Shown: one piece after another, positions 1-64,000 of the stretch | How positions within the stretch are numbered: position 1 is the first letter of the stretch | Layout of the letters: each line of letters opens with the position of its first letter | From: a bacterium GBS-1 | GTDB lineage: Bacteria; Synergistota; GBS-1 | Assembly: GCA_001443005.1 (NCBI GenBank) | Contig: LEKQ01000001.1 | Span: 594,542-658,541 of the forward strand | Length of the DNA stretch: 64,000 nucleotides | Direction: 5' to 3' | The notes under the pieces: generated by a model | The model's input: the letters and a program-made list of their open reading frames with translations, nothing else | Databases searched by the model: none | Told to the model about the DNA's origin: nothing | Made by a program: the position numbers and the translations under genes

Positions 1-343
1 CAGCATCTGATAGCTTCTTAATCAAGCGAGTTCCGTTAGTTGTAGTTAAAACAGCGCGCTTTCCCTTTATCATATGAGCGTTCTCCATAACATCGGTAGG
101 AGAGTTATCGAAGTCGAACCCAGGTATCTTAGCCCCTCCCCTCTCCCCCATTAGAAGGATATCGGGGTTTTCCCTCTTTAAGGACTTAGCTTCCCTTATA
201 GAAGATGTGATAAAGAGCGAGTCCCCACCATAAGCGAAGAAAGTAACTATAGTGGATGTGGCTCTTATTACATCCAGAGCTATCCATAGAAAATCCTCCT
301 TAGGCAAGGGCTCTGAGAGAGAAGACAAAAGGTAAACCTTCAT
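1..343 (-). CDS. 2-phosphosulfolactate phosphatase (ComB) family protein, N-terminal part; the gene runs off the window
   Basis: My own minus-strand translation from the ATG at 343-341 reads MKVYLLSSLSEPLPKEDFLWIALDVIRATSTIVTFF...LLMGERGGAKIPGFDFDNSPTDV. The DV(I/L)RATST and GER.G..IPGFD..NSP blocks match my recollection of the ComB family. It is absent from the ORF track because the window edge truncates it. It starts 5 nt after the upstream stop, so it is probably in the same operon. Confidence 0.6.
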   Translation of the reverse strand, partial: MKVYLLSSLSEPLPKEDFLWIALDVIRATSTIVTFFAYGGDSLFITSSIREAKSLKRENPDILLMGERGGAKIPGFDFDNSPTDVMENAHMIKGKRAVLTTTNGTRLIKKLSDA

Positions 344-348
344 AAAAC

Positions 349-2013
349 TCAACCCCGCTTAAGGATGGCTCCCTGATCAGCCGAAGTGACTGCTTCAGCG
401 TACCGCGCTAAATATCCCCGGGTTACCCTCGGAGCGGGAGGCTTCCAGTTGGCTAGCCTCCTCTTTATCTCCTCTTCGCTCAGATGCAAATCAAGTTTCC
501 TCTCATCGATATTTATAGTTATGAGGTCCCCATCTTGAACGATAGCGATCGGCCCACCTGAAGCTGCCTCAGGAGAGACATGCCCCACACAGGGACCCCT
601 CGTGGATCCAGAAAACCTCCCATCGGTGACTAAAGCCGTGCTATCCCCTAAGCCCATACCGACGAGAACAGACGTAGCGGCAAGCATCTCTCGCATACCC
701 GGTCCCCCCTTAGGTCCCTCATAGCGTATAACGACTACATCTCCCCTCTGAACCTTGCCATCAAGAATGGCTTGAACTGCATTTTCACAGGACTCGAAAA
801 CCTTAGCTGGACCAGTGTGAACCCTCATGGAGGGCGAAACCGCAGTCTGCTTCACAACTGCACCATTGGGAGCCAGACTTCCCCTTAAAATTGCCAAGCT
901 ACCTTCCTCATGAACAGGGTTATCAAGAGAACGAATTACCTCTCTATTACGGTTTTTGGCTTTCTTCAATATATCCCTAAGAGTGCAAAGCATAACGCTC
1001 CTCTCATCTAAATGAAGTAGGGGAGAAAGCTCCTTCATAACAGCAGGAATCCCACCGGCATCATCCAGATCCTTAAGGGTATATGGACCAGAAGGCTTCA
1101 AATCAACCAAGTGCGGCGTAGTCCTACTTACCCTATCGAAGTCATCCAGTGTTATCCTTATGCCTATCTCATGGGCTATAGCGGGGATGTGAAGCAAAGC
1201 GTTGCTTGAACCTCCCACAGCCACAACCACTCGCATGGCATTCTCAAAGGATCTGTCTGTTATTATATCGGAAGGTTTAACACCTCTCTCTATGAGCCTC
1301 ATAACCTGAATCCCCGAAAGCTTGGCTTCCCTAAGCTTTTTAGAATATACAGCGTGAGTTGTCGCACAGCCCGGCAAAGTCAAGCCCAGGCTTTCAGCCA
1401 CACATGACATGGTGTTCGCAGTCCCCATCATGGAACATGAGCCTACAACAGGGCATATGCAATCCTCCATTTCCCTAAACTCCTCTTCTGTCAACAATCC
1501 ACGCCTATAAAGTCCCACAGCCTCCCTTATCTCATAGACAGCTAAGCTTCTACCCTTAAAAACCCCCGGGAGCATCGGTCCACCAGTAACCATGATAGAT
1601 GGAACGTTTATCCTTAACATCGCCATAAGCATACCAGGAACTATCTTATCACAGGCGGCTAAGAAGACCAAGCCATCTAACTGCTCCGCCTGAGCCACGA
1701 GCTCTATGGAATCAGCTATCACCTCTCTACTGGGTAGAACATAACACATTCCCTGATGCCCCTGGGCTATACCATCGCATATGGCGATGGTGTTAAACTC
1801 AAAGGGCACGCCCCCAGCCAACCTTATGCCCTCCTTAACCGCCTCAGCGATCTGGCGAAAATGCTTATGCCCGGGGTGCATCTCATTCCAAGAGTTCACA
1901 ACACCAACGAAAGGACGGTTGAATTCCTCATCGATCAACCCACAAGCTTTAAGAAGGGCACGCATACCAGCCCTATCTATACCCTCCACAACAACTCGAC
2001 TGCGCAATCCCAC
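349..2013 (-). CDS. IlvD/Edd-family Fe-S dehydratase no. 1 (sugar-acid or dihydroxy-acid dehydratase; substrate unknown)
   Basis: Blocks [44 protein letters not shown] and TDGRFSGST are present, and the three cluster cysteines are intact. The ORF-track ATG at 2094 overlaps the upstream gene by 49 nt and adds about 27 aa beyond where the in-window paralogue begins. An in-frame GTG at 2013 (or 2025), downstream of AGGGAGG at 2026-2032, is the more likely start. Confidence 0.88.
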
Positions 2014-2045
2014 GGCTTCATTCACCCTCCCTAAAAACAAAGGAA

Positions 2046-3329
2046 TCAGGGCTCCAAGACCGGAATGGTAATCAAGGCATTGGGTACAACCCAAACTTTA
2101 GCATCCTTGCCGAGCTCAAAGAACGCTCGCTCCAGCGCCTCTTCAACAGTAGGCTCGTACTCTAGAAATAGCTCCCTTAAGATAGGCTCTGGAACAGCTG
2201 TCCCAACCATAAAGATCTTAGCCCAGTTTAAGGCCTTAGCCAGAACGAAGGCCTTGTGCTCCCCCGGTTCAAATCCCTCGCGATAAGCCCTCTCTAAAGC
2301 TTCCACAGGTGACCTTACGCTTTTCATCCAGTTATAGTACCCCTCATGCCCTATACCATCCTCACACGCCGCAGGGATTATTATTATCCCCCCCTTTCTG
2401 ACCAAAGGACGAGGTGCAAATATCAGGTTATTAACCGCCCTGGTCGCCTGATATAGGTCCCTGTCCTTAGGATATCTGGGTATCGCTATGATAATATCCC
2501 CCTGCTGACTAGCTTTAACCTCATAAATCTCTTTCGCAAACCTCACGCCCGCATCGTGAGCTTTCACCGGATCACCAGCGAACACCCCAAGAAGGCGCTT
2601 ATCGTCATCGAGCACCACGTTAACTATGAAGTCAAGGCCAAGAAAGCCAGCCGCTTCCTCAAGAAAACGTCTAAAGAGGTTATCCTCGATCACACCCAAT
2701 CTGGTCTTAGGATGATCCAGCATGGCGATATTGTGCGTAGCAGAAATCGTGCGAACGCTTGCAACACCAACTGCAACGCTTTTAACCCCACCGCTGTACC
2801 CCGCAAAGAGGTGAGGTTCAATAACACCTGTCGCGATCCTTAAATCAGCCTCTGCTACGCTTTTATTTATCTCCACAGGTATGCCCTGAGATAGGGTGTT
2901 CCCCAAAAACTTAAGCCCCTCAGGGTTAAAGGCATTATGGTTCTCAACCTTGACTCTCCTTACCACCTCTTCACTATACATCTCCTTGAACTCCTCAATA
3001 GAATTGGGCCTGTGAGTACCAGTAGCAACAACTACACTGATATTCTCATCGGGTATCCCAGCTTCGTTAAGCTCCTTCAACAAAAGGGGAATGACTACCT
3101 CCTCACAAGCATATCTGGTTATATCGGTAGCTATGATGACCACCCTCTGCCCAGGCTTGGCTAAATCTCTTAGGGCTTTGCTCCCGATGGGATTTCTTAA
3201 GGCATCCTCAAAGGCAGAAACCACATCCTTAACCGGTGGGTACCTCTTCGGGTCAAGAACCCCCAAAAAATTCCTCTCAGGGATATTAAGCCTAAGAACA
3301 CTCCCCCTTAGGGGAATCTCGACTATCAA
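2046..3329 (-). CDS. LarA-like nickel-pincer (NPN) dependent 2-hydroxyacid racemase/epimerase homologue (DUF2088 family)
   Basis: 427 aa, the same size as lactate racemase LarA. The blocks [26 protein letters not shown] (the Lys corresponds to the NPN-tethering Lys of LarA) and SATHN are present where I remember the LarA catalytic His/Lys residues. Confidence 0.8.
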
Positions 3330-3358
3330 ATTAGATCAACCTGCCTTTCAGAGTACAA

Positions 3359-4417
3359 TCACATCCCCACAAGCTTTTTTGCCTCCTCTAAGGCCCTTAA
3401 GGCTCCTTCACCTAATGGTACGCCCTCCTTAAGCCTCTTGCACATGGTCCGATAGCTTCTCTCCCCCGGCAGAAGGATCTCATCCACGCCCTTAGCTCTC
3501 TTAGATCCCTTTATCATCTTTATGTATCCATCCACCTTTTCCTTGAACTCGTCAACCGGCATGAAGCTTTCGACTTTAATAGCCACCATAAAATTACCGA
3601 CGCCCATCGGCTTAGTAAAGTCCAAGAACATGGATTTTATATCTTTACCGTAAGAGGAACCAGTTAAGAGGCCACTTATTATGTCTATCACAATTGACAT
3701 CCCATATCCCTTGGCTCCCCCTAAGGGCAAAAGGGCTCCTTCTAGAGCCTTCTCCGGATCATCCGTGTGGTTTCCTTCATTATCCACAGCCCAACCGAAG
3801 GGGATTTTTTCACCCTTTCTTAAGCTCTCCTCTATCTTCCCTCTGGAAACAACGCTCGTTGACATATCCAAAACGATCGGTATCTCCCTACCTGCTGGTA
3901 TAGCAACTGCAAAGGGGTTCGTCCCTAGTACAGGCTCACAACCACCATGGGGAGCCATTAAAGCAGCTGTGTTAGTTAGAACGATGCCTATCATGTTTTC
4001 TCTCAGGGGCATCATCGCATAGTGACCCGCAATACCGATGTGATTCGTATTTCTAACGCCAGCGATAGCAACATCATTCTCCTTAGCCTTTTCTATACAC
4101 ATGGACATGGCCAGCTTTCCCGCAACCTGGCCAAGGCCATTATCTGCATCGATCAAGATAACGTTTCTTGATTCCCTTATAACCTTTATATTGGGTTTTG
4201 GATTTATAATCCCAAGCCTTATCCTCTTTACATAGGTGGGAAACCTAACTACACCGTGCGATTCTATTCCTCTTAAATCCGCTGCGACTATAGCCTCAGC
4301 TGTGTCAAGCGCATCCTGCTCTGGCACGCTCAAGCGCATCAGTACAGAGGAAAGGATCCCAATTAAATCCTCGTAAGGAACCAAAACCAAGGGAGCGAAA
4401 CCCTCCTTTAGGTTCAC
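3359..4417 (-). CDS. Ldh_2-family (malate/L-lactate/sulfolactate dehydrogenase type 2) oxidoreductase
   Basis: 352 aa with ADLRGIESHGVVRFPTYVKRI and NTNHIGIAGHYA blocks typical of the Ldh_2 family. That family includes ComC (R)-sulfolactate dehydrogenase, AllD and DlgD. Its start overlaps the upstream stop by 4 nt. Confidence 0.8.
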   Translation of the reverse strand: MNLKEGFAPLVLVPYEDLIGILSSVLMRLSVPEQDALDTAEAIVAADLRGIESHGVVRFPTYVKRIRLGIINPKPNIKVIRESRNVILIDADNGLGQVAGKLAMSMCIEKAKENDVAIAGVRNTNHIGIAGHYAMMPLRENMIGIVLTNTAALMAPHGGCEPVLGTNPFAVAIPAGREIPIVLDMSTSVVSRGKIEESLRKGEKIPFGWAVDNEGNHTDDPEKALEGALLPLGGAKGYGMSIVIDIISGLLTGSSYGKDIKSMFLDFTKPMGVGNFMVAIKVESFMPVDEFKEKVDGYIKMIKGSKRAKGVDEILLPGERSYRTMCKRLKEGVPLGEGALRALEEAKKLVGM

Positions 4418-5571
4418 ATCGTCGGACCTATTCTGGTTATCGCGAACTCACCATGACCAAGCTGCTCTGACTTAGTCATCTTTCCATTTATCACAGAAAG
4501 CATTTCCTTTATGATTCTGCGCCCAACCTCTTCAACCGTTTCGATCCCCAGTATTATAGTTCCTGCATTGATATCTATGTTATCGGACATCCTCTCCCAA
4601 GTCTTGGGATTACCAGTAATCTTTATAACCGGAGCAATGGGGCAACCAACGGGTGTTCCCCTTCCCGTGGAAAAGAGAACCAATTGAGCTCCACCTGCCA
4701 CCATGCCGCTCACCGACTGAACATCATGCCCTGGCGTATCCATTATCCACAGCCCTTTGCCCTTAGGCTGCTCCGCATATTCAACCACGCCTTGAATTGG
4801 AGACCTCCCAGCCTTAAGGATGCAACCAAGGGATTTTTCCTCTATCGTCGTTATACCACCTTCAATGTTGCCTCTCGTCGGCTGAGTCCCTCTTAAATCG
4901 ACGCCCATCTTCAAAGCGTCCTCTTCAGCTCTCTTTACGATCTCGTATATACGCTTAGCTACATCTTCGTTAACCGCTCGCTTGGCCAATATGTGCTCCG
5001 CCCCTATAAACTCGGGGGTCTCCGATAATATCGACGTTCCACCCGAGCTAACCACGAAGTCCGAAGCAACTCCCATGGCAGGGTTCGCCGCTATCCCAGA
5101 GGTGGCATCCGAACCACCGCACTCAAGAGCAATCACGATATGGGATAGATCTATGACCTCCCTCACCATCCCAGACAGATCCGAAAGCATGCTCTCAGCT
5201 ATGGCTATCCCCTTATCTATAGCCCTTAAGGTTCCACCTTCTTCCTGAATCACCAGGACCTCGACCTTCTTCCCCGACTCCGATATCCTCTCAGCCAACA
5301 TATAGGGATCGAGCTTCTCGCATCCGAGCCCAACCACCAGAACCGAAGCCACGTTGGGATTCTTACCAACCCCAACAAGGGTCCTCAGGGTTTGCTCATA
5401 GTCAACGCCAAGCTGTCCACATCCCTCATTATGAGTTATAGACACGCTTCCAGGAACACTCTTCGATATGGCTAAGACCACCTCATTGCTACAGACAACG
5501 CTCGAAAGTACAAGAAGGTGGTTTCTAATCCCAACTGAACCATCGGGCCTTATATAACCCCATAGTTTCAT
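4414..5571 (-). CDS. UxaA-family lyase/dehydratase, large (C-terminal-domain) subunit
   Basis: 385 aa. The THNEGCGQ block and overall layout match the C-terminal part of altronate/galactarate dehydratase. The same layout is found in SuyB of sulfolactate sulfo-lyase. It overlaps the small-subunit gene by 4 nt. Confidence 0.78.
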   Translation of the reverse strand: MKLWGYIRPDGSVGIRNHLLVLSSVVCSNEVVLAISKSVPGSVSITHNEGCGQLGVDYEQTLRTLVGVGKNPNVASVLVVGLGCEKLDPYMLAERISESGKKVEVLVIQEEGGTLRAIDKGIAIAESMLSDLSGMVREVIDLSHIVIALECGGSDATSGIAANPAMGVASDFVVSSGGTSILSETPEFIGAEHILAKRAVNEDVAKRIYEIVKRAEEDALKMGVDLRGTQPTRGNIEGGITTIEEKSLGCILKAGRSPIQGVVEYAEQPKGKGLWIMDTPGHDVQSVSGMVAGGAQLVLFSTGRGTPVGCPIAPVIKITGNPKTWERMSDNIDINAGTIILGIETVEEVGRRIIKEMLSVINGKMTKSEQLGHGEFAITRIGPTM

Positions 5572-5876
5572 CTCCCACCACCCTCTCCCTTAAGCAAGTC
5601 GCCTCTTCCCCTATTACTCACAACGTTATGAACATGCACCCAATCCCCAACCTCGATATCTCGCGTAGCCCTACCTATAACCTCACCGTACTTTATGACA
5701 TCGCCATCCTTTGGAATCCTCCTAACGGCAAACTTATGGCCAAAGGGTATGTCCGCGATCACCCTTACCTCCCTAGACTGGTTAGAGATTCTCACTAACG
5801 CTATCTCACCAGCTTGAATGTCTTCAAGAGCTGTAGCCACGTTATCTGCCCCATCAAGTAAAAGAGCCCTTTTCAT
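5568..5876 (-). CDS. UxaA-family small subunit (SAF / N-terminal domain)
   Basis: 102 aa. The DNVATALEDIQAGE...GHKFAVRRIPKGD.IKYGE pattern is typical of the SAF domain that forms the N-terminus of UxaA/GarD, or the separate SuyA subunit. Confidence 0.75.
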   Translation of the reverse strand: MKRALLLDGADNVATALEDIQAGEIALVRISNQSREVRVIADIPFGHKFAVRRIPKDGDVIKYGEVIGRATRDIEVGDWVHVHNVVSNRGRGDLLKGEGGGR

Positions 5877-5891
5877 AAATCAATCACCTTC

Positions 5892-7775
5892 CTATAAAAG
5901 CCAGTCTAACCCTAGCTCGATAAGCTTCCAAGGTTGGGGAACGCCCTCTTCATCCCAACCAGACATAAGGTAATAAATCCTCTTGGCCTCCTCGAACTCC
6001 TCCCTAGTAACGAATCTACCCTCATGGATACCCCCTCGGAGAGGCATGTACATCTTTTCTGCCAATCTATCCTCCTTCGAATCCACTCCACTTCTAACGT
6101 TAAACACCCTCATCATGTTCAGTCTTCTTTCCCCAACCTTCATGAGCTCCCATAGGCTCACTTCCCAACCGGTCACCGCGCTAACGGCTTCGACCACCTC
6201 ACTGTAGTTTAAACCCCTTGTAGGAGCCATGCAAAACATGCATATATCGAGGGAGTTCAACATGCTATAAGCTATCATAGTGTAATAGGCGAACCTAACT
6301 TTTCTACCATCAAGATCGAACCAAGGTAATCTCTCATTGATACCCAAGATAGCTATTCTTTCAAGGTTAACGTCTGGAGCGTCAGGACCTATGCTTGGAT
6401 CATGTTCACTCGCCATGTGATCCGCTCCTATAGGACAAACAGAATAGACCAAAGCAAGGGACCTTTTAACCCTCGGCTCATGAGCGGGATACTCAACCCC
6501 TTTGCATTCAACGGCATACCTCTCCGCGTTTCTCCCTATAGCTTGAGCAGCCCTCCTCGACCCTTCAGCCAGAAGTCTCCCTATACCCTCTTTCTTAACT
6601 ATCTTCTCAATAAGGGGTATTACCACATCCTTGTTACCAAACCTCAACTCAAGCCCATCGGTCTCTTCCTCAGTTAATATTCCGTTCTCATAGCAATCCA
6701 TTGCAAAAGCTATAGTTCCTCCCAGGGATATAGTGTCTATGGTGTACTTATTGCAGAGCTCTATAGCCTTAGAGACGATATAGGGGTCATCCACCCCTAT
6801 GTAGGAACCTAAAGCAGCCATAGATTCATACTCCAGGCTGGTGTACTCTTGATCTATCTCAAATGGTTCTCTCGCTCCAACCAACCTCTTACATCTTACA
6901 GGACAAGCATAACACCCGGTCTTTTTCACATCCATTATGGTCTCTATGAAGTCACCTGCAATCTTATCCACACCATCAAATACCCCGCTTCTCCAGTTAA
7001 AGGTGGGTAGCTGCCCACCTGTGCTGAAGAGCTTGGTGGTTATGGTTGTCCCCCACTGGTGCAATCTAAGCTGACCTGGGTAGCTCTTAAACCTGGAAGC
7101 AAAATCCTTGGCTATCTTTACCAACTTACCTTCATCCTTAAACTGGGGTTTTCTCGTCCCCTTAACCACAATAGCCTTCAGCTTTTTAGAACCCATAACT
7201 GCTCCAAGTCCGCATCTACCATGCATATCATGAATATCACAAGCTATGCTTGCAAACCTAACGAGGTTCTCCCCACCTGGGCCTATTCCAAGAATCCTCA
7301 AGCCCCTTTCTCCTAACTCTTTCTCAACCTCTCTAAGAACATCTGCGTTGTGCTTCCCCCAAAGATGCGAAGCATCTTTGATCTCCACATTTCCATCCTT
7401 AACCCAAAGATAAACGGGTTTTGAAGCCCTTCCTTTAACCACTATCGCGTCCAATCCCGCAGACTTTAAGGCCACACCCCAAAATCCACCGGCCTCGCTA
7501 TCAGCTATACCACCGGTCAACGGAGAGACTGAAACAGCCGAATGCCTTGCGAACCCCGGTAAGGGAGCACCCGTCACCACGCTGGGAGCGAAAACTATCA
7601 CGTTCTCAGGAGAATAGGCATCCGTTCCAGGTTTAACGTACTTCAATACATAATAACTTCCAAGACATCCCCCACCTATATATTTCCTGAAAAAGGCCTC
7701 TCCCGGACTCTCATATTCAACCGCCATATTAGAGAGATCCACATGGGCTATCCTATCCCAAAAGCCATATCCCAC
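5892..7775 (-). CDS. aor: tungsten-type aldehyde:ferredoxin oxidoreductase (AOR family)
   Basis: 627 aa. The N-terminus GYGFWDRIAHVDLS...KYIGGGCLGSYY resembles the AOR N-terminal domain, and GCYACPVRCKR is the [4Fe-4S] Cys motif. The start is a GTG 6 nt behind AAAGGGGTGA. Confidence 0.9.
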   Translation of the reverse strand: MGYGFWDRIAHVDLSNMAVEYESPGEAFFRKYIGGGCLGSYYVLKYVKPGTDAYSPENVIVFAPSVVTGAPLPGFARHSAVSVSPLTGGIADSEAGGFWGVALKSAGLDAIVVKGRASKPVYLWVKDGNVEIKDASHLWGKHNADVLREVEKELGERGLRILGIGPGGENLVRFASIACDIHDMHGRCGLGAVMGSKKLKAIVVKGTRKPQFKDEGKLVKIAKDFASRFKSYPGQLRLHQWGTTITTKLFSTGGQLPTFNWRSGVFDGVDKIAGDFIETIMDVKKTGCYACPVRCKRLVGAREPFEIDQEYTSLEYESMAALGSYIGVDDPYIVSKAIELCNKYTIDTISLGGTIAFAMDCYENGILTEEETDGLELRFGNKDVVIPLIEKIVKKEGIGRLLAEGSRRAAQAIGRNAERYAVECKGVEYPAHEPRVKRSLALVYSVCPIGADHMASEHDPSIGPDAPDVNLERIAILGINERLPWFDLDGRKVRFAYYTMIAYSMLNSLDICMFCMAPTRGLNYSEVVEAVSAVTGWEVSLWELMKVGERRLNMMRVFNVRSGVDSKEDRLAEKMYMPLRGGIHEGRFVTREEFEEAKRIYYLMSGWDEEGVPQPWKLIELGLDWLL

Positions 7776-7810
7776 AATTTATCACCCCTTTTAATGGCTT
7801 TAATATCAAA

Positions 7811-8812
7811 CTACTGAGGCAACCTTCTAATATCCCATATTTCCGGGTTAGCGATATTATCGGGCCTCTCTCCCCTTAATACAGATATGACGTTTTTACA
7901 AACCATTTTCGCCATATTAGAGAGCGTTTCTTCAGTATGGGCTGCCATATGAGGCGTAGCAACAACATTATCTAAAGTTAAAATGGGCTCATCAACGGAT
8001 GGGGGCTCTGGATCGAAAACATCCATACCAGCACCTGCTATGACCCCATCCCTAAGAGCCCTATAAAGTGCCCTTTGATCTATCACCGAACCCCTTGCAG
8101 TGTTAACAATTATAGCGTTTCTCTTCATCATGGAGAGCTCCCTTTCGCCTATGAACTTCTCGTTCTCCTTAGTAGCAGGTATGTGTATCGTTATAAAATC
8201 CGCATTTCTAAGAAGATACTCCAGATCTCCAACAAGCTCAGTATCCTCTAACCCCTCTTGCCTAAGAAGCTCTTCGTTAATATATGGATCATAGCCTATA
8301 ACTTTCATAGAAAAACCATACTTGCATATCCTGGCAACCTTTCTTCCGATGTTGCCTAAACCTATAACTCCAAGGGTCTTTCCTGAAAGCTCAAAGCTCT
8401 TAACCTGAAGCCTATAGTTGTAGTTTCCATAAACCCTAAGCTGAACACCCGCATCCCATATGTGCTTCGCAACCGCCATCATCAGACATACGGTATGCTC
8501 AGCAACCGCATTAGCATTCGAGCCCGGTGCATAAACCACTGGAATGCGGTAGGCATTGGCTGCTTCTAAATCCACGTTATCAACCAAAGCCCCATGTTTA
8601 CCTATGACAACGCATCTTTTAGCGGCTTCGATTATACTTCTACCTATGTAGGGATGAACCCTCACGATTATGCCATCATAATCCATAACCTTTTTCAAGA
8701 GATATTCCTCGTCAAGGCTTTCCGCAACATCAACCTTTATCTCCGCTTCTTCCAACATCTTAACCCCATCTGGGTGAATTTCCTGCATCAAAAGGACCCT
8801 TCTTTCAGCCAT
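7811..8812 (-). CDS. D-isomer-specific 2-hydroxyacid dehydrogenase (glycerate, hydroxypyruvate or phosphoglycerate dehydrogenase-like)
   Basis: NAD fold GVIGLGNIGRKVA, NTARGSVID, and catalytic His in TPHMAAHTEE. I place the start at the ATG at 8812 behind GAGGTGG; the ORF-track start at 8827 is a GTG inside that Shine-Dalgarno sequence. Confidence 0.85.
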   Translation of the reverse strand: MAERRVLLMQEIHPDGVKMLEEAEIKVDVAESLDEEYLLKKVMDYDGIIVRVHPYIGRSIIEAAKRCVVIGKHGALVDNVDLEAANAYRIPVVYAPGSNANAVAEHTVCLMMAVAKHIWDAGVQLRVYGNYNYRLQVKSFELSGKTLGVIGLGNIGRKVARICKYGFSMKVIGYDPYINEELLRQEGLEDTELVGDLEYLLRNADFITIHIPATKENEKFIGERELSMMKRNAIIVNTARGSVIDQRALYRALRDGVIAGAGMDVFDPEPPSVDEPILTLDNVVATPHMAAHTEETLSNMAKMVCKNVISVLRGERPDNIANPEIWDIRRLPQ

Positions 8813-8839
8813 GATACCCCACCTCACGTAAAGGCAGTC

Positions 8840-9703
8840 TTAAAGTACCTTCCTTAAGATCTTCGGAATCTCCGATAGCTTAAAGGCTATCTTAGCTCCA
8901 GCATCCTCTAAAACCCTTAGCTTGCTATCCGCACTTCCCGTTTCCCCTTGTATAATGGCCCCAGCATGCCCCATTCTCTTACCCGGCGGAGCCAGTCTAC
9001 CCGCAATGAAGGCTATGACTGGTTTCCTCATGCGCCTTATAACAGCGCTCGCATCCTCCTCACGGCTTCCTCCTATCTCTCCCACGATAACTACAGCCTC
9101 AGTATCGTTATCCCTATCAAACATTTCCAAGATATCAGCTATGTCTACCCCGGTAACTGGATCAGCTCCAATACCCACAACGCTGCTTTCACCGAAACCC
9201 TCATCGTTAAGATATCCAGAGACCTCATAAGAAAGCGTCCCGCTCCTTGAGATGACCCCTACCTTCCCCGGTTTAAACATATTGCCAGGCATTATCCCAA
9301 GCTTACCTACACCGGGAGAGATTACGCCAGGGGTTGTGGGACCAAGCATTACGACGCCCCTCTTCCTCGCAACCTCCCTCATCTCCATGGCATCAGCTAT
9401 GGGAACATGCTCGGGAATAACTACAACAAGCTTTATACCAGCATCTATAGCTTCAAACACAGCATCCTTCGCAGCAAAGGGTGGAGCAAATATAACCGTA
9501 GCATTAACGCCAAACCTCTCTACCGTCTCCTTAACATCATCAAACACTGGAACACCATATACCGTCTCTCCCTTTCTCCCAGGCGTTACTCCTGCCAAGA
9601 TCTTCGTACCATACTCCAACATCCACCTCGTCTGTATGCTTCCCACCCTACCAGTTATACCCTGGACGATAGCCCTGGTCTCATAAGTTAAAAGTATTGC
9701 CAT
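8840..9703 (-). CDS. sucD: succinate--CoA ligase (ADP-forming) alpha subunit-like
   Basis: 287 aa, collinear with SucD. Blocks QGITGRVG, VISRSGTLSYE and the phosphohistidine loop RMGHAGAII are present. Confidence 0.85.
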   Translation of the reverse strand: MAILLTYETRAIVQGITGRVGSIQTRWMLEYGTKILAGVTPGRKGETVYGVPVFDDVKETVERFGVNATVIFAPPFAAKDAVFEAIDAGIKLVVVIPEHVPIADAMEMREVARKRGVVMLGPTTPGVISPGVGKLGIMPGNMFKPGKVGVISRSGTLSYEVSGYLNDEGFGESSVVGIGADPVTGVDIADILEMFDRDNDTEAVVIVGEIGGSREEDASAVIRRMRKPVIAFIAGRLAPPGKRMGHAGAIIQGETGSADSKLRVLEDAGAKIAFKLSEIPKILRKVL

Positions 9704-9708
9704 AACCT

Positions 9709-10860
9709 TTATCCCCTCTCCTTCTGAGATAAAATCTCCTTAAGCAGATCGATCGCTTTCTCCGTATGGAAAGTTTTTATCAAGTGCACTCCAGCGCTAC
9801 TTAATATCTCCCAGGCCTCTTCCTGTTGATTCCCAACCGCCTTAACCACGATGGGGACATCTTTCGCAAAGCTCTCCCTAGCCTGTTTAACTCCATTAGC
9901 TGCTTCTATAAGGGAGTTCACCCCACCATAAAGATTAATGAGAATTGCCTTTATATTGCCTCTCCTTAAAACGAGCCTTATTGAATCGTTTATGAGCTTA
10001 GCTGTTATTCCACCGCCAGTCTCAAGAAAGTTGGCCGGCCTTAAGCCCTCATCAGCCATCAAATCTACAGTATACATACCCAAGCCCGCACCGCTCGATA
10101 TGAGCCCTATATCTCCATCAAGCACAACATAGGACACACCTATCTCTTTCGCTTCTCTTTCCATATAATCCTCCACGTCGACCTTTTCCAGCTTAGAGAA
10201 ATACTCCTGCCTAAATAAAGCATTATCATCTACTTCTACCTTAGCATCAGCCGCAACGATTCTTCCATCCTTTAAAAGGCATAAAGGATTTATTTCCAAG
10301 ATCGTTAAATCATAGCGAACGAAGGCATCGAACATAGAAGCAGCTATGTGAGAAAGCTTTACCAAAAGCTCCCTCTCAAAGCCCTTTCCCCTCAAAGCTG
10401 ACCTTATCTCATACTCCCTTAAAGCTTCGCTCGGATATTTATCTATTCTCACGAGCCTCTCGGGAAAGAGCTTAACTATCTCCTCTATATCCATGCCACC
10501 GGCATCGCAGAACATGAAGGTACGCTTACCAGATCGCGTATCTATGGTTATCCCCATATATATCTCCCTAGCTATGTCTAAAGCCTCCTCTACAAGGAGC
10601 TTCTTAACTTTAAAACCCCTTATCTCCTTACCAAAAAGCTCAGAAGCAACCTCTTGAGCGGTTTTAGGATCATCCGCAGGCTTAATACCACCCGCCTTAC
10701 CCCTACCACCTATGGGGACCTGTGCCTTAAGCACAACCTTCTTCCCTATCCTCTCGAAAGCGCCGGAAGCTTCCGACGGAGCGCTAATTACTACACCCTC
10801 GGGAACATCTATGCCGATCAGCTTTAAAAAATCCTTCCCCTGATATTCTAAAAGCCTCAT
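9709..10860 (-). CDS. sucC: succinate--CoA ligase (ADP-forming) beta subunit-like (ATP-grasp)
   Basis: Blocks MRLLEYQGKDFL, GGRGKAGGIK, EINPL and NLYGGV are collinear with SucC. I prefer the ATG at 10860 to the ORF-track start at 10893, which overlaps the upstream gene. Confidence 0.85.
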   Translation of the reverse strand: MRLLEYQGKDFLKLIGIDVPEGVVISAPSEASGAFERIGKKVVLKAQVPIGGRGKAGGIKPADDPKTAQEVASELFGKEIRGFKVKKLLVEEALDIAREIYMGITIDTRSGKRTFMFCDAGGMDIEEIVKLFPERLVRIDKYPSEALREYEIRSALRGKGFERELLVKLSHIAASMFDAFVRYDLTILEINPLCLLKDGRIVAADAKVEVDDNALFRQEYFSKLEKVDVEDYMEREAKEIGVSYVVLDGDIGLISSGAGLGMYTVDLMADEGLRPANFLETGGGITAKLINDSIRLVLRRGNIKAILINLYGGVNSLIEAANGVKQARESFAKDVPIVVKAVGNQQEEAWEILSSAGVHLIKTFHTEKAIDLLKEILSQKERG

Positions 10861-10870
10861 CTCTCTTCCC

Positions 10871-11410
10871 TCACCCTTTCTTGAATATATCAAAGGCAGC
10901 CCTTAAGGCTTTTAAGTTTAAATCCCTAGTAGCAGGAGGTACCCTATTAAGCATGGCAGCCTCGAGCGATTCCCTTTTTACTATTCCTGTTAATGAGACC
11001 AAAACCCCCAAAGCCACTATGTTCGCAGATAAAGGCTTACCTGTCTCCCTTATGGATATCTCTGTTATAGGAAGCTCGTATATCTCAACGTCAGAGCGAG
11101 GTTTGACCTCCTTGATATAAAGTGTATCAATGATGATTAATCCTCCCTCTTTGACGCTCTCACCGTATTTATCCAGCGCATCTTGAGTCATAGCAAGTAA
11201 TATATCTGGTCTTTCGATCTCTGGGTAGTTTATCTCCTCATCGCTTATGATGATCTCGGACCTACTTGCACCACCTCTTGCCTCGGGACCATAGGACTGA
11301 TTATGCGTAGCGTTCTTTCCCTCATAAATCACCGCAGCCTCCGCAAGGATAATCCCTGCGAGAACCAGACCTTGACCACCGTAACCGCTTAACACTATCT
11401 CCTTCCTCAT
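10871..11410 (-). CDS. 2-oxoacid:ferredoxin oxidoreductase gamma subunit
   Basis: 179 aa with the SGYGGQGLVLAG block typical of OFOR gamma subunits. It directly abuts the beta-subunit gene (0-nt gap). Confidence 0.88.
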   Translation of the reverse strand: MRKEIVLSGYGGQGLVLAGIILAEAAVIYEGKNATHNQSYGPEARGGASRSEIIISDEEINYPEIERPDILLAMTQDALDKYGESVKEGGLIIIDTLYIKEVKPRSDVEIYELPITEISIRETGKPLSANIVALGVLVSLTGIVKRESLEAAMLNRVPPATRDLNLKALRAAFDIFKKG

Positions 11411-12235
11411 TTAACCTTCCCCACCTTCAGCTAATTTTCGCCTTAACTCCTCATAAAGCTCCGTATACTCTCTCTTCTCCTTATTAACGAAGAGCTCGCC
11501 TATCAAAAACTTATCCTTCATCTCCTCGAGACTATACCTTTGAGCCTGTTGAACTAAAACAGCATGTTCCTTCTGCCACATCAGCATCTCATAAGGAGTT
11601 CTCATCCTATTTCTTCTCCCATAACCTACAGGACATTGAGAGACAACCTCAATGAAGCTAAAGCCCTTATGAGCGATGGCCTTAGCTATAAGATCAGCCG
11701 TTAACTGAATATGATAAACGGTGCTTCTTGCGATGAAGGTCGCTCCTGCCGCCTCAACAAGCTTGCATATGTCGAAGGATGGTTCAATGTTGCCGTAGGG
11801 AGCTGTTGTAGCATAGGTACCTTGAGGGCTTAAAGGGGAATACTGCCCACCTGTCATACCATATATACTGTTGTTTATAAGTATTGTAGTTATGTCTATG
11901 TTCCTTCTAGCAGCGTGGATCAGATGATTTCCCCCTATCGCCGCACCATCGCCGTCTCCCGTAATAACTATCACCTTCATATCGGGACGCATCAACTTAA
12001 AGCCTGTAGCGAAAGCTAAAGTCCTACCGTGAGTCGTTTGAATGGTGTTAAAGTCCACTATCACGTTGGTCCTTGCCGAACAGCCGATCCCGGTGAAAAG
12101 GACGATTTCATCCTTGCTCAACCCAAGCTTATCAACCGCCATGATCAAAGCCCTCACCACTGAACCGTTACCACAGCCCGGACACCATATATGAGGAAGC
12201 TTGCTTAACCTTAGATACTTCTTTATATCAAGCAT
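11411..12235 (-). CDS. 2-oxoacid:ferredoxin oxidoreductase beta (TPP-binding) subunit
   Basis: Blocks WCPGCGNG and ITGDGDGAAIGGNH (TPP/Mg site). The start ATG at 12235 lies within an ATGCTTGA overlap with the alpha stop, behind AAAGAGGTG. The ORF-track start at 12262 is probably too long. Confidence 0.88.
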   Translation of the reverse strand: MLDIKKYLRLSKLPHIWCPGCGNGSVVRALIMAVDKLGLSKDEIVLFTGIGCSARTNVIVDFNTIQTTHGRTLAFATGFKLMRPDMKVIVITGDGDGAAIGGNHLIHAARRNIDITTILINNSIYGMTGGQYSPLSPQGTYATTAPYGNIEPSFDICKLVEAAGATFIARSTVYHIQLTADLIAKAIAHKGFSFIEVVSQCPVGYGRRNRMRTPYEMLMWQKEHAVLVQQAQRYSLEEMKDKFLIGELFVNKEKREYTELYEELRRKLAEGGEG

Positions 12236-13373
12236 GGCTAAACACCTCTTTAATCGCATCAACTATCTCCCAAGGAGATATCATCTTGCCATCAACCCTA
12301 TTAATTCTAACAGCTTTCCTACAAATGCATCTTTCCACCTCTCCTACAAGCTGCCCCATGTTCATCTCAGGCACGACAACAACCTTAGCTCTTTTCGCAT
12401 ACCCCTCTACAACTTCGCCAGGGAAAGGCCAAAGGGTTTGTAACTGCAAAAGCCCAGCTCTTATCCCGCCCTCCCTCAGCATGTTAACTGCATCCTTGGC
12501 AGACCTCGCTGTACACCCATAGGCTACGATAAGCACGTCAGAATCCTCAACCCTATAGGTCTTATAATAAGTTATCTCCTTCCTATAAAACTCTATCTTC
12601 TTGTGAAGTCTCCTTATAAGCTCATTCGCCACCTTATGGTTATATGTTGCTGGGAAGCCCTCCTCATCATGTACATTACTAGTTACGTGATATCTGTACC
12701 CCTTACCGCGATAGGCGAAATCAGGAACACCGTCAGGCCCAGCGGCAAAAGGCTTATATTGCTCAGGCGGCAAGTTAGTAACTCTCCTATTAACTATCCT
12801 TATCCTGCTCGGATCTGGCAAAGTTACCTTCTCCCTTACGTGACCAACCACCGCATCGGAAAGAAGGATCACCGGATTTCTAATGAGCTCAGATATATTA
12901 AAGGCCTCTATAGTTAACTCAAAGGCCTCTTGAACCGTAGCAGGGCATAAGACAACTATAGGATGGTCTCCATGCGTTCCCCACCTCGCCTGCATGACAT
13001 CTCCCTGCGCAGGAAGGGTCGGTAAACCCGTGCTCGGCCCACCCCTTTGCACATCCACTATGACGCAAGGAATGTCAACTATTGTGGCATATCCCAAGTT
13101 CTCCTGCATTAAGGTAAATCCAGGACCACTCGTTGCAGTCATGGCCTTAAAACCAGCCATAGATGCTCCTATAACCGCAGCGATGCTAGCTATCTCATCC
13201 TCCATCTGAATGAATACCCCACCTACCTGAGGCATCCTAAGAGCCATCATCTCGGCTATCTCTGTAGCTGGAGTTATCGGATAACCCGCGAAGAACCTCA
13301 CTCCAGCTAAGATGGCTGCCTCAGCTATAGCCTCATTACCTTGCATGAATCGCACATCCTCCTTAAGGCTCAT
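12228..13373 (-). CDS. 2-oxoacid:ferredoxin oxidoreductase alpha subunit
   Basis: 381 aa with GNEAIAEAAILAGVRFFAGYPITPATEI and the general KorA/PorA layout. It overlaps the delta gene by 4 nt. Confidence 0.88.
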   Translation of the reverse strand: MSLKEDVRFMQGNEAIAEAAILAGVRFFAGYPITPATEIAEMMALRMPQVGGVFIQMEDEIASIAAVIGASMAGFKAMTATSGPGFTLMQENLGYATIVDIPCVIVDVQRGGPSTGLPTLPAQGDVMQARWGTHGDHPIVVLCPATVQEAFELTIEAFNISELIRNPVILLSDAVVGHVREKVTLPDPSRIRIVNRRVTNLPPEQYKPFAAGPDGVPDFAYRGKGYRYHVTSNVHDEEGFPATYNHKVANELIRRLHKKIEFYRKEITYYKTYRVEDSDVLIVAYGCTARSAKDAVNMLREGGIRAGLLQLQTLWPFPGEVVEGYAKRAKVVVVPEMNMGQLVGEVERCICRKAVRINRVDGKMISPWEIVDAIKEVFSHA

Positions 13374-13597
13374 TCCTCTTCCCCCTCCCGCACCTCAACA
13401 GCATAATCAGGACACCTGAGCTCACAGCTTCTACAACCTACACACATCTCCTCGCGCATAACCCTAACCTTACCATCGCTTGTAAACTCAAAAACCTTCT
13501 TAGGGCAAAACTCTACACATATACCACAAGACTTACACCACTTAGTATTCAGAACAACCTTAAACCTCTTAGTCAAGGCAATCACCCCTTCTTTCAA
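13370..13597 (-). CDS. 2-oxoacid:ferredoxin oxidoreductase delta subunit (2x[4Fe-4S] ferredoxin)
   Basis: 75 aa with two CxxCxxCxxxCP motifs, CKSCGICVEFCP and CVGCRSCELRCP. Confidence 0.85.
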   Translation of the reverse strand: MKEGVIALTKRFKVVLNTKWCKSCGICVEFCPKKVFEFTSDGKVRVMREEMCVGCRSCELRCPDYAVEVREGEEE

Positions 13598-13602
13598 AGC
13601 GC

Positions 13603-13803
13603 TTAGCCGCCCGACATGATATATGTAACTACTATCTCGTCACCATCCCTAACTATCCTCGAGCTATACTCCCTCCTGGGCAAGACATCCCTATTCAAGA
13701 ACACAGTCATATAAGAGATATCATAACCAAGCTTCTCTAAAAGCTCCCCCACGGTCATCTCACCTTCCAAATTAACTTCCCTATTATTCACCTTAACAAG
13801 CAT
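13603..13803 (-). CDS. ThiS/MoaD-family ubiquitin-like sulfur-carrier protein ending in Gly-Gly
   Basis: MLVKVNNREVNLEG...GDEIVVTYIMSGG* has the size, N-terminal pattern and C-terminal GG typical of ThiS/MoaD. The start is ambiguous: TTG at 13821, ATG at 13812 or ATG at 13803. I prefer 13803. It ends 5 nt upstream of the OFOR delta gene. Confidence 0.65.
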   Translation of the reverse strand: MLVKVNNREVNLEGEMTVGELLEKLGYDISYMTVFLNRDVLPRREYSSRIVRDGDEIVVTYIMSGG

Positions 13804-13825
13804 CTCCTCCATTTCCTCCAAATAA

Positions 13826-13863
13826 ATTATACTCAGTATACTGTCTACTTCCTAAATCATCAA
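13826..13863 (-). promoter_or_regulatory. candidate internal sigma-70 promoter upstream of the ThiS-like/OFOR genes
   Basis: Read on the minus strand: TTGATG (13863-13858), a 17-nt spacer, then TATACT (13840-13835), followed by a second TATAAT (13831-13826) and GGAGG. It lies in the 75-nt gap after dehydratase no. 2. Confidence 0.35.
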
Positions 13864-13896
13864 GGCCACCCTTAAAAGGTATCTTTGGGTTTTTCT

Positions 13897-15552
13897 TCAC
13901 TCCAGGGATCTTCTAACCGCTCCCTTTGACGCGCTCTCAACGAAAAGCCTATAATATCTCAGGTAGCTGTTTTCAGGTATAAAGGAGCGATTGACCTCCT
14001 GTACCTCTCCTTTTCTCCTTTTATATTCTTCCTCTGATATCAATAGGTCTACCCTCTTCCTCCCGAGGTCTATCCTTATAACATCACCATCCCTAACTAT
14101 GGAGAGCGGTCCTCCTGCCGCCGCCTCAGGGGAAACATAAGCTATAGAGATGCCGTAAGAAGCCCCGCTAAGCCTGCCATCGGTTATGAGTGCAACGTTC
14201 TTATATCTATTTATTATCTCAACACACCTATGAAGCTCCCTCATGCCCGGACCTCCACAAGGCCCCTCGTATCTTATGATGATAACCTCCCCATCCTTAA
14301 GGTCATTGCTTGATGCATACTCCATAAACTCATCCTCCGAGTTAAATACCCTAGCTACCCCTTCAAAGGGATCCTTCAAAACGTCCACCAGCGCAGACAC
14401 CTTAAGCAGGGCTCCATCAGGAGCAAGGTTTCCTCTCAAGACTTTTATAGCTCCACCCTTAGCTATGGGGTCGGAAACCGATCTTATGATTGACTTCAAA
14501 GGCCTGAATCCCTCACTCTTCCCAATGATATCCCTCCAGGTATCGTTAAGGACCGTCTTTCTATCAAGGTTAAGATAATCCTTTAGTTCTCTTATCAATG
14601 CAACCACTCCGCCAGAAAAATACAGATCTATAACGGTATTCTCGTCGCTATTGGGAGTAACTTGAGCAATCAGGGGAACACTCTCGCTTATCCTCTCAAA
14701 ATCCTCCATGCTTATCTCTATCCTTAGCTCATGAGCTATGGCAGGAATGTGAAGAACAGCGTTTAGAGAACCACCTATAGCCATAACTACAGCTATTGCA
14801 TCCTCAAAAGCTTCCCTCGTCATTATCGCCGAAGGTTTCAAGCCCATCTCTATTAAGCGAACAGCTTGCTCTCCGGTTAATCTAGCTAAGTTATATCTCT
14901 GACTTGTTCCCGCTGGAGTTAAAGCTGACCCTGGCAATCCCACACCCAAAACCTCAGCTACTATACACATGGTATTTGCCGTTCCCAAAAATGGGCAAAC
15001 ACCTGGACCAGGATAATACCTCTCCGTGATGTCAAGCAGCTCATCCTCGGAGACCTTACCCTCAAGAAAGCTCCTTCTCGCCATCTTGGACTCCTTAGGC
15101 TTGATATAGTTGCACATCGGTCCTGCTCCCAACCAAATAGAGGGAAGGTCTATCCTAGCCATAGCCATAAGCATACCAGGGACGATCTTGTCGCAGGAGG
15201 AGAGAAAAACCAAACCATCGAATATATCGTGTCCCTTCACCATAGATTCTATCGAATCAGCGATCAACTCCCTGCTTGGGAGGCTATATTTCATGCCCTT
15301 ATGCCCCTGAGCTATACCATCGCATATAGCTATCGTGTTGAACTCGATTGGAACTCCACCAGCCTTGTAAACCCCTTCTTTTACCTTCTCGGCCAGGTCT
15401 CTTAAAGGGACATGCCCAGGGACTATTTCGTTCCAAGAGTTGACTATACCTACTATGGGCTTGTTAAGATCCGCTCGGGAAAAACCACAAGAAATTAGAT
15501 GCCCCTTTATAAGCTGTCTAACGTAGTTCGGAAAAGCACTCAATCGGTTCAT
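13897..15552 (-). CDS. IlvD/Edd-family Fe-S dehydratase no. 2 (sugar-acid dehydratase candidate)
   Basis: 551 aa with [44 protein letters not shown] and TDGRLSGAS blocks. Confidence 0.88.
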   Translation of the reverse strand: MNRLSAFPNYVRQLIKGHLISCGFSRADLNKPIVGIVNSWNEIVPGHVPLRDLAEKVKEGVYKAGGVPIEFNTIAICDGIAQGHKGMKYSLPSRELIADSIESMVKGHDIFDGLVFLSSCDKIVPGMLMAMARIDLPSIWLGAGPMCNYIKPKESKMARRSFLEGKVSEDELLDITERYYPGPGVCPFLGTANTMCIVAEVLGVGLPGSALTPAGTSQRYNLARLTGEQAVRLIEMGLKPSAIMTREAFEDAIAVVMAIGGSLNAVLHIPAIAHELRIEISMEDFERISESVPLIAQVTPNSDENTVIDLYFSGGVVALIRELKDYLNLDRKTVLNDTWRDIIGKSEGFRPLKSIIRSVSDPIAKGGAIKVLRGNLAPDGALLKVSALVDVLKDPFEGVARVFNSEDEFMEYASSNDLKDGEVIIIRYEGPCGGPGMRELHRCVEIINRYKNVALITDGRLSGASYGISIAYVSPEAAAGGPLSIVRDGDVIRIDLGRKRVDLLISEEEYKRRKGEVQEVNRSFIPENSYLRYYRLFVESASKGAVRRSLE

Positions 15553-15588
15553 TCAAGATCAACTCCCTCCATGAAGCGAAAATGGCTT

Positions 15589-16479
15589 TCATAGCAAACC
15601 AAGCCTCCTTAAGCCCTCTTTTATCTTTTCCCTTACCTCTTCGCTCGCTGGTCTGAAGGGTTCTCTCGGATACATCTTTATCCCGCGTAGGTTAACCATG
15701 GTATAAGCTCCTACGGTAGTGGTATTAGCGAGCCTCATAAGGTCTCTAACGGCCATCACCCTATTGTGAACCTCTATCACCTTATCCTTAGGGGCACCGC
15801 TCATCACCACATCATAAAGCTCCTTACAAAGCTCTGGAAAAGCGTTACCCAACCCTGGAATAAAGGCTTTGATGCCCAAAGAGGACGCAGGAACAAACAG
15901 AGCCTCGGTTCCTAAAACCACATCGAAGCCTTCTTTTTCTACCTTTCTCTTGAAATCCGATAGGACCATCAAATCGAAGCTACTATCCTTAACACCATGC
16001 ACACCTATATCCGCCAACCTCTTAAGCAAGCCCACGCTAACGGCATACCCGACAGTTTTGGGATTGTTATAAACATAAACAGGCACATTAACTGCATCAA
16101 CGATTCTTTTGAAATAAAATAAGACATCCTCCTCGGCATGATGATAGTAGAAAGGAGGAACCGCTGAAACAGCATCAGCACCTATCTCCTCAGCGTGTTT
16201 AGCGAGCTCAACAGCATCCCTCGTGCTTATGCTTCCCACATGAACAATAACCGGGACCCTCCCCCCGACCTCCTTCACAATTATCTCCGCAACCCTCTTT
16301 CTCTCCTCGAGGCTAAGCAAAGGTCCGCAGCCATAGGTCCCAAGGATGAAAAGGCCATCCACCGTCCCTAAAAGGAAGCTCGTAAAATCCCTCAAAGCTC
16401 CCTCATCTATATCGCCGTTTGCATCGAAGGGAACGATCATCGGCGGAATTACCCCTCTCAACTGGGTGATACCCATCAA
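15589..16479 (-). CDS. DapA/NAL-superfamily class I aldolase or dehydratase (KD(P)G-aldolase-like)
   Basis: 296 aa. It has LGTYGCGPLLSLEERK where DapA has GTTGE; as I recall, archaeal KD(P)G aldolases read GTTGLGP.LS at this position. The Schiff-base Lys lies in HGVKDSS. Confidence 0.8.
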   Translation of the reverse strand: MMGITQLRGVIPPMIVPFDANGDIDEGALRDFTSFLLGTVDGLFILGTYGCGPLLSLEERKRVAEIIVKEVGGRVPVIVHVGSISTRDAVELAKHAEEIGADAVSAVPPFYYHHAEEDVLFYFKRIVDAVNVPVYVYNNPKTVGYAVSVGLLKRLADIGVHGVKDSSFDLMVLSDFKRKVEKEGFDVVLGTEALFVPASSLGIKAFIPGLGNAFPELCKELYDVVMSGAPKDKVIEVHNRVMAVRDLMRLANTTTVGAYTMVNLRGIKMYPREPFRPASEEVREKIKEGLRRLGLL

Positions 16480-16498
16480 AACACCCCCTTAAGGATCT

Positions 16499-18028
16499 TC
16501 ATCCCATTGTCTCTTGCAACTCGCTAATCTCCCTAAACTCATCCTGCAGCTTATGATAAATCTTCCAATATATCCTATATAACCTCTCGTATAAAACCCT
16601 TAGCCGCTCATCAGGCTCGATGCAATCGACTAACTGGACGGCCTTGGGAAGGATATCCTCATAGCTTTTTATATACCCAACGCCCCTCATGGCCATAACC
16701 GCTGCACCGAAAGAGGAAGCCTCCTCCATATTAACCCTAACTATTGATCTCCCAAGAACGCTTGATAGAACACCCGCCCAAACTTTAGACCTCATCAAAC
16801 CACCGGTTCCCCTAAGCTCTGTAGGGACGCTAACGACCTCTGAGACCGCCTCATATATACTCCTCATTCGAAAGGCTACACCCTCGATTATCGCCCTCGC
16901 TATATGTCTTCTATCATGGTGAAGCGCAAGACCGAACAAAATTCCTCTAACGTCAGCGTTCCAATAGGGGCCTCTCTCGCCGGTTAAAAAGGGCAAAAGC
17001 AAAAGCCCTCCTGCTCCTGGTTTGACCTCCTGAACCCATCTTTCGGCCTCCCTATAGAGGTCTAGGCCCATTTCTTTCAAATCCTCGTAAAAGCCATCGA
17101 TATACCAAGCCATCACAAGCCCAGCGTTGTTTATGGCGCACCCCACAAGCCAGGTATCCTCATCTAATATGTAACACCACGTTCTTCTTTTCTTATCAGT
17201 CATGGGACCCTTAACGGCCATTCTAACCGCACCGCTCGTTCCGATCATTATAGCCATCTTCCCTTCCCCGATTGAGTTGGAACCTAAAGACGATAAAGCA
17301 CCATCTCCAGCACCTATAACGATGGGAGTTCCCTCCCTTAAACTGGTTATGAGGCTAACTTCCTTAGAGACTTTTCCAACAACGGTTGAGGGGTAAACGG
17401 TCTCGCTCATTTTACCAATACTTATATCGAGGCTATCAAATATGGATTCCTCCCATTTTCTCTTATATATGTTAAGTAAACCGCTACCAGAGGCCACAGA
17501 GATATCGATGGCGAAGACCTTCGCTAAATTCCAAAGAACATACTCCTTTATGGTCATTATCCTATAAGCTTCATCAAGAGCTTGAGGGGTTTCATGCTTA
17601 AACCATATGAGCTTGGCGAGAGGATAGTTCACATGGAGGGGGCAACCTGTAATATCGTAAAGGTAATCAAACCTCTCTCGATAGCTCTTAAGCAGATCGT
17701 TAGACCTATTATCCCCCCAGATAATGAGATTGGTCTTTTTCCTCACATCAGAATCCACTAACATTATGCTGTGAAAAACGCTACTTAAACCTATGGCACC
17801 TATCTCATACTCACCGTTGGCAAGCTCCAAGGATTCCTTTATCGAGCTATATACAGCGGAGACAACCTCGTCAGGATCCTGCTCCACCCAACCAGGCTTA
17901 GGTTGAATAATCCTATAGTTTCTCTTAGCCATCGATATTAATCTTCCATCGCCATCGAAGATACAACATCTCGCCCCGGTTGTTCCTATATCAATACCTA
18001 TGAAAGCCGTCTTAGCCATCATAAACAC
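16499..18028 (-). CDS. FGGY-family carbohydrate kinase (gluconokinase/xylulokinase-like)
   Basis: 509 aa with IGIDIGTTGARC, GWVEQDP and VIGAGDGALSS blocks. The true start may be the fourth Met. Confidence 0.85.
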   Translation of the reverse strand: MFMMAKTAFIGIDIGTTGARCCIFDGDGRLISMAKRNYRIIQPKPGWVEQDPDEVVSAVYSSIKESLELANGEYEIGAIGLSSVFHSIMLVDSDVRKKTNLIIWGDNRSNDLLKSYRERFDYLYDITGCPLHVNYPLAKLIWFKHETPQALDEAYRIMTIKEYVLWNLAKVFAIDISVASGSGLLNIYKRKWEESIFDSLDISIGKMSETVYPSTVVGKVSKEVSLITSLREGTPIVIGAGDGALSSLGSNSIGEGKMAIMIGTSGAVRMAVKGPMTDKKRRTWCYILDEDTWLVGCAINNAGLVMAWYIDGFYEDLKEMGLDLYREAERWVQEVKPGAGGLLLLPFLTGERGPYWNADVRGILFGLALHHDRRHIARAIIEGVAFRMRSIYEAVSEVVSVPTELRGTGGLMRSKVWAGVLSSVLGRSIVRVNMEEASSFGAAVMAMRGVGYIKSYEDILPKAVQLVDCIEPDERLRVLYERLYRIYWKIYHKLQDEFREISELQETMG

Positions 18029-18043
18029 CTCAAGCTTTAAGAA

Positions 18044-18802
18044 TCAAACTGCCGTCCAGCCTCCGTCCACGAAGATTATCTGACCTGTGATATAAGAAGC
18101 CTCCTTAGAGGCCAAAAAAACCGCAACCCCTTTAAGGTCCTCCAAAGATCCAAACCTACCCAAGGGTATCCTTTTTATCATGCTTTCAAGCCTTTCTCTA
18201 TCGCTGAAGACCGCCTCGGTCATCCTGGTCTTGTACCATCCTGGCGCAATAGCGTTCACCCTTATGCCATACGCCCCCCACTCCTTAGCGAGCGCCTTAG
18301 TTAATGAGCCAACACCGCCCTTTGAAGCAGCATAGGCACATATGTTAGGAACGGTCACCTCAACCACGGTCAAGGAGCAAACGTTGATTATTGAGGGGGA
18401 ATCTGACCTCCTCAGTAATCTAAAAGCCTCCCTACACACGTAAAAGGTCCCAAAGAGATTAACCTCGATTATCTCCCTAAAATCATCGATTGGAAACTCC
18501 TCAGCGGGATACCTCCTATTGATGCCTGCAGCGTTCACAACGACATCAAGCCTACCATAGTTTCTCTCAATATTATCCATTATATTCTTCACTTCATCGT
18601 ATTTCGAGACATCGCATCTTAAGCCCGAAGCTTTAACACCATAGCCTTGACTTATCCTTAGGGCAGTCTCCTTTGCCTCCTCTATGGTCCTGCTAACTAT
18701 CAATACATCGCTTCCCGCCTCGGCGAGCCCCTCAGCGAGAGCCATACCTAATCCCCTTGACCCGCCAGTTACAAGAGAGAGCCTTCCTCTAAGGTTAAAC
18801 AT
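18044..18802 (-). CDS. SDR-family oxidoreductase (gluconate 5-dehydrogenase / KduD-like)
   Basis: 252 aa with TGGSRGLG and the catalytic YAASKGG motif. The N-terminus closely resembles what I recall of the Thermotoga gluconate 5-dehydrogenase. Confidence 0.82.
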   Translation of the reverse strand: MFNLRGRLSLVTGGSRGLGMALAEGLAEAGSDVLIVSRTIEEAKETALRISQGYGVKASGLRCDVSKYDEVKNIMDNIERNYGRLDVVVNAAGINRRYPAEEFPIDDFREIIEVNLFGTFYVCREAFRLLRRSDSPSIINVCSLTVVEVTVPNICAYAASKGGVGSLTKALAKEWGAYGIRVNAIAPGWYKTRMTEAVFSDRERLESMIKRIPLGRFGSLEDLKGVAVFLASKEASYITGQIIFVDGGWTAV

Positions 18803-20276
18803 TTGCCCCCGTTATCCTCCTTCTCCCAAGAATCATTAGCACTATCAATACCCAAAGAATTATACAAATAGGCCTAGTAAAGAAAGGAGTTATGCTTTCA
18901 TTTAACGTCAAAGCCCTTCTTAGGTTCTCATCAGCCATCCTACCCAAAATCAACCCCAGGGTAAATGGAGCGAGAGGATAGCCGTGATTTCTCAGTACGT
19001 AACCTACTAAACCGAAAAGCAAGGTTACGTAGACGTCAAAAATGGAGTGATTCACAGCGTAGGCACCTATAACGCAGAGAGTTATTACTATAGGCATTAA
19101 GATGTCCTTCTTCACCAGCAACACCTTTATAAGTACGTTGCTTATAAGAAGCCCAAAGATAAGAAGCATAAAGTTAGCCAAAACCTGCATAGCAACGTAA
19201 TCATAGAAAAATTGCGGGGACTCAATGAAGATAAGCGGACCTGGCCTTATCCCGTGCAACAATATGCCTCCCAATAAAACGGCAGCAGCTCCGCTACCAG
19301 GTATGCCAAGAGCTATCATCGGAATCGAAGCTCCACCTATGCATGCGTTATTCGCTACCTCACAAGCGATAACCCCTTCCTTGCTCCCCTTACCTATCAT
19401 CTCCCTTTCCACACCGAGATTTTTGACAGCACCATAGCTTACCCAAGCGGCCACATCTTCACCAACGCCAGGAATAACACCGATCAGAATACCTATTATC
19501 GCAGACCTTATGGTCGTCTTCCAGTATCTAAAAACCTCTACTAAGGGAATACTAACCCTGAGCTTCTTAGGATCAACCACTAACTCCCCCTGTTTCGGCT
19601 CCCTCATCACGCAAAAAACCTCGGTTAAACCGAAAAGGCCTATCAAGGCAGGTATCAGAGATATGCCACTCATCAAATTTAGGCTGCCGAAGGTGAACCT
19701 TGGATAGGTGGTCATGTTATCCATACCTATCATAGCGGTCATAAGACCGAGAAAGCCCGTTATCCACCCCTTTAATTGCAACTCACCCATAGACAAGCTT
19801 CCACATATCATCACTCCCATTATGGTCAAAACGAAGAACTCCCAGGAACCAAACTTCAGGGCTATCTTAGCAAGCAAAGGGGTAGAAACAGCCAAGGCTA
19901 AGACGCCTATTAAACCACCCCAGAAGGAAGCTAAACGAGCAAGCCCTAAAGCTTCCCCAGCCATCCCATTCTTAGCTAATTCGTATCCATCTATAGCGGT
20001 AGCTGCAGCTGAAGGGGTACCAGGGATGTTAAGCAAAATGGCACTATTGGATCCTCCATATATACCACCGCAATAGAGAGCTACGAGCATCGGTATGGCA
20101 TATCGAGGGTCCAGACCATAGGTTATACCACTTAAGAGGGCTATACCCATCGTAGCTGTAAGACCAGGTAAAGCCCCGATTATTACCCCAAGGACAGAAG
20201 ATAGTGACATCAAAGATAGCAGCTTTAAGTCAAGAAGACCAACGAAACCATCAAAAAGCCTTAATAAGCTTTCCAC
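18795..20276 (-). CDS. tctA: tripartite tricarboxylate transporter (TTT) large permease TctA, copy 1
   Basis: 493-aa polytopic membrane protein with GALPGLTATMGIALL and GIPGSGAAAVLLG blocks. Its 3' end overlaps the SDR start by 8 nt. Confidence 0.88.
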   Translation of the reverse strand: MESLLRLFDGFVGLLDLKLLSLMSLSSVLGVIIGALPGLTATMGIALLSGITYGLDPRYAIPMLVALYCGGIYGGSNSAILLNIPGTPSAAATAIDGYELAKNGMAGEALGLARLASFWGGLIGVLALAVSTPLLAKIALKFGSWEFFVLTIMGVMICGSLSMGELQLKGWITGFLGLMTAMIGMDNMTTYPRFTFGSLNLMSGISLIPALIGLFGLTEVFCVMREPKQGELVVDPKKLRVSIPLVEVFRYWKTTIRSAIIGILIGVIPGVGEDVAAWVSYGAVKNLGVEREMIGKGSKEGVIACEVANNACIGGASIPMIALGIPGSGAAAVLLGGILLHGIRPGPLIFIESPQFFYDYVAMQVLANFMLLIFGLLISNVLIKVLLVKKDILMPIVITLCVIGAYAVNHSIFDVYVTLLFGLVGYVLRNHGYPLAPFTLGLILGRMADENLRRALTLNESITPFFTRPICIILWVLIVLMILGRRRITGANV

Positions 20277-20300
20277 CTCGATCCCTCCTCAAAGCAGAAC

Positions 20301-20783
20301 TTAGGGCAACCTCACTCCAAGTAAATGTCCAAATGAGTACATCAAGCTCAAACTCACCAAAAGAGCGATCCCGATCGCGACGTGTAGCTTGACACTTTTA
20401 AAGTAAAGATAGGACCCAACTAGATAGAGAAAAGTCGCCAAAGTATAGGGTATCTTCCCCAAAAGAGCAACATAGGCGACCGTTAAAGCTATAAAGACGA
20501 CGAGCCTTTGTGTCTTGAGTCTCTCCTCCCTGCTTCCCTCATTTCTCCCCTTTGACTCCGAGAGGCTCCAACCTTTAAGGTTTCTTTTAAAGATAAACAA
20601 GAGGTAAAACATAAGCGCAGCTGAAAGAACCATAAGAATTGCCGATAAAACTGCGGGGGTAAGACCTGGGGAGTCATGAGGGTCTCCAGTAGGCATCTTT
20701 AGGGATTCAAACAAGCCATAAGCACCGATCAGGAAAACGAAAAGGGCAATCGCAAACTCCCACCACCATCTCTTCCTATCCAT
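20301..20783 (-). CDS. tctB: TTT small membrane subunit TctB, copy 1
   Basis: 160 aa with about 4 hydrophobic helices, positioned between tctC and tctA. Confidence 0.7.
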   Translation of the reverse strand: MDRKRWWWEFAIALFVFLIGAYGLFESLKMPTGDPHDSPGLTPAVLSAILMVLSAALMFYLLFIFKRNLKGWSLSESKGRNEGSREERLKTQRLVVFIALTVAYVALLGKIPYTLATFLYLVGSYLYFKSVKLHVAIGIALLVSLSLMYSFGHLLGVRLP

Positions 20784-20813
20784 CCTGAACTAAATCGCCT
20801 CCCCCTTAAAACA

Positions 20814-20845
20814 GTGCATGGCAGGAGGAAGAACCTGCCATGCAC
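20814..20845 (-). terminator. intercistronic GC-rich stem-loop between tctC1 and tctB1 (partial terminator or mRNA stabiliser)
   Basis: A perfect 12-bp stem, GTGCATGGCAGG / CCTGCCATGCAC, with an 8-nt loop, 24 nt after the tctC1 stop. On the minus strand it is followed by TGTTTTAAG. Confidence 0.5.
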
Positions 20846-20869
20846 CCATCTCTATCTAAGGGTCCAAAC

Positions 20870-21877
20870 TTACTCCGGCTTAGGAATCTTGAAATCCTCA
20901 GGAGATTTCTTCGCAAGCTTCAACTCATGTAAGAGCCAGCTAACCAAAGATGTCTCTCTCTTAGCGTACTCCTCAGACTTCTGCCTATCATAGCCAAGAT
21001 AAACCATGGCCTGCTTCTGTACGAACTCCTTGAACTTAGGAGACTGAACGGCCTTAGCGTATGCCTTATCTATCGCATCTACAACCTCTTGAGGAACATC
21101 CCTAGGAACTGCTATGCCCCACCAACCACCGAAAGGTAGATATTTCTTAATATCAGGAGCCCACTTCGCCACAGTGGGAACCTTACCTACGCCCTCTATC
21201 TCAATATCCTCGTCATTGAACGTCGCAAGGATCCTAAGCTGGCCACCCTTTATCAAATCTATGGCCTCCATTAAGCCTGGAATTCCCGCTTTCGTCTCCC
21301 CTGCCACAGCCGCGGCAGCAGCCGCACGACCGCTGGGATAAACCACTATCTTAAAGTCCCCTCCAACAGATTTCTTAAGCATCTCCAAAGCTATATGCCA
21401 CCCGTTGGCTATACCAGAGTTAGCAAGGGTTAAGTCCTTCCCCATCTCCTTCATAGCCTTAATGAAATCATCCATGGTCTTTATGGGAGAATCGGGCTTA
21501 ACGCATATGGTCGCTACACCAGCAGCAGCGATCCACATATGAAAGTCCTTATAAGAGAAGGGACCAAGGTCCATCACCTGATACATCCTTATGTTATCTG
21601 AGAGTCCTAACCAAATATAACCATCATGAGGCTGACCCATGACGTAAGCTGTCGCAACAGCTCCAGTGGCCCCAGGCATATTTATGACATTAATAGGAAC
21701 CCCTAGGATCTGCTGCATCTCTGCCGCCAATGCTCTATTGACCTGGTCTGTTGCTCCACCCGCACCGAACTGAACTATAACGGTTATAGGTCTCGTTGGA
21801 TAGGCAGCCCATCCCATACCTGCGAAGACACCCACGAACAAGCCCAACACCGCCAACATAACAAGAGCCTTCTTCAT
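20870..21877 (-). CDS. tctC: TTT periplasmic solute-binding protein TctC (Bug family), copy 1
   Basis: 335 aa with a signal peptide (MKKALVMLAVLGLFVGVFAGMGWA), the FGAGGATD and MPGATGAVA blocks, and the tctCBA gene order. Confidence 0.85.
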   Translation of the reverse strand: MKKALVMLAVLGLFVGVFAGMGWAAYPTRPITVIVQFGAGGATDQVNRALAAEMQQILGVPINVINMPGATGAVATAYVMGQPHDGYIWLGLSDNIRMYQVMDLGPFSYKDFHMWIAAAGVATICVKPDSPIKTMDDFIKAMKEMGKDLTLANSGIANGWHIALEMLKKSVGGDFKIVVYPSGRAAAAAAVAGETKAGIPGLMEAIDLIKGGQLRILATFNDEDIEIEGVGKVPTVAKWAPDIKKYLPFGGWWGIAVPRDVPQEVVDAIDKAYAKAVQSPKFKEFVQKQAMVYLGYDRQKSEEYAKRETSLVSWLLHELKLAKKSPEDFKIPKPE

Positions 21878-21901
21878 CTTTCTTCCCCCCTTTAGATTAA
21901 T

Positions 21902-21919
21902 TTCTTAAAGCTTTAAGAA
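21902..21919. promoter_or_regulatory. perfect 18-bp palindrome TTCTTAAAGCTTTAAGAA upstream of tctC1 (operator candidate)
   Basis: The sequence is its own reverse complement. It lies 24 nt upstream of the tctC1 ATG, just upstream of the AGGGGGGA Shine-Dalgarno sequence. It shares its half-sites with the palindrome at 26351-26366. Confidence 0.4.
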
Positions 21920-21954
21920 CCTCTTCCTTTTCACATCACCTCCCTCTACGGCTT

Positions 21955-23109
21955 TTACATGGCAGATCTGCATATCTGGATCAGATCTTCCAAGGTAGGA
22001 GTTCTCGGATTAATGGGTATCCCAACGTTACTCATCGCCTCACGACATATATCTTCAATGGCATCCTCTTTGACGCCTACCTCTCTTAGCCCTGCCGGTA
22101 TACCCACATCTCTACACAAAGCCTTTACCGCCTCAACCGCCCTACGTGCAGCCTGAAGCTCCGTAAGACCGGAAACGCTCTCTCCCAACGCTTCAGCTAT
22201 CTTAGCAAACTTAGAAAGGTTGCCAATGAGATTAAACTCCATACCATAGGGTAATAGGATAGCGTTTATCACACCATGAGGCACGTCGAAGTACCCACCC
22301 ATAACAGCTGTGATAGCGTGAATAACGCCCAAGCGCGTATTTGCGAAAGCCAAGGCTGCCATCGTGCTTCCTAAGAGCATGTTATAGCGAGCTTCAATAT
22401 TATCCCCCTTAGCATAGGCAGCCCTCAGATACTTTCCAATAAGATAGATAGCGTGATAGGCAAGCGACTCCGATATAGGCTCAGTTACAACGTTCGTGAA
22501 GGACTCTATAGCGTGAGTTAGAGCATCTAAACCAGTAGCAGCGGTCACGCTTGGCGGCATACTCAAGGTTAGAAGGGGGTCGCAAACCGCAATGTGAGGA
22601 GCGATCTTAGGATTACCTATGCCCATCTTAACTTTCTTCTTGGTATCCTTTATCACCGTCACCCAAGTTATCTCGCTACCTGTGCCAGCCGTAGTAGGAA
22701 CGGCAATGAGAGGAAGTATCCTGTTCTTCGGAGGGTTCTTCCAAAAGTAGGCTATCTCCCCCTCGTTAGTTAAAAGTAGACCGATCGCCTTAGCGGTGTC
22801 TATCGAGCTTCCTCCCCCAATCGCCAATAGGAGATCACACCCAAACTCCCGAGCAACTTTAACTCCCTCCTCGACTATCTCAACCGTCGGATTAGGCTCA
22901 ACTTTAGAGAAAACCTCAGTTCTAAAGCCAGCAATATCCAACTTGGCCTTTATGCCATTTACGATGTTCGTGCACATCAATCCCGGATCCGTAACTATTA
23001 AGACGCTCTTTCCGCCCAGTTCGTTAACCCTGTCTACTATTTTTTCGGCCTCTCCTATCCCAAAATACAACTTAGTCGGAATCTGCCAAACGAAGGGCTT
23101 AACAAACAT
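21955..23109 (-). CDS. iron-containing (group III) alcohol dehydrogenase
   Basis: 384 aa with GGGSSIDTAKAIG, the metal-binding His region LDALTHAIES and VPHGVINA. Confidence 0.88.
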   Translation of the reverse strand: MFVKPFVWQIPTKLYFGIGEAEKIVDRVNELGGKSVLIVTDPGLMCTNIVNGIKAKLDIAGFRTEVFSKVEPNPTVEIVEEGVKVAREFGCDLLLAIGGGSSIDTAKAIGLLLTNEGEIAYFWKNPPKNRILPLIAVPTTAGTGSEITWVTVIKDTKKKVKMGIGNPKIAPHIAVCDPLLTLSMPPSVTAATGLDALTHAIESFTNVVTEPISESLAYHAIYLIGKYLRAAYAKGDNIEARYNMLLGSTMAALAFANTRLGVIHAITAVMGGYFDVPHGVINAILLPYGMEFNLIGNLSKFAKIAEALGESVSGLTELQAARRAVEAVKALCRDVGIPAGLREVGVKEDAIEDICREAMSNVGIPINPRTPTLEDLIQICRSAM

Positions 23110-23209
23110 GCTATCCCCCCTCTATACTTTATTATTGTGATAATATCATCCATCCAAACAAATCTATCCTTATCCGCCAACGGAACAACATTCGCTATTT
23201 CTAAATGAT

Positions 23210-23238
23210 ATCTTAACATAAGCACCCGACAGCGTCAA
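23210..23238 (-). promoter_or_regulatory. candidate sigma-70 promoter for the Fe-ADH-led supra-operon
   Basis: Minus strand: TTGACG (23238-23233), a 17-nt spacer, then TAAGAT (23215-23210). This would give a 5' UTR of about 100 nt before the adh ATG at 23109. Confidence 0.4.
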
Positions 23239-23299
23239 GCCATGTTCGTATACCCAGTATGCTTGGATTAATGGTAATACCTCAACTATTTCGCATATA

Positions 23300-23320
23300 G
23301 GAGAATCTTTTAGATTCTCT
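23300..23320 (-). terminator. weak stem-loop after tctA2
   Basis: An 8-bp stem, GAGAATCT/AGATTCTC, with a 3-nt loop, beginning 5 nt after the tctA2 stop. No clear U-tract follows. Confidence 0.3.
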
Positions 23321-23325
23321 CTATC

Positions 23326-24795
23326 TTAGTCCTTTAATTTACGCACCACCTTCCAAATAGATGGTCCTAAAAGGGTTAAAACTATAAGAGAAAACAAGAT
23401 TAAAGATATGGGACGGGTTAGGAAAGGGATAATGCTACCACCTGACTTTATAAGCCCTATACGGAGATTGTCCTCGATCATCCTACCAAGGATTAGAGCT
23501 AAAACCATTGGAGCAAGAGGCATGTTTATTTTCTCCATAACGTAGCCGAGTAAGCCAAACAGCGCCATTAGCCATATATCGAAGACGCTGTTTCTTATGG
23601 CGTAGGAGCCTACCATGGAAAACAGAACCACAGCACTCATAACTACACCTGCTCTAAGGCTAACCAAGCGAGAAAAGGCCTTTATCCCCAGCCACCCAAC
23701 CGGTAAAAGCATTATCTGCACCAGCAGGGCTACAGCGAAAATCTGATATACCAAATCCTTAGATTGAGCGAAGATGAGCGGTCCAGGCTTCAAGCCATAC
23801 ATCAGCATAGCGCCTAGGACTATCGCAGTTATAGAATCGCCAGGTATCCCCAGTGCCAGTGCAGGGATCCAAGTTCCACCTATAGCAGCATTATTCGCAC
23901 TGGTTGGAGCTATAACGCCACGGGGGCTACCGGAACCTATCTCATTACCACTAAGGCTTTTTTCCGCTCCATAGGCAACCCATGCAGCGATGTCCGCCCC
24001 CGCTCCAGGAAGAGCACCTATGAAAGTCCCTATCAAAGAGCTCCTTATTATAATGAACTTATTGCGATACATAAGCTTTAAAGCCTCAAGCACATCCAAC
24101 TTCCCATTGATTTTAACGCTTGGTAAGTCCAAGCTCTCCCTAAAGGACAATCTCTTCAATACCTCGGAAATTCCAAAAAGTCCTATCATAGCTGGGATAA
24201 AGCTAACACCATCCATCAGCTCCGTGATCCCAAAGGTAAACCTGGGATATCCCGTGGTGACATCTATACCTATGGTAGATATGAGAAGCCCAAACAAGGC
24301 TGAAAGAAGCCCCTTGATGGTATTACCTCTACTTAAAACGGCAGCCATGCTTAAACCAAAGACCCCCAACCAGAAATACTCGAAGTGCGTGAACTTCAAG
24401 GCTACCTCAGCTAACGGGGGAGCAGTGAAGATCAATATCAAAACCCCTATCAATCCTCCAAGAGCAGAACAGAAGAGATCCAAAGTTAAGGCTAAAGCTC
24501 CTTTACCCTTCTTATTCATCTCAAAGCCATCTAAAACCGCTGCCCCAGAGGCTGGCGTACCCGGAATCCTTAAGAAGGTCGCGGGAATATCGCCTGCAAA
24601 TATGGCGGTGAAGGAAACACCTATAACCATAGCCAAACCCGTTAGGGGCTCCATGTAATAGGTCAATGGTATTATGAGAGCTACGGCCATCGTAGCCGTA
24701 AGGCCAGGCATAGCGCCCACGAAAACGCCAAAGGCCATTGAAAGCAAAAGCGGAAAAAGAACCTTTAAGGAAAGGATGGATAAAAGATAAGACAT
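23326..24795 (-). CDS. tctA: TTT large permease TctA, copy 2
   Basis: 489 aa, a paralogue of 18795-20276, with GAMPGLTATMAVALI and GIPGDSITAIVLG blocks. Confidence 0.88.
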   Translation of the reverse strand: MSYLLSILSLKVLFPLLLSMAFGVFVGAMPGLTATMAVALIIPLTYYMEPLTGLAMVIGVSFTAIFAGDIPATFLRIPGTPASGAAVLDGFEMNKKGKGALALTLDLFCSALGGLIGVLILIFTAPPLAEVALKFTHFEYFWLGVFGLSMAAVLSRGNTIKGLLSALFGLLISTIGIDVTTGYPRFTFGITELMDGVSFIPAMIGLFGISEVLKRLSFRESLDLPSVKINGKLDVLEALKLMYRNKFIIIRSSLIGTFIGALPGAGADIAAWVAYGAEKSLSGNEIGSGSPRGVIAPTSANNAAIGGTWIPALALGIPGDSITAIVLGAMLMYGLKPGPLIFAQSKDLVYQIFAVALLVQIMLLPVGWLGIKAFSRLVSLRAGVVMSAVVLFSMVGSYAIRNSVFDIWLMALFGLLGYVMEKINMPLAPMVLALILGRMIEDNLRIGLIKSGGSIIPFLTRPISLILFSLIVLTLLGPSIWKVVRKLKD

Positions 24796-24802
24796 CTACA
24801 CT

Positions 24803-25294
24803 CTACCCCCTTAAGAGTGAAAATATAACTCCCTCAGGTAAGGGTAGCTTAAATATAACCTTGAAAATCCAATGGATTAACAAAGCCAAGACTACAGAAT
24901 AAACTAGAGATGAAAACCACCTAACTCTCATAAATCGCATTAGGAAAACTCCCAAGAGCGTTATACCAATCACGCTTCCGAAAATCTTCAGAACCGGGTA
25001 AAAGAGAAACCCCACACCTATGATAATTACGAAGCTCAAGCTTTTATATAAGCTGACGCCTTTAAATAGCGATGATCTCAATTCCTCCCTCGCTTTAAAT
25101 AGAGAGGTCAAACCAGATACAAAAAAGTAAAAACCAAAGATCAAGATCAAAAAAGCTAAGAGATCCGGGAAAAAGCTCGGTCCAGGCAACTTTTCCCCTC
25201 TTACCGTAAACTTCGGGAAAAACCTGGAATGGTAAAAAACGAAGCCTGATAAAGCGAAACAGCTCAAACTCAATATAAGGTCACTCCACCCCAT
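24803..25294 (-). CDS. tctB: TTT small membrane subunit TctB, copy 2
   Basis: 163 aa with 4 hydrophobic helices, positioned between tctC2 and tctA2. Confidence 0.7.
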   Translation of the reverse strand: MGWSDLILSLSCFALSGFVFYHSRFFPKFTVRGEKLPGPSFFPDLLAFLILIFGFYFFVSGLTSLFKAREELRSSLFKGVSLYKSLSFVIIIGVGFLFYPVLKIFGSVIGITLLGVFLMRFMRVRWFSSLVYSVVLALLIHWIFKVIFKLPLPEGVIFSLLRG

Positions 25295-25319
25295 TTAGCC
25301 ACAATCCCCCTTTAAAGGC

Positions 25320-25349
25320 GGGGCAAGCTCGTGGGAACGAGCTTGCCCC
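25320..25349 (-). terminator. intercistronic GC-rich stem-loop between tctC2 and tctB2
   Basis: A perfect 12-bp stem, GGGGCAAGCTCG / CGAGCTTGCCCC, with a 6-nt loop, 13 nt after the tctC2 stop and 25 nt before the tctB2 ATG. Confidence 0.5.
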
Positions 25350-25362
25350 AAAGAGAATACCT

Positions 25363-26337
25363 TTACTTCTTAAGATATCCGCCTAGCTCGAGAACCGTCT
25401 TCCAAGCTTTATCCTGCTCCTCAACGAATTTCCTGAACTCCTCTCCCCTTCTTACCTTTATACCAAAGCCATTGGTTTCCATGAACTTCTTGAAAGCTTC
25501 AGAGTTAGCTATCTCAATAATGGCATCCTCGAGCTTCTTCTTTATCTCAGCAGGGGTTCCTTTAGGAACACCCACACCCCTCCACGTACCAGCGCTCCAG
25601 TTAATACCGAGCTCCTTTAAGGTCGGTACATCTGGGAATGCAGGAAGCCTCTCATCGGCCATAACAGCGAGAGCTCGAGCCTGACCGCTCTTTATATAAG
25701 GAGCGGCTTCCGCCAACGAACAGGTAACCACGTGGACATGCCCACCTAAAAGCTCGGTCAAAGCTTGAGCAGCGCCCGTGGTAGACGGAATCCACTTAAC
25801 GGAATCCACAGGCAAACCAGCAGCGTGAAGCATACCTATCCTAGCTAAATCCCATATCCCACCCGCTGCGACGCCGGAGAAAAGAAGCTTACCTGGATTA
25901 GCCTTTATATCGTCCAGTAGCTCCTTGAGATTCTTCCATGGGGCATCGGCCTTGACCGTTACTCCTGCAGCATCCTCGTTAACCTGAGCTATATAGTCGA
26001 AAGCCTCATAGGTTAGGTCCGTGAGGCCCATCCAGTGCATTGTGGCTAACTCCAATGTCACGATGGTTATGGTGTATCCGTCTGGGGGTGCATAAGCACC
26101 AGCGGCGTGCCCCACCGCTCCACCGCCACCCGTTTTGTTAACCACAGTGAAGGGCTGACCAAACTTCTTAGAAAGCTCATCTGCCAAAAATCGAGCAAGC
26201 CTGTCGGTGCCCCCACCAGCACCCCAAGGACAGATAACCGTAACCGCCTTCTCTGGATAGGCCGCCCACGCGCTTAAGGTAAAGACCCACGTAAACCCCA
26301 TAACCGCCAAAACTACCACCCATAAAAGCTTCTTCAT
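25363..26337 (-). CDS. tctC: TTT periplasmic solute-binding protein TctC, copy 2
   Basis: 324 aa with a signal peptide ending SAWA and the WGAGGGTD and KTGGGGAVG blocks. Confidence 0.85.
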   Translation of the reverse strand: MKKLLWVVVLAVMGFTWVFTLSAWAAYPEKAVTVICPWGAGGGTDRLARFLADELSKKFGQPFTVVNKTGGGGAVGHAAGAYAPPDGYTITIVTLELATMHWMGLTDLTYEAFDYIAQVNEDAAGVTVKADAPWKNLKELLDDIKANPGKLLFSGVAAGGIWDLARIGMLHAAGLPVDSVKWIPSTTGAAQALTELLGGHVHVVTCSLAEAAPYIKSGQARALAVMADERLPAFPDVPTLKELGINWSAGTWRGVGVPKGTPAEIKKKLEDAIIEIANSEAFKKFMETNGFGIKVRRGEEFRKFVEEQDKAWKTVLELGGYLKK

Positions 26338-26350
26338 TTTGAAACCCCCT

Positions 26351-26385
26351 TTCTTAAATTTAAGAAGCTTTGCTTAAAAAGCAAA
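26351..26385. promoter_or_regulatory. two adjacent palindromes upstream of tctC2: TTCTTAAATTTAAGAA (perfect, 16 bp) and TTTGCTT-AAA-AAGCAAA
   Basis: 26351-26366 is its own reverse complement and abuts the AGGGGG Shine-Dalgarno sequence of tctC2. 26369-26385 has 7-bp inverted arms around a 3-nt centre. Confidence 0.4.
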
Positions 26386-26430
26386 TATTACCAGTTTCAC
26401 CTCCTTCCTTATGTTAAACTCTCTGTTTAA

Positions 26431-26459
26431 AGTATAGCAAAAGAAGAACCATCTTTCGA
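26431..26459 (-). promoter_or_regulatory. candidate promoter for the tctC2B2A2 unit
   Basis: Minus strand: TCGAAA (26459-26454), a 17-nt spacer, then TATACT (26436-26431). The -35 element is weak. Confidence 0.3.
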
Positions 26460-26523
26460 GATCTCCAAAACCTTTTCGGGAAAAGATGTGCTGAAAAAAT
26501 CTCTTAAATTTTTTAGTCTATTC

Positions 26524-26997
26524 TTAAAAGCACCTTTTTCTGAGATTAAACCTTCTTAAAATGGGCAGAAACATGCCTCCAACGAGAGCTAACGCCCCAA
26601 GAGCGCCGGGCCTGGAGGAGATTTCACAACCGCCGCACCACCAGTCAAAGTCAACCCTTATGCTACGAGGCCCCCACCATGTAGAATGACCGTATTCATC
26701 CTCAACCTTAACGCATACATCGTACCACCCCTCGTACCACACCCTATACCATAGAGTGTCGCTCCACTCCACCTCAACGCCATTCACATACCATGTATAG
26801 TAAATGTAATCACCATCAGGATCATAGGCTTCAACGCGCCCCTTTATGATCGCATATTCATCACACCAATCGTATTCGTAATAATCCACATCCAACCAAA
26901 CGTTCGTTATTATAGGAGGCGAGTTCTGCCCCAAAGCATATCCAGATATACATAAGAGCAAGACAAGGGAAACAAGCGATATCTTAAGCCCCTTCAA
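26524..26997 (-). CDS. small secreted Trp/Tyr-rich PKD/Ig-like-domain protein with a C-terminal hydrophobic anchor or sorting-signal-like tail
   Basis: 157 aa. It has a signal peptide (MKGLKISLVSLVLLLCISGYALG/Q) and an NSPPIITNV...AYDPDGDYIYYTWYVNG pattern like PKD/cadherin-like Ig domains. It contains 11 Trp and 14 Tyr. The tail is CGGCEISSRPGALGALALVGGMFLPILRRFNLRKRCF. The TTG start lies in a TTGA overlap with the upstream stop, 9 nt behind GGGAGG. Confidence 0.6.
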   Translation of the reverse strand: MKGLKISLVSLVLLLCISGYALGQNSPPIITNVWLDVDYYEYDWCDEYAIIKGRVEAYDPDGDYIYYTWYVNGVEVEWSDTLWYRVWYEGWYDVCVKVEDEYGHSTWWGPRSIRVDFDWWCGGCEISSRPGALGALALVGGMFLPILRRFNLRKRCF

Positions 26998-28232
26998 ATG
27001 AAACTTCCTCCCTTAGCGCGTTCCATCAAATCAAGGAGAACTTCAACCACCTTTTGAGCAAACTCAGGATCATTTATGTTGTTATCGAGCTCGTAAACTG
27101 GTATCCCAGGTCTAAGATTAGCCTTTATCGAATCGAAGCAAGCCCTATCAGCCTCAGGATCCCAGAAGGCTTGACCAGGACTGTCAAGCATGGAAACACC
27201 CTTTAGCGGTATAAGCACGGCCACCGGCCCCTTGCTTTCGTTCGCCGCCCTAGCTATCCACTCCCCTATGGCTTTGTTTTCTTCAACGTTCGTCCTAACC
27301 AAGGTGACATTAGGATTCCACTCGTATATCTTTCTGCCCCTATACTTCTCCGGAACCGTATCTTTCGCCCAGAAATTGATCATATCGACACAACCCGGAA
27401 CTAAAACGGCAGGGATACCTCTTCTTGCAGCAGCAAAGAGCCTATCCTTCCCCGCCGATAGAACCCCTCCACCTATCTCATCAGCTAACTCCGTAGTCGT
27501 TATATCAGCCACAGCTGAAACCAAGCCCTGATCAATGAGCATCTCCATGGTTCTCCCACCGGTCCCAGTAGCGTGAAACACCAGTATCTCAAAGCGATCG
27601 CCCAAAAGCTCTTTAACCTTCTCGACGCACGGTGTCGTGTTCCCAAACATGCTTATAACTATAACTGGCTTCTCAGGCTCCTTAAGCATCTCCTCATAGG
27701 CACCATGCTCAAGCATCCCCGCGAGCGCCCCCACGGCGTTCTTATAAATCGCCCTGCTAATCCTATTTAAGCCAGCCACATCAACTATTGAGGGAAACAT
27801 CACTATATCCTTAATCCCAACATATCGAGATACATCTCCACCAGCAACCGTAGACACCATCACCTTAGGAATACCTATGGGCAAAGCTTGCATGGCCGTT
27901 GTGGCTATTATGGTCCCAGCGCTTCCTCCCATACCAAGTATGCCATGAAGATTCCCTTCATCATATAACCTCCTAACTACCTCCTTAAGCCCCTTGGTCA
28001 TCGTATCCATCGCTAAGCTCTTATCCTTTTTCGCCTGGAGCTCCTCTATGCTCACTCCCCCCGCCTTTGCCACCTCTGCCCTCGTTATATCTGGTTCGAA
28101 GAAGGGCTTCCCCATCACACCAAAATCAACCACAATAACCTCAAAACCAGAGCTCTTGAGCAGATCCCTAACGTAGGCAAAATCCTGCCCTTTGGTATCT
28201 AAGGCACCGACTAAAACAACCTTCTTAGTCAT
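26994..28232 (-). CDS. UPF0261 / Tm-1-like ATP-binding-domain protein
   Basis: 412 aa. The N-terminus KKVVLVGALDTKGQDFAYVRD and general layout match my recollection of the UPF0261 family, which is homologous to the N-terminal half of tomato Tm-1. Confidence 0.7.
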   Translation of the reverse strand: MTKKVVLVGALDTKGQDFAYVRDLLKSSGFEVIVVDFGVMGKPFFEPDITRAEVAKAGGVSIEELQAKKDKSLAMDTMTKGLKEVVRRLYDEGNLHGILGMGGSAGTIIATTAMQALPIGIPKVMVSTVAGGDVSRYVGIKDIVMFPSIVDVAGLNRISRAIYKNAVGALAGMLEHGAYEEMLKEPEKPVIVISMFGNTTPCVEKVKELLGDRFEILVFHATGTGGRTMEMLIDQGLVSAVADITTTELADEIGGGVLSAGKDRLFAAARRGIPAVLVPGCVDMINFWAKDTVPEKYRGRKIYEWNPNVTLVRTNVEENKAIGEWIARAANESKGPVAVLIPLKGVSMLDSPGQAFWDPEADRACFDSIKANLRPGIPVYELDNNINDPEFAQKVVEVLLDLMERAKGGSFI

Positions 28233-28247
28233 ACTATCCTCCCTCCC

Positions 28248-29087
28248 CTAACGAGCAAGCCTCAGCGACTTAAAGGCCTCAACCTGCGCTTTTATCGCCC
28301 TCTCTGTAGGCAGGCGCTCGATGCTTGAAGCGCCAAAGAACCCCACGACACCAGGCATCATCGCAAGAGCCTTACCCACATTCTCAGGCTCATCGAAAGG
28401 CCCTCCATGGCATATCACCAGTATATCCTTTCTAACTCTCTTAGCAGCTTCAGCGATAGACATCACCTTCTCAACGGCTTGCTCCAAGGTCATGGCCACA
28501 CCAGCTCCTATCGTACCACCGGTAGTTAAACCAACATGAGCAACGATAACATCAGCACCAGCCTTAACCATCTCAACGGCCTGGTCCTCATCAAACACAT
28601 AGGGTGTGGTAAACATATCAAGCTCATGAGCTATCCTTATCATCTCGATCTCCTTATCATACCCCATACCTGTGGCCTCAAGGTTAGCCCTGAAGTTACC
28701 GTCAATTAGACCAACAGTTGGGAAGTTCTGAACGCCGGAGAAACCCATTTCCTTAAGCTCCCTTAAGAAAACGGGCATAAGCCTAAAGGGATCTGTGCCG
28801 CAAACGCCAGCCAAAACAGGGGTGTTTTTCACAACCGGCAAGACCTCCCTCGCCATCTCAACAACTATAGCGTTAGCATCACCATAGGGCATAAGACCCG
28901 CTAGGGAACCTCTCCCACCCATCCTGAATCGACCAGAATTATAGATAACTATCAGATCTATTCCACCAGCCTCAGCCATCTTCGCGGATATCCCTGTTCC
29001 AGCTCCACCACCCACTATGGGCCTTCCAGCCTCGATCTGAGCGTGAAGGCGAGCTAATATTTCTTCCCTCGTAAAACCGATCTTCAT
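28248..29087 (-). CDS. phosphoenolpyruvate-hydrolase-like TIM-barrel protein (Tm-1 C-terminal-half homologue)
   Basis: Blocks [36 protein letters not shown] and [12 protein letters not shown]. The start ATG at 29087 is 6 nt behind GGGAGGTG; the ORF-track GTG at 29096 lies inside that Shine-Dalgarno sequence. Confidence 0.7.
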
Positions 29088-29162
29088 TAGCAACACCTCC
29101 CTTAAAAAAATCTTTTCTGACTATATTATAAAGCTTAGACAATCTTTATATCAACTTAAAAG

Positions 29163-30035
29163 ATGACAGGATCAAGGAAAGCTGATAAAATATTTAAAGG
29201 AATGAAAAGGCTATTACTCTTCCTAGGGGTCTTTATAGTTTCCTTCTCTGGAATAATGATAAGATTAAGTTCCGCTAACCCCTCTTCTATCGCCTTTTAC
29301 AGATGTCTAATAGCTTCCCTATGCTATGCATTAGCTTTGAGAGGAAGCTTTAAAAGGTTCGACCTTAAGAAGGAATTGCTCCTTTTGGTCGCCGGAGCCT
29401 TCCTTTCCATGCACTTTTTCTTCTGGATAAGCTCCTTCGAACATACTACGGTGGCAGGTGCTGTCATTCCCTTGATGCTTCAGCCCTTCCTAACATCGAT
29501 AATTTCCTTCCTACTTTACAGGGAAAGGGTATCCCCCACTCAAATCCTAGCGACCTTAATAGTCCTTTCAGGAATAACGCTGATGATGTTCTGGGATGCA
29601 AAGGCTTCCATTAGGCTATCCTTTGGAGACTTACTCTCCCTTATAGGAACCGTTTTTTTATGCGGGTTCATCCTAACCGGGAAATACCTAATCCCTAAGA
29701 TTGGAACCCTTAACTTTAACCTGAGAAGCTATGTAATTGCAAGTTTAATTCTCTTTCTAGCAAGTTATGAGAGATCCATGCAGGTCTTTCCGCTAAGAGA
29801 GTGGCTTATATTCTCAGGCCTTGGGGTAGGGTGTTCCTTCTTAGGCTACACGCTAATTAATAATTCCTTAAAGTTCTTCGGCGCAGGCACGATAGCGATG
29901 GCCTTGGTTGGCGAACCCGTGCTTAGCATATTATGGTCCTGGGTCCTTTTGGGCGAGAAAGCAACCTTTCCTCAGTTTTTCGGCCTTCTAACATCTATCG
30001 TCGGAATGATCATCTTCTTTAGAGCGAAGCTTTAA
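29163..30035 (+). CDS. EamA/DMT-family transporter
   Basis: 290 aa with about 10 hydrophobic helices in two similar halves. The start could instead be the Met at 29202. Confidence 0.7.
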   Translation: MTGSRKADKIFKGMKRLLLFLGVFIVSFSGIMIRLSSANPSSIAFYRCLIASLCYALALRGSFKRFDLKKELLLLVAGAFLSMHFFFWISSFEHTTVAGAVIPLMLQPFLTSIISFLLYRERVSPTQILATLIVLSGITLMMFWDAKASIRLSFGDLLSLIGTVFLCGFILTGKYLIPKIGTLNFNLRSYVIASLILFLASYERSMQVFPLREWLIFSGLGVGCSFLGYTLINNSLKFFGAGTIAMALVGEPVLSILWSWVLLGEKATFPQFFGLLTSIVGMIIFFRAKL

Positions 30036-30608
30036 CTTGCTTAATAGAAGGTCAACCTTTCTCTCTAACTCCTTAAGATCACCATCGTTATAGATAACGT
30101 AGTCTGCCAAGCGTTCTTTCTCCTCCAAAGGAAGCTGCTTAGACATCCTATCCCTTATCTCCTCTTCACTCCAACCACGAGATTTCCTTAATCTCTCTAC
30201 AACCACATCGAGGGAAGCAGTAACAACGACTACGAGGTCAACATCATAGGCTCCACCAGCTTCGAAGAGAAGGGGAATTTCAACAACAAGGTCATCGTTC
30301 GCTTTGCGAGCTCTCTCTATCTCTACCTTAATCCTCTCCCTAACTAGGGGGTGAAGCAGGGAGTTCAAAGATGATAGTTTAGAATCATCCTTAAAAACTA
30401 TACCTGCAAGGCTCTTTCTATTCACCTCCCCTCTATCGTCAAATATACAATCGCCGAAAAGCTCCCTAAGCTTGGCTTTAACCCAAGCTTCCCTTAAAAG
30501 CTCATGAACGATATCATCAGCGCTTATGACCTTCAAACCCCTTTCTCTTAATATTCTCGCGACCTCGCTCTTCCCGCAACCTATGCCCCCGGTTAAGCCT
30601 ATTATCAT
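29988..30608 (-). CDS. coaE: dephospho-CoA kinase
   Basis: 206 aa with the P-loop IIGLTGGIGCGKS and the typical CoaE length. Its 3' end overlaps the convergent EamA gene by 48 nt. Confidence 0.88.
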   Translation of the reverse strand: MIIGLTGGIGCGKSEVARILRERGLKVISADDIVHELLREAWVKAKLRELFGDCIFDDRGEVNRKSLAGIVFKDDSKLSSLNSLLHPLVRERIKVEIERARKANDDLVVEIPLLFEAGGAYDVDLVVVVTASLDVVVERLRKSRGWSEEEIRDRMSKQLPLEEKERLADYVIYNDGDLKELERKVDLLLSKLKLRSKEDDHSDDRC

Positions 30609-30609
30609 A

Positions 30610-32493
30610 TTAATCCTCTATAACCATCTTGTGTATAGACCTTATCTCATCGATGAACATAGAAAGAGAGTAAGACATGGTCCTTCCATAGATCCTGCGC
30701 ATCCTACAAGCGGTCATGTATAGTCTATCCATGGCCCTCGTCATTCCAACGTAGCAGAGACGCCTCTCCTCCTCAAGCTCATCACGATTATTGAAGCTCC
30801 TATAAAGCGGGAAAAGCCCCTGCTCCATGCCAACCATAAATACCACTGGGAACTCAAGCCCCTTAGAGGCATGCAACGTCATCATGTTTATCGCATCCTC
30901 AGTGCCCCTCTTAAGGTCCTGATCTGTATATAGAGAGATCTTGTCTAAGAAGGCGGTGAGGGTTAGATGAGGTTCTTCCTCCTCCATACGACTTATAACC
31001 GTTAAAAGCTCCTCAAGGTTCCTTATCCTATCCTCACCCTCATCACCAAGAGAGCGAAGCATATCTATGTAGCCACTTTTTTCAAGAAGCTCTATGAAAA
31101 GCTCCCTCAAGGGAACCTTATCCACCTTCTCCCTGAAACTATCTATCAAGTCAGAGAAAGAGAGCAAGGACTTCTTCACCTTAGACGGTGCTGGAAAGCT
31201 CCTTATACCCTCCCATATGGTTAAATTATTCTCTAACAGATACTCCCTCAGGGAAAGCAACGTTTTCTTCCCTACACCTCTCGAGGGAGTAGAGATGGCT
31301 CTTTCAAGACCTAGAATATCATAGGGCATAACGAGTATTCTCAGATAAGCTAAGGCATCCTTAATCTCCTTCCTCTCATAGAAGCGAACGCCACGGACTA
31401 TCCTATAGGGAAAGCCACTCCTTAAAAAGAGCTCTTCATAAAACCGAGATTGGGCATTGGTTCTATAAAAAAGAGCTATATCCTTGAAGGAATACCCCTC
31501 TTTAGTTAGGGATGATATCTCATCCACGATGAACCTTCCCTCTTCTATATCGCTATCCCCCACGTAGACTACAACCGGTCTACCTCTACCCCTTTCGGTC
31601 CACAGCTTCTTAGGAAATCTACTTTCATTGTTAGCTATAACGCTATTTGCCGCTTCAAGAATCGACTGGGTTGACCGATAGTTTCTTTCAAGGTAAATTA
31701 TCTTAGCATCTGGGAAATCTTCCCTAAAATTAAGTATTATCTTTGGGTCTGCTCCTCTCCAACTATATATAGATTGATCCGGATCACCTACCGCAGTTAG
31801 GTTTCTGCTCCCTGACGATATTATCTTGGTCAAAAGAAACTGAGGCCTATTTATATCCTGATACTCATCGACAAGCACATATTTAAACCTTTTTGTATAC
31901 TTCTCTCTTACGCTGTCCACCCTAAGGAGTTTAAGTGGTTCAAGGAGAAGGTCATCAAAATCAACGAGATAAAGATCTTTTTTCCTTTTCTCATACTCAA
32001 AATATATATCTCCCAAAACCTTATCCTTAGCGGTGTAGGCGATAAACTCCTCTGGAGAAACCATAGAGTTCTTAAGTAAGCTTATTCTGGAAGCACAAAA
32101 CTGAGGAGTTATACCATCCAGCTTGGGGGAAATCTCCCCTATTATCTCCTTTAAAAGCTCCTCTCTGTCATCCTCGTCCAACACTGACACCTTGTGCCCT
32201 TCTGATCTAAGAACCCTAAGCCCGAAGGAGTGAAATGTAGATATAATCATATCCTTTGCCCTTTCACCGACGAGCCTAATGACCCTATCCCTCATCTCAT
32301 CGGCCGCCTTATTAGTGAAGGTAACCGCTAATATCTCCTCTGGAAAGGCAAGCCCCTCAGCCAAGATATAGGCTATCTTATATGTTACTACCCTGGTCTT
32401 ACCGCTACCCGCACCCGCAAGGACTAAAAGGGGCCCCTTCGTATAAGTGACGGCTTCCCTTTGCTCCTCGTTCAACTCCTTAAGAAAGTCCAT
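30610..32493 (-). CDS. UvrD/PcrA-type superfamily 1 DNA helicase
   Basis: 627 aa with LNEEQREAV, motif I VLAGAGSGKT, motif II VDEYQD, and the SWRGA, YRS and LHASKGLEF blocks. Confidence 0.9.
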   Translation of the reverse strand: MDFLKELNEEQREAVTYTKGPLLVLAGAGSGKTRVVTYKIAYILAEGLAFPEEILAVTFTNKAADEMRDRVIRLVGERAKDMIISTFHSFGLRVLRSEGHKVSVLDEDDREELLKEIIGEISPKLDGITPQFCASRISLLKNSMVSPEEFIAYTAKDKVLGDIYFEYEKRKKDLYLVDFDDLLLEPLKLLRVDSVREKYTKRFKYVLVDEYQDINRPQFLLTKIISSGSRNLTAVGDPDQSIYSWRGADPKIILNFREDFPDAKIIYLERNYRSTQSILEAANSVIANNESRFPKKLWTERGRGRPVVVYVGDSDIEEGRFIVDEISSLTKEGYSFKDIALFYRTNAQSRFYEELFLRSGFPYRIVRGVRFYERKEIKDALAYLRILVMPYDILGLERAISTPSRGVGKKTLLSLREYLLENNLTIWEGIRSFPAPSKVKKSLLSFSDLIDSFREKVDKVPLRELFIELLEKSGYIDMLRSLGDEGEDRIRNLEELLTVISRMEEEEPHLTLTAFLDKISLYTDQDLKRGTEDAINMMTLHASKGLEFPVVFMVGMEQGLFPLYRSFNNRDELEEERRLCYVGMTRAMDRLYMTACRMRRIYGRTMSYSLSMFIDEIRSIHKMVIED

Positions 32494-33268
32494 AAACCTC
32501 TGGTGCCCTGTCCTTAAAGACAGGGATCATCTCCCTGACCTCCTTAACCTTATCTACATTTATCTCTGCAAATATGACCGTTTCAATATCGCTCCCACCT
32601 GCTATAATATCGCCCCATGGGTCGATCACCAGAGAGCTTCCACCAAACACCAGGTCACCCTCCTGACCGCACCTATTAACCCCTATAACATAGCATTGAT
32701 TCTCTATAGCTCTTGCCTGAAGCAGTATCTTCCAGTGGTTTATGCGCGCTAACGGCCACTGGGCGGGAACGAAGATAACCTCCGCTCCCTTCAAGGCGAG
32801 CGATCGAAAAAGCTCGGGAAAACGAAGATCATAGCAAATAGTTAAACCGCATTTCACCCCTTCTAGCTCAAAGAGACAAAGATCACTTCCTCGCTCAAAG
32901 ACTCGATCCTCACCCATAAGCCCAAAGAGGTGTATCTTCCTATAAACCCCAAGGAGCTTCCCCATCCTATTAAATACAAAGGAAGTATTATATATTTTAC
33001 CCTTATCAATAAAGGGGATACTGCCTCCAACTACGTTAACGTTATAGTGGCTAGCAATATCCATTAAAAACTTTAAGGTTTTAGGGTTTTCATTTGACGC
33101 AATTTCTCTTAAGTTCTTAATATCGTAGCTCGTGTCCCACATCTCCGGAAGAATCACGATATCGGGGTTCTTCCCTTTCGTCCTCTCAAGTAAAGCTTTT
33201 ACCCTCTGCCTATTGGCCTCTGGATCACCGAGCTTTACATCAAACTGAAACAAAGCCACTTTAAGCAA
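32480..33268 (-). CDS. carbon-nitrogen hydrolase (nitrilase superfamily, omega-amidase-like)
   Basis: 262 aa with catalytic Glu in LPEMWDT, Lys in YRKIHLF and Cys in ICYDLRFPE. Confidence 0.85.
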   Translation of the reverse strand: MLKVALFQFDVKLGDPEANRQRVKALLERTKGKNPDIVILPEMWDTSYDIKNLREIASNENPKTLKFLMDIASHYNVNVVGGSIPFIDKGKIYNTSFVFNRMGKLLGVYRKIHLFGLMGEDRVFERGSDLCLFELEGVKCGLTICYDLRFPELFRSLALKGAEVIFVPAQWPLARINHWKILLQARAIENQCYVIGVNRCGQEGDLVFGGSSLVIDPWGDIIAGGSDIETVIFAEINVDKVKEVREMIPVFKDRAPEVYGLS

Positions 33269-33332
33269 TTTAATTCCCCCCTCTTAGTATTCGAACTCAT
33301 GAAATATTATATCACCTTTTCGCAAGCCCCCG

Positions 33333-33361
33333 TTGACTTTTAGAGCGCTTTAGATTATATT
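33333..33361 (+). promoter_or_regulatory. sigma-70 promoter of the TAXI-TRAP operon
   Basis: TTGACT (33333-33338), a 17-nt spacer, then TATATT (33356-33361). The GGGGGGA Shine-Dalgarno sequence and the ATG at 33393 follow. Confidence 0.5.
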
Positions 33362-33379
33362 GATTTTAAAAGCGCTTTA
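33344..33379. promoter_or_regulatory. two copies of AGCGCTTTA bracketing the -10 box of the TAXI promoter (operator candidates)
   Basis: Copy 1 (33344-33352) lies inside the promoter spacer. Copy 2 (33371-33379) is part of the perfect palindrome AAAGCGCTTT (33369-33378), around the expected transcription start. Confidence 0.4.
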
Positions 33380-33392
33380 AGGGGGGATAAGC

Positions 33393-34394
33393 ATGAAAAG
33401 GTTAGCCTTAGCAATTTTGATCGTTGCTTTAGGGTTCTCGCTGTTTGCAGGTACAAGTTTAGCCCAACTTAAGTTTATAGTCATAGGAACAGGTTCAACA
33501 GGAGGAACCTTCTATCCAGCTGGAACCGTCTTAGCGAACACTTTCAACACTTATCTCAAGGATCTGGGAATCAAGTGGTCAGCGCAGGCATCTGGTGGAA
33601 GCATAGAGAACCTATCGATGCTTTCAAGGAAAGAGATACAAATGGGGATAGCAGGAAGCGCACCAGCCTCTTGGGCATACGAAGGCAAGGAAATGTTCGA
33701 GGGAAAGCCAATTAAAAACATCAGAGCTATAACGACCTTGTGGCCGGAGATGACTCAAGTGATATACAGAAAGGACTCTGGGATAAAGCACTGGAAGGAC
33801 CTCAAAGGAAGAAAAGTAGCTGTTGGTCCTGCGGGAAATCCACACTTCTACATGGCATCGCTCCTTAAGGCAACCGCTGATTTGACCTTTAACGACATAA
33901 TTCCAGAATATATGGGATACGGCGATTCGGTAGAAGCCCTCCAAAGCAGACTTATAGATGCAGCTTACCTTTCCGCTGGAATCCCAACACCTGCCGTAGC
34001 CCAAGCCTACGCAGGTAGAGTTCCAGTAGATATGCTTGAGATATCCGATGAAGAGCTCGATAGACTCCAGAAGATAGCGCCTTTCTATGTTAGAGGCATT
34101 ATACCCAAGGGAACTTATCCAGGACAAGACAGAGACCTTAAGGTGGCCGCTAACCCCACGGTCTTGCTTGTGGAAAAGGACCTACCAGAAGATATAGTCT
34201 ACAAGATGGTCGAGGTTATCTACGCAAAGGCACTAGATGAGATAAGAAAACAGCATAAGGCCTTATCTTACCTGAGCTTAGAAAGCGCAACACAGGTGGG
34301 AGGAATTCCTTTCCATCCTGGCGCCATAAAATTCTACAAGGAAAAGGGAATAAAGGTAAGCGAGGATATAATACCTCCAGAGATGAAGAAGTAA
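33393..34394 (+). CDS. TAXI-family TRAP transporter solute-binding protein
   Basis: 333 aa with a signal peptide and the IGTGSTGGTFYPAG block typical of TAXI/Imp receptors. It is followed by a fused TRAP permease gene. Confidence 0.82.
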   Translation: MKRLALAILIVALGFSLFAGTSLAQLKFIVIGTGSTGGTFYPAGTVLANTFNTYLKDLGIKWSAQASGGSIENLSMLSRKEIQMGIAGSAPASWAYEGKEMFEGKPIKNIRAITTLWPEMTQVIYRKDSGIKHWKDLKGRKVAVGPAGNPHFYMASLLKATADLTFNDIIPEYMGYGDSVEALQSRLIDAAYLSAGIPTPAVAQAYAGRVPVDMLEISDEELDRLQKIAPFYVRGIIPKGTYPGQDRDLKVAANPTVLLVEKDLPEDIVYKMVEVIYAKALDEIRKQHKALSYLSLESATQVGGIPFHPGAIKFYKEKGIKVSEDIIPPEMKK

Positions 34395-34406
34395 ATTAAG
34401 GTAAGT

Positions 34407-34416
34407 AAAGCGCTTT
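34407..34416. promoter_or_regulatory. third copy of the AAAGCGCTTT palindrome, just after the TAXI receptor stop codon
   Basis: An exact 10-bp palindrome 13 nt downstream of the stop at 34394 and 10 nt upstream of the terminator stem. Confidence 0.3.
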
Positions 34417-34422
34417 CTCTCC

Positions 34423-34461
34423 AAAAGGTGGTGTCGCTAGCTTGAACGACACCACCTTTTT
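34423..34461 (+). terminator. canonical intrinsic terminator/attenuator between the TAXI receptor and permease genes
   Basis: AAAAGGTGGTGTCG-ctagcttgaa-CGACACCACCTTTTT: a perfect 10-bp GC-rich stem flanked by an A-tract and a T-tract. TATAAT (34461-34466) follows directly. Confidence 0.65.
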
Positions 34462-34492
34462 ATAATTTTACAGATGAGGGGGAATTAAGGGT

Positions 34493-36370
34493 ATGCGCAA
34501 GCTTAGTGGAAAGACAGCAACGTGGGCTTTAATATTTGCCGTTTTCGTTTCCCTATTTCACGTATGGATGAATAGCATAGGCCTAACGGAGATAATAAAG
34601 AAAAACATAGCACATGTATGCTTACTTATGTCTCTTGCATTCCTATACTATCCTGCAACATCTAAATCTCCAAAGGATAGACCCTCCTTATTAGACTGGG
34701 TTTTTTCCTTTATATCTATAGCCATTACTATTTACTTCTTCCTAAGCTATGAGAAGATCATAAAGAGCGTGTTTAACCCAACGACGCTAGACTTCGTCTA
34801 TGGAATAAGTCTTATGATACTGCTTACCGAAGCCTCAAGGAGAGTGGTAGGGGTTCCCCTAACTCTTCTATCTGTTATGTTTCTAGTTTACGCTTACTTC
34901 GGTCCCTACTTTCCCGAGCCCTTCACTCATCAAGGCTATAACTTAAGAAGGATAATCATAAGGATGACCATGACTGACGAAGGTATACCTGGAATAGCGT
35001 TAATGGTATCATCCTCCTACGTGTTCATGTTCGTGCTCTTCTCAAGCTTCCTAAGGGCCAGTGGAACATCGAAGTTCTTCAATGACTTCGCCTCAGCATT
35101 AGCTGGGAAGAGAAGAGGAGGGCCAGCTAAGATAGCTATAGTGGCAAGCGCTTTAACGGGAACCATAAGCGGCAGCGCTCAAGCAAATGTGGTTACGACA
35201 GGCAGCTTCACCATCCCTCTAATGATTCAAATAGGATATAAGCCTTACTTCGCAGCAGCGGTAGAAGCTATAGCCTCCACGGGAGGCATCATCATGCCCC
35301 CCATAATGGGAGCAGCTGCCTTCATAATGAGCTCCTTCTTAGGCGTTCCCTATCTTAAAATAATGTACGCGGGTTTTATCCCTGCCTTACTCTATTACTT
35401 CAGCTTATATCACATGGTTGACTTGGGCGCTGTAAAGTGGGGGCTTGAAGGACTACCACCGGAAAAGCTCCCCAATGTCAAGGATGTGTTCAAGGAAAGA
35501 GGACATATGGTTGTTCCTCTAGTAGCTCTAATAGTCGCACTTATAATGGGCTTCAGCCCTATCATAAGCGCGCTCTTCGGGCTCGCTCTTATACTGATAT
35601 TGGGAAACTTGAGAAAATCAACCAGGATGTCATTAAAAGACATAATAAAGGCGCTTTATGAGAGCGCAATAGATTCTATATCAATCGCGGTAGTATGCGG
35701 TATAGTAGGGTATATCATAGGTGTGGTAGGGATGACCGGCTTGGGTCAGGAAATAGGATACACGATACTCCGTTTTTCTCAGGGAAACTTAACGTTAACC
35801 TTAATCACCTGCATGATAACAGCCATAATCCTCGGTATGGCACTACCTGCAGCTGCCTGTTACATAATAACAGTCACCGTAGCCGCCCCAGCGCTCATGA
35901 TGATAGGGGTTGAGCCATTAGTCGCCCACTTTTTCGCTTTCTACTTCGGAACCATGTCCGCCGTCATCCCACCCGTAGCGCTCACATCCTATACAGCAGC
36001 TGCTATAGCTAAGGCTCCACCAACCAAAGTAGCAATAACGGGACTTGGCTTAGGGATAGCTGGATTAATAATACCTTATCTATATGCTTATAATCCTGTC
36101 TTGCTATTGATAGACTTCTCTTGGGGGAAATTTATTTGGGCTATAGCCTTTAGCTTCGTAGCGCTATACTCTATGGCCATAACTGTGATAGGCGTTATCC
36201 CTTCATCGAAGGAGCTCTCGATCTACGAAAGGGGGATTTTTGGGCTCTCTTCAATATTGATGATGCCTAATTCAAACAACCTTAAGATCCTTGGTCTTCT
36301 CCTTTTCCTAGCAGCCTACATTACTCACAAAAGGCTAAAAAAAACTGATCCTCGAAAACAATTAATGTAA
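34493..36370 (+). CDS. TRAP transporter fused permease (TAXI-type 4TM/12TM)
   Basis: 625-aa polytopic membrane protein located downstream of the TAXI receptor gene. Confidence 0.82.
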   Translation: MRKLSGKTATWALIFAVFVSLFHVWMNSIGLTEIIKKNIAHVCLLMSLAFLYYPATSKSPKDRPSLLDWVFSFISIAITIYFFLSYEKIIKSVFNPTTLDFVYGISLMILLTEASRRVVGVPLTLLSVMFLVYAYFGPYFPEPFTHQGYNLRRIIIRMTMTDEGIPGIALMVSSSYVFMFVLFSSFLRASGTSKFFNDFASALAGKRRGGPAKIAIVASALTGTISGSAQANVVTTGSFTIPLMIQIGYKPYFAAAVEAIASTGGIIMPPIMGAAAFIMSSFLGVPYLKIMYAGFIPALLYYFSLYHMVDLGAVKWGLEGLPPEKLPNVKDVFKERGHMVVPLVALIVALIMGFSPIISALFGLALILILGNLRKSTRMSLKDIIKALYESAIDSISIAVVCGIVGYIIGVVGMTGLGQEIGYTILRFSQGNLTLTLITCMITAIILGMALPAAACYIITVTVAAPALMMIGVEPLVAHFFAFYFGTMSAVIPPVALTSYTAAAIAKAPPTKVAITGLGLGIAGLIIPYLYAYNPVLLLIDFSWGKFIWAIAFSFVALYSMAITVIGVIPSSKELSIYERGIFGLSSILMMPNSNNLKILGLLLFLAAYITHKRLKKTDPRKQLM

Positions 36371-36399
36371 CGGGAGGATGGGGATACGCTCCTCCCGTT
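36369..36399. terminator. shared stem-loop between the convergent TRAP permease and glnA genes
   Basis: A 10-bp stem, AACGGGAGGA / TCCTCCCGTT, with an 11-nt loop fills the 32-nt convergent gap. There is no strong U-tract on either side. Confidence 0.45.
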
Positions 36400-36402
36400 A
36401 AT

Positions 36403-37743
36403 TTATAAGATGGGAAGATATCTCTTTACCTCAAACTCGGTCACCTGAGCACGATATATATCCCACTCCTTCTTCTTATTACGGATAAAGCTCTCGAACA
36501 CATGGTCTCCCAAACACTCCCTCACGAGCTCGCTTTTCTCCATCACAGATATGGCTTCCCCTAAGCTTCCAGGGAGTGTCTCTATTCCAAGTCTTCTTCT
36601 CTCCTCATCGGTAAGCTCGTAAACGTCCACCTCCACAGGTGGTGGAGGCTCAAGCCCCTCTTCAACCCCCTTAAGTCCTGCAGCCAACATAACGGAAAAA
36701 GCAAGATAAGGATTACACGCTGGGTCAGGAGCGCGATACTCCACTCGCGCTGCCCTTTCCGTGCCTATTCCAAAGGCGGGAACCCTAACTAAAGCTGAGC
36801 GATTCTTTCTCCCCCAGCATATGTAAGCAGGAGCCTCATAACCGGGTATCAGGCGCTTATAAGAGTTAACCCACTGGCAAGTGATCGCCGTGATCTCACG
36901 AGAGTACTTCAAGAGACCGGCTACAAAGCTAAGCCCTATTCCAGAAAGTCCATAATATCCATTAGGATCATAAAAGGCGTTCCTATCACCCTTAAACAGC
37001 GACTGGTGAACATGCATACCACTACCATTAATTCCATAAACAGGCTTAGGCATAAAGGTCGCATAGACGTTATTCTCTAAAGCCACCTGCTTAACTACCA
37101 CCTTATACGTCATAACGTTATCAGCCATCGTTAGAGCATCTGTATACTTTATATCAACTTCATGCTGGCTATAGGCTACCTCGTGATGACTAAACTCCAC
37201 GCTTATACCCATCTCATTCAACATGAGGACAGTCTGACGTCTGAGATCTATCGCCATATCGAGAGGCGTCGCATCGAAATACCCACCGTAGTCAAGAAAA
37301 TCAGTTCCATCCGAAGATTTAAAGTAAAAATACTCGAGTTCAGGCCCTACATAGTAGGTAAACCCCTTCTCTGCCGCTTTCTTCAGGTTACGCTTAAGAA
37401 CATAGCGTGGGTCTCCCTCAAAGGCTTTACCATCAGATGTTAAGATATCACAAAACATCCTTGCTACCCCGTACTCTTTAGGACGCCACGGAAGGATGCA
37501 AAATGTGGTAGGATCAGGCATAGCGATCATATCGCTCTCCTCAATGCGAACAAAACCCTCAATAGACGATCCATCGAAGCCCACACCCTGTTCTAAGGCT
37601 CCCGGGAGCTCATCCGCCGTTATCGTGAAGCTCTTAAGGAATCCCAAAATATCGGTAAACCAAAGTTTGATGAACTTAATGTTTCGCTCCTTAACAAGTC
37701 TCATCACATACTCCTTAGGATCACCAACCATTTTCATCTTCAT
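36403..37743 (-). CDS. glnA: glutamine synthetase, type I
   Basis: 446 aa with FDGSSIEGF, GSGMHVHQSLF, NSYKRLIPGYEAP and ALVRVP blocks. Confidence 0.92.
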   Translation of the reverse strand: MKMKMVGDPKEYVMRLVKERNIKFIKLWFTDILGFLKSFTITADELPGALEQGVGFDGSSIEGFVRIEESDMIAMPDPTTFCILPWRPKEYGVARMFCDILTSDGKAFEGDPRYVLKRNLKKAAEKGFTYYVGPELEYFYFKSSDGTDFLDYGGYFDATPLDMAIDLRRQTVLMLNEMGISVEFSHHEVAYSQHEVDIKYTDALTMADNVMTYKVVVKQVALENNVYATFMPKPVYGINGSGMHVHQSLFKGDRNAFYDPNGYYGLSGIGLSFVAGLLKYSREITAITCQWVNSYKRLIPGYEAPAYICWGRKNRSALVRVPAFGIGTERAARVEYRAPDPACNPYLAFSVMLAAGLKGVEEGLEPPPPVEVDVYELTDEERRRLGIETLPGSLGEAISVMEKSELVRECLGDHVFESFIRNKKKEWDIYRAQVTEFEVKRYLPIL

Positions 37744-37775
37744 GACCTCCTTAGCCTAAAGCTGCATTTTGTCAA

Positions 37776-37781
37776 ATTATA
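37776..37781 (-). promoter_or_regulatory. -10 box (TATAAT) upstream of glnA
   Basis: A minus-strand TATAAT lies 32 nt upstream of the glnA ATG and is followed by AAGGAGG. I found no convincing -35 element. Confidence 0.3.
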
Positions 37782-37858
37782 CCCAGCCAAGTTCACAGAA
37801 GTTTTTCAGGATTGTTACAAATTTGTTTCCTAATAGCGATCAGCAATTAAACTTAAAA

Positions 37859-38566
37859 TCATTCTTCCTCATCACTGAACTTATATCCTATGTTCCTTAC
37901 CGTCTGAATATATTTATGATCATAATCCCCAAGTTTATTTCTAAGCCTACTTATATGAGTATCAACCGTTCTACTACCACCATAATAGTCATAGCCCCAA
38001 ACTTTGTTAAGAAGCTCTTCTCTCGTGAAAACTCTACCCCTATTGGTGATAAGGAGCTTCAAAAGCTCGTACTCCTTAAAGGTTAAGGGGATAAACCTAC
38101 CCCTTAAAATCACCTTATACCTTTCCATGTCTATCATAAGGTCACCGCATCTTATCACCCTTTCATCCTTAAAAGATGAGGATCCCTTCCTCAACAACCT
38201 TCTCACCCTAAGAAATAACTCCTCAGACGATATCGGCTTAACAAGGAAATCCTTAAAAAGATTATCCTCCGCAAGAAAGGCAAAACTCCATTCCTTCTCA
38301 GAAACAAGGGCAACTATAGGAATATCTTTTGATGAAAGAAAGTTTAAGACATCACTCAAAGTGTACTCCATATCGGACAGGGATTCAAAGAGGTCTAAAT
38401 CAACGAGGAATAGGTCAAAAAAGTGTCCTTCCCTCTCAAGCTCATCAAGAAACTCGTCCGGATCCTCAAAAATCATGAGGGCAATACCCTTCCTTGAAAA
38501 CTCCTTTAAAGCATTCCTAAGATCCTCCTTCTTCGCTAAAAGAGCCAGTCTCACAAAAACTACCAC
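37859..38566 (-). CDS. OmpR/PhoB-type winged-helix response regulator with a degenerate receiver domain
   Basis: The C-terminal wHTH is LTFKEYELLKLLITNRGRVFTREELLNKVWG...RTVDTHISRLRNKL...IQTVRNIGYKF. The receiver retains the Asp region (FLVDLDL) and the Lys (FLVKP). Where the acidic DD pair normally follows beta-1, it reads LALLAKKED. Confidence 0.8.
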   Translation of the reverse strand: MVVFVRLALLAKKEDLRNALKEFSRKGIALMIFEDPDEFLDELEREGHFFDLFLVDLDLFESLSDMEYTLSDVLNFLSSKDIPIVALVSEKEWSFAFLAEDNLFKDFLVKPISSEELFLRVRRLLRKGSSSFKDERVIRCGDLMIDMERYKVILRGRFIPLTFKEYELLKLLITNRGRVFTREELLNKVWGYDYYGGSRTVDTHISRLRNKLGDYDHKYIQTVRNIGYKFSDEEE

Positions 38567-38596
38567 CTTCCAGGAAAGAAAGCGATATTTTTAAAA

Positions 38597-39913
38597 TCAC
38601 GCCTCCAAACTCTCTTCCGCAATACCCAAGAGCTTGGCCACATCCTCATAGTTAGGACCGTAAATGCCTTCAAGTATATTCATAGAAGAGGCCATATAAT
38701 CTAATAGGTCCCTATCGCAGAGCTCCTTTAGCTTTAAATAAACTCTACCATCTAACTTCCCACCTTTTACATCCCTCTCTATTACGCTTAAAGCCTCTAG
38801 GGGGCTCATCTTCGGTCTATAGGGCCTTTCCTCAACTAAGGCGGAAAAAACATCACAAACCTGAAGGATTCTCTGCGATAAACTCAACCTATCACCGGTT
38901 AAGCCCAAGGGATAACCCGTTCCATCGAGCCTCTCGTGGTGAGCAGCGGAGATAATCCCTAGATGCTCTAGACCCGCCCTCTTAAGCATCTCATAGGTAT
39001 CCACCACATGCATACGCATTATTAGAGCTTCAGTATCATCAAGTGGACCCTTCTTATGCAACACCTCAAGAGGTGTTTTGATCTTCCCAACATCATGAAA
39101 CAAAGCAGATATATTTATAAGTTTAGCATCTTCCTCACTTAGTAGCTCCTGAGCTATAATCTCGGAAAACTTGAAAGTTAAAAAGGTATGATTCCTCGTA
39201 TAGGGGCTACGCAAATCGATAAGCGCTGCTATAACCTCAGCGAATCCCTCTATCTCATCCAGTGAAAGCGTTTTAGAGGAGGTAAAGCCCTCGTCATCAT
39301 CAAGAAGAGCATTTAAAACCCTGTAGTCCTTTAAGATATCCATGGTAACTCCATTAACTTCCTCCAATGTTCCGGCCTCATTATCCACAAAATGAAAAAT
39401 AGATTTAAACAAATCCGGCTTAAGCTCAGCGTCTTCAGACTTAATATGAGCTATAGAGATCATGTCGGCGATTCTAATGGAGTTTGCAAGTATCCTTATA
39501 AGATCGTCACTCTCATCTATCATCTGATAGGGTGTATGGTGATAGAGGATCGCCTTAGCACACCTCGGACAGAGAGGTTTGACGCGCATAGCGATTAGAT
39601 AGGACAGCATAGGATGGTCGTTAGATTTATCAAAAGTTAAAACTAACTTTTCCAGATCTGAAAAGTTTCTAAACATATCCTTAAAGAGTTCGTAATTCAT
39701 CAGCGAAGCTTTAACAGCAAGGCCGATATCGTGAAACAACCCCGCAAGATACGCGCAATCAAGATCAACGGATAAAGCTAACCTTTTTAAGATCTCTCTC
39801 GTTATCTTAGCCACCTGAAAGCCATGCCTGATGAAGTTCTTATACTCCAATACACCAAACTCGCGAAAGAGCCTCACCATGGACGCCAAAGGAAACTTAA
39901 GGACGAGCTCCAA
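38597..39913 (-). CDS. tandem HD-domain protein with a C-terminal HD-GYP domain (putative c-di-GMP phosphodiesterase)
   Basis: 438 aa. The N-terminal HD/HDOD-like domain contains LAGLFHDIGL. The C-terminal domain has ALFHDVGKIKTP plus HHERLDGTGYPLG, the HD-GYP signature. The start is a TTG 6 nt behind GAGGAGGTGA. Confidence 0.85.
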   Translation of the reverse strand: MELVLKFPLASMVRLFREFGVLEYKNFIRHGFQVAKITREILKRLALSVDLDCAYLAGLFHDIGLAVKASLMNYELFKDMFRNFSDLEKLVLTFDKSNDHPMLSYLIAMRVKPLCPRCAKAILYHHTPYQMIDESDDLIRILANSIRIADMISIAHIKSEDAELKPDLFKSIFHFVDNEAGTLEEVNGVTMDILKDYRVLNALLDDDEGFTSSKTLSLDEIEGFAEVIAALIDLRSPYTRNHTFLTFKFSEIIAQELLSEEDAKLINISALFHDVGKIKTPLEVLHKKGPLDDTEALIMRMHVVDTYEMLKRAGLEHLGIISAAHHERLDGTGYPLGLTGDRLSLSQRILQVCDVFSALVEERPYRPKMSPLEALSVIERDVKGGKLDGRVYLKLKELCDRDLLDYMASSMNILEGIYGPNYEDVAKLLGIAEESLEA

Positions 39914-39943
39914 ACAAAATCACCTCCTCAACATCGTGATTAT

Positions 39944-39971
39944 AGTATAACATAAGAGAAAGCCGTTTCAA
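39944..39971 (-). promoter_or_regulatory. candidate promoter of the HD-GYP / response-regulator unit
   Basis: Minus strand: TTGAAA (39971-39966), a 16-nt spacer, then TATACT (39949-39944). Confidence 0.4.
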
Positions 39972-40000
39972 ATACGTTTAAAGATGTTAAGCATAAAGCT

Positions 40001-40026
40001 ATTAATACATTAAATAAATTAATACA
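40001..40026. repeat. direct repeat ATTAATACA-N8-ATTAATACA in the divergent promoter region
   Basis: Exact 9-mers at 40001-40009 and 40018-40026 (17-bp period), lying between the two divergent -35 boxes. Confidence 0.5.
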
Positions 40027-40060
40027 AAATGCCACTTTTTATGTGTTTAATGACATAGTA

Positions 40061-40089
40061 TAGACACATCTTTAGGTCTATGATATAAT
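40061..40089 (+). promoter_or_regulatory. near-consensus extended -10 promoter of the histidine kinase gene
   Basis: TAGACA (40061-40066), a 17-nt spacer, then TGATATAAT (TG at 40081-40082, TATAAT at 40084-40089). The GTG start codon is only 8 nt downstream of the -10 box. Confidence 0.5.
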
Positions 40090-40097
40090 TTAAAACC

Positions 40098-41570
40098 GTG
40101 TGGATTAGGCTTAGAACTGGAATCAGAACAAGGATCATTCTCTTAACCCTCTTTATGGTTTGCGTTCTCCTTGTTTCGGGGTGGCTAAATGTGAAGCTAT
40201 TTAGCAGGGCAACGGAGACGATGATGTCCCTTTCCGAAGAGAGGAGTACACTAGACTACATTAGAACTCTAGAGGAAATTTTAGAAAGACTAAGGGTAGA
40301 TTTCGAGATATTAGCTTTAATTAGGGATGGTTGGCTACCCCCCACACTTAAAACGCTCCAGGAAGTCGAAGCTTATGTAAGAATTATCGAAGAGAAGGAA
40401 GCCATTGAAGAAAGCTTAAGGGAGGCTTTCCATGAGCTTAAAGGCCACATAACGGGTTTAACCCCTCCCTTTGATGATAAAAAGTTCAGGGAAGCTAACA
40501 AGCTACTAAAACAATTAAGAGAATCCGTAGAGGAATTATCACACAAAGTAGAAGCCAAGATTATAAAGATAGAAGCGAACTTTAGAACATTCCTTGAGAG
40601 CTCAAGAAGACTATCTTGGAACATTCTAATAGTAGCTATGATATTTACTACCATTTTAGCTTACCTTATAGTAAGGGAACATATGAAAACTAGCCTCGCT
40701 ATAGTTAACCATCTTAAGAACATAACCAGTCAGATAAAGAGTAACTCCTTCCCTGTGATTCCCCCTCCGTTGAAGGCAATGCTACCCGAAGGGGAAAAGA
40801 TAGCCGAATACATAAATGAGCTTGTTAACCAACACAATATAAGCCTTAAAAGGATTAGGGAACTAAGCGAAGCCAAAACCGCCTTCCTGGCGATAGCGTC
40901 TCACGAAACTAAAACACCCTTAACCTCGATAATCGGCTACTCGGAGATACTCCTAGAGGAAGATATCCCTCCTAAGCTTAAGGAGAAACTCACCATCATA
41001 AGATCTCAAGCTCAGACTCTACTTAAAACGATGGAAAGGATGCTATCCTATTCAAGGCTCGGCTCCGACATCAACCTATCTAAAGTAAATTTAAGGGAAC
41101 TCCTAGAAAAGGTTGGAATGGAATTTGTGGAAAAAGCGAGAGAAAAAGGAATAGATTTCAAGATTAATATACTAAGTAATAATACGACCATAGAAACTGA
41201 CCCCTATAGGCTCGAGATAGCCTTAAGGGAGATCTTAGATAATGCCTTTAAGTTTGCCCAAAATGGTTACATAGAATTAACGTTGAAAATTATCAAAGAT
41301 CGTGCTATCATAGCTGTAAAAGATAGCGGTCCCGGAATAGAAGAAGACAAAAAAGATATGATATTTGAACTCTTCTACCAAGGAGAGGGCTTCTTAACTA
41401 GAAAGCACAGCGGCTTAGGTTTGGGTTTACCCTTAGCTTTAAGAGCTATTAACGGTATAGGAAAGATCACCTTTAAAAGCCAAAAAGGGAAGGGTAATAC
41501 CTTCTATATAATCCTCTACGGAGGGGGGATCTTAAGTTGGTCAAGCTCACGAGAAAACTCGAAACCATAG
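40098..41570 (+). CDS. sensor histidine kinase
   Basis: 490 aa with two TM segments flanking a coiled-coil-rich loop. The HisKA H-box is LAIASHETKTPLTSIIGYSE, and the HATPase blocks are DNAFKF, VKDSGPGI and GLGLGLPLA. The GTG start has no Shine-Dalgarno sequence. Confidence 0.85.
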   Translation: MWIRLRTGIRTRIILLTLFMVCVLLVSGWLNVKLFSRATETMMSLSEERSTLDYIRTLEEILERLRVDFEILALIRDGWLPPTLKTLQEVEAYVRIIEEKEAIEESLREAFHELKGHITGLTPPFDDKKFREANKLLKQLRESVEELSHKVEAKIIKIEANFRTFLESSRRLSWNILIVAMIFTTILAYLIVREHMKTSLAIVNHLKNITSQIKSNSFPVIPPPLKAMLPEGEKIAEYINELVNQHNISLKRIRELSEAKTAFLAIASHETKTPLTSIIGYSEILLEEDIPPKLKEKLTIIRSQAQTLLKTMERMLSYSRLGSDINLSKVNLRELLEKVGMEFVEKAREKGIDFKINILSNNTTIETDPYRLEIALREILDNAFKFAQNGYIELTLKIIKDRAIIAVKDSGPGIEEDKKDMIFELFYQGEGFLTRKHSGLGLGLPLALRAINGIGKITFKSQKGKGNTFYIILYGGGILSWSSSRENSKP

Positions 41571-42730
41571 AGCCTTCAGCAACCTTGGCAATCACAGCTT
41601 TAGCTATCAAGATGAAGAGGGAAGGAAAGGATGTTATAAGCTTGTCAGCAGGAGAGCCCGACTTTCCAACCCCAAGAAACATCAAGGATGAAGCAATTAA
41701 GGCTATAGAAAACGATTTCACTCACTATACCCCAGAATCTGGGATAACCGAACTAAAGGAAGCGATCGCGGAGAAGTTTGAAAAAGAGTGGGGAATAAAG
41801 TACAACGTTAATGAAGTGATCATCTCCAATGGAGCAAAGCATGTTATATTCAATGCCCTGTTTGCCCTATGCGATGAGGGAGACGAAGTTTTGGTTATAA
41901 CGCCGGCCTGGGTGAGCTACATAGAGCAGATAAAGCTCGCTGGAGGTAAACCGGTAATAGTCGAGACCAAGGAGGATAACGATTTTATCCCAGACCCAAA
42001 GGAAGTAGAGAGAAAAATATCGCCTAAAACGAAAGCCATAATTTTAAACAGCCCTCATAACCCAACAGGTGCAGTATACCCAAAGGATGTTCTTATAAAG
42101 ATAGCTGAAACAGCGACATCAAAGGGCGTCTTCATAATTAGCGATGAGATCTACGACAAGTTATCCTATGATGAGGAATGCGTTCCACTGGTCCATCTTA
42201 TCCCTGAGGCGAAAGAAAATATATTAATAGTGAACGGAGCCTCCAAAGCCTACGCTATGACTGGCTGGAGAATGGGATGGGGCTTAGGTCCAGCTAACCT
42301 AATCAAGGCCATGGGTATAATACAGGGGCATATGACATCGAACCCCTGCTCCATATCCCAGAAAGCAGCATTAGAGGCAGTGAGGGGTCCTCAAGACGAG
42401 GTAACGGAGATGGCAAGGGAGTTCAAAGAAAGAAGAGAGCTCATATGCTCGCTACTTGAGAAAGCCCCATATATGACCTTTAGGAAGCCGAAGGGAGCCT
42501 TTTATCTCTTTCCAAACATTACTAAAGCCTTGGGAAAGAGCTTTAAAGGAGAGGTAATAGAAGACGATATAACCTTAGCAAGAAAGTTACTCGAAGAAAA
42601 GCTCGTCGCTATAGTCCCAGGAAAGGCGTTCCTTGCTCCAGGATATATAAGGATATCTTATGCTGCTTCCAGAAAAGATATAGAGGAGGCTTCAAAAAGA
42701 ATAATAGAATTTTTAGAGGAATTAGTCTAA
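41537..42730 (+). CDS. class I pyridoxal-phosphate aminotransferase (aspartate aminotransferase-like)
   Basis: 397 aa with [19 protein letters not shown] and the PLP Lys in [12 protein letters not shown]. The TTG start is 7 nt behind GGAGGGGGGA and lies inside the 3' end of the kinase gene (34-nt overlap). Confidence 0.88.
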
Positions 42731-43822
42731 GAAATCTTTAAGCTTTTTACTTCTTGTAGGATGTCTCAACTTACGCAGGGCTTTACTTTCAATCTGCCTT
42801 ATTCTTTCCCTTGTAACGCCGAAGCGCTTACCAACCTCCTCAAGGGTAGAAGGTCTTCCATCCTCAAGTCCAAAGCGAAGCTTTAATACCTCTCTCTCTC
42901 TCTTTGAAAGGGTGTTTAAGACCGCCTCAAGTTGCTCCTTAAGAAGCTGCTTTGCCGCAGCTTCAGAGGGAGAAGGGATAATTTTATCCTCGATGAAATC
43001 TCCAAGATGACTATCCTCCTCTTCCCCTATTGGCGTCTCGAGGGAAACCGGATCCTGAGCCACTTTCATTATCTCCTCAACCTTCTCAGGAGGCATCTCC
43101 ATAGCTTCGGCTATCTCCTCTATGGTTGGTTCCCTTCCAAGCTCCTGAACGAGCTGCCTTGAAACCCTCTGAAGCTTATTTATGGTCTCTACCATATGAA
43201 CTGGTATCCTTATGGTTCTCGCTTGATCGGCGATAGCTCTTGTTATGGCTTGCCTTATCCACCAAGTTGCATAGGTGCTGAACTTATAACCCTTCCTGTA
43301 GTCAAACTTCTCAACGGCTCTTATAAGCCCAAGATTACCTTCCTGAATAAGATCCAGGAAAAGCATCCCTCTACCTATATACTTCTTAGCTATACTGACA
43401 ACGAGCCTGAGGTTAGACTCTATGAGCTTCCTCTTCGCCTCCATATCGCCTTGTTCCATCCTCTTAGCAAGCTCTACCTCTTCCTCCGCGCTTAAAAGAG
43501 GGATCTTACCTATCTCCTTAAGATACATCCTAACAGGATCATCAATCGCTATCTCATCCCCCAGCTCCAAATCCAGATCCTCAAGCTCTAACTCTTCCTC
43601 CTTCTCCCTACTAACGACCCTATCATAAGTCTCTGGAGAGTCTACCACATCTACGCCCATTTCCATAAGGTTAATATAAAGCTCGTCCAATTCATTAGGA
43701 GATATGACATCCTTCCCCAAAACCTCCTCTATCTCATCATAGGTTACATAACCTTTGCCCTTCCCCTCCTCTAAAAGGGTTTTAATCATCTCAACCTTCT
43801 TATTTGTTGCCTCCGTCATCAA
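42722..43822 (-). CDS. rpoD: primary RNA polymerase sigma factor (sigma-70 / SigA)
   Basis: 366 aa with [53 protein letters not shown] (regions 2.x) and the region 4 sequence [20 protein letters not shown]. Confidence 0.95.
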
Positions 43823-45560
43823 TCAAACACCCCCTCTTGTGAAACTTCTTCAAAAGCTCCAAATATTCCCGATATTGAGATGGGGAAAGCGACCCCTCTC
43901 TCCTTAAAGTCCCTTCAAGCTCGTCGAGCCTTTTCTTAAGCTTCCTTAAAAGCAAAGATTCCAACAAACCATCGAAATAAACCTCTATTCTCTCCTCCTC
44001 ACAGGGAAGTTCTCTTAAGAGAAGAGAGGAAAGCAAACCAACAATCTTCTCCTCTCCTTGAGCTTCCTCCATTATTTTATATTCGCTAAAACCCCTTAAA
44101 ATCCTCTCTAAAATCCACCTTAATTTTTCATCCTCAAAGAGATCCAAACCACCAAACTTAATTAGCTTCTCCAGAAAAGCGGGTCTTTTAAGAACAAGCA
44201 AAAGGACCTCCTCCTCAGCCCTTTGAAAACCGTTCTTCTTAGATATAGGTGGAAGCGAAACCCTTACCTTTTCGCCCCTCCCTCGAGAGCTAAGAACCCT
44301 CCGAAGCGTCCTCTCTGAGAGTCCTAACCTTTCAGAAAGCTTCTGGAGAATGATATCCCTATCAACTTCAGAAAGCTCCAACAGGAAGTCTATCCCTTTC
44401 TTTAACGCTTCCCTCTTGCTCTCGATGCTCGCAGGATTGAAATCTTTAAATATCAGATCAAGCCTAAAGTCCCAAAAGCTGCGAGAACTCCTAAGAAGGA
44501 GCTTGAAAGCTTCACCACCATTCTCCGAAACGAAGTCGTCGGGATCCATCCCCACAGGCAGATCAACGACACTAACCTTTAACCCCCTGTTGACGAGAAT
44601 TGATATCCCCCTTAATGTAGCAGACTCCCCCGCAGCATCAGCATCGTAGGCTATGAAAACCTTGGATGCATAACGCGCTATCAAGTTCGCTTGCGCCTCG
44701 GTTAAAGAGGTCCCTAAGGAAGCAACGACAAATCGCACCCCCGCCTGGAATAGCTTTATCATATCCATATACCCTTCGACTAGAACGATACTATCCTCGG
44801 CCTTTATATAGTTTAATGACTTATCTATCCCAAATAGGACCTTTCTTTTGCTGAAAACGGCTGTCTCTGGAGAGTTTAGATACTTGGGCTCTTCTCCTTC
44901 AAGGCTTCTCCCACCAAAGCCAAGGATTCTTCCCCTCTCATCAGCTATGGGGAAGATAATTCTACCCCTGAACTTATCATAATAGCGGCCATCTAAGGAA
45001 AGGGAAGCAAGCCCAGCCCTTAAGAGGTCCTCAGGGTAGAAACCTTTATTAAACATAAAGTTCATCAACGCATCCTTAGAGGATGGAGCATATCCTATCC
45101 TGAAGAGCCTTACTGTAGAAAGATCCAAACCCCTCCTCTTCAAGTAGGATAGCGCTTCACTCCCTTCCTCATCCCAAAGCTTCGTCTCAAAGAAAGCCAA
45201 AGCGAGTTCATTAAGCTTATAAATTTTCTCCCTCTCACGAGCCTCCCTCGTTAAGCTCGTGGGGTCAAGCTCACTTAAGGATATACCAGCCCTTTCAGCG
45301 AGCTTCAAAACCGCATCATGAAAAGAGATCTTCTCCATCCTCATCACAAAACCGACGACATCCCCTCCTGCACCGCAGCCGAAGCAGTGGAATATCTGCT
45401 TCTCCGGACTAACGATGAAAGATGGTGTCTTCTCGCTATGGAAGGGGCAGAGGGCCTTATAGTTCTTACCAGCTCGCTTAAGGGTCACATACTCCGAGAT
45501 GACATCCACTATATCGTTTCTCCTTCTAACTTCCTCAATGAAATCAGGCGTAAGTCGCAA
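43800..45560 (-). CDS. dnaG: DNA primase
   Basis: Zinc-ribbon [11 protein letters not shown]...CFGCGAGGD and TOPRIM block VLVEGYMDM...AYDADAAG. The ORF-track TTG start at 45599 lies inside a strong hairpin. An in-frame TTG at 45560 ([11 protein letters not shown]...) matches usual DnaG N-termini better. Confidence 0.92.
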
Positions 45561-45585
45561 GCTCCTTAAACCTCCCAAGACAATT

Positions 45586-45620
45586 ATAGGGGACTTCAAC
45601 CCGGGGTTGAAGTCCCCTAT
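45586..45620 (-). promoter_or_regulatory. strong stem-loop between hppA and dnaG
   Basis: A perfect 15-bp stem, ATAGGGGACTTCAAC / GTTGAAGTCCCCTAT, with a 5-nt loop (CCGGG), 32 nt after the hppA stop. No U-tract follows. It overlaps the ORF-track start of dnaG. Confidence 0.55.
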
Positions 45621-45652
45621 GGGTTTAAGCTAAAGTTAGATGATCTTCAAAA

Positions 45653-47605
45653 TTAAAAGAGAGAAGCGAAAACCAAAGCTATTATAGACATAAGCTTGAT
45701 TAGAATGTTAAGGGAAGGTCCAGCCGTATCCTTAAAAGGATCACCCACGGTATCTCCAACAACTGCAGCAGCATGGGTAGGAGTCCCCTTGCCACCAAAG
45801 TGTCCCTCTTCTATGTATTTCTTAGCGTTATCCCAAGCGCCACCAGCGTTGGCCATGAAAACGGCAAGAAGAACTCCCGTTATTATGGAACCAGCCAAAA
45901 GCCCTCCTAACGCTTCCTTGCCCAGAATGAAACCAACGAGGAGCGGAGAGACTATAGCCAACATTCCAGGAAGCACCATCTGCTTTAAAGCTCCAGCCGT
46001 GCTTATATCTATACATCTATTATAGTCAGGTTTTGCCTTACCCTCAAGTAAACCTGGTATCTCCCTAAACTGACGACGAACCTCCTCAACCATAAAGTAA
46101 GCAGCTCTACCAACAGCCTCTAAAGCGAAGGAGCAAAAGAGGAATGGAAGCATACCACCTATGAAAGCACCTGCTATAACCTTAGGAGATATCAAGGATA
46201 TGACCTTAAGGTCAACGGCAGTACTATAAGCTGAGAACAGAGCTAGAGCTGTAAGGGCAGCAGAACCTATCGCAAGCCCCTTACCTATAGCAGCTGTCGT
46301 ATTTCCAACAGCATCTAACCTATCGGTTATCTTCCTAACCTCCGGTGGAAGCCCAGCCATCTCAGCTATACCCCCAGCGTTATCAGCTATAGGCCCATAG
46401 GCATCGATGGAAAGATTCATACCCGTTAAAGCGAGCATCCCAACCGCTGCCACGGCTATCCCATAAAGACCACCAAAGTGATAAGAAACGAGTACGGAAC
46501 CTACGAGAACCAAAACGGGTAAGGCGGTACTTTTCATACCTACGGCTATGCCCATAAGTATATCGGTAGCCGCTCCCGTCTGAGCGGACTCAGCTATTCT
46601 CTTAACCGGGTTATACAGAGAAGAGGTATAATATTCCGTTAAAAGCCCTATGGCGATTCCAGCGATATCTCCTGCAACCACAGCCCAGAATAGATTCAAA
46701 CTATCAAATAGAAATCTCGTTATAAAGAAGCTAGAAACTATTATGAGGATCCCTGTTATATAAGTTCCCCTTCTTAAGGCAAGCTGAGGATCTTCATCCT
46801 TTCTGATACGTACGAAATAGGTCCCTACTATGGCAGAAAGGATACCCATGCTTGAGAGGATAAGGGGATAAGCCACACCCTTAACCCCGTAAACGACAGC
46901 CCCGATGATCATAGCAGCTATTATAGAGTTCACGTAGGACTCGAAGAGATCAGCGCCCATACCGGCTATATCCCCAACGTTATCTCCCACGTTATCGGCT
47001 ATAACTGCAGGGTTCCTTGGGTCATCCTCAGGAATACCAGCTTCTACCTTTCCTACAAGATCCGCTCCAACGTCAGCAGCTTTAGTGTAAATTCCACCAC
47101 CAACACGAGCAAACAAAGCTATAGAGCTTGCCCCAAAACCAAAACCATTTATTATATTGGGATCACCAAAAATAGAGTAAAGAACCGCAACCCCCAATAT
47201 CCCGAGACCCACAACCGACATACCCATAACCGTCCCGCCCATGAAAGCGATTCTCAGAGCAGGAGCAACGCCTTGCGTAGCCGCATAAGCAGTTTTACCG
47301 TTGGTCTTCGTAGCTATGTTCATGCCCACATATCCCGCAAGAGCTGAGCAGAAAGCCCCTGACACGAAAGCGATAGCCGTGGAGAGGCTCACCTTCCAGA
47401 CCAATACCAGAGCAACTATTATTACAAAGGGAACAAGAACCTTGTACTCCCTGAAGAGGAAGGTCATAGCGCCACCGTGAATTATGTTCGATAGCTCCCT
47501 AATCCTCTCGGGACCAGGATCAGCCTTCCCCACCCTATTAGCGGCGTAAGCCGCAAAAATAAGCGCCAGTATCCCAACCATAATTGAGAACATTATAACA
47601 CCCAT
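45653..47605 (-). CDS. hppA: membrane-bound ion-translocating pyrophosphatase (K+-dependent type)
   Basis: 650 aa with [19 protein letters not shown] (Ala rather than Lys at the K+-dependence position) and [10 protein letters not shown] blocks. Confidence 0.92.
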
Positions 47606-47621
47606 TTAAAGCACCTCCCCT

Positions 47622-48683
47622 TTAGATGTTATACCAGGCTTCGCTCCTCCAAGGATGGGGGAGAAGAAGCTCATCGAATACCTGTAAAGCATATCTATCG
47701 GTCATACCAGCTATGTAATCGATTATCACCCTCTCACGCCCGTCAGAGAGGCTCCTCTCCCTAAAGCCATAAGGCAAGTGCTCCGGATGCTCCATAAAGA
47801 ACTCGAAGAGCTTCTTAAGCATGAAACGAACGCGCGGTTTCTCCCGCTGAGCGATATCACCCATATAAACTCTATCGTAAAGAAACTTCCTGAGTTCTTC
47901 CATCGCATCAAGAAGCTCTTGGCTCAAAACTATCTCACCTTTATTCATACTCATCCTAACGCAGTCCTTAACCATCTTGTCTATTCTCTCACCATGAGTC
48001 TTACCCAGGAAAGCTACAGCCTCCCTTGGAAGATCCTCGACGGAAACAAGATTGGCCCTTAAAGCATCATCCAAATCATGATTCAAATAAGCTATACAGT
48101 CTGAAATTCTAACTACCATTCCCTCAAGAGTCAAGGGGGGATCCGATGAAAACCCAAGGCTAAAATCCACTTGCCCCTTGGAGTGCTTCAATATACCATC
48201 TCTAACCTCCAAAGTAAGATTGAGCCCCTTTCCGTCTCGTTCAAGCCTATCCACGATCCTCAGGCTCTGCTCAGCGTGCTTGAAGCCACCCAAGCCTATC
48301 TCCCTCGATATCTCATCCAGAACCTCCTCCCCCATATGCCCAAACGGAGTGTGTCCAAGATCATGGCCTAAAGCTATGGCTTCAGTTAGATCCTCATTAA
48401 GACGCAAGGCCCTCGCTATCGTCCTCGCTATCTGAGCGACCTCAAGAGTATGAGTCAACCTCGTCCTATAGTGGTCTCCCTGAGGAGATAGAAGGACCTG
48501 CGTCTTATATTTCAGACGCCTAAAGGACTTAGAATGAATTATTCTATCCCTATCCCTCTGATAGCAGGTCCTTAAATCGCACTCCTTCTCAGGCTTTAAT
48601 CTTCCTCTGCTACGCTTCGCCAAAGATGCGTAGGGGGATAGAGTACTCTCCTCTATGCTTTCAGTTATTTCTCTGATGACCAT
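47622..48683 (-). CDS. dGTPase-like HD-domain triphosphohydrolase (Dgt family, short form)
   Basis: 353 aa with [15 protein letters not shown] and [13 protein letters not shown] blocks. Confidence 0.85.
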
Positions 48684-51334
48684 CCCTTCCCATCTTCGCT
48701 CAGCTTAGCGTGAGCAGCAGCAAGGCGTGCAACAGGAACTCTAAAGGGAGAACAGCTCACGTAGTTTAAGCCTATCTGATGGCAGAACTCTATAGAAGAT
48801 GGCTCTCCACCATGCTCTCCACATATTCCTATCTTAAGGTTAGGTCTGGTCTTCCTACCCTTTTCAACAGCTATTTTCATCAAAGCGCCAACACCATCTC
48901 TATCAAGCACCTCAAATGGGTTATGCTTAAGGATACCCTTCTCTATATACTGTGGCAAGAACTTACCCTCTACATCATCTCTCGAGAAACCAAAAACAGT
49001 CTGAGTCAGGTCGTTCGTACCAAAGGAGAAGAACTCAGCATACTTAGCTATCTCATCGGCGGTTAGAGCTGCTCTGGGTAACTCAATCATAGTTCCGACA
49101 TGGTACTCAACCCTGACGCCCGCTTTGCTCATCTCCTCTTCAGCAACCCTAACCACCATCTCCCTTAAAATCTCCATCTCCTTCCAATGCCCAACTATAG
49201 GAAGCATCACATCTGGAAGCGCCTTACAACCCTCCTTAACAAGCCTAGTAGCCGCCCTAAATATCGCCCTAACCTGCATCTCGTATATCTCCGGGTAGAC
49301 TATACCAAGGCGACAACCTCTAAAGCCAAGCATGGGGTTAGCCTCCTGAAGAGCCCTAACCTTCTTTAAAAGTTCCCTCTTTTCCTCAATAAGCAAAGCG
49401 TTCTTCTCAGGCTCCTTCTCGAGCTCCATGAGCTCCTCAAGTATCTCCCTCTCCTTGGGCAGGAATTCATGAAGAGGCGGATCAAGAAGCCTTATGGTCA
49501 CAGGATAACCTTCCATAGCCTTGAGTATCTCGTAGAAATCTCCTTCTTGCATAGGCAAAATCTCATCCAAAGCGCTTTCCCTTTCCTCCCTCGTCATAGC
49601 CATTATCATTCTCTTAACTGCGGGAAGCCTATCCTCAGCCATAAACATATGCTCAGTACGACAGAGACCTATACCCTTAGCTCCAAACTCCCTTGCCCTC
49701 CTCGCATCTTCAGGCGTATCAGCGTTAGCCCAAACCTGAAGGCGCGCGATCTCGTCAGCCCAAGAAAGAAGCTCCCTAAACTCGGGGCTCATCGATGGCT
49801 CAACCATTGGGACCTCTCCAAGTATAACTATCCCCCTGCTCCCATCTATGGTTATTACGTCCCCCTTCTTAACCACTACATTCCCTACAGTGAAAACCTC
49901 CTTCTCAAGGTCTATGCTTATAGCCTCACATCCAACAACACAAGGCTTACCCATACCTCTTGCCACAACCGCAGCGTGACTCGTCATGCCACCCCTACTA
50001 GTCAATATCCCTTGTGCCGCATAAAGACCATGAATATCATCGGGAGTCGTCTCAGGTCTGACCAAGATCACCTTCTCACCCCTGCTTCCTAACTCGCTAG
50101 CCTCATCGGCAGTGAAAACCACCTTACCACAGGCAGCACCAGGTGAAGCCGGAAGCCCCTTGGCCAAAACATCATATTTGGCGCTCGGGTCTACCTGCCT
50201 ATGAAGGAGGGTCTCAACCTGCTTCGGCGAAACCATCCTTACAGCCGTAGCCTTATCTATTATCCCCTCTTTAACCATATCCACAGCGATCTTCACCGCT
50301 GCCTGAGCGGTTCTCTTTCCAGACCTCGTCTGAAGAAGATAAAGCTTCCCCTTTTCAACGGTGAACTCTATATCCTGAACGTCCTTGTAATACCTCTCAA
50401 GCTGATCGCAAACCCTCTTTAACTCCTCATAAATCTCAGGCAAAGCCTCGGCCATCTTCTCTATAGGAAGGGGCGTCCTTATACCTGCAACCACATCTTC
50501 ACCTTGGGCATTAAGCAAAAACTCACCATATATCTTCTTCTCGCCGGTCGATGGATTTCTAGTAAATGCCACACCTGTTCCAGAGTCATTGCCCCTGTTA
50601 CCGAAAACCATGGTCTGTACGTTAACCGCGGTTCCCATCTCTTCCGATATACCATGTATCTTTCTATAAACCTTAGCTCTCTCGTTGTTCCACGATTCAA
50701 AAACGGCAGCTATAGCCATAAAAAGCTGCTCCCAGACATCCTGTGGAAACTCTTTGCCGGTCTTCTTCTTGACCAACTCCTTATAATCCTCGATGACCTT
50801 CTTCCAAGTTACAGCATCTACCTCAGTATCATACTTAACACCCTTCTCCCTCTTCCATTTCTCTATAATATGCTCGAACTCCTCGTGAGGAATTCCCATA
50901 ACGACGTTCCCAAACATCTGTATGAACCTACGGTAGCTATCATAAGCGAACCTTTCATCACCCGTTTGAGCTATAAGCCCCTTAACCGTCTCATCGTTGA
51001 GACCAAGGTTAAGAATGGTATCCATCATCCCAGGCATCGATACAGGAGCACCAGACCTAACGGAAACCAAAAGAGGATTATTCACATCACCAAACCTTTT
51101 ACCAGTCTTCTCCTCAAGGATCTCCATTTTCTTCCTGACCTCAGGTTCTATCTCTTTTAGAACCTCTTTGCCAAGCTTCAAGTACTTTCTACAAACCTCG
51201 GTTGTAATGGTAAAACCGGGAGGAACAGGTAAGCCAGCTTTTGTCATCTCCGCAAGCCCAGCACCCTTTCCACCAAGCAGAGCCCTTAAACTCTCACTCC
51301 CCTCCTCAAACAGATATATCAGCTTTTCTGCCAT
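48665..51334 (-). CDS. ppdK: pyruvate, phosphate dikinase
   Basis: Blocks [12 protein letters not shown], the phosphohistidine loop [22 protein letters not shown] and GLCRTEHMF. The start ATG at 51334 ([12 protein letters not shown]) is 7 nt behind GGAGGGGG. The ORF-track start at 51373 adds 13 aa. Confidence 0.93.
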
Positions 51335-52154
51335 CGAGGAGCCCCCTCCTCTCCAAGTGATATATAATCTCATGAGCGGTTTCCTCTATCGCCTTATTTG
51401 TAACATCTATCACAGGCACACCAAGCCTCCTCATCACCCCCTCCGCATACTCAAGCTCCTGAAGAACCCTCTCCAGCTTAACGTAATTGACCTCTGGTCC
51501 AAGGCCCATCAGCTTCAACCTCTCCTGTCTTATTTGAACAAGCTTCTCAGGGTGAATCGTTAGGCCGAAGATTCTCCTCCTGTCTATCTCCAACAACTCC
51601 TTAGGAACCTCCACCTCCGGGATAAGAGGAACGTTAGCAGCGAAAATGCCCCTATAAGCGAGATACATGGACACGGGCGTCTTTGAAGATCTGGAAACCC
51701 CTATTAAAACCACATCCGCGCCCTTAATTCCAGGAAGATATCTACCGTCATCACACTTTACTGCAAATTCTATAGCCCTTATCCTTCTAAAGTAGGCCTC
51801 ATCCATCCTCCTTAAAAGACCAGGACGCTCCTTAGCCCTCATCCCAGAGACTCTCTCAATCGAGGATATAACAGGGCCTAAAACGTCAACGCTAAATATC
51901 TCTGCCTCTTTGGCCTTCCTCATCATGTATTCTCTTAGGGCTGAAGAGGCTAGGGTATAAATTACCAAGGATGCACCTTCTTTCAAGGCCAGATTCATAA
52001 TCTCATCTATATTGGCCTTACTCGTAATAGAGGGGAATTTATCCAAAGTATAATTAAGGCCCTCAAATTGAGACAACGCAGCTTTACAAACCAACTCAGC
52101 TGTCTCACCTGTAGAATCGGAAACCACGAAAATTCGAAAGATCCCCCCAGGCAT
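51306..52154 (-). CDS. PPDK regulatory protein (bifunctional kinase/pyrophosphorylase, DUF299)
   Basis: 282 aa with VVSDSTGETAE and the P-loop-like block LIGVSRSSKTPVSMYLA. It lies directly upstream of ppdK. Confidence 0.85.
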   Translation of the reverse strand: MPGGIFRIFVVSDSTGETAELVCKAALSQFEGLNYTLDKFPSITSKANIDEIMNLALKEGASLVIYTLASSALREYMMRKAKEAEIFSVDVLGPVISSIERVSGMRAKERPGLLRRMDEAYFRRIRAIEFAVKCDDGRYLPGIKGADVVLIGVSRSSKTPVSMYLAYRGIFAANVPLIPEVEVPKELLEIDRRRIFGLTIHPEKLVQIRQERLKLMGLGPEVNYVKLERVLQELEYAEGVMRRLGVPVIDVTNKAIEETAHEIIYHLERRGLLDGRKADISV

Positions 52155-52156
52155 TA

Positions 52157-54232
52157 CTAAACCCCCAGCATCCAGATAGCACCTATCCTTTCAACACATT
52201 CCTTTATGGACTTAAGGAGCCTTAGCCTGTTTAATTTAAGCTCCTCCTGAGGAGCCATGACTAAAACCTTGTCGAAAAAGCGATTTATAAGATCAGTAAG
52301 AGAGAAAAGCTCCAGCAAAAACTCAGGGTAATCTCCACTAAGGAAGCTCTTTTCCGCCCTAGGTTTGACTTGAGAAAAGGCCTCGTAAAGCTCTCTCTCT
52401 GCCTCCTCGACTAAAAGCTCCTCCTTAACCTCTCCATCCACGCTTAACCCCTTCAATATGTTAACCACCCTTACGAAGGCTGAAACGAACCTCCTGAAAT
52501 CCTCCCTGTTAATGAACTCACTTAATACGGAAGCCCTCCTTAAAAGCTCATATGGCTTAAACCAATCTGAAGCTATAACGCATTCAGAAAGCGCGTGCTC
52601 AAAACCCTTCTCCTTCAGCTGGTTAAATATTCTATTTTTAAGAAATTCAAATACCTCCTCCTTCACACCATTGGGAGCCTTAAGAAGCTCAACACTCCTT
52701 AAAACCAAGTAATCCAAGGACAGGGTTAATCCCCTCTGCCATATTATCTCATTTATGGCACGAGCCTGCCTTCTTAAAGCGTACGGATCCTGAGAACCGG
52801 TTGGTGCCAAACCAGCCATGAAACAAGCTACTATCGTATCCATCTTATCAGCCAAGCTCACAATTGTGCCCGTCCACGTCTTGGGCAGTTCATCTCCAGC
52901 AAAGCGCGGAAGATAATGCTCATATATACCCCAAGCTACTTCCTCACTCTCACCGAACTTTAAAGCATATTCTCTTCCCATTATCCCTTGAAGCTCTGGA
53001 AACTCGCTAACCATATCTGTAACGAGGTCAGCTTTGGCGAGATAAGCGGTTCTAGAAACCACTTCTGAAGAGACAGGAAAACCAAGAATGGCATTAATAT
53101 CAAGCGATAAGGCCCTTATCCTTTCCATCTTATCATACATCGTCCCCACTTTCTCAAGAAATACAACGCCCTTAAGAAGGGGAACTCTATCCTCAAGGGG
53201 AACCTCAAGATCCTTTTTATAATAAAAGTCTGCGTCCTCAAAGCGAGCCTCTAAAACTCTTTCATACCCCTCGATTATGGGATCCATAACTGATGCCCTA
53301 TTATTGCTGACAGCTATAAAATGGGGCAAAAGTTTACCATCCCCAGAGTAAACCGGGAAGTACCTCTGATTAACCTTCATAACCATAACGAGAACTTCGC
53401 TCGGAAGCTTGAGAAATTCCTCCCTAAAATCCCCCTTAACTACAACTGGGTATTCCGTTAAAAAGACGTTTTCCTCAAGCAGATCCTCATCTACCAACTC
53501 CTTTCCCCCGACGCTTCTCTGAAGCTTCTTAACCCCCTCTTCTATTATGGTCCTCCTCTTCGCTGGGTCAAATATGACAAACTCCCTCTCTAAACTAAAG
53601 AAGAAGTCCTTCACATCTTTCACCTCAAACTCAGCCCGTCCCATAAACCTATGCCCCCGCGTCCTTCTACCGCTTTTAATTCCGTCAAGCTCAAACTCTA
53701 TTACCTCATCTCCATAGAGAGCCAAAAACCAGCGTATGGGTCTTAGAAACTTCAGGCTCCCCTTCCATCTCATAGACTTAGGAAGGGGTAAAGATGTAAC
53801 AAGTCGAGGCAAAAGATAAGCCAAAACTTCCGCTGTCTTCCTTCCTTTATGCCTTTTGATGGCGAAAACATACTCCCCCTGATCCGTATCCTTCACAACA
53901 AGATCCTCTACCCTAACCCCTCTTGATCTGGCAAAGCCAATTGCGGCTTGTGTAGGCAAGCCATTAGCATCGAAAGCAACTCTTCTTGCAGGTCCCTTAA
54001 TCTCTTCGATCAGATCCTCTTGATCCTCGGAAAGCCCCTTTACGAACAGAATGAGCCTCCTTGGCGTACCAAAGGTCTCCACCTCATCAAACTTCAAGCG
54101 CTCACTGTTAAATATTGAAAGGGATAACTCCTTAAGTAAATGAAGGAGCTCAGGGATGCTTCTTGCTGGTAGTTCTTCAGTCCCTATCTCAAAAACTAAG
54201 TCCCTCACCATTTTCAAAACAACCCCCTTCAA
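52157..54232 (-). CDS. glyS: glycine--tRNA ligase beta subunit
   Basis: 691 aa with [12 protein letters not shown] and GTPRRL blocks, coupled to glyQ by a 4-nt overlap. Confidence 0.92.
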
Positions 54233-55110
54233 AACTTGTTAAGCAATGGAAAGCCCATCTCTTCCCTTTGCTTTATATAAGCTAAGGCGCACTTCCTAGC
54301 AAGATTTCTAACCCTTGAGATATAGTGAGTCCTTTCGGCAACGCTTATAGCCCCTCTCGCATCAAGGAGATTAAAGGTATGAGAGCATTTAAGAACGTAA
54401 TCATAAGAAGGAAGAACCAGCCCTTTCTCAACAAGTCTTGCAGCCTCCCTTTCATACATCTCAAAGAGCTTTTGAAGCATATCCACATCAGCCTCATCAA
54501 AGTTATATATTGAGTACTCAACCTCTCCCTTGTGATGTATGTCTCCATAGGTAACCGACCCAACCCACTTAAGCTCGAAGACGGATTTAACCTTCTGAAT
54601 GAACATGGCTATCCTCTCAATCCCATAGGTCAGCTCAACGGGTATGGGATCAAGGTCAACTCCCCCAACCTGCTGAAAGTAGGTGAATTGGGTTATCTCC
54701 ATACCATCGAGCCATACCTCCCATCCCATACCCCATGCGCCCAAAGTAGGGGCCTCCCAATCATCCTCCACAAACCTAATATCATGCTCTTTTGGATCTA
54801 TACCAAGGGCTTCCAAGCTCTTGAGATAAAGTTCCTGAACGTCATCAGGAGCTGGCTTCAATATCACCTGATATTGGTAGTAATGCTGAAGCCTATTGGG
54901 ATTCTCGCCATATCTCCCATCGGTAGGACGACGAGAGGGCTCCACATAGGCCACACGCCAGGGTTCCGGTCCTAAAGACCTCAAAGTGGTGGCAGGATTC
55001 ATGGTCCCCGCCCCAACCTCGATATCATATGGCTGTTGGATAACACATCCCTGTTCAGCCCAAAACCTTTCAAGCCTAAATATCACTTCCTGAAAGTTCA
55101 AACTTAACAC
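54229..55110 (-). CDS. glyQ: glycine--tRNA ligase alpha subunit
   Basis: 293 aa with [50 protein letters not shown] and [19 protein letters not shown] blocks. Confidence 0.95.
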
Positions 55111-55813
55111 CCCCCAATATCTTATCAGATACCAATTTCAAATATAAAGAAATTTCTTTCAAATATTTTAAATCAAAAGCTCTACTTTTAAAAGTGGCAA
55201 AGGAACCTTTTTGAGCATCTCGCATTATAGTTATAGCCTCGTCATCAAGCTTGATAACCTCTCCTGAAGAGCAATCCTCACAAAGAGGAAAAAGCGAATC
55301 CCCACTTACATAGGCCACTCCCCTAAGATCTTGACCGCAGGAATAGCAGACATCAAATCTAGGAAGATAGCCAAGGATGTTAAGAACCTTAACGGAAGCA
55401 ACAAGCTCACCAAGGGTAGGGTCGCCATCCTCCTCAAGAAATTTCAAAAAGGCAAGGGAAGAATCAAACAGCTTCGGCTCAGGAAGCTCATAGGGAAGAA
55501 GTTCCTCAATAAGACGAAGATAAGATAGGCTCGCCCTCAACCTATCTAAAGAGGACCTTACCTTCCAGAAACTCCTTCCCAAATCAAACTCTTTAAGATA
55601 AAGGTTCCCACGCGTAGAGCGATAAACGCTCATCACCCCATAATTCAATGGCTCTAGGAGACCCCCAAACCTATTTGGAATCTTAGCGGCACCAGGTGCG
55701 ATAACCAAAAGCTTCCCCTTCTCTCTCGTAAAGATGGAGAGAAGCTTATCTGATCTCACAACTTTCCTGCCAAGGATTAAAGCATGAAGGTGGATAAACC
55801 TATCGAAAACCAT
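55076..55813 (-). CDS. recO: DNA repair protein RecO
   Basis: 245 aa with an N-terminal OB-fold-like region and a Cys4 zinc motif (CYSCG...CEDC). It sits between era and glyQ, as in Firmicutes. Confidence 0.8.
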
Positions 55814-55819
55814 TTCCCC

Positions 55820-56743
55820 TCAATACTCCGAAAAACCTAACCTCCTAACATCGCTCTCCGACATTCTCCAGTCCTCTCTAACCTTAACCCAAAGCTCAAG
55901 GAAAACCTTCGACCCTAAGATATGTTCTATCTCTTCCCGAGCCATCCTCCCTATCTTCTTGAGCATGCTTCCCCCTTTACCTATGACTATCTTCCTATGA
56001 GAATCTCTCTCCACATATATAGTAGCCCTTATGTAAACCAGATTCTTGTTCTCTCTCCTTTCCATCTCTTCCAGAACAACCGCAACCGAGTAAGGTATCT
56101 CCTGATGAAGCTCATTAAACAGCTTCTCCCTTATTATCTCCGATATCAAAAACTTAAGCGACTGATCAGTAACCATGTTATCTGGGTAAAGGGGTTCACC
56201 ATAAGGTAAGTGCTCAAATATCTTCTCGATAAGTACATCCAAGTTGGTTCCCTTAAAGGCAGAGATGGGTATAACCTCCCTGAAGTAAAGCTTATCCTGA
56301 TAAAGCTCAATAGCTCTCCAAAAGGCCTCCTTATATTCAAGCAGATCTATCTTATTAACCAAGAGAAACTTGGGAGTATCTACCTTACTCAAAAGGGATA
56401 TTATGATCTCATCCTCGGGTGATATCTCCTGATCGCTTGCCTCAACCAAGTAAAGTATAAGGTCAACCCCTTCAAGCGACTCCATGGCTATCTTAACCAT
56501 CTCTTCCCCCAAAAGATGCCTTGGCTTATGAATTCCAGGCGTATCAATGAAAACTATCTGTCCCTCCGGCCGAGTGAGAATCCCTCTAACTTGGGTCCTC
56601 GTGGTCTGAGGCTTGGGAGAAACTATAGCGACCTTCCTCCCCAAAAGAGCATTCATTAGGGTTGACTTTCCCACATTTGGTCTTCCGACCAAAGCAACGA
56701 AGCCCATCTTTTTCTTGCTCACCTTATCAGTTTGAACCCCCAT
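55820..56743 (-). CDS. era: GTPase Era
   Basis: G1 GRPNVGKST, G3 DTPG and G4 NKID, plus a C-terminal KH domain (VIGKGGSMLKKIG). The start could instead be the Met at 56707. Confidence 0.93.
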   Translation of the reverse strand: MGVQTDKVSKKKMGFVALVGRPNVGKSTLMNALLGRKVAIVSPKPQTTRTQVRGILTRPEGQIVFIDTPGIHKPRHLLGEEMVKIAMESLEGVDLILYLVEASDQEISPEDEIIISLLSKVDTPKFLLVNKIDLLEYKEAFWRAIELYQDKLYFREVIPISAFKGTNLDVLIEKIFEHLPYGEPLYPDNMVTDQSLKFLISEIIREKLFNELHQEIPYSVAVVLEEMERRENKNLVYIRATIYVERDSHRKIVIGKGGSMLKKIGRMAREEIEHILGSKVFLELWVKVREDWRMSESDVRRLGFSEY

Positions 56744-57117
56744 GGAAGTAAATCCTTTAGCCTCCTCTCAATGAAACTTCCATCTGGCTTCGCCATAATA
56801 ACTAAGAGATCTTCAGAAAACTCATAAAGCGTCTGCCTACAGGCACCGCAAGGGTAAATGAAATCTGAAGAATCACCAACTACAGCTATGACTTCAAACT
56901 CCCTACACCCATTCGCAACGGCACTAAAGAGAGCGACACGCTCAGCGCAGATAGTCAAACCATAGGAAGAGTTTTCAACATTGCATCCCCAAAATATCTT
57001 ACCATCCTTAGATAGTATAGCCGAACCGACCCTAAAGCCAGAATAAGGAGCGTAAGCCCGCTCCATCGCTTTAAGCGCCGCTTTAATCAGTTTGACTTTC
57101 TCAATCTCTGTAACCAA
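56719..57117 (-). CDS. cdd: cytidine deaminase
   Basis: 132 aa with the zinc ligands CAERVA and PCGACRQ. Confidence 0.9.
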   Translation of the reverse strand: MVTEIEKVKLIKAALKAMERAYAPYSGFRVGSAILSKDGKIFWGCNVENSSYGLTICAERVALFSAVANGCREFEVIAVVGDSSDFIYPCGACRQTLYEFSEDLLVIMAKPDGSFIERRLKDLLPWGFKLIR

Positions 57118-58135
57118 CGAGACTCACCTTCTCACTCTTTTCCACCTCTATCCTTATTCCAAAGAACTCTAGGCTCTTCTCTATGAGCCTTAAGGCAGAG
57201 CTCAAAACCTCAGGATTTCCAACAGCCTTTATGATAACCGGATCAACCGGAATCGGTCTATGATTAACCAAGATCACGGGACCAACGCACCTTATGGATG
57301 ACTGAACCACTAACCTTTCCCCTCCTACCTGAATGCCAAGAGCTCCAGCGGCGAAGAGCTCATTAACTATATCCCTGAGGTCGCTATCGTGTATTATATG
57401 GGCTTCGCCCTCTTTTTTCTTAGCATCATAAACCTTAAGGATAATTCCCTCCCCCTCTAGGGGAGCAAAGCCTGCCAAGCTGGCTAAAGTGTCAAGACGG
57501 CTTTTCAAGCTCATGATCTCCCCCTTAAGGCTATCCAATCTGCTTTTAAGCATGTCCTCAGTTAAAACTACCACCTTTCCCTGTGATACCTCAAACCTAA
57601 AGGTAGAGGAAATTTGACGGAATAGAGGAATCTCCTCTATCTTGGAGATGGTTTCACCAGAAAGCAACCCCCGAGGAGCCTCCACTTCAACCCTACTCCC
57701 ATCTTCAGCCCTTCTTATGACTATCTCAGCAACTCCATCGAACACTCTAACCTTGCTATCGGAAGCGATAAGATTAACAACCTCCCTTAAGTGATGATTC
57801 TTAGCCTCATTTAAGATAGCATCATAAACGAGACTACCATGATGAAGCAAAGCGCCTATAGTCTCCTCCGCGGTTGAAGAAGATTCGGTCTCAAACCGAA
57901 GTCTGGCAAGAGCGCTCCTAACGGAAGGGTAGTTTGAAACTCCAAGCTGATTCGCTAAAAGCTGATAGTATTGAAGAAGGATAACAGCCATACCTTTAGC
58001 CTTTTTGAGCTCTGCAGCTCTACCACCTAAACCACCAATATCTATTAATTTAACTAGGAAAACGGTGTTAACGGCCAAAAGTATTAGAAGTATCCACAGA
58101 ATCCAATTTTCTCTTTTCTTCGTATTCCAAAGCAT
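57101..58135 (-). CDS. DUF881-domain membrane-anchored protein
   Basis: 344 aa with an N-terminal TM helix. The C-terminal region GEGIILKVYD...DLRDIVNELFAAGALGIQVGGERLV...RCVG resembles DUF881. Confidence 0.6.
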   Translation of the reverse strand: MLWNTKKRENWILWILLILLAVNTVFLVKLIDIGGLGGRAAELKKAKGMAVILLQYYQLLANQLGVSNYPSVRSALARLRFETESSSTAEETIGALLHHGSLVYDAILNEAKNHHLREVVNLIASDSKVRVFDGVAEIVIRRAEDGSRVEVEAPRGLLSGETISKIEEIPLFRQISSTFRFEVSQGKVVVLTEDMLKSRLDSLKGEIMSLKSRLDTLASLAGFAPLEGEGIILKVYDAKKKEGEAHIIHDSDLRDIVNELFAAGALGIQVGGERLVVQSSIRCVGPVILVNHRPIPVDPVIIKAVGNPEVLSSALRLIEKSLEFFGIRIEVEKSEKVSLVGYRD

Positions 58136-58751
58136 TTTTCTTCTCCTCCAATAATTCGCTCGCTAAAACTCCTGCTGAAACCACAAACTTTAATGCCTGA
58201 TCCACCGTGATGGGAATGCGAATGACCTCACTTGCTGGGACGAGAAGCACGAAACCCGATGTAGGATTAGGAGCTGTGGGCACAAAAATCGTAAGGAACT
58301 CATCCTTATCGACACAAGAAACAAATTTTCCTCCTTTACTCGTAACGAGCCCCATCGAATAAATTCCCTTACGCGGGAACTCCACCAAAACGACCTCCCT
58401 AAAGGAGCTTTTCTCTTTAACCAGAAAAACTTCAAGTACCTGCTTTATGGTCATGTAAACCCCCCTGACGAAGGGGATCATCGAGACCAATCCCTCTAAT
58501 AGCGAAACCAATCTTCTCCCTATATAGTGGGCTGTCAACATACCTATCAGAATTGTCAGTAAAACGAAGACTCCAAGGAACAAAAAGCTTATACCAGGGA
58601 TCTTATAACTCGTGAGCTTGAAAACTATCCTTCCAAGATTAGCATCGACCCAAAGGAAGATCTGATAGAAAACGTATAAAGTTATCGTTAAGGGAATGAC
58701 AACTATAAGCCCAGCAAAGAAGTAATGTCTAATCCTCCTCAGCCCTTCCAC
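58068..58751 (-). CDS. DUF502-domain membrane protein
   Basis: 227 aa. The N-terminus FFAGLIVVIPLTITLYVF, two TM helices and the FVPTAPNPTSGF block are typical of DUF502. Confidence 0.65.
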   Translation of the reverse strand: MEGLRRIRHYFFAGLIVVIPLTITLYVFYQIFLWVDANLGRIVFKLTSYKIPGISFLFLGVFVLLTILIGMLTAHYIGRRLVSLLEGLVSMIPFVRGVYMTIKQVLEVFLVKEKSSFREVVLVEFPRKGIYSMGLVTSKGGKFVSCVDKDEFLTIFVPTAPNPTSGFVLLVPASEVIRIPITVDQALKFVVSAGVLASELLEEKKNALEYEEKRKLDSVDTSNTFGR

Positions 58752-60003
58752 CCTCTTCCTTCAAAACCATAACCCTCTTGATTCTATTCCTTTTGACCTC
58801 AAGGACCTTTAGCTTAAGATTTTTGAAGTTAACCTCTTCTCCTGTCCGAGGGATCCTCCCAAGCAATGAGAAGAGTAGACCTGCTACCGTATCATAGTCC
58901 CTTTCCTCAAGATCACTATCGCCCTCGATACCGAACAGCTCAAGAAGCTCGTCGAGGTTCATCTTTCCATCGACTACATAGACCTCCTCTCCAACCTTTT
59001 CCACAGGTGGGAGCTCCTTATCGTATTCATCCTCTATCTCCCCCACTATCTCCTCAAGAATATCCTCCATTGTAACCAAACCTGCGGTTCCACCATATTC
59101 ATCTATCACTATCGCTATATGAATCTTTCTCTGCCTTAACTCCTCGAAGAGCTCCTTAACAGGTTTGGTCTCGGGAACGAAGTAGGGAGAGCGAGCTAAT
59201 CTCCCAACCTTCTCATCCCACTTACCAGCGGCTATCACGGGAAGTAGATCCTTAGCGTAGAGTATGCCTATGATATTATCTATATCATTCTCAAAAATGG
59301 GTATTCGAGAATGACCATAATCCTCCACCACCCTTACTGCATCCCTAACATCGGAGGTAGATTCCAAGCAAACCATATCAGGTCTTGGAACCATGATCTC
59401 TCTGACTACCTTATCTCCAAGATCTATAACGCTCCTTATCATCTTCCTTTCCTCTTCCTCGAGATCCACCTCTTCACCTCTAGATAAGAGAATCTCAAGC
59501 TCCTCTCTCGTAATAAGAGGGTAAAGGAATTTTTTGCTTTCCCCTCCCAAGAGCTCAACGATCTTAGAAAATACGATCGCAACAGGGTAAAAGACCAGCG
59601 ATAACAAATACATAGTGTATATAACTCTTTTGGCTATATCCTCAGAATATCTTAGCGCCAACCCCTTTGGCGTTATCTCACCGAAAAAGAGTATCACTAA
59701 GGTCATTATACCTATGGCAAAACCAACACCAAGGTTAGGGAAGATCTTCAGGGATAAGGATGTAGCTAACGCAGATGCGGTTATATTAACTAAGTTGTTG
59801 CCTATGAGTATAGCCACAAGCACCCTCTGAGGATCATCTAAGAAAAACTCCCAAGCCTTTGCTTTAGATGGGGTAGTTTTCATCAAGCTAAGTATCTTAG
59901 TCTTGCTTAAAGATACAAGCGCAGTTTCCGAAGCCGAGAAAAGAGCTGATAGAGAAACGAACAAAGCTAAAAGAAACAAATCCGCTTTAGGAACTTCCAT
60001 CAC
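58729..60003 (-). CDS. hemolysin-family / CNNM-type protein (DUF21 + CBS pair + CorC_HlyC)
   Basis: 424 aa with a 4-TM DUF21 N-terminus, the REIMVPR block followed by the CBS pair, and a C-terminal CorC/HlyC transporter-associated domain. Confidence 0.82.
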   Translation of the reverse strand: MMEVPKADLFLLALFVSLSALFSASETALVSLSKTKILSLMKTTPSKAKAWEFFLDDPQRVLVAILIGNNLVNITASALATSLSLKIFPNLGVGFAIGIMTLVILFFGEITPKGLALRYSEDIAKRVIYTMYLLSLVFYPVAIVFSKIVELLGGESKKFLYPLITREELEILLSRGEEVDLEEEERKMIRSVIDLGDKVVREIMVPRPDMVCLESTSDVRDAVRVVEDYGHSRIPIFENDIDNIIGILYAKDLLPVIAAGKWDEKVGRLARSPYFVPETKPVKELFEELRQRKIHIAIVIDEYGGTAGLVTMEDILEEIVGEIEDEYDKELPPVEKVGEEVYVVDGKMNLDELLELFGIEGDSDLEERDYDTVAGLLFSLLGRIPRTGEEVNFKNLKLKVLEVKRNRIKRVMVLKEEGGRAEED

Positions 60004-60469
60004 CTGACTCTTCCTTCTTAAAGCCTTCCAAATACTCCCTTTCCTTTAAACGCATCTTTGCAGCTTCCTCTTCAGAAGCATGATCATAACCAAGAAGATG
60101 AAGCAATCCGTGAATGACAAGAAGCTTCACCTCAGATGCAGGGTCCCAACCAGCTTCCTGAGCCTGAGAAATAGCCCTATCTATCGAGACCATCACCTCT
60201 CCTAAAAGGAAGAAGGGCGCACGCTCATCAATATCGTCATGCATTGGGAAAGATAAAACATCAGTTGAGCCCTTCCTCCCAGTGAAAGCCTCATTTACAG
60301 GTATCATCTCTCTATCGGTCACGAAGGTAAGGCTCACCTTCATTTTCGAAAGCTTAATCGAATCCCTATACTCCCTCCCTACCACCATGCGCGTTATCTC
60401 TCTTATCTCCTTCTGGGTTAATCCCACCCTCCTTAGAAGCTTCCCTTGATCGTTTATTAGAACTCTCAC
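59987..60469 (-). CDS. ybeY: rRNA maturation endoribonuclease YbeY
   Basis: 160 aa with the zinc motif HGLLHLLGYDH. Confidence 0.9.
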   Translation of the reverse strand: MRVLINDQGKLLRRVGLTQKEIREITRMVVGREYRDSIKLSKMKVSLTFVTDREMIPVNEAFTGRKGSTDVLSFPMHDDIDERAPFFLLGEVMVSIDRAISQAQEAGWDPASEVKLLVIHGLLHLLGYDHASEEEAAKMRLKEREYLEGFKKEESGDGSS

Positions 60470-62426
60470 CGTTCTTTCCCCCCTCTGGATACTCTATCCT
60501 CGAATGATACATCCCCCTAAGAACTTTAACGAAAGTATATACTATCCTCTCCAGATCCCTAAAGGATAACGGAGATTCGTTCAATTGCCCATCTTCTACT
60601 TTCATCTTTATCGCCTCTCTCACCAACCCCTCAAGCTTAGACGGCGTAAGTTCTGTTAACAATCTAGCTGAAGCTTCAACGCAATCCGCAAGCATAACTA
60701 TAGCGGCCTCCTTAGTCTGAGGCTTTGGACCAGGATACCTAAAATCGTCTGGGTTCACTGCATCGCCCATTTCCTCCTTAGCCTTATGATAGAAGTAGGA
60801 AACAACACTTGTTCCATGATGCTGAAGAATTATATCGACAACCGGTTGAGGAAGTTTATACTCCCTAGCCAACTCTAAGCCATCCTTAACGTGGGAGGTC
60901 ACAACAAGCAAACTAAGATGAGGCGTTATTTTCTCATGGTAGTTTTTCTCGTCAACCTGATTCTCTATGAAAAGGTGTGGTCTTTTAAGCTTGCCTATGT
61001 CATGGTAGTAGGAGCCAACCCTGGCAAGCAGAGCGTCAGCCCCTATCTCATCCGCTGCTGCCTCGGCCAGATTAGCTACCAAAAGGCTATGATGATAGGT
61101 TCCCGGAGCCTCAACCTGAAGCCTTCTTAATAGGGGATGAGATGGGTCAGCAAGCTCAAGGAGCCTAAGGGGAGAAAAGAGCCCGAAAAGGCTTTCCACA
61201 TAGGGAAGTCCACCTGCAACGACTATGCTTGAACCAACACCGTTAAGAAAGCCCAAGAAACCGTTTAAAAGCATCACCCTTGTGGGAATATTCAGGAACA
61301 GACCGATGGCAGTTAAAGCGATCCCGTTAACCACTCCCATTATTACTCCCGCTCTTATGAAGGAGCCCCTATGCCTTATCCCTCTCAGCTCCTTTATACC
61401 AGCAATACCACCGAATATGCCCAATACGAGGGGAGCAAAACCAGCGCCCTTAAAGAAGCTCAAGGCAAATGCCAGAATCCAAGTCATGAAAATAGCAAAC
61501 CTAGGACATATCAATACAGCGTAAGACAAAGGAACTATGCCTATGGGAACCAAGGTAGGAAAGACAGGGGTCAGGATCCTCCCCAAGAAGAAAAGTAGGG
61601 AAACGGAAAAGAATATAAAGAGAAGCAGACCTATATCCTCAAAGCCCTTACTATACCAGATGGCTAAGTAGATATAGATAATCCAAATCAAAAGAAGCGA
61701 AACGATAAGTATCCCGATCAACTTTAGGGTTATCTTGGATTTAGAGAAGCCCAAAGCCTCAAGGATTAAGATATGCTCCCTTTTAAGCGGCTCACCCTTA
61801 CGAACGACGGTCTCCCCTCTATGAACCCTCAGGGTAACGGGTCTTACCTCTCTTACAGCAAGGAGCCTCTGTTTTTCCGTTTCAGTCTCATCAAGCCTAA
61901 CGTTAGGCTTAAGCTCGGCCTCAAGAATATCCTTAAGCTTGGTTATAACATCCTCATGTAGGGTTATCTCTGAAGCACGTTTCAAAATTCCCTCCAGCAA
62001 AGCGGGCAAGGACTCCTGAGAGATGCCCTTAGAATACCCCTCTTCAAGCACCTTAAGGATATGATCTCTCTGCTCAGGAAGAAGCTCCTCCAAGCCTGAA
62101 AGCCTCTCTTTAACCTTCGCTAAGACCTCCTCAACAACCCTCTCATCGGCGATGAACACACCCCTTATTCTCGAAGCAACCCTCTCTTTAAGCTTTTGTG
62201 TCTCTTCTTCATCTATAATCTCCACATCCTTATGAGCCACTATATCGTAAGGAGCCTTCTCCCCAACCCCAACCGAAAAAGCTAAGATGGACAGCCAATC
62301 CCACGAAAGCATAAAGAAAGCACTTAACCCTATACCCATTAAGACCAGTATTAAACTAAGCTTAACCTTAATGCGCCTTAAAGTGTCTTTTAAACCACTA
62401 CTGCCGTTGCTTTTCCCGCGACTCAT
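60366..62426 (-). CDS. pgpH: 7TM-HD membrane phosphohydrolase (PgpH-like, putative cyclic-di-AMP phosphodiesterase)
   Basis: 686 aa with an extracellular N-domain, a 7-TM block, and an HD domain (HSLLVANLAE, YHDIGKLKRP, LQHHG). Its low-complexity C-terminal tail overlaps ybeY by 104 nt. Confidence 0.85.
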   Translation of the reverse strand: MSRGKSNGSSGLKDTLRRIKVKLSLILVLMGIGLSAFFMLSWDWLSILAFSVGVGEKAPYDIVAHKDVEIIDEEETQKLKERVASRIRGVFIADERVVEEVLAKVKERLSGLEELLPEQRDHILKVLEEGYSKGISQESLPALLEGILKRASEITLHEDVITKLKDILEAELKPNVRLDETETEKQRLLAVREVRPVTLRVHRGETVVRKGEPLKREHILILEALGFSKSKITLKLIGILIVSLLLIWIIYIYLAIWYSKGFEDIGLLLFIFFSVSLLFFLGRILTPVFPTLVPIGIVPLSYAVLICPRFAIFMTWILAFALSFFKGAGFAPLVLGIFGGIAGIKELRGIRHRGSFIRAGVIMGVVNGIALTAIGLFLNIPTRVMLLNGFLGFLNGVGSSIVVAGGLPYVESLFGLFSPLRLLELADPSHPLLRRLQVEAPGTYHHSLLVANLAEAAADEIGADALLARVGSYYHDIGKLKRPHLFIENQVDEKNYHEKITPHLSLLVVTSHVKDGLELAREYKLPQPVVDIILQHHGTSVVSYFYHKAKEEMGDAVNPDDFRYPGPKPQTKEAAIVMLADCVEASARLLTELTPSKLEGLVREAIKMKVEDGQLNESPLSFRDLERIVYTFVKVLRGMYHSRIEYPEGGKNGESSNKRSREASKEGGINPEGDKRDNAHGGREGV

Positions 62427-63396
62427 TCTCCCTCCTCATCTCATATTCCTCATAGGCTTTAACTATCCTCTGAACTAGCTCATGCCTCACAACATCCTGC
62501 TCCGTTAGGTAAACAAAGGCTATGCCTCCTATGCCAATTAATATATCTCTAACTTCAACAAGACCAGATCTCTTGCCCGGCAGATCTATCTGAGTTATAT
62601 CACCGGTTATAACCATTTTGGAACCAAACCCCAACCTTGTCAAGAACATCTTCATCTGCTCCGGGGTAGCGTTCTGAGCCTCATCAAGTATAACGAAGGC
62701 ATCGTTAAGCGTCCTTCCTCGCATATAGGCTAAGGGGGCTATCTCTATGGTTCCGCTCTCCAAAAGCTTATGGAACCTTTCAGCCTCAAGCATCTCATAA
62801 AGAGCGTCATAGAGGGGTCTGAGATAGGGCTCTATTTTCTCTCTTAAATCCCCAGGAAGAAAACCGAGCTTCTCCCCCGCTTCAACGGCTGGCCTGACAA
62901 GTATAATTCTTCCAACCTTCCTACTCTGAAGGTAAGAAACGGCTAAGGCAACAGCAAGGTAGGTTTTACCAGTACCAGCAGGCCCTATAGCAAAAGTTAT
63001 ATCGTTTTCCCTCACCGCCTCCACATACTTCTTCTGTCCTAAAGTCTTCGGTCTTATTATCTTACCCCTGACAGTAACGTGAATTACATCATCGTAAAGC
63101 TCACCTAGCTTTAAATCCCTACCCTGCTTTAACATCTTAACGCTATATTTAAGTTCCTTAAGACTTATTGGATGCCCTTTTCTAGCTATTTCCATCATCT
63201 CTTGAAACAGGATGCCTGCCTTTTTCAGAGACTCCTCATCATTACCTACCATAACAAGCTCATTTCCTCTAGGGAATATCCTAACGTTGAAGCTCTTTTC
63301 AACAAACCGTAGGTTCTCATCCTCTTTACCTGCAACGTTTATCATCACGAGGTGGTCATCTGCCAAAAACCTCAGTTCGGTCTTGACTTCACCCAC
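62398..63396 (-). CDS. phoH: PhoH-family ATPase
   Basis: 332 aa with Walker A GPAGTGKT, Walker B FVILDEAQN and ITGDITQIDLP. Confidence 0.9.
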   Translation of the reverse strand: MGEVKTELRFLADDHLVMINVAGKEDENLRFVEKSFNVRIFPRGNELVMVGNDEESLKKAGILFQEMMEIARKGHPISLKELKYSVKMLKQGRDLKLGELYDDVIHVTVRGKIIRPKTLGQKKYVEAVRENDITFAIGPAGTGKTYLAVALAVSYLQSRKVGRIILVRPAVEAGEKLGFLPGDLREKIEPYLRPLYDALYEMLEAERFHKLLESGTIEIAPLAYMRGRTLNDAFVILDEAQNATPEQMKMFLTRLGFGSKMVITGDITQIDLPGKRSGLVEVRDILIGIGGIAFVYLTEQDVVRHELVQRIVKAYEEYEMRRENESREKQRQ

Positions 63397-63416
63397 GATT
63401 TAAGCTTTCACCCCCT

Positions 63417-63647
63417 TCAAACGGACTCAACACTTTTTACCTCTGGCACATGCTTCTTTATCGTAGACTCCACCATAGCCTTCAAGGTGAACTGGGCGAA
63501 GGGGCACCCTCCACACTGTCCCGTAAGTCTAATCTTGACCTTCCCATCTTCATCCACGCTAACCAGCTCCGCCTTACCCCCCTCGATTGCCAAATAGGGG
63601 TTGACGAAATTATCTAAAACCTCTTTTACCTTCCCCTCAAGCTCCAT
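63417..63647 (-). CDS. NifU-like (Nfu C-terminal domain) Fe-S cluster protein
   Basis: 76 aa with INPYLAIEGG...L.GQCGGCP, the CxxC motif of Nfu-type domains. Confidence 0.8.
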   Translation of the reverse strand: MELEGKVKEVLDNFVNPYLAIEGGKAELVSVDEDGKVKIRLTGQCGGCPFAQFTLKAMVESTIKKHVPEVKSVESV

Positions 63648-63663
63648 AACTTATTCCCCCTTT

Positions 63664-64000
63664 CTAAACCGGATAGGCATACTCATCCCACGGCTTCTCA
63701 AACCCCATATCCAACTTGAACTTCCTTGCATACTTTCTCCTCAAGAAGTCGATAGCAACTTGAGGAAACAAAGCATAGGTCAAAACGTCCTCTGGCTCAA
63801 CCGCTAAAACTCCTAACTCTTTTCTACACTTTTCCAACATGGGTTCAAGAAGATCCGCAGGCCTACAGGTTATAGGCTCTTCATCCCCTATGGCCTTTCT
63901 CTTTACCTCCGGGTCTATAGGAGCGGGAGGCCTACCATAAAACCCCTTAATATAGTCCCTAACCTCCTTAGGAACTATCTTATACCTCTCACCTACAAGG
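63664..64000 (-). CDS. oxaloacetate decarboxylase alpha / pyruvate carboxylase subunit B / transcarboxylase 5S-type carboxyltransferase, C-terminal fragment; the gene enters from beyond the window
   Basis: My own minus-strand translation reads ...LVGERYKIVPKEVRDYIKGFYGRPPAPIDPEVKRKAIGDEEPITCRPADLLEPMLEKCRKELGVLAVEPEDVLTYALFPQVAIDFLRRKYARKFKLDMGFEKPWDEYAYPV*. The GRPPAP...ITCRPADLL...EDVLTYALFPQVA region is the conserved carboxylase (PYC_OADA) region. It is not in the ORF track because it has no start in the window. Confidence 0.75.
   Translation of the reverse strand, partial: LVGERYKIVPKEVRDYIKGFYGRPPAPIDPEVKRKAIGDEEPITCRPADLLEPMLEKCRKELGVLAVEPEDVLTYALFPQVAIDFLRRKYARKFKLDMGFEKPWDEYAYPV

Follow-up and report, generated by a model that had tools for sequence, protein, structure and literature searches.

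A ThiS-type sulfur-carrier gene at the head of a conserved kor-suc-aor gene string in thermophilic Synergistota-like bacteria

Results

A ThiS-family gene in an unusual, conserved address

In the window (the whole 64-kb stretch of DNA that was analysed), a sulfur-carrier gene of the ThiS family stands at the head of a string of kor, suc and aor genes, and related species keep it in the same place. It is this address that is unusual, since the protein family was already known and the protein itself, by its profile scores and predicted fold, is an ordinary member of it. We propose that the product functions as a thiocarboxylate carrier, is activated in trans and is expressed along with a TPP-dependent enzyme, with thiazole synthase as the most probable acceptor; to this proposal we give about an even chance. 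The genes concerned, with the evidence for each, are the following.

13603..13803, minus strand: thiS-like gene (66 aa, MLVKVNN...IMSGG); ORF, PF02597 and TIGR01683, beta-grasp model, 66-aa orthologues, pN/pS
13370..13585, minus strand: korD, OFOR delta subunit, 2x[4Fe-4S]; start GTG 13585 by gene calls, longest ORF from TTG 13597
12228..13373, minus strand: korA, OFOR alpha subunit; POR_N, PFOR_II, NF006412 at 563 bits vs a cut-off of 411
11411..12235, minus strand: korB, OFOR beta subunit, TPP-binding domain; Pfam/NCBIfam, 274-aa gene call
10871..11410, minus strand: korC, OFOR gamma subunit; Pfam/NCBIfam
8840..10860, minus strand: sucC and sucD, ADP-forming succinyl-CoA synthetase beta and alpha; TIGR01019 above cut-off
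7811..8812, minus strand: D-2-hydroxyacid dehydrogenase family gene; Pfam/NCBIfam, gene call
5892..7727, minus strand: tungsten-type aldehyde:ferredoxin oxidoreductase (AOR family); AFOR_N, AFOR_C, same gene string
13897..15552, minus strand: IlvD/EDD-family sugar-acid dehydratase, immediately upstream of thiS; Pfam/NCBIfam

On the strand of thiS, the downstream order is thiS-korD-korA-korB-korC-sucC-sucD-D-2-hydroxyacid dehydrogenase-AOR, with 0-83 nt between neighbouring genes, and within the gene string no convincing terminator was found downstream of thiS. The kor enzyme is a 2-oxoacid:ferredoxin oxidoreductase whose substrate is probably 2-oxoglutarate. A preliminary description of this DNA had placed thiS 5 nt from the OFOR delta gene; this distance holds for the longest korD ORF, which begins at TTG 13597, but the gene-called start at GTG 13585 leaves 17 nt. 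The two genes are operonic at either gap. AOR lies eight genes, about 6 kb, downstream of thiS and is followed by a split altronate/galactarate dehydratase (SAF and GD_AH), an Ldh_2-family dehydrogenase, a LarA-family racemase (2046-3329) and a second IlvD/EDD dehydratase. On the other side of thiS, a 93-nt promoter-bearing spacer separates it from the first IlvD/EDD dehydratase, beyond which a DHDPS-family lyase, an FGGY kinase, an SDR, TctCBA, an Fe-ADH and a second TctCBA set are encoded on the same strand. The window also carries RpoD, DnaG, GlyQS, RecO and Era, which mark the DNA as bacterial. It matches contigs from a 77 degC corn-stover enrichment in sediment of Great Boiling Spring, and contigs of further samples; a contig of JGI 3300000085 differs from it by 6 mismatches in 20 kb.

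The protein is ThiS-type rather than MoaD-type

The ORF reaches its stop codon at 13603-13605, and its product has the C-terminus ...VVTYIMSGG. The three possible starts (TTG or ATG) that had been pointed out are all present in frame: TTG 13821 (72 aa), ATG 13812 (69 aa) and ATG 13803 (66 aa). The last is the start chosen by gene callers on several independent metagenome contigs, and it agrees with all orthologues (MxVKVNN..., aligned end to end) as well as with the ThiS models. The TTG at 13821 is an unlikely start because the conserved -10 described below implies that transcription begins at this codon or downstream of it, and the orthologues are 66 aa long.

The preliminary description had seen in this ORF a beta-grasp-like protein ending in SGG and had called it ThiS/MoaD-like. 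The first statement is borne out: the 66-aa protein scores above the cut-offs of both Pfam ThiS PF02597 (E 1.2e-10, 42.2 bits vs 22.5) and the NCBIfam equivalog TIGR01683 'sulfur carrier protein ThiS' (53.7 bits vs 37.45), and an AlphaFold model built from 110 homologues predicts a beta-grasp topology with a pLDDT of 93. The second statement can be narrowed to its ThiS half. At E <= 0.01, the only NCBIfam models matching the 66-aa protein were thiS and PRK06437, and no MoaD model was among them. When all PDB sequences were searched, either with the single sequence or with a five-orthologue profile, ThiS chains came first (E. coli 1F0Z/1ZUD, Geobacter 2K5P/3CWI and Thermus 2CU3), with SAMP2 next and weakly matched. 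A Foldseek comparison of the predicted model with the PDB gave Geobacter and E. coli ThiS as the best matches, at TM 0.87-0.89; TtuB (TM about 0.66) and SAMP1/2 (TM 0.59-0.64) formed a second tier. No MoaD structure appeared in the top 50 Foldseek matches or among the PDB sequence matches. By HMM, PDB sequence and predicted fold, the protein is of the ThiS type and not of the MoaD type.

The chain has no cysteines and ends in a free Gly-Gly, so that no JAB-type processing is needed. The GG is invariant in all seven clusters of the subfamily described below (7/7), each of which ends in (S/A)GG. Between the window and the orthologue at locus L006, pN is 0.29 and pS 0.70 per site, which indicates purifying selection on thiS. 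The HMM scores, the purifying selection and the conserved orthologues speak against a chance or spurious ORF, and on this evidence 13603-13803 is a genuine ThiS-family sulfur-carrier gene.

A tight subfamily with homologues in different sulfur pathways

A HMMER scan of 1.84 billion cluster representatives returned a sole close relative, a 66-aa protein of 58% identity, all other matches being at most 44% identical. A profile search of 5.8 billion proteins recovered seven 90%-identity clusters at 118-137 bits, the next match falling to 49 bits. Within these clusters the length is conserved alongside the GG terminus, and the C-terminus reads Y(I/L)M(S/A)GG, the window copy having YIMSGG. So sharp a separation (118-137 vs 49 bits) is a pattern that suits a specialised paralogue. 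NCBI already labels MCS7232830.1 and MBC7330857.1 'sulfur carrier protein ThiS [Synergistetes bacterium]'; the group name used here rests on what NCBI calls the relatives with 77-79% KorA identity, which it lists as Synergistetes MAGs. A word-indexed protein search with the single ThiS sequence found no match besides itself, and a scan of metagenome contigs with a two-sequence alignment found the same organism only.

The genomic settings of outside homologues differ from one another. Two homologues of 42% identity lie in thiO-thiS-thiG-thiDE or thiS-thiG operons. A third, also 42% identical (context P0006), has two extra residues after the GG and belongs to a cluster encoding ThiS, ThiF, JAB, sulfite reductase, TusA and O-acetylhomoserine sulfhydrylase. 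Since homologues at this distance serve both thi operons and another sulfur pathway, the sequence fixes the chemistry, that of a thiocarboxylate carrier, and not the acceptor.

Linkage to the OFOR genes is a property of one clade

We examined the surroundings of thiS and korA in relatives. The order IlvD/EDD-like dehydratase, thiS, korDABC-sucCD-2-hydroxyacid dehydrogenase-AOR was found in 5/5 subfamily members with visible context; in the four other species KorA is 77-79% and ThiS 55-58% identical to the window proteins. The slot of thiS as a first gene glued to the OFOR genes, which in the window is about 6 kb from aor and had been remarked on as unusual, is thus kept in five species. A sixth can be inferred from a 15,962-bp Logan contig that carries both a subfamily ThiS and a 78%-identical KorA.

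More distant loci have the OFOR genes and not the carrier. At L098 (KorA 73%), the 223 nt ahead of korD are non-coding, with no thiS there, and a 119-aa MoaD-type protein (...FIPPLSGG) is encoded directly upstream of AOR. At L099 (KorA 70%), the orthologous AOR itself stands directly upstream of korD and there is no ThiS, nor is ThiS present at L100 (KorA 66%). The AOR-korDABC-sucCD-2-hydroxyacid dehydrogenase core recurs in L098 and L099. A survey was extended to 80 OFOR loci at 52-62% KorA identity among the KorA matches listed, 71 of which had at least 700 nt of upstream DNA and 79 of which had korD. The matches listed included neither the source genome nor its close relatives. At E <= 1e-3, a ThiS-like ORF was found within +/-10 kb of none of these 80 listed loci. 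Relatives therefore do link ThiS to the OFOR/AOR cluster, but the link is missing from the other OFOR loci listed. These absences, at L098-L100 and at the 80 listed loci, suggest that ThiS is a clade-specific acquisition and not a general OFOR component; as far as the compared loci go, the thiS-OFOR linkage is specific to one narrow clade of thermophilic Synergistota-like bacteria. No relevant account of a ThiS-OFOR gene linkage turned up in a search of the literature.

A conserved promoter and a candidate operator precede thiS

The spacer upstream of thiS contains two overlapping elements.

13826..13848, minus strand: conserved promoter/operator block GTAGACAGTATACTGAGTATAAT; 23-mer unique in the window, aligned in five species
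13835..13863, minus strand: TTGATG-17-TATACT promoter-like site; 9/12 consensus matches, overlaps the conserved block, -35 not conserved in relatives

When the spacers of the five species were aligned, GTATAyTnnGTATAAT was invariant, and the TATAAT at 13826-13831 together with the 16 nt before it was kept. The 23-mer GTAGAYAGTATACTNNGTATAAT has a single occurrence in the window, against an expectation of 0. The four other species have TTGAAT or TTGAGA 17 nt upstream of TATAAT, and TGn precedes the -10 in these four relatives; at this spacing the window itself has a weak -35, TAGGAA. Conservation of TATAAT and the preceding 16 nt in comparison with four other species argues that the promoter upstream of thiS is real, and the alignment marks the promoter of the unit as a conserved one of sigma-70 type. 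The earlier proposal that thiS lies behind a promoter of its own thus stands, and both of the elements that it named are present, but the conserved -10 is TATAAT, which had been listed with no -35 of its own, and not the TATACT that had been paired with TTGATG. As a bare consensus match, TTGATG-17-TATACT is at chance level (3 sites found vs 1.4 +/- 1.4 expected). Since its -35 is not conserved in relatives, we do not regard it as the main promoter, although it may still operate in this species.

The conserved spacer also contains a palindrome, AGTATACT (TATAC-N3-GTATA), which is likely an operator and is treated here as a candidate. Upstream of the Fe-ADH gene there is a sequence akin to it, AGCATACTGGGTATA. 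The candidate operator AGTATACTnnGTATA resembles, as we take it, operators of the GntR family. GntR/FCD regulators are present in the L098 and L100 clusters, and none is encoded in the window.

No usual partner of a sulfur carrier is encoded nearby

The Pfam scan covered the window ORFs of at least 100 aa that lie clear of scanned genes on the other strand. No homologue of ThiF/MoeB, ThiG, ThiH/ThiO, MoaE, TtuA, JAB or LarE was found among them, in agreement with the earlier view of thiS as locally an orphan. None of thiF, thiG, thiH, thiO, thiC, thiD and thiE occurs in the 64-kb window or in about 7 kb beyond its start, nor within +/-10 kb in three relatives. The 7 kb past the window start encode a ComB-like phosphatase, a PF04463 protein, a photolyase, a molybdopterin oxidoreductase and an SDF transporter, with no thi or moa genes. 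The window contains no other ThiS-like ORF down to a length of 40 aa. An Rfam search, covering the window at the gathering threshold and the surroundings of thiS at E <= 1, detected no family and in particular no TPP riboswitch. Since no E1 or acceptor gene lies in the window or in the 7 kb beyond, both would have to be encoded elsewhere.

Discussion

A sulfur carrier probably made together with a TPP-dependent enzyme

The mechanism that we favour would run as follows. An E1 of the ThiF/MoeB type, encoded at another site in the genome, would adenylate the free C-terminal Gly-Gly, a cysteine-desulfurase or rhodanese persulfide would turn the adenylated C-terminus into a thiocarboxylate, and the sulfur would then be passed to an acceptor enzyme, most probably ThiG, for thiamine diphosphate. 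We infer the adenylation and thiocarboxylation in trans from membership of the family. In this clade thiS has been captured as the promoter-proximal gene of the catabolic unit thiS-korDABC-sucCD-2-hydroxyacid dehydrogenase-AOR and onwards, so that the carrier would be made together with the TPP-dependent 2-oxoacid:ferredoxin oxidoreductase and outside thiamine-responsive riboswitch control. Such co-production is suggested by the promoter-proximal position of thiS in the kor unit behind a conserved promoter. That the most likely destination of the sulfur is thiazole and TPP is suggested by three observations: every test places the protein with ThiS, the enzyme encoded beside it depends on TPP, and the MoaD genes found next to AOR, in the literature (PMC1779556) and in L098, offer a parallel in which the carrier travels with the user of the cofactor.

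This reading has a difficulty of its own, in that a housekeeping carrier under a substrate-type catabolic promoter would be odd unless it were a second copy. The catabolic type of regulation and the sharp separation from other ThiS proteins are the main counter-arguments to the TPP reading, and both also fit a specialised paralogue. The product might then serve another thio-compound, act in tRNA thiolation of the TtuB type, supply the NPN cofactor of the LarA homologue (NPN being a pyridinium bis-thiocarboxylate cofactor) or work as a ubiquitin-like modifier; we hold this possible but unlikely. The subfamily is indeed distinct and tight, the operon is catabolic and has neither thi neighbours nor a riboswitch, TtuB and SAMP are the second-tier structural and sequence matches, one homologue of 42% identity belongs to a homocysteine/cysteine-type pathway, and the cluster has its LarA-family gene. 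Yet no gene for an E1, JAB, TtuA, LarE or other acceptor was found in the window or in the relatives' flanks, the TM to TtuB is well below that to ThiS, and the L096 cluster, as retrieved, keeps thiS but has no LarA. A narrower form of the idea, which we regard as quite unlikely, would make the protein a dedicated non-thiamine paralogue tied to the OGOR/AOR module. It would deliver sulfur without passing through ThiG or MoaE (for example to the NPN of LarA or to the tungsten cofactor) or become attached, ubiquitin-like, to proteins of the operon, with a sugar-acid-responsive repressor acting on the palindrome.

A link to AOR can also be drawn in another way, the ThiS protein standing in for MoaD and providing sulfur for the molybdopterin/tungstopterin dithiolene of the AOR eight genes downstream. 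The two genes are co-operonic in all five species, and a mobile association of MoaD genes with AOR is on record (PMC1779556). In L098 the gene immediately upstream of AOR is MoaD-type and korD has no thiS ahead of it; in L099 the position ahead of korD is taken by the orthologous AOR. The sequence and structure comparisons, however, all give ThiS and not MoaD: the MoaD models and structures are missing from all the match lists, the C-terminus is YIMSGG and not the IPPLSGG of L098, and the protein has 66 aa as against about 80 or more. In addition, moaE was not found in the window and thiS is not adjacent to AOR. The suggestion of tungstopterin supply for AOR made in the preliminary description is weakened accordingly, all the more as the AOR-adjacent protein of L098 is clearly different, and we consider this role distinctly unlikely. 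The tight coupling of thiS to korD and its fixed position across five species might instead point to a non-catalytic accessory or extra subunit of this OFOR, or to a passenger gene unrelated to the chemistry of the operon. Against this, 79 of the 80 related loci listed have korD and no ThiS, and L098-L100 also do without it; the GG and the ThiS core residues are under purifying selection, which argues for activation chemistry rather than a structural role; and a protein without cysteines has no cluster-binding potential. The comparative survey of OFOR loci speaks against an OFOR subunit, and we judge the accessory or passenger role highly improbable.

If the ThiS protein does feed thiazole and TPP synthesis, it would be the ThiS counterpart of the AOR-linked MoaD, a carrier riding with the enzyme that consumes its cofactor, and it would be placed under catabolic rather than vitamin-responsive control. 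Thiamine being heat-labile, such an arrangement may have some relevance for thermophiles. If it is instead a paralogue with another acceptor, it would offer an inexpensive way into a new bacterial pathway of sulfur transfer or of ubiquitin-like type. Under either reading the conserved 20-kb cluster is worth annotating as one unit. Its genes suggest a candidate anaerobic route from a sugar acid through an aldehyde and 2-oxoglutarate to succinate, with formation of ATP, for which the enzymes would be the IlvD/EDD dehydratase, the DHDPS-family lyase/dehydratase (aldolase step), AOR, the Kor-like oxidoreductase and succinyl-CoA synthetase, with the Tct transporters for uptake.

Comparison with known systems

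The closest known proteins are the ThiS carriers of thiazole synthesis (E. coli 1F0Z/1ZUD; Geobacter metallireducens 3CWI/2K5P; Thermus 2CU3/2HTM), which likewise have about 66 aa, a beta-grasp fold and a free Gly-Gly; they share 30-36% identity with the window protein, and it is with them that its predicted model superposes best. Unlike their genes, the window gene is not beside thiF, thiG, thiH or thiO, has no TPP riboswitch and heads a catabolic kor-suc-aor operon. Control by a TPP riboswitch is typical, not obligatory, for the ThiS of the thiamine pathway. The carriers of the HcyS/CysO type, represented by the P0006 context, are of the same fold family at 42% identity; in these the residues after the GG are removed by a JAB peptidase and an E1 is encoded beside the carrier, whereas the window protein ends at its GG and has neither neighbour.

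TtuB, the Thermus sulfur carrier for tRNA 2-thiouridine and Ubl (5GHA/5ZTB), is further away in structure and sequence (identity 22-25%), and no TtuA is encoded near the window gene. Like the window protein, TtuB is a small beta-grasp GG protein of a thermophilic bacterium, and it is activated in trans by a shared E1, a mode that the window protein may well have in common with it.

As a gene arrangement, the nearest parallel is provided by the AOR-linked MoaD genes, which are MoaD-type, strictly adjacent to AOR and often accompanied by MoeB or MoaE (Iyer, Burroughs & Aravind 2006, PMC1779556). In both cases a carrier of the ThiS/MoaD superfamily is found amid the genes of an enzyme with a sulfur-containing cofactor, and in the window AOR is part of the same operon; unlike the MoaD genes, the window carrier is ThiS-type, is adjacent to korD at 6 kb from AOR and has no E1 or MoaE nearby. 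The relative L098 has the true MoaD-type arrangement, and can be set beside the AOR-linked MoaD genes for comparison.

A conserved gene string, a probable catabolic island

The sulfur-carrier gene thiS lies within a conserved string of genes of about 20-26 kb that at least four related species share almost gene by gene (the window and the related loci L095, L096 and L097). On the minus strand of the window (349-26337) it reads in this order:

349-26337, minus, first half: TctCBA, Fe-ADH, TctCBA, SDR, FGGY kinase, DHDPS-family, IlvD/EDD, thiS
349-26337, minus, second half: korDABC, sucCD, 2-HADH, AOR, SAF+GD_AH dehydratase, Ldh_2, LarA-like, IlvD

The string has the appearance of an island for the anaerobic catabolism of sugar acids, the end steps of which would be 2-oxoglutarate oxidation and substrate-level phosphorylation. 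Across the whole window the GC skew, taken per 4 kb, stays strongly negative (-0.07 to -0.30); almost all genes lie on the minus strand and have purine-rich coding strands. Next to the island are the following:

26524-26997, minus: ORF of 157 aa, between the pair below (at its downstream end) and the Tct transporter genes; zero Pfam or NCBIfam matches
26994-29096: UPF0261/PEP-hydrolase-like gene pair

Operator-like and promoter-like sites

Upstream of the Fe-ADH gene (21955-23109) stands AGCATACTGGGTATA (23249-23263, minus), a sequence similar to the palindromic spacer conserved in the thiS promoter; it directly precedes a promoter-like site, TTGACG-17-TAAGAT. The two elements may be a shared operator defining one regulon; no gene for a GntR-type regulator was found within the window. 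The region's best match to the sigma-70 consensus, and the top score of the scan, was TTGACG-18-TATAAT (13926-13955, plus; 11 of 12 positions). This site, antisense to the IlvD/EDD-like gene and inside its 3' end, is directed away from thiS and is probably a chance match.

Possible links to sulfur-bearing cofactors in the neighborhood

The LarA-family gene (2046-3329, minus) gave as its top NCBIfam match the nickel-pincer (NPN)-dependent malate racemase, at a score under the cut-off. Since thiocarboxylate groups are part of NPN itself, the presence of a sulfur carrier near a LarA-family gene deserves thought. None of larB, larC or larE occurs within the window. Contig L093 carries these genes just past window position 1, all in its stretch 14075-18944:

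2-phosphosulfolactate phosphatase-like gene
PF04463 (2-thiouracil desulfurase family)/DUF1722 gene
photolyase gene
molybdopterin oxidoreductase gene

On this gene content, the organism requires a pterin cofactor pathway, and with it a MoaD, encoded elsewhere.

Relatives lacking thiS before korD

In a relative with 70% KorA identity, a Clostridia MAG in NCBI naming, the orthologous AOR is located directly upstream of korDABC-sucCD-2HADH (L099 2293-10053). Because of this arrangement, AOR, OGOR, succinyl-CoA synthetase and 2-hydroxyacid dehydrogenase are suggested to form the conserved functional core. The cluster of a second relative (L098, 73% KorA identity) likewise lacks the korD-proximal thiS and contains:

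L098 9193-9552: gene for a MoaD-type protein of 119 aa ending in IPPLSGG, directly upstream of the AOR paralogue
L098 9573-11426: more distantly related AOR paralogue, directly downstream of the MoaD-type gene

Together, these two genes represent the classical AOR-linked MoaD arrangement.

Follow-up and report, generated by a model that had tools for sequence, protein, structure and literature searches.

Which compound do the eight genes between positions 23109 and 13897 of this DNA serve, and by which route? The question was approached at the sequence level, from gene families, gene order and its conservation, catalytic residues and clade-specific features, across the whole stretch analyzed (64 kb, hereafter the window). 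The genes are as follows.

21955..23109, minus strand: Fe-ADH, an iron-containing (group III) alcohol dehydrogenase, first gene of the set (Pfam Fe-ADH and ADH_Fe_C)
20870..21877, minus strand: TctC1, TctC-family periplasmic solute-binding protein of a tripartite tricarboxylate transporter (TTT) (Pfam PF03401, 91.7 bits)
20301..20783, minus strand: TctB, small membrane subunit (Pfam PF07331, 61.5 bits)
18795..20276, minus strand: TctA, large membrane subunit (Pfam PF01970, 474 bits)
18044..18802, minus strand: SDR, probable UxaD orthologue (about 73% identity to PDB 1vl8)
16499..18028, minus strand: FGGY-family kinase of the GntK-like branch, 509 aa (Pfam FGGY_N and FGGY_C)
15589..16479, minus strand: DapA/NAL-superfamily class-I aldolase of an uncharacterized bacterial subfamily (G[TS]YGxGP) (Pfam DHDPS)
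13897..15552, minus strand: IlvD/Edd-superfamily dehydratase of the T1 clade (Pfam ILVD_EDD_N and C)

By ORF positions, the eight genes are co-directional and almost abutting, in the order Fe-ADH, TctC, TctB, TctA, SDR, FGGY kinase, DapA-family protein and IlvD/Edd-family dehydratase. Because the intergenic gaps range from -8 to 86 nt, with the TctA and SDR genes overlapping by 8 nt, the set has the appearance of an operon. The order and families given in the preliminary description agreed with the ORFs and with Pfam (8/8 proteins; E-values 1e-16 to 1e-142), and the motifs quoted there (TGGSRGLG, YAASK and GTYGCGP) were all found in the translations. An identical gene order occurs in two related lineages, L087 and L091, whose DapA-family, kinase and dehydratase proteins share about 66-83% identity with those of the window; the arrangement is therefore not a product of chance. 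In L091, Fe-ADH again comes first, after a divergent gene. Entner-Doudoroff (ED)-type chemistry consists of dehydration to a 2-keto-3-deoxy acid followed by class-I aldol cleavage. These data support a module for sugar-acid uptake and catabolism that uses ED-type chemistry and non-canonical families. There is about an even chance that all eight belong to a single operon that breaks down a C6 sugar acid by an ED-type pathway passing through a phosphorylated intermediate.

The SDR has a close link to a characterized enzyme. It matched Thermotoga maritima TM0441 (PDB 1vl8) with 409 bits over 251 aa, and its translation contains VTGGSRGLG and YAASKGG. Its best NCBIfam match was the gluconate 5-DH subfamily, below the cut-off (250 against 279). 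PMC5673643 and PMC3750489 credit TM0441 (UxaD) with mannonate oxidoreductase activity, both citing Rodionova 2012, and a uxaD-gntE-gntK neighborhood is reported there as well. Because it is about 73% identical to UxaD, the window SDR is probably a hexonate 5-dehydrogenase (fructuronate/5-ketohexonate reductase). Thus, the earlier comparison with gluconate 5-dehydrogenase was apt for the type of reaction, but the closest characterized relative is a mannonate/fructuronate oxidoreductase. Since that relative is UxaD, a substrate of the fructuronate/mannonate (L-gulonate or hexuronate) series is no less strongly indicated than 5-ketogluconate.

The best NCBIfam matches of Fe-ADH were all below cut-off (GbsB, 367 against 550; FucO, 353 against 523), and its best PDB matches were methanol DH 8zrl and FucO. 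L005 repeats the Fe-ADH/transporter/SDR/FGGY arrangement. Its Fe-ADH/ABC transporter/SDR run is also present in L006, which encodes a TctC1 homologue 62% identical to that of the window and has no FGGY gene within the stretch read. We propose, as a guess, that Fe-ADH is an L-hexonate 5-dehydrogenase or an aldehyde reductase. The L-hexonate 5-dehydrogenases known to us are Zn-ADHs, whereas the window enzyme is an Fe-ADH, which counts against the scheme favored below.

The FGGY kinase scored best with the gntK_FGGY model, ahead of XylB (290 against a cut-off of 380) and GlpK (203); its best PDB match was gluconate kinase 3gbt, and its homologues carry the name gluconokinase. The gntK_FGGY score lies well under the equivalog cut-off (389 against 648), which also counts against the favored scheme. 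A Pseudothermotoga thermarum homologue (57% identical) follows a 2HADH-TRAP-SDR run, with neither a dehydratase nor an aldolase gene nearby; its substrate there is therefore the SDR/2HADH product. We propose that the window kinase is a hexonate (gluconate/mannonate) 6-kinase or, alternatively, a KDG kinase.

The DapA-family protein scored below cut-off, and nearly equally, with the NanA (156 bits), DapA (151 bits) and archaeal KDG aldolase (150 bits) models. It retains the Schiff-base Lys164 and Tyr137, but DHDPS Arg138 is replaced by Thr142 and GTTGE by GTYGC. The GTYGCGP of its LGTYGCGPLL segment aligns with GTTGLGP of the Sulfolobus solfataricus KD(P)G aldolase (PDB 1w37), as the preliminary description had suggested, and GxGP is conserved as G[TS]YGxGP throughout the bacterial subfamily. 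An AF2 model (pLDDT 95.7) has a generic DHDPS/NAL fold. Among 83 loci of the subfamily (±10 kb read), 57 have a DGOK-family (DgoK) kinase, directly adjacent to the aldolase in those loci whose genes were inspected one by one; RpiR regulators (HexR-type) are found in 21 and IclR regulators (KdgR-type) in 16. A 2HADH is present in 36-42 of 80-83 loci, depending on the method. These findings support a protein whose motif and genomic partners are like those of KD(P)G aldolases and which is not DHDPS, the identity that the preliminary description had named as fatal to its own reading. We propose that it acts as a KDPG (or KDPGal/KDG) aldolase in place of Eda.

The dehydratase (IlvD1) belongs to a large clade, here named T1. 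It scored below cut-off with both the ilvD (581 against 618) and Edd (313 against 708) models, and four other T1 members also missed the IlvD equivalog cut-off. IlvD2 (349-2094), in the same window, is 46% identical to it and passes the IlvD cut-offs. All of the top homologues (120/120) have a CDK-to-GTAN spacing of 70 residues. Every T1 sequence (51/51) has an active-site lid of 43 aa, equal to that of Edd 2gp4, whereas the lid is 49-55 aa in 49/50 DHAD-type sequences. T1 sequences carry basic residues in the lid where DHADs are hydrophobic: R159 in 51/51 (Arg in Edd; Leu, Tyr or Pro in DHADs), K156 in 49/51 and H18 in 49/50 (Leu in DHADs). Evans 2024 described His/Lys/Arg in the EDD substrate pocket at sites that are hydrophobic in DHAD, and a DHAD lid 6-7 residues longer. 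T1 shares its lid length with Edd, but its scaffold is DHAD-like; the EDD domain-1 motif LAHGFAA is absent from T1, and the domain-2 motif is only partial. The far higher score with IlvD than with Edd models argues against a 6-phosphohexonate role, and the non-Edd members of the superfamily characterized to date all act, to our knowledge, on non-phosphorylated acids. The data support a diverged paralogue that is not of the housekeeping DHAD type, and we propose that it is a 6-phosphohexonate (Edd-like) or hexonate dehydratase.

The genomic contexts of T1 were counted over 24 non-redundant groups. Eda is present in 12 and the DapA subfamily, which occupies the place of Eda, in 5; FGGY kinases are found in 7 and 2HADH in 12, with the 2HADH gene overlapping or abutting that of T1 in L092, L093 and L005. 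Elsewhere, T1 has as neighbors the KDPG aldolase Eda and, with it, a complete PTS or else a GntK-like kinase. In 9/24 groups, a complete PTS (EIIA-EIIB-EIIC-GAT, LevR-type regulator) and Eda occur without a kinase, and the dehydratase there must therefore receive a phosphorylated substrate. The order in L092 is RpiR-FGGY-T1-2HADH-SDR-ZnADH-Eda, the window's own parts list except that Eda replaces the DapA-type aldolase.

Several genes lie downstream of the dehydratase.

13603..13821, minus strand: ThiS/MoaD-like small protein, co-conserved (ORF; PF02597 in L001, L087 and L091)
10871..13597, minus strand: 2-oxoacid:ferredoxin oxidoreductase (OFOR), four subunits (Pfam POR_N, TPP_enzyme_C and POR)
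13370..13597, minus strand: OFOR delta (ferredoxin ORF)
12228..13373, minus strand: OFOR alpha (passes the generic PRK08659 model)
11411..12262, minus strand: OFOR beta
10871..11410, minus strand: OFOR gamma
8840..10893, minus strand: SucC/SucD-like ADP-forming acyl-CoA ligase, co-conserved (Pfam ATP-grasp_2, Ligase_CoA and CoA_binding)
7811..8827, minus strand: D-2-hydroxyacid dehydrogenase, 2HADH (Pfam 2-Hacid_dh)
5892..7775, minus strand: tungsten-type aldehyde:ferredoxin oxidoreductase (AOR), co-conserved (Pfam AFOR_N and AFOR_C)

The OFOR, with its subunits in delta-alpha-beta-gamma order, is conserved in L087 and L091. After PRK08659 for alpha, its next-best matches were 2-oxoglutarate synthase alpha and beta, and the SucCD-like ligase (SucC PRK00696, 358 against 370) follows directly. 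The OFOR is therefore no obvious pyruvate sink, and the suggested flow of pyruvate to it is doubtful; despite its co-conservation it is an uncertain member of the pathway, as is the ligase. The 2HADH, of a family that recurs beside T1 dehydratases and the aldolase subfamily, is possibly a 2-keto(phospho)aldonate reductase.

In the scheme that we favor, for and against which the balance is close to level, a 5-keto- or L-hexonate would be converted through D-hexonate, 6-phosphohexonate and KDPG to pyruvate and GAP. TctC1B1A1 would import an L-hexonate or 5-keto-hexonate (e.g., L-gulonate/fructuronate or L-idonate/5-ketogluconate), and Fe-ADH would oxidize the L-hexonate at C5. The UxaD-like SDR would reduce the 5-keto acid to a D-hexonate (mannonate or gluconate), as its identity to the characterized enzyme suggests, and the GntK-like kinase, judged by family and context, would yield the 6-phosphohexonate. 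Lid and genomic context are consistent with T1 acting as a functional Edd of DHAD-branch descent that would remove water to give KDPG. The DapA-type class-I aldolase would then cleave KDPG to pyruvate and glyceraldehyde-3-phosphate in Eda's stead, a non-orthologous displacement to which the conserved catalytic residues and kinase partners point.

The evidence favors this phosphorylated route over a non-phosphorylative one; of the non- or semi-phosphorylative ED-like branch first suggested, the ED-like character and unusual parts stand, and the non-phosphorylative variant has become less likely. In a semi-phosphorylative ED pathway, which we consider unlikely though the strongest competitor, T1 would dehydrate free hexonate (gluconate/mannonate) to KDG, the FGGY protein would be a novel KDG kinase in the slot held elsewhere by DGOK or PfkB kinases, and the aldolase would cleave KDPG. 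Clostridia are established by classical enzymology to use gluconate dehydratase and KDG kinase in such a route, and CA_C3604, an IlvD-type gene adjoining GntP, is the predicted clostridial gluconate dehydratase. GntP adjoins T1 in three groups (L094, L096 and L112) and a PfkB kinase, with KDG/KDGal kinase as best match, in two (L093 and L094), which weighs against the favored scheme; the FGGY gene also holds exactly the position next to the aldolase that DGOK occupies at most other loci, and HMM scores place T1 nearer DHAD and aldonate dehydratases than Edd. However, the PTS-Eda groups need a phospho-substrate, the P. thermarum kinase has no dehydratase or aldolase nearby, and L093 also fits a kgu-like reading in which PfkB is 2-ketogluconate kinase and 2HADH is KguD, leading to 6-phosphogluconate. 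We know of no FGGY-family KDG kinase, which this route would require. Less probable still is a non-phosphorylative or branched ED pathway from hexonate through KDG to pyruvate and glyceraldehyde, with the AOR oxidizing the aldehyde and the kinase on a parallel branch. The AOR is co-conserved in three lineages, and AOR genes directly adjoin members of the aldolase subfamily at no fewer than seven further loci (L006, L032, L046, L063, L070, L076 and L089), so the proposed routing of aldehyde to the AOR is possible and it could oxidize free aldehyde if cleavage were partly non-phosphorylative; the favored scheme does not need this routing and does not account for the AOR, a point against that scheme. 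Archaeal KD(P)G aldolases, which share GxGP with the window enzyme, accept both KDG and KDPG. Against this route, no glycerate kinase is encoded in the 64-kb window, the adjoining OFOR is 2-oxoglutarate-type with SucCD rather than evidently a pyruvate enzyme, DgoK-family kinases accompany the aldolase subfamily at most loci, where RpiR/IclR regulators also occur, and T1 is paired with Eda, which requires KDPG, and with a PTS or GntK-like kinase.

Only a slight chance attaches to a pentonate or aldarate pathway of the Dahms or Weimberg kind, in which the dehydratase and DapA-type enzyme would act as Escherichia coli yjhG/yjhH, giving either pyruvate and glycolaldehyde (which the FucO-like Fe-ADH would reduce or AOR oxidize) or, with a DapA-type dehydratase, 2-oxoglutarate semialdehyde, which AOR, OFOR and SucCD would process via 2-oxoglutarate. 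Adjacent IlvD- and DapA-family genes, as here, are the signature of yagE/yagF and yjhH/yjhG; in sequence and in fold alike, YagE ranks with the top PDB matches of the DapA-family protein, the usual TTT cargo is di- or tricarboxylates, and the downstream AOR, OFOR and SucCD, with a GarD/UxaA-like dehydratase, would suit the semialdehyde route. Yet the KdgD model scored only 78 bits, L-KDA dehydratase was not found among the PDB matches, T1 contexts are of C6 and phospho-type (GntP, GntK-like, PTS, Eda), the aldolase subfamily's partner kinases cannot act on aldarates, and the SDR and kinase would have no role. It is very improbable that an ordinary DHAD and a true dihydrodipicolinate synthase lie beside the transporter by accident: T1 homologues are publicly annotated as dihydroxy-acid dehydratase and IlvD is the top-scoring model, but both proteins fall below curated equivalog cut-offs, the DapA-family protein has lost Arg138 and GTTGE, the T1 lid is unlike that of DHADs, the second IlvD passes the cut-offs, and the catabolic neighbors are conserved across phyla.

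The eight genes named in the preliminary description were all found on the minus strand, and the family of each was confirmed by Pfam:

21955-23109, minus strand, Fe-ADH
20870-21877, minus strand, TctC (PF03401)
20301-20783, minus strand, TctB (PF07331)
18795-20276, minus strand, TctA (PF01970)
18044-18802, minus strand, SDR
16499-18028, minus strand, FGGY kinase of 509 aa (FGGY_N and FGGY_C)
15589-16479, minus strand, DapA-family protein
13897-15552, minus strand, IlvD/Edd-family dehydratase (IlvD1)

The motifs quoted in that description (TGGSRGLG, YAASK and GTYGCGP) were likewise all present in the translations of this module. Intergenic gaps ranged from -8 to 86 nt, and the tripartite tricarboxylate transporter (TTT) set was complete, with PF03401, PF07331 and PF01970 each above its gathering score. 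The gene order recurred in two related lineages: locus L087, whose DapA-family protein is 83% identical to that of the window, and locus L091, a Synergistetes MAG whose kinase is 69% identical. Because a divergent gene precedes Fe-ADH in L091, the module was taken to start with Fe-ADH. Promoter and terminator scans of positions 12000-30500 gave no excess over shuffled expectation, and therefore no operon boundaries were drawn from them.

An enrichment metagenome from Great Boiling Spring (77 °C) contained identical copies of window proteins, the closest named relatives were Synergistota MAGs, and the distal half of the window carries housekeeping genes. The window is chromosomal DNA of a thermophile. 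The minus strand carries nearly all of its genes. Strongly negative GC skew (-0.15 to -0.33) extends over the whole window except at about 34-36 kb and 40-42 kb, two stretches with plus-strand genes.

None of the catalytic proteins of the module reached a curated NCBIfam equivalog cut-off, so that the enzymes were assigned from closer comparisons. IlvD1 is 46% identical to IlvD2, the second IlvD-family protein of the window (349-2094). It scored below the cut-offs of the IlvD models (581.5 against 618.15 for TIGR00110, 584 against 644 for PRK00911), of the 6-phosphogluconate dehydratase (Edd) model TIGR01196 (313 against 708) and of the YjhG/YagF model (234 against 808), whereas IlvD2 passed the IlvD cut-offs with 775 and 789. 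Members of the IlvD1-containing clade, designated T1, from loci L092, L057 and L097 also fell below the IlvD cut-offs. The spacing from CDK to GTAN was 70 residues in 120 of the 120 best database matches of IlvD1, as against 76 in IlvD2, and a SK.[AL]R..[FY] motif was found in 111 of these 120. The top matches by themselves give T1 at least 120 representatives at 90% identity. Residues C77, D78, C120, D121, K122, C186, E439 and S462 were invariant within it, and all Fe-S, Mg (including the CDK lysine) and catalytic-Ser positions were retained. Its sequences mark T1 as a coherent clade with a wide distribution among anaerobic and facultative Firmicutes, Synergistota and bacteria of the human gut, and the annotation that it carries is in all cases dihydroxy-acid dehydratase (DHAD).

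For a comparison of the active-site lid, 51 T1 sequences were aligned with 50 sequences of DHAD type taken from the same loci. The lid was 43 residues long in all 51 T1 sequences, the same length as in Shewanella Edd (PDB 2gp4), as compared with 49-55 residues in 49 of the 50 DHAD-type sequences and 50 in L-arabinonate dehydratase. The T1 lid, KESKMARRSFLEGK, aligned without gaps to the 2gp4 lid, KEKARIRQQFAQGK; K, E, R, F and GK matched between the two, but with respect to the basic Edd lid pattern KxK(V/I)RQLYAxxK the equivalent of K190 was one residue off. R159 was invariant in T1 (Arg in Edd; Leu, Tyr or Pro in DHADs), K156 was present in 49 of 51 sequences, and H18 in 49 of 50 (Leu in DHADs). 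The Edd domain-1 motif LAHGFAAx4(D/E)Kx3 was absent: IlvD1 reads IKGHLISCG, in which the His alone is analogous, with no insertion. Evans et al. (2024) reported that EDD and DHAD specificities do not overlap, and attributed specificity to a His in "domain 1" and to a Lys and an Arg in the shorter, basic "domain 2" of EDD; the DHAD equivalents are hydrophobic, and the DHAD lid is variable and 6-7 residues longer. Given the lid length and the H18/K156/R159 pattern, T1 can be described as a DHAD-like backbone with an Edd-like pocket.

A role for IlvD1 as the housekeeping DHAD was rejected, since it fails the IlvD cut-offs, its lid is unlike those of DHADs, and IlvD2 passes. The last of these arguments carries less weight than it may seem to, because the neighbours of IlvD2 look catabolic and are found again in metagenome locus L125. 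T1 could plausibly be a second, so far unrecognised lineage of dehydratases with Edd function on 6-phosphohexonates, derived from the DHAD branch through acquisition of an Edd-like short basic lid; we advance this tentatively, at somewhat below an even chance.

The genomic contexts of T1 were counted in 24 non-redundant groups. Within 6 kb of T1, KDPG aldolase (Eda) was encoded in 12 of the 24 and the DapA-type aldolase in 5; an EIIC-GAT-family PTS was present in 9, a GntK-like FGGY kinase in 7, RpiR in 5, GntP in 3 and PfkB in 2. T1 loci of gut metagenomes contained a LevR-like activator, Eda, EIIA, EIIB, EIIC and T1, and no kinase was found in the 8-kb flanks of these loci. Since a PTS delivers a phosphorylated sugar acid, T1 there would have to take a phosphorylated substrate and pass KDPG to Eda. 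The PTS and Eda contexts are suggestive of dehydration of 6-phosphogluconate to KDPG. Compact loci of this kind, combining a sigma-54/LevR-type activator, Eda, a complete EIIA-EIIB-EIIC (GAT family) PTS and T1, were seen in L097-L102, L105-L108, L114 and L118, which are human-gut and other metagenome contigs. The arrangement looks like a PTS-fed Entner-Doudoroff (ED) shunt for a sugar acid, and a literature search for a PTS/IlvD-like/Eda system found no description.

Other T1 loci contained further combinations of enzymes. Thermanaerosceptrum fracticalcis (L092) carries a TRAP transporter and the order RpiR-FGGY-T1-2HADH-SDR-ZnADH-Eda, which is the parts list of the module but with Eda in place of the DapA-type aldolase and Zn-ADH in place of Fe-ADH. 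The order in Paenibacillus forsythiae, LacI-?-PfkB-MFS-T1-2HADH-Eda, can be read as a kgu-like 2-ketogluconate route, in which a kinase is followed by a 2-keto-6-phosphogluconate reductase and the dehydratase, or as a gluconate dehydratase with a KDG kinase. Loci L057 and L065 share the order 2HADH-LarA-FGGY-DapA'-T1-DapA-DGOK with an RpiR regulator; 2HADH denotes a D-2-hydroxyacid dehydrogenase and DGOK a DgoK-like kinase.

The DapA-family protein scored about equally, at 150-156 bits, with each of the NanA, DapA and archaeal KD(P)G-aldolase models and passed none of their cut-offs (150.7 against 206 for DapA TIGR00674; 149.8 against 390 for the archaeal model NF040954). The Arg138 that defines dihydrodipicolinate synthase (DHDPS) by binding aspartate semialdehyde (E. 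coli numbering) is replaced by Thr142, and GTTGE by GTYGC; Schiff-base Lys164 and catalytic Tyr137 are kept, and are invariant in the DapA-type subfamily. From these residues, the protein is not a DHDPS. The suggestion that GTYGCGP resembles the archaeal GTTGLGP was borne out by alignment with the Sulfolobus solfataricus KD(P)G aldolase (PDB 1w37, 25% identity), which placed the GxGP motif, K164 (Lys155) and Y137 (Tyr130) in register. Sulfolobus Tyr132 corresponded to Asn139, Arg237 to a variable position and Arg106 to His113/114, a mapping that is unreliable at 25% identity; the subfamily has invariant arginines of its own, R245 and R265. The AF2 model (pLDDT 95.7) is a TIM barrel with a TM score of about 0.9 equally to DHDPS, NAL and YagE, and a fold search with it gave no discrimination among subfamilies.

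The DapA-type bacterial subfamily is large, with 1087 cluster representatives at E≤1e-20, and the closest aldolase match among GTDB species representatives was 54%. Its neighbours were counted in two ways. By tblastn with reference proteins within ±10 kb of 83 loci, a DGOK-family kinase was found at 57 and a 2HADH at 42, and where loci were read gene by gene the kinase directly adjoins the aldolase. An unbiased clustering of every ORF at 80 genome loci recovered DGOK at 49, 2HADH at 36, a PF04199 "cyclase" at 27, TctC at 25 and TctA at 22, RpiR/SIS at 21, IclR at 16 and PfkB kinases at 12. An aldolase acting on KD(P)G/KD(P)Gal would be expected to have just such neighbours, a kinase and regulators of the HexR and KdgR types. 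A recurrent cluster of anaerobes, seen in L003, L014, L021, L035, L049 and many other loci and apparently uncharacterised, combines the subfamily aldolase with the DGOK kinase, a 2HADH, the PF04199 "cyclase", a FAH-family hydrolase, a TTT or ABC transporter and an RpiR or IclR regulator; a dehydratase is usually absent from it.

Fructuronate reduction and 5-ketogluconate reduction are one C5 reaction on C2-epimers. The SDR of the module matched PDB 1vl8 (T. maritima TM0441) over its full length with 409 bits and about 73% identity; its TGxxxGxG and YxxxK motifs are present, and the subfamily model PRK08213 gave 250 against a cut-off of 279. The 1vl8 entry bears the name "gluconate 5-dehydrogenase", but the protein in it is UxaD, for which passages of PMC5673643 and PMC3750489 that cite Rodionova 2012 report mannonate oxidoreductase activity and the gene setting uxaE-uxaD-gntE-gntK-gnd. 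The earlier designation of the SDR as gluconate-5-dehydrogenase-like is therefore right as to the kind of reaction, given the shared C5 chemistry, but the nearest characterised relative indicates the mannonate series. The top family of the kinase was the FGGY-type gluconokinase GntK (TIGR01314, 388.8 against 648.55), and its top PDB match was the Lactobacillus gluconate kinase 3gbt. In Pseudothermotoga thermarum, a 57%-identical homologue follows 2HADH-TRAP-SDR with neither dehydratase nor aldolase nearby, which argues for a dehydrogenase product as the substrate of the kinase.

All of these contexts are most simply accommodated by a phosphorylative ED pathway assembled from non-orthologous parts, a reading that we hold to be about equally balanced between right and wrong. 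The TTT system would import an L-hexonate or 5-keto-hexonate; Fe-ADH and the UxaD-like SDR would invert C5 via the 5-keto acid, as IdnD and IdnO do on L-idonate; and the FGGY kinase would form a 6-phosphohexonate. T1 would dehydrate the latter to KDPG, which 6-phosphomannonate and 6-phosphogluconate would both yield because dehydration erases C2 stereochemistry, and the DapA-type aldolase would release pyruvate and glyceraldehyde-3-phosphate (GAP). The main rival, a reversed order with the dehydratase acting before the kinase as in the classical clostridial modified ED pathway, is unlikely: the clostridial gluconate dehydratase is predicted to be the product of an IlvD-type gene beside GntP (for CA_C3604 the link of gene to enzyme is itself a prediction only), but the order demands an FGGY-type KDG kinase, of which none is known, and leaves the PTS contexts of T1 unexplained. 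The clostridial semi-phosphorylative pathway shares with the module an IlvD-family paralogue in a gluconate context, an anaerobic setting and an end at a KDPG aldolase, whereas its kinase is KdgK (PfkB) and its aldolase Eda.

The preliminary description had suggested a non- or semi-phosphorylative ED-like branch. For its non-phosphorylative version, an aldehyde:ferredoxin oxidoreductase (AOR) is indeed present and co-conserved, and AOR genes adjoin the DapA-type aldolase subfamily elsewhere; however, no glycerate kinase family was found among the annotated ORFs of the 64-kb window, a kinase is embedded in the operon, and both key enzymes accompany kinases and Eda, so that this version is improbable. 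The archaeal branched ED pathway of Sulfolobus and Thermoproteus likewise combines nearby AOR-type aldehyde oxidation with a DapA/NAL class-I aldolase that has GxxGxGP, the Schiff-base Lys and the catalytic Tyr. In contrast to the archaeal enzyme, the module aldolase, 25% identical to it, does not clearly conserve the phosphate-binding Arg106 and Arg237; the archaeal gluconate dehydratase belongs to the enolase superfamily and the archaeal KDG kinase is of PfkB type. A Dahms/Weimberg-type route is suggested by the yjhG/yjhH-like gene pair, a FucO-like ADH and the downstream AOR, 2-oxoglutarate-type 2-oxoacid:ferredoxin oxidoreductase (OFOR), SucCD and GarD-like dehydratase, yet it would leave the SDR and kinase idle and is very improbable. 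In E. coli yjhG-yjhH/yagF-yagE (Dahms-type xylonate dehydratase and KDX aldolase), an IlvD/Edd dehydratase also adjoins a DapA-family aldolase, but the T1 lid and contexts are of the C6/phospho type and the module has an embedded kinase.

As a phosphorylative ED pathway, the module shares its parts list with the E. coli GntII/L-idonate system (IdnT, IdnD, IdnO, IdnK) plus Edd-Eda: transporter, L-hexonate 5-dehydrogenase, 5-keto-hexonate reductase (SDR), hexonate kinase, dehydratase, and an aldolase yielding pyruvate and GAP. The module differs in using TTT rather than GntP, Fe-ADH rather than Zn-ADH, an FGGY-type rather than a small P-loop kinase (GntK/IdnK), a DHAD-branch dehydratase rather than Edd and a DapA/NAL-type aldolase rather than Eda, and in having all genes in one operon. 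The T. maritima galacturonate branch uxaE-uxaD-gntE-gntK-gnd, as outlined in passages citing Rodionova 2012, resembles the module in that the UxaD-like SDR (about 73% identity) is followed by a GntK-like FGGY kinase, with a common logic of fructuronate to mannonate to phosphorylated hexonate. The module lacks UxaE, Gnd and a GntE-type epimerase beside the kinase; dehydratase and aldolase come next instead, giving an ED-type exit rather than one through the pentose-phosphate pathway.

The pathway logic is already known and the enzyme set is new: its dehydratase is DHAD-derived and has an Edd-like lid, a bacterial aldolase of DapA type takes the position of Eda, and the presumed substrate of the TTT transporter is a monocarboxylic sugar acid. 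Surveys of glycolytic strategies score ED by canonical edd and conclude that it is rare in anaerobes and Firmicutes, and DHAD-like proteins reportedly cannot replace Edd, according to recent work. If the substrate of T1 is 6-phosphogluconate, or even free gluconate, annotations are wrong in many genomes, human-gut metagenome contigs among them, and the present picture of where ED-type sugar-acid catabolism occurs has to be revised. With Edd function in T1, and Eda or a DapA-type KDPG aldolase beside it, complete ED pathways would be much commoner in anaerobes than edd-based surveys indicate, and estimates of ED frequency in anaerobes and gut bacteria would change. The window also offers a thermophilic set of entirely non-canonical, putative ED enzymes, including a putative bacterial DapA-type KDPG aldolase of interest for cell-free sugar-acid cascades, which now rely on Sulfolobus enzymes. 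For the host organism, the module would be an ordinary catabolic operon.

Past the module lies a block encoding a ThiS-like protein, a ferredoxin, OFOR alpha, beta and gamma subunits, a SucCD-like ligase, a 2HADH and the AOR, conserved in three lineages that are closely related to one another. The best specific matches of the OFOR were 2-oxoglutarate synthase subunits, and SucC fell just below cut-off. Its identification as pyruvate:ferredoxin oxidoreductase was rejected, the PorA/PorB models scoring far below the 2-oxoglutarate ones. The proposal that pyruvate from the aldolase passes to this OFOR therefore lost its support, and the OFOR and the ligase more likely form a unit converting 2-oxoglutarate via succinyl-CoA to succinate. 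In each of the three lineages the gene of the ThiS/MoaD-like protein (72 aa; 13603-13821, minus strand) is flanked by the dehydratase gene on one side and the ferredoxin/OFOR genes on the other, with the tungsten AOR near.

The distal module (349-5876, minus strand) encodes a split UxaA/GarD-like dehydratase (SAF, 5568-5876; GD_AH, 4414-5571), an Ldh_2-family dehydrogenase, a LarA-like nickel-pincer racemase and IlvD2. Assignment of the LarA homologue as a GntE hexonate epimerase was rejected, as its top match is malate racemase and the hexonate-epimerase model gave only 51 bits. The UxaA-LarA-IlvD2-like set recurs with a TRAP transporter in L125, and IlvD2 may be catabolic despite passing the IlvD cut-offs.

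Upstream of the module, a second complete TTT (TctC2B2A2) occupies 23326-26337 on the minus strand; among TTT genes next to DapA-subfamily/DGOK clusters of Spirochaetes, Synergistota and Clostridia, those related to it (up to 65% identity) are the most frequent. It is preceded by a 157-aa ORF without family match (26524-26997, minus strand) and adjoined by two further genes:

26994-28232, minus strand, UPF0261 protein
28248-29096, minus strand, PEP-hydrolase-like/TBST TIM-barrel protein

This pair is a split form of plant Tm-1. The same pair occurs in Thermanaerosceptrum (L092, 13325-17385) directly after the FGGY-T1-2HADH-SDR-ADH-Eda operon, accompanied there by a sigma-54 activator with a PEP-hydrolase-like sensor domain. 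The first catalytic activity of UPF0261 was reported in 2025 for MarK, an ATP-dependent kinase of aromatic ketones, and the UPF0261/TIM-barrel pair could be another kinase tied to the sugar-acid regulon.

Follow-up and report, generated by a model that had tools for sequence, protein, structure and literature searches.

Two perfect palindromes with identical arms in the leaders of neighbouring tctC genes look like a young, species-specific control element

Results

Two perfect palindromes, here called S1 and S2, occupy equivalent places in the leaders of the binding-protein genes of two neighbouring tctCBA operons for tricarboxylate-type transporters in a Synergistota-like species whose habitat is a hot spring of about 77 °C. 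Their 8-bp arms are identical at 16 of 16 positions and the two sites are related non-randomly; the pair has the look of a control element that is young, peculiar to the species and of putative function, not of a conserved operator. The window, which is the whole 64-kb stretch of DNA that was analysed, encodes both operons (tctC, tctB and tctA families assigned by Pfam TctC, TctB and TctA), and the features that define the two leaders are as follows, with positions counted in the window.

20870-21877, minus strand: tctC1 (Pfam TctC)
21885..21890, minus strand: tctC1 Shine-Dalgarno (SD) core, GGGGGG
21902..21919, minus strand: S1, TTCTTAAAGCTTTAAGAA, perfect 18-bp palindrome between Fe-ADH and tctC1 (intercistronic gap of 77 nt), ending 24 nt short of the tctC1 ATG
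21934..21943, minus strand: GGAGGTGATG, SD-like box just past the Fe-ADH stop codon, kept in all close tctC1 leaders and followed here by ATG-TGA
25363-26337, minus strand: tctC2 (Pfam TctC)
26345..26350, minus strand: tctC2 SD, AGGGGG, forming with the right arm of S2 the extended-SD context TTTAAGAAAGGGGG
26351..26366, minus strand: S2, TTCTTAAATTTAAGAA, perfect 16-bp palindrome of the tctC2 5' leader, directly adjoining the SD and 13 nt from the tctC2 ATG
26369..26385, minus strand: inverted repeat TTTGCTT-TTT-AAGCAAA, predicted to form a weak hairpin and separated by 2 nt from the upstream side of S2 (gene orientation)
26397..26404, minus strand: GGAGGTGA, SD-like box of the tctC2 leader, with counterparts GGAGGGTGATG in L149 and GAGGGGGTGA in L153/L154
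26431..26459, minus strand: predicted tctC2 promoter TCGAAA-17-(TG)TATACT, a consensus match only

The first-pass annotation had placed the palindromes at exactly these positions (21902-21919 and 26351-26366), and the sequence bears out the 24-nt distance from S1 to the tctC1 ATG, the abutment of S2 on the tctC2 SD, and identical 8-bp half-sites around a 2-nt or 0-nt centre. Both genes are on the minus strand, and S1 and S2 therefore lie upstream of them in gene orientation. The second inverted repeat described beside S2 is indeed 2 nt away, but on the upstream rather than the downstream side in that orientation. Both palindromes are perfect across the centre, with arm symmetry, read from the sequence, of 9+9 in S1 and 8+8 in S2 and dyad centres AGCT and AATT; when the half-sites are aligned on the dyad axis instead of on the arms, they match at only 4/8 positions, S1 having a gap of 2 bp and S2 one of 0 bp. 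Each site has a GGAGGTGA box upstream and the true SD downstream.

S1 is intercistronic, in a 77-nt gap that holds no promoter-like site by consensus scan, whereas S2 lies at about +59 to +74 from the predicted tctC2 start, 65-80 bp downstream of the predicted −10, whose context TTGCTATACT resembles TTGCTATAAT of the distant relatives L153/L154. Neither site overlaps a promoter in these scans, and an internal promoter at S1 or S2 was rejected because no −10-like hexamer is present. Both sites were absent from the terminator scan, and their AU-rich stems have a single G-C pair and are not followed by a U-tract. Leader peptides were likewise rejected, as the GTG/ATG mini-ORFs past the GGAGGTGA box vary in length and sequence among relatives. 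The usual ribosome-binding-site (RBS) context in the window is (C)TTAAGGGGG, and TTAAG-GGGG is a common RBS context of the organism. TctC1 and TctC2 share 32% protein identity and the two leaders have in common only words of 8-9 nt, so common descent of the flanks was rejected as the source of the palindromes.

S1 and S2 are the only full sites in the window: the pattern TTCTTAAA-N0-4-TTTAAGAA has two matches there and none in 100 dinucleotide shuffles, and the expectation for full sites (N0-2) is 4-7e-4 per 64 kb under Markov models of orders 2-6 with the sites masked, or about 1e-4 for the intergenic DNA of the window (4,783 nt). The earlier judgement that two full palindromes are improbable by chance thus holds even under order-6 models (<1e-3 per 64 kb), as does the remark that the half-site alone is common, with nine lone copies outside the palindromes against 9-10 expected. 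The AT-rich background to which that abundance had been ascribed is not apparent, since the window, at 45.7% GC, is not especially AT-rich. What is abundant in the genome is CTT/AAG words (AAGCTT 80 against 17 expected, CTTAAG 84), with AAGCTT and CTTAAG over-represented about 5-fold. Copies of S1 or S2 with at most three mismatches did not exceed background-level 3-mismatch matches in the window, and no degenerate copy with at most two mismatches was found elsewhere in it or in 166 kb of related loci. TTCTTAAAGCTT (18032-18043, before the SD of an FGGY kinase) was considered as a third, partial copy and is not significant, the 12-mer occurring twice elsewhere against 0.5-0.6 expected. Half-sites at 26553-26560 and 26521-26528, upstream of the tctC2 promoter, were rejected as response-regulator direct repeats on their background frequency.

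Conservation in front of orthologous tctC genes, on which the first-pass annotation had staked its proposal, was not found: every relative leader examined is without the palindrome. It is missing before tctC1 orthologs of 87-93% protein identity (L147/L151, L148 and L022), before tctC1-family genes of 54-64% identity (L024, L026 and L153/L154), and before the tctC2 orthologs L001 and L149/L150 (two independent leaders), the comparison covering some six leaders of the tctC1 family that are independent of one another, with four tctC1 lineages at 87-93% identity or below. In a relative MAG with both tctC paralogs, the two leaders share no palindrome. Absence from all relatives examined means that the palindromes are evolutionarily young. 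The L148 leader carries a looser form, TTCTTGAA-N8-TTAAAGAA, and L148 and L001 have imperfect quasi-palindromes at the same places as S1 and S2. Same-species contigs are 99.83-99.98% identical, so strain polymorphism is uninformative on constraint. Metagenomes yielded at least 120 matches to the motif, AT-rich (median GC 0.345) and about half of them coding among the matches listed; none of those listed lies near a tctC homolog, and a widespread tctC operator was rejected.

This youth would suit palindromes that mutated, with no regulatory role, from words very common in the genome (CTT, AAG, AAGCTT and the TTTAAG-SD context), for example by template-switch 'correction' of quasi-palindromes or by small inverted duplications. 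Perfection across the centre is what templated mutation would yield, the quasi-palindromes of L148 and L001 are possible precursors, and the roughly 5-fold excess of CTTAAG/AAGCTT, the two occurrences elsewhere in the window of site 12-mers expected 0.5-0.6 times, and the common TTAAG-GGGG RBS context all point the same way. We nevertheless regard such an origin as improbable: high-order backgrounds still leave full sites below 1e-3 per 64 kb, and two independent events would have had to hit the leaders of both paralogs, out of the 33 intergenic segments of the window, and to leave the same 8-bp arms at matching relative positions there. Gene conversion would need homology, which the leaders lack.

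The sites also bracket a 4.4-kb block, tctC2-tctB2-tctA2-FeADH, that is not contiguous in relatives, where tctC2BA adjoins CRISPR/Csm genes. This arrangement would fit a pair of site-specific recombination sites flanking tctC2BA-FeADH, one of several other sequence-specific roles, along with a repeated extragenic or mobile palindromic element, an RNase processing site and a common sRNA target, that together we rank as the least probable explanation. AU-rich single-stranded leaders are typical endonuclease targets, and processed binding-protein mRNA would gain stability from the strong 3' hairpins behind each tctC gene, but an RNase site does not need a palindrome. The window encodes no recombinase or transposase, the differing centre spacings mean that crossover cores would not match, and the Fe-ADH/tctC1 junction is ancestral, being found in L022, L151 and L148, which rules out S1 as an insertion scar. 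The sites are short, AT-rich and present just twice in 64 kb, each time in a tctC leader, which sets them apart from REP or MITE sequences. A terminator, a REP/MITE element and a recombination-site scar were accordingly each rejected, on stem composition, the two copies in 64 kb and the ancestral junction, respectively.

AU-rich 5'-UTR hairpins had been offered as the alternative to an operator. Both sites do lie in transcribed leaders, but the palindrome hairpins are predicted to be weak (−3.7 and −3.0 kcal/mol at 37 °C, with an open-chain MFE at 77 °C). Their ensemble occupancy is 0.06-0.3, and is still 0.2-0.33 at 77 °C despite the open-chain MFE, a value obtained with extrapolated folding parameters. 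The inverted repeat at 26369..26385 gives −4.7 kcal/mol at 37 °C and 0 at 77 °C, and folding of the entire leaders did not improve on shuffled sequences (z = +0.56 and −0.19). No Rfam 15 family reached its gathering threshold anywhere in the window, and 21700-26700 gave nothing at E<=1. The GC-rich hairpins that follow the stop codons of both tctC genes are predicted to remain stable at about 77 °C. Complementarity between leader and first codons involves the following segments.

21863..21874, minus strand: AAGAAGGCTCTT, tctC1 codons 2-5
21915..21925, minus strand: AAGAGGTTCTT, leader segment including the outer S1 left arm, able to pair with tctC1 codons 2-5 through 5+5 bp flanking an internal loop
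26325..26334, minus strand: AAGAAGCTTT, tctC2 codons 2-4, partner of AAAGCTTCTT
26362..26371, minus strand: AAAGCTTCTT, leader segment including the outer S2 left arm, complementary over all 10 nt to tctC2 codons 2-4

The tctC2 complement is significant against shuffled leaders (P=0.006), whereas that of tctC1 is not (P=0.59-0.72). The L022 leader segment CAGCTTTTT pairs with AAAAAGCTG (P=0.019) and tracks the differing codons of that gene; the tctC leaders are not alignable. Over 10 tctC leaders, duplexes between a leader and codons 2-6 were stronger for cognate than for non-cognate pairs (P=0.006, robust in 20 parameter settings), in a test devised after the pattern had been seen; five internal-CDS controls gave P=0.43-0.81, the other 49 genes of the window P=0.22, and the tctC leaders without the window's own P=0.054. 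In the predicted tctC2 ensemble, the S2 left arm pairs chiefly with the start region (L:Z pairing 0.33-0.61), the SD is unpaired and the palindrome hairpin is a minor conformer; the AUG context is unpaired at 0.24-0.28 at 37-60 °C and 0.48 at 77 °C, and scrambling the left arm opens it. In the tctC1 ensemble, the S1 arms pair only with each other, and neither arm is predicted to change SD or AUG accessibility.

It is possible, if on the unlikely side, that the palindromes are mRNA leader elements: the left arm would lie in an anti-start segment pairing with codons 2-5 of its own gene (AAG AAG ...), the right arm would be both the A/U-rich 5' flank of an extended SD (TTTAAGAAAGG) and a competing partner, and the choice between these pairings would modulate either translation initiation or the fate of the binding-protein mRNA, perhaps depending on temperature. 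The shared TTCTT would then follow from the AAG AAG codons common to both genes. The location of both sites beside the SD, the tctC2 and L022 pairings, the cognate signal with its negative controls, and a tctC2 AUG context that is mostly paired at 37-60 °C and opened by left-arm scrambling are all consistent with this account, and hairpins naturally tolerate a variable centre (0, 2 and, in L148, 8). The weak and sparsely occupied hairpins, the whole-leader folds no better than shuffles, the lack of significant start pairing or accessibility effect in tctC1, the post hoc design and the P value without the window's leaders, and the lack of an Rfam match weigh against it, and it accounts for 5/8 arm positions, not for a perfect dyad across the centre. 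More doubtful still than a mutational by-product is a three-element translational switch in a hyperthermophile, in which the left arm would pair alternately with codons 2-5 and with the right arm, the latter imitating the start region and running into the extended SD. Temperature or the kinetics of co-transcriptional folding would then gate production of the binding protein, and the anti-start principle would recur in Synergistota tctC leaders, each tracking its own codons.

In fourU and ROSE RNA thermometers, leader helices sequester the start or SD. The tct leaders resemble them in AU-rich weak pairing beside the start, in the tctC2 left-arm segment that pairs with codons 2-4, in an AUG context predicted to open between 60 and 77 °C, and in the family-level cognate signal. 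They differ in having no Rfam family, an unpaired SD, no effect in tctC1, a minor palindrome hairpin and a predicted stability that is marginal at the habitat temperature. The strong extended RBS TTTAAGAAGGAG of the phage T7 gene 10/pET leader, seen as primer tails in PMC12285236, resembles the tctC2 right arm plus SD (TTTAAGAAAGGGGG) and its L148 equivalent (CTTAAAGAAGGAGG). This context accounts for the right arm only, not for an exact inverted copy 0-2 nt upstream.

Discussion

Tentatively, and with well under even confidence, we narrowly favour over an mRNA element the reading that a protein recognises S1 and S2 as double-stranded DNA dyads, as operators of the roadblock type. S1 and S2 would be a young cis-acting pair that arose in two transcribed leaders, in the one lineage in which the two tctCBA operons became neighbours. 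The gene for the candidate reader, a dimer or two loosely coupled monomers, would lie in another part of the genome; the bound reader, sitting downstream of the promoters, would serve as a roadblock or co-regulator and tie together the expression of both transporters and the genes behind them. Symmetry through the centre would be natural for a DNA dyad, whereas a hairpin loop needs none (roughly 1/256 by chance), and paralogs at 32% identity with otherwise unrelated leaders would seem to call for a common reader. As modelled, no single RNA mechanism appears to suit both sites; RNA hairpins would be weak at ~77 °C, and the operons seem to use GC-rich stems where RNA structure evidently matters. 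The weak-hairpin argument leaves AT-rich DNA dyads untouched.

The shared operator of the first-pass annotation keeps its non-random relationship and equivalent places, but the sites are unconserved in orthologous leaders, match at 4/8 positions when dyad-aligned, differ by 2 bp in gap and overlap no promoter. Two perfect sites without degenerate copies in 64 kb plus 166 kb are also unlike a typical evolved regulon. The accompanying statement that the regulator is not encoded in the window requires qualification, as genes for a DNA-binding response regulator and a histidine kinase are present.

37859-38566: DNA-binding response regulator, PhoB/OmpR-like, the only DNA-binding protein in the window
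40098-41570: histidine kinase, PhoR-like

Nothing ties this PhoB/PhoR-like pair, the only two-component pair in the window, to tctC: it lies 11-14 kb away, beside glnA, and every NCBIfam match is far below cut-off. OmpR-type regulators bind direct repeats, not 16-18-bp palindromes. The 29-kb single-strand cluster contains no regulator gene, and no two-component genes adjoin the tctCBA operons. A literature search for the half-site as a known operator turned up an unrelated XylR site and the pET/T7 RBS, and nothing else.

Dyad operators downstream of a promoter act as roadblocks at cre/CcpA, PurR and CodY sites inside leaders. S1 and S2 resemble these as perfect, AT-rich dyads with 8-bp arms in front of functionally linked operons, sited between promoter and start codon; unlike them, they vary in gap (0 versus 2 bp), lack degenerate regulon members and ortholog conservation, and have only a postulated regulator, and the location of S1 is intercistronic, not promoter-proximal. 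NarL, with its '7-2-7' heptamers, exemplifies regulators that tolerate a variable half-site arrangement, and the 8-2-8 layout of S1 is a NarL-like feature. TTT (tctCBA) operons are controlled by the adjacent two-component activators TctDE, BctDE and CitAB (review PMC5812351); the transporter family is the same here, but there are no adjoining two-component genes.

If S1 and S2 are not functional, they counsel caution: under strong CTT/AAG word bias, perfect palindromes can be lineage-specific and unconserved. At the level of the family, the complementarity of each tctC leader to its own first codons would add a small but testable point to the understanding of solute-binding-protein expression control. 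To our knowledge, there are no known regulators or operators for this uncultured 77 °C Synergistota-like bacterium, and functional sites would provide a handle on its gene regulation. They would also mean that two paralogous transporter operons, newly neighbours in one lineage, gained a shared control element in a short evolutionary time.

Tandem tct operons and their palindromes

Pfam searches identified two tandem tripartite tricarboxylate transporter (TTT) operons in the window, in which tctC encodes the binding protein, and every gene of the region lies on the minus strand:

25363-26337, minus strand, tctC2
24803-25294, minus strand, tctB2
23326-24795, minus strand, tctA2
21955-23109, minus strand, Fe-alcohol dehydrogenase (Fe-ADH), between the two operons
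20870-21877, minus strand, tctC1
20301-20783, minus strand, tctB1
18795-20276, minus strand, tctA1

The operons are embedded in a catabolic supercluster of sugar-acid type (349-29096, ~29 kb), in which closely spaced catabolic and transport genes all share one strand; none of them encodes a transcription factor. Its genes include those for PEP-hydrolase-like, UPF0261, SDR, FGGY kinase, and DHDPS-like proteins, ILVD/EDD and altronate/galactarate dehydratases, aldehyde:ferredoxin oxidoreductase, and 2-oxoacid:ferredoxin oxidoreductase. Gaps between called genes in the window were filled by ordinary genes. The gene orf157 (26524-26997, minus strand) shares 4 nt with the UPF0261 gene, is called in every metagenome assembly, and has no Pfam or NCBIfam match; its protein has a signal-peptide-like N terminus, a central part rich in Trp, Tyr, and Asp, and, toward the C terminus, a hydrophobic stretch followed by a basic tail. 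Contigs assembled from 77 °C samples and enrichments of Great Boiling Spring encode proteins identical to those of the window, and close relatives are labeled Synergistota metagenome-assembled genomes (MAGs) or "bacterium 42_11."

Two palindromes lie before the tctC genes, at exactly the positions and with exactly the sequences reported in the first-pass annotation:

21902-21919, S1, perfect 18-bp palindrome, 24 nt upstream of the tctC1 ATG, in the 77 nt that separate this ATG from the Fe-ADH stop codon
26351-26366, S2, perfect 16-bp palindrome, directly adjoining the tctC2 Shine-Dalgarno (SD) sequence AGGGGG
26369-26385, additional inverted repeat adjoining S2, 2 nt upstream in gene orientation

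Both consist of the 8-bp arms TTCTTAAA and TTTAAGAA around a spacer of 2 bp (S1) or 0 bp (S2), and palindromy is perfect, centers included. Chance had been thought an improbable source of the pair, and the counts bear this out: the full pattern occurs twice in the window and never in 100 shuffles. A high-order Markov background was needed because the genome is very rich in CTT/AAG words (AAGCTT, 80 copies versus 17 expected in the window; CTTAAG, 84 copies); models of orders 2-6, trained on the window with the sites masked, predict 4-7 × 10−4 full sites for 64 kb. For the 4,783 intergenic nt the expectation is ~1 × 10−4. Across the whole window the two palindromic hexamers are ~5-fold overrepresented, mostly within genes, because of a strong preference for CTT (Leu) and AAG (Lys) codons, and this raises the number of chance matches for any motif built of such words. 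Lone half-sites are as common as had been remarked, with 9 seen and 9-10 expected from background. No degenerate copies of the palindrome were found in the window, and a partial 12-nt copy before the FGGY kinase SD was not significant. The palindrome pair is real and nonrandom. Since TctC1 and TctC2 are only 32% identical and their leaders have only short words in common, the identical arms are not retained ancestry.

Absence of the palindromes from relatives

Same-species contigs are 99.8-99.98% identical and carry no information on constraint. Diverged relatives did carry such information: for tctC1, the syntenic Fe-ADH/tctC1 junctions of loci L147/L151 (93% protein identity), L148 (90%), and L022 (87%) and the more distant leaders of L024, L026, and L153/L154 (54-64%); for tctC2, the leaders of L001 (91%) and L149/L150. 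Coding sequences adjoining the relatives' leaders are 77-82% identical to the window. The Thermotogota tctC2 orthologs are leaderless, with tctC starting 2-5 nt after an aldolase gene. Absence from the leaders of relatives had been named as grounds for refuting a shared operator, and the palindrome is missing from every orthologous leader compared, which rules out an ancient operator and leaves room for a species-specific one. What is conserved instead is an SD-like box together with the true SD. At the place of S1, L148 has a looser inverted repeat, TTCTTGAA-N8-TTAAAGAA, both arms of which can be recognized as homologous to those of S1. In one relative MAG, GCA_025060595.1, the two paralogs lie on separate contigs, with no palindrome common to their leaders; the tct operons are adjacent in the window's species only. 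In metagenomes the motif was found at a minimum of 120 loci in unrelated AT-rich DNA, about half of them inside ORFs, and no tctC homolog lay near it among the at least 120 loci listed. Judged from these comparisons, the palindrome element is young and species-specific. That it arose as a mutational by-product seems unlikely, and other roles are less likely still.

The tctC2BA operon itself has moved, as seen by comparing window 13897-29096 with L022, L149, L151, and L001. In relatives it adjoins a molybdopterin oxidoreductase gene and a type III (Csm) CRISPR-Cas locus, and in L149 a cas6-cas1-cas2 block and repeat array come just before it. The window has it fused between PEP-hydrolase/UPF0261/orf157 and Fe-ADH-tctC1BA. 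Thermotogota supply the nearest named homologs of TctC2 (76-82% identity), suggesting lateral transfer.

Predicted RNA folding and pairing with the first codons

Action in the mRNA leader, the other role first proposed for the palindromes, is a reading of fairly low probability, close behind the favored one. As isolated hairpins they are weak, at −3.7 and −3.0 kcal/mol at 37 °C and −1.1 at 60 °C, and the minimum free energy (MFE) structure at 77 °C is an open chain; partition-function folding is less absolute than MFE at 77 °C, arm-arm pairing retaining a mean probability of 0.20 (tctC2) to 0.28 (tctC1). Folded as a whole, the leaders do not exceed shuffled sequences in stability (z = +0.56 and −0.19), and they have no Rfam match even at E ≤ 1.

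The left arm (TTCTT...), taken together with its 5′ flank, is a complement of the first codons of the genes, both of which begin ATG AAG AAG. In tctC2, AAAGCTTCTT (26362-26371) and AAGAAGCTTT (26325-26334) form a perfect 10-bp match (P = 0.006 versus shuffled leaders). In L022, CAGCTTTTT matches AAAAAGCTG (P = 0.019) and follows the different codons of that gene. The window tctC1 has only a split 5+5-bp match to the codons, which is not significant (P = 0.59-0.72). Among 10 tctC leaders (window, L001, L022, L024, L026, L148, L149, L151, and L153), duplexes with a gene's own codons 2-6 were stronger than noncognate ones (−8.2 versus −6.5 kcal/mol, permutation P = 0.006), a lead only, as the test was designed post hoc with the pattern already seen. 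The signal ranged over P = 0.0006-0.16 across 20 window settings (<0.05 in 17), became borderline without the two window leaders (P = 0.054), and was absent with five internal coding control segments (P = 0.43-0.81) and in the window's other 49 genes (P = 0.22). Such complementarity suggests a recurrent putative anti-start element in the tctC family.

In ensemble folding, the start region is the main partner of the tctC2 left arm, with a pairing probability of 0.54-0.61 at 37-60 °C and 0.33 at 77 °C. The unpaired fraction of the AUG context rises from ~0.25 to 0.48 at 77 °C, and a scrambled left arm is predicted to open that context further. In tctC1, neither arm is predicted to alter SD/AUG accessibility, except at 37 °C, where the SD is predicted to be less accessible once the left arm is scrambled. 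The RNA reading is therefore attractive for S2, but it offers no single mechanism for both sites. The right arm is ordinary ribosome-binding context, (C)TTAAGGGGG preceding many starts in the window; TTTAAGAAGGAG is the classic T7 gene 10/pET ribosome-binding site and occurs in primers of PMC12285236.

Other candidate RNA elements of the leaders and operons

The tctC leaders carry an SD-like box, GGAGG(G)TG(A/G)T(G), at a distance of ~55-60 nt before the true start (window 21934-21943 and 26397-26404). Among the leaders of the window, L022, L147/L151, L148, L149/L150, and L153/L154, it is conserved in all close relatives, and occurs as GAGGGGGTGA in distant ones; its conservation exceeds that of the palindromes. 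In many cases a start codon and a very short ORF come next, namely ATG-TGA in the tctC1 leader of the window, ATG-TAA in L149, and ORFs of 5-7 codons in L022 and L148. The box could be a ribosome-binding mRNA stabilizer (STAB-SD-like) or a start-stop/mini-ORF element.

Each tctC stop codon is followed immediately, before tctB, by a GC-rich hairpin of 12-13 bp:

20814-20845, minus strand, after tctC1, −9.2 kcal/mol predicted at 77 °C
25320-25349, minus strand, after tctC2, −12.6 kcal/mol predicted at 77 °C

A hairpin after a binding-protein gene is a classic way to raise its mRNA over that of the membrane subunits, as a 3′ stabilizer or partial terminator. By these predicted energies, which contrast with those of the palindrome hairpins, the organism uses stable stems wherever RNA structure is evidently important. 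Directly 3′ of the tctA2 stop codon there is a perfect AU-rich hairpin, GAGAATCT-AAA-AGATTCTC (23301-23319); as it is predicted to be too weak for termination at 77 °C, read-through from tctC2BA into Fe-ADH-tctC1BA is likely.

Predicted promoters, regulators, and the reading of the palindromes

A sigma-70-like scan of the 13-30 kb part gave only three candidates in intergenic gaps upstream of genes, and none between Fe-ADH and tctC1:

29125-29154, predicted promoter TTGATA-18-TATAAT
26431-26459, predicted promoter TCGAAA-17-TATACT
23210-23238, predicted promoter TTGACG-17-TAAGAT

In known TTT operons, control is by two-component activators encoded next to them (PMC5812351). That arrangement is absent from the window, where no regulator was found close to the tct operons. 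The sole DNA-binding protein in the window, a PhoB/OmpR-like response regulator, is encoded beside glnA at a distance of 11-14 kb, together with a PhoR-like kinase; it shows no TctD-specific signal. At 37859-38566 (minus strand), the OmpR/PhoB-type winged-helix protein has no N-terminal receiver domain detectable by Pfam at E ≤ 0.001, and that domain may be degenerate; its neighbor is an HDOD/HD-GYP-like protein, and a histidine kinase is encoded in the divergent direction.

We narrowly and tentatively favor the palindromes being a protein-recognized DNA dyad acting after the promoter over an element of the mRNA leader. S1 and S2 would be read by protein as DNA, downstream of their promoters. 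In favor of such a dyad, two leaders with no other relationship have identical, perfect 8-bp arms, symmetry runs through the center, which a hairpin loop does not need, and the two sites do not fit one RNA mechanism. Against it, the spacing differs by 2 bp, so that alignment on the dyad leaves only 4 of 8 half-site positions in agreement, and both sites lie downstream of predicted promoters; the lack of conservation, of degenerate copies, and of a nearby regulator also counts against it.
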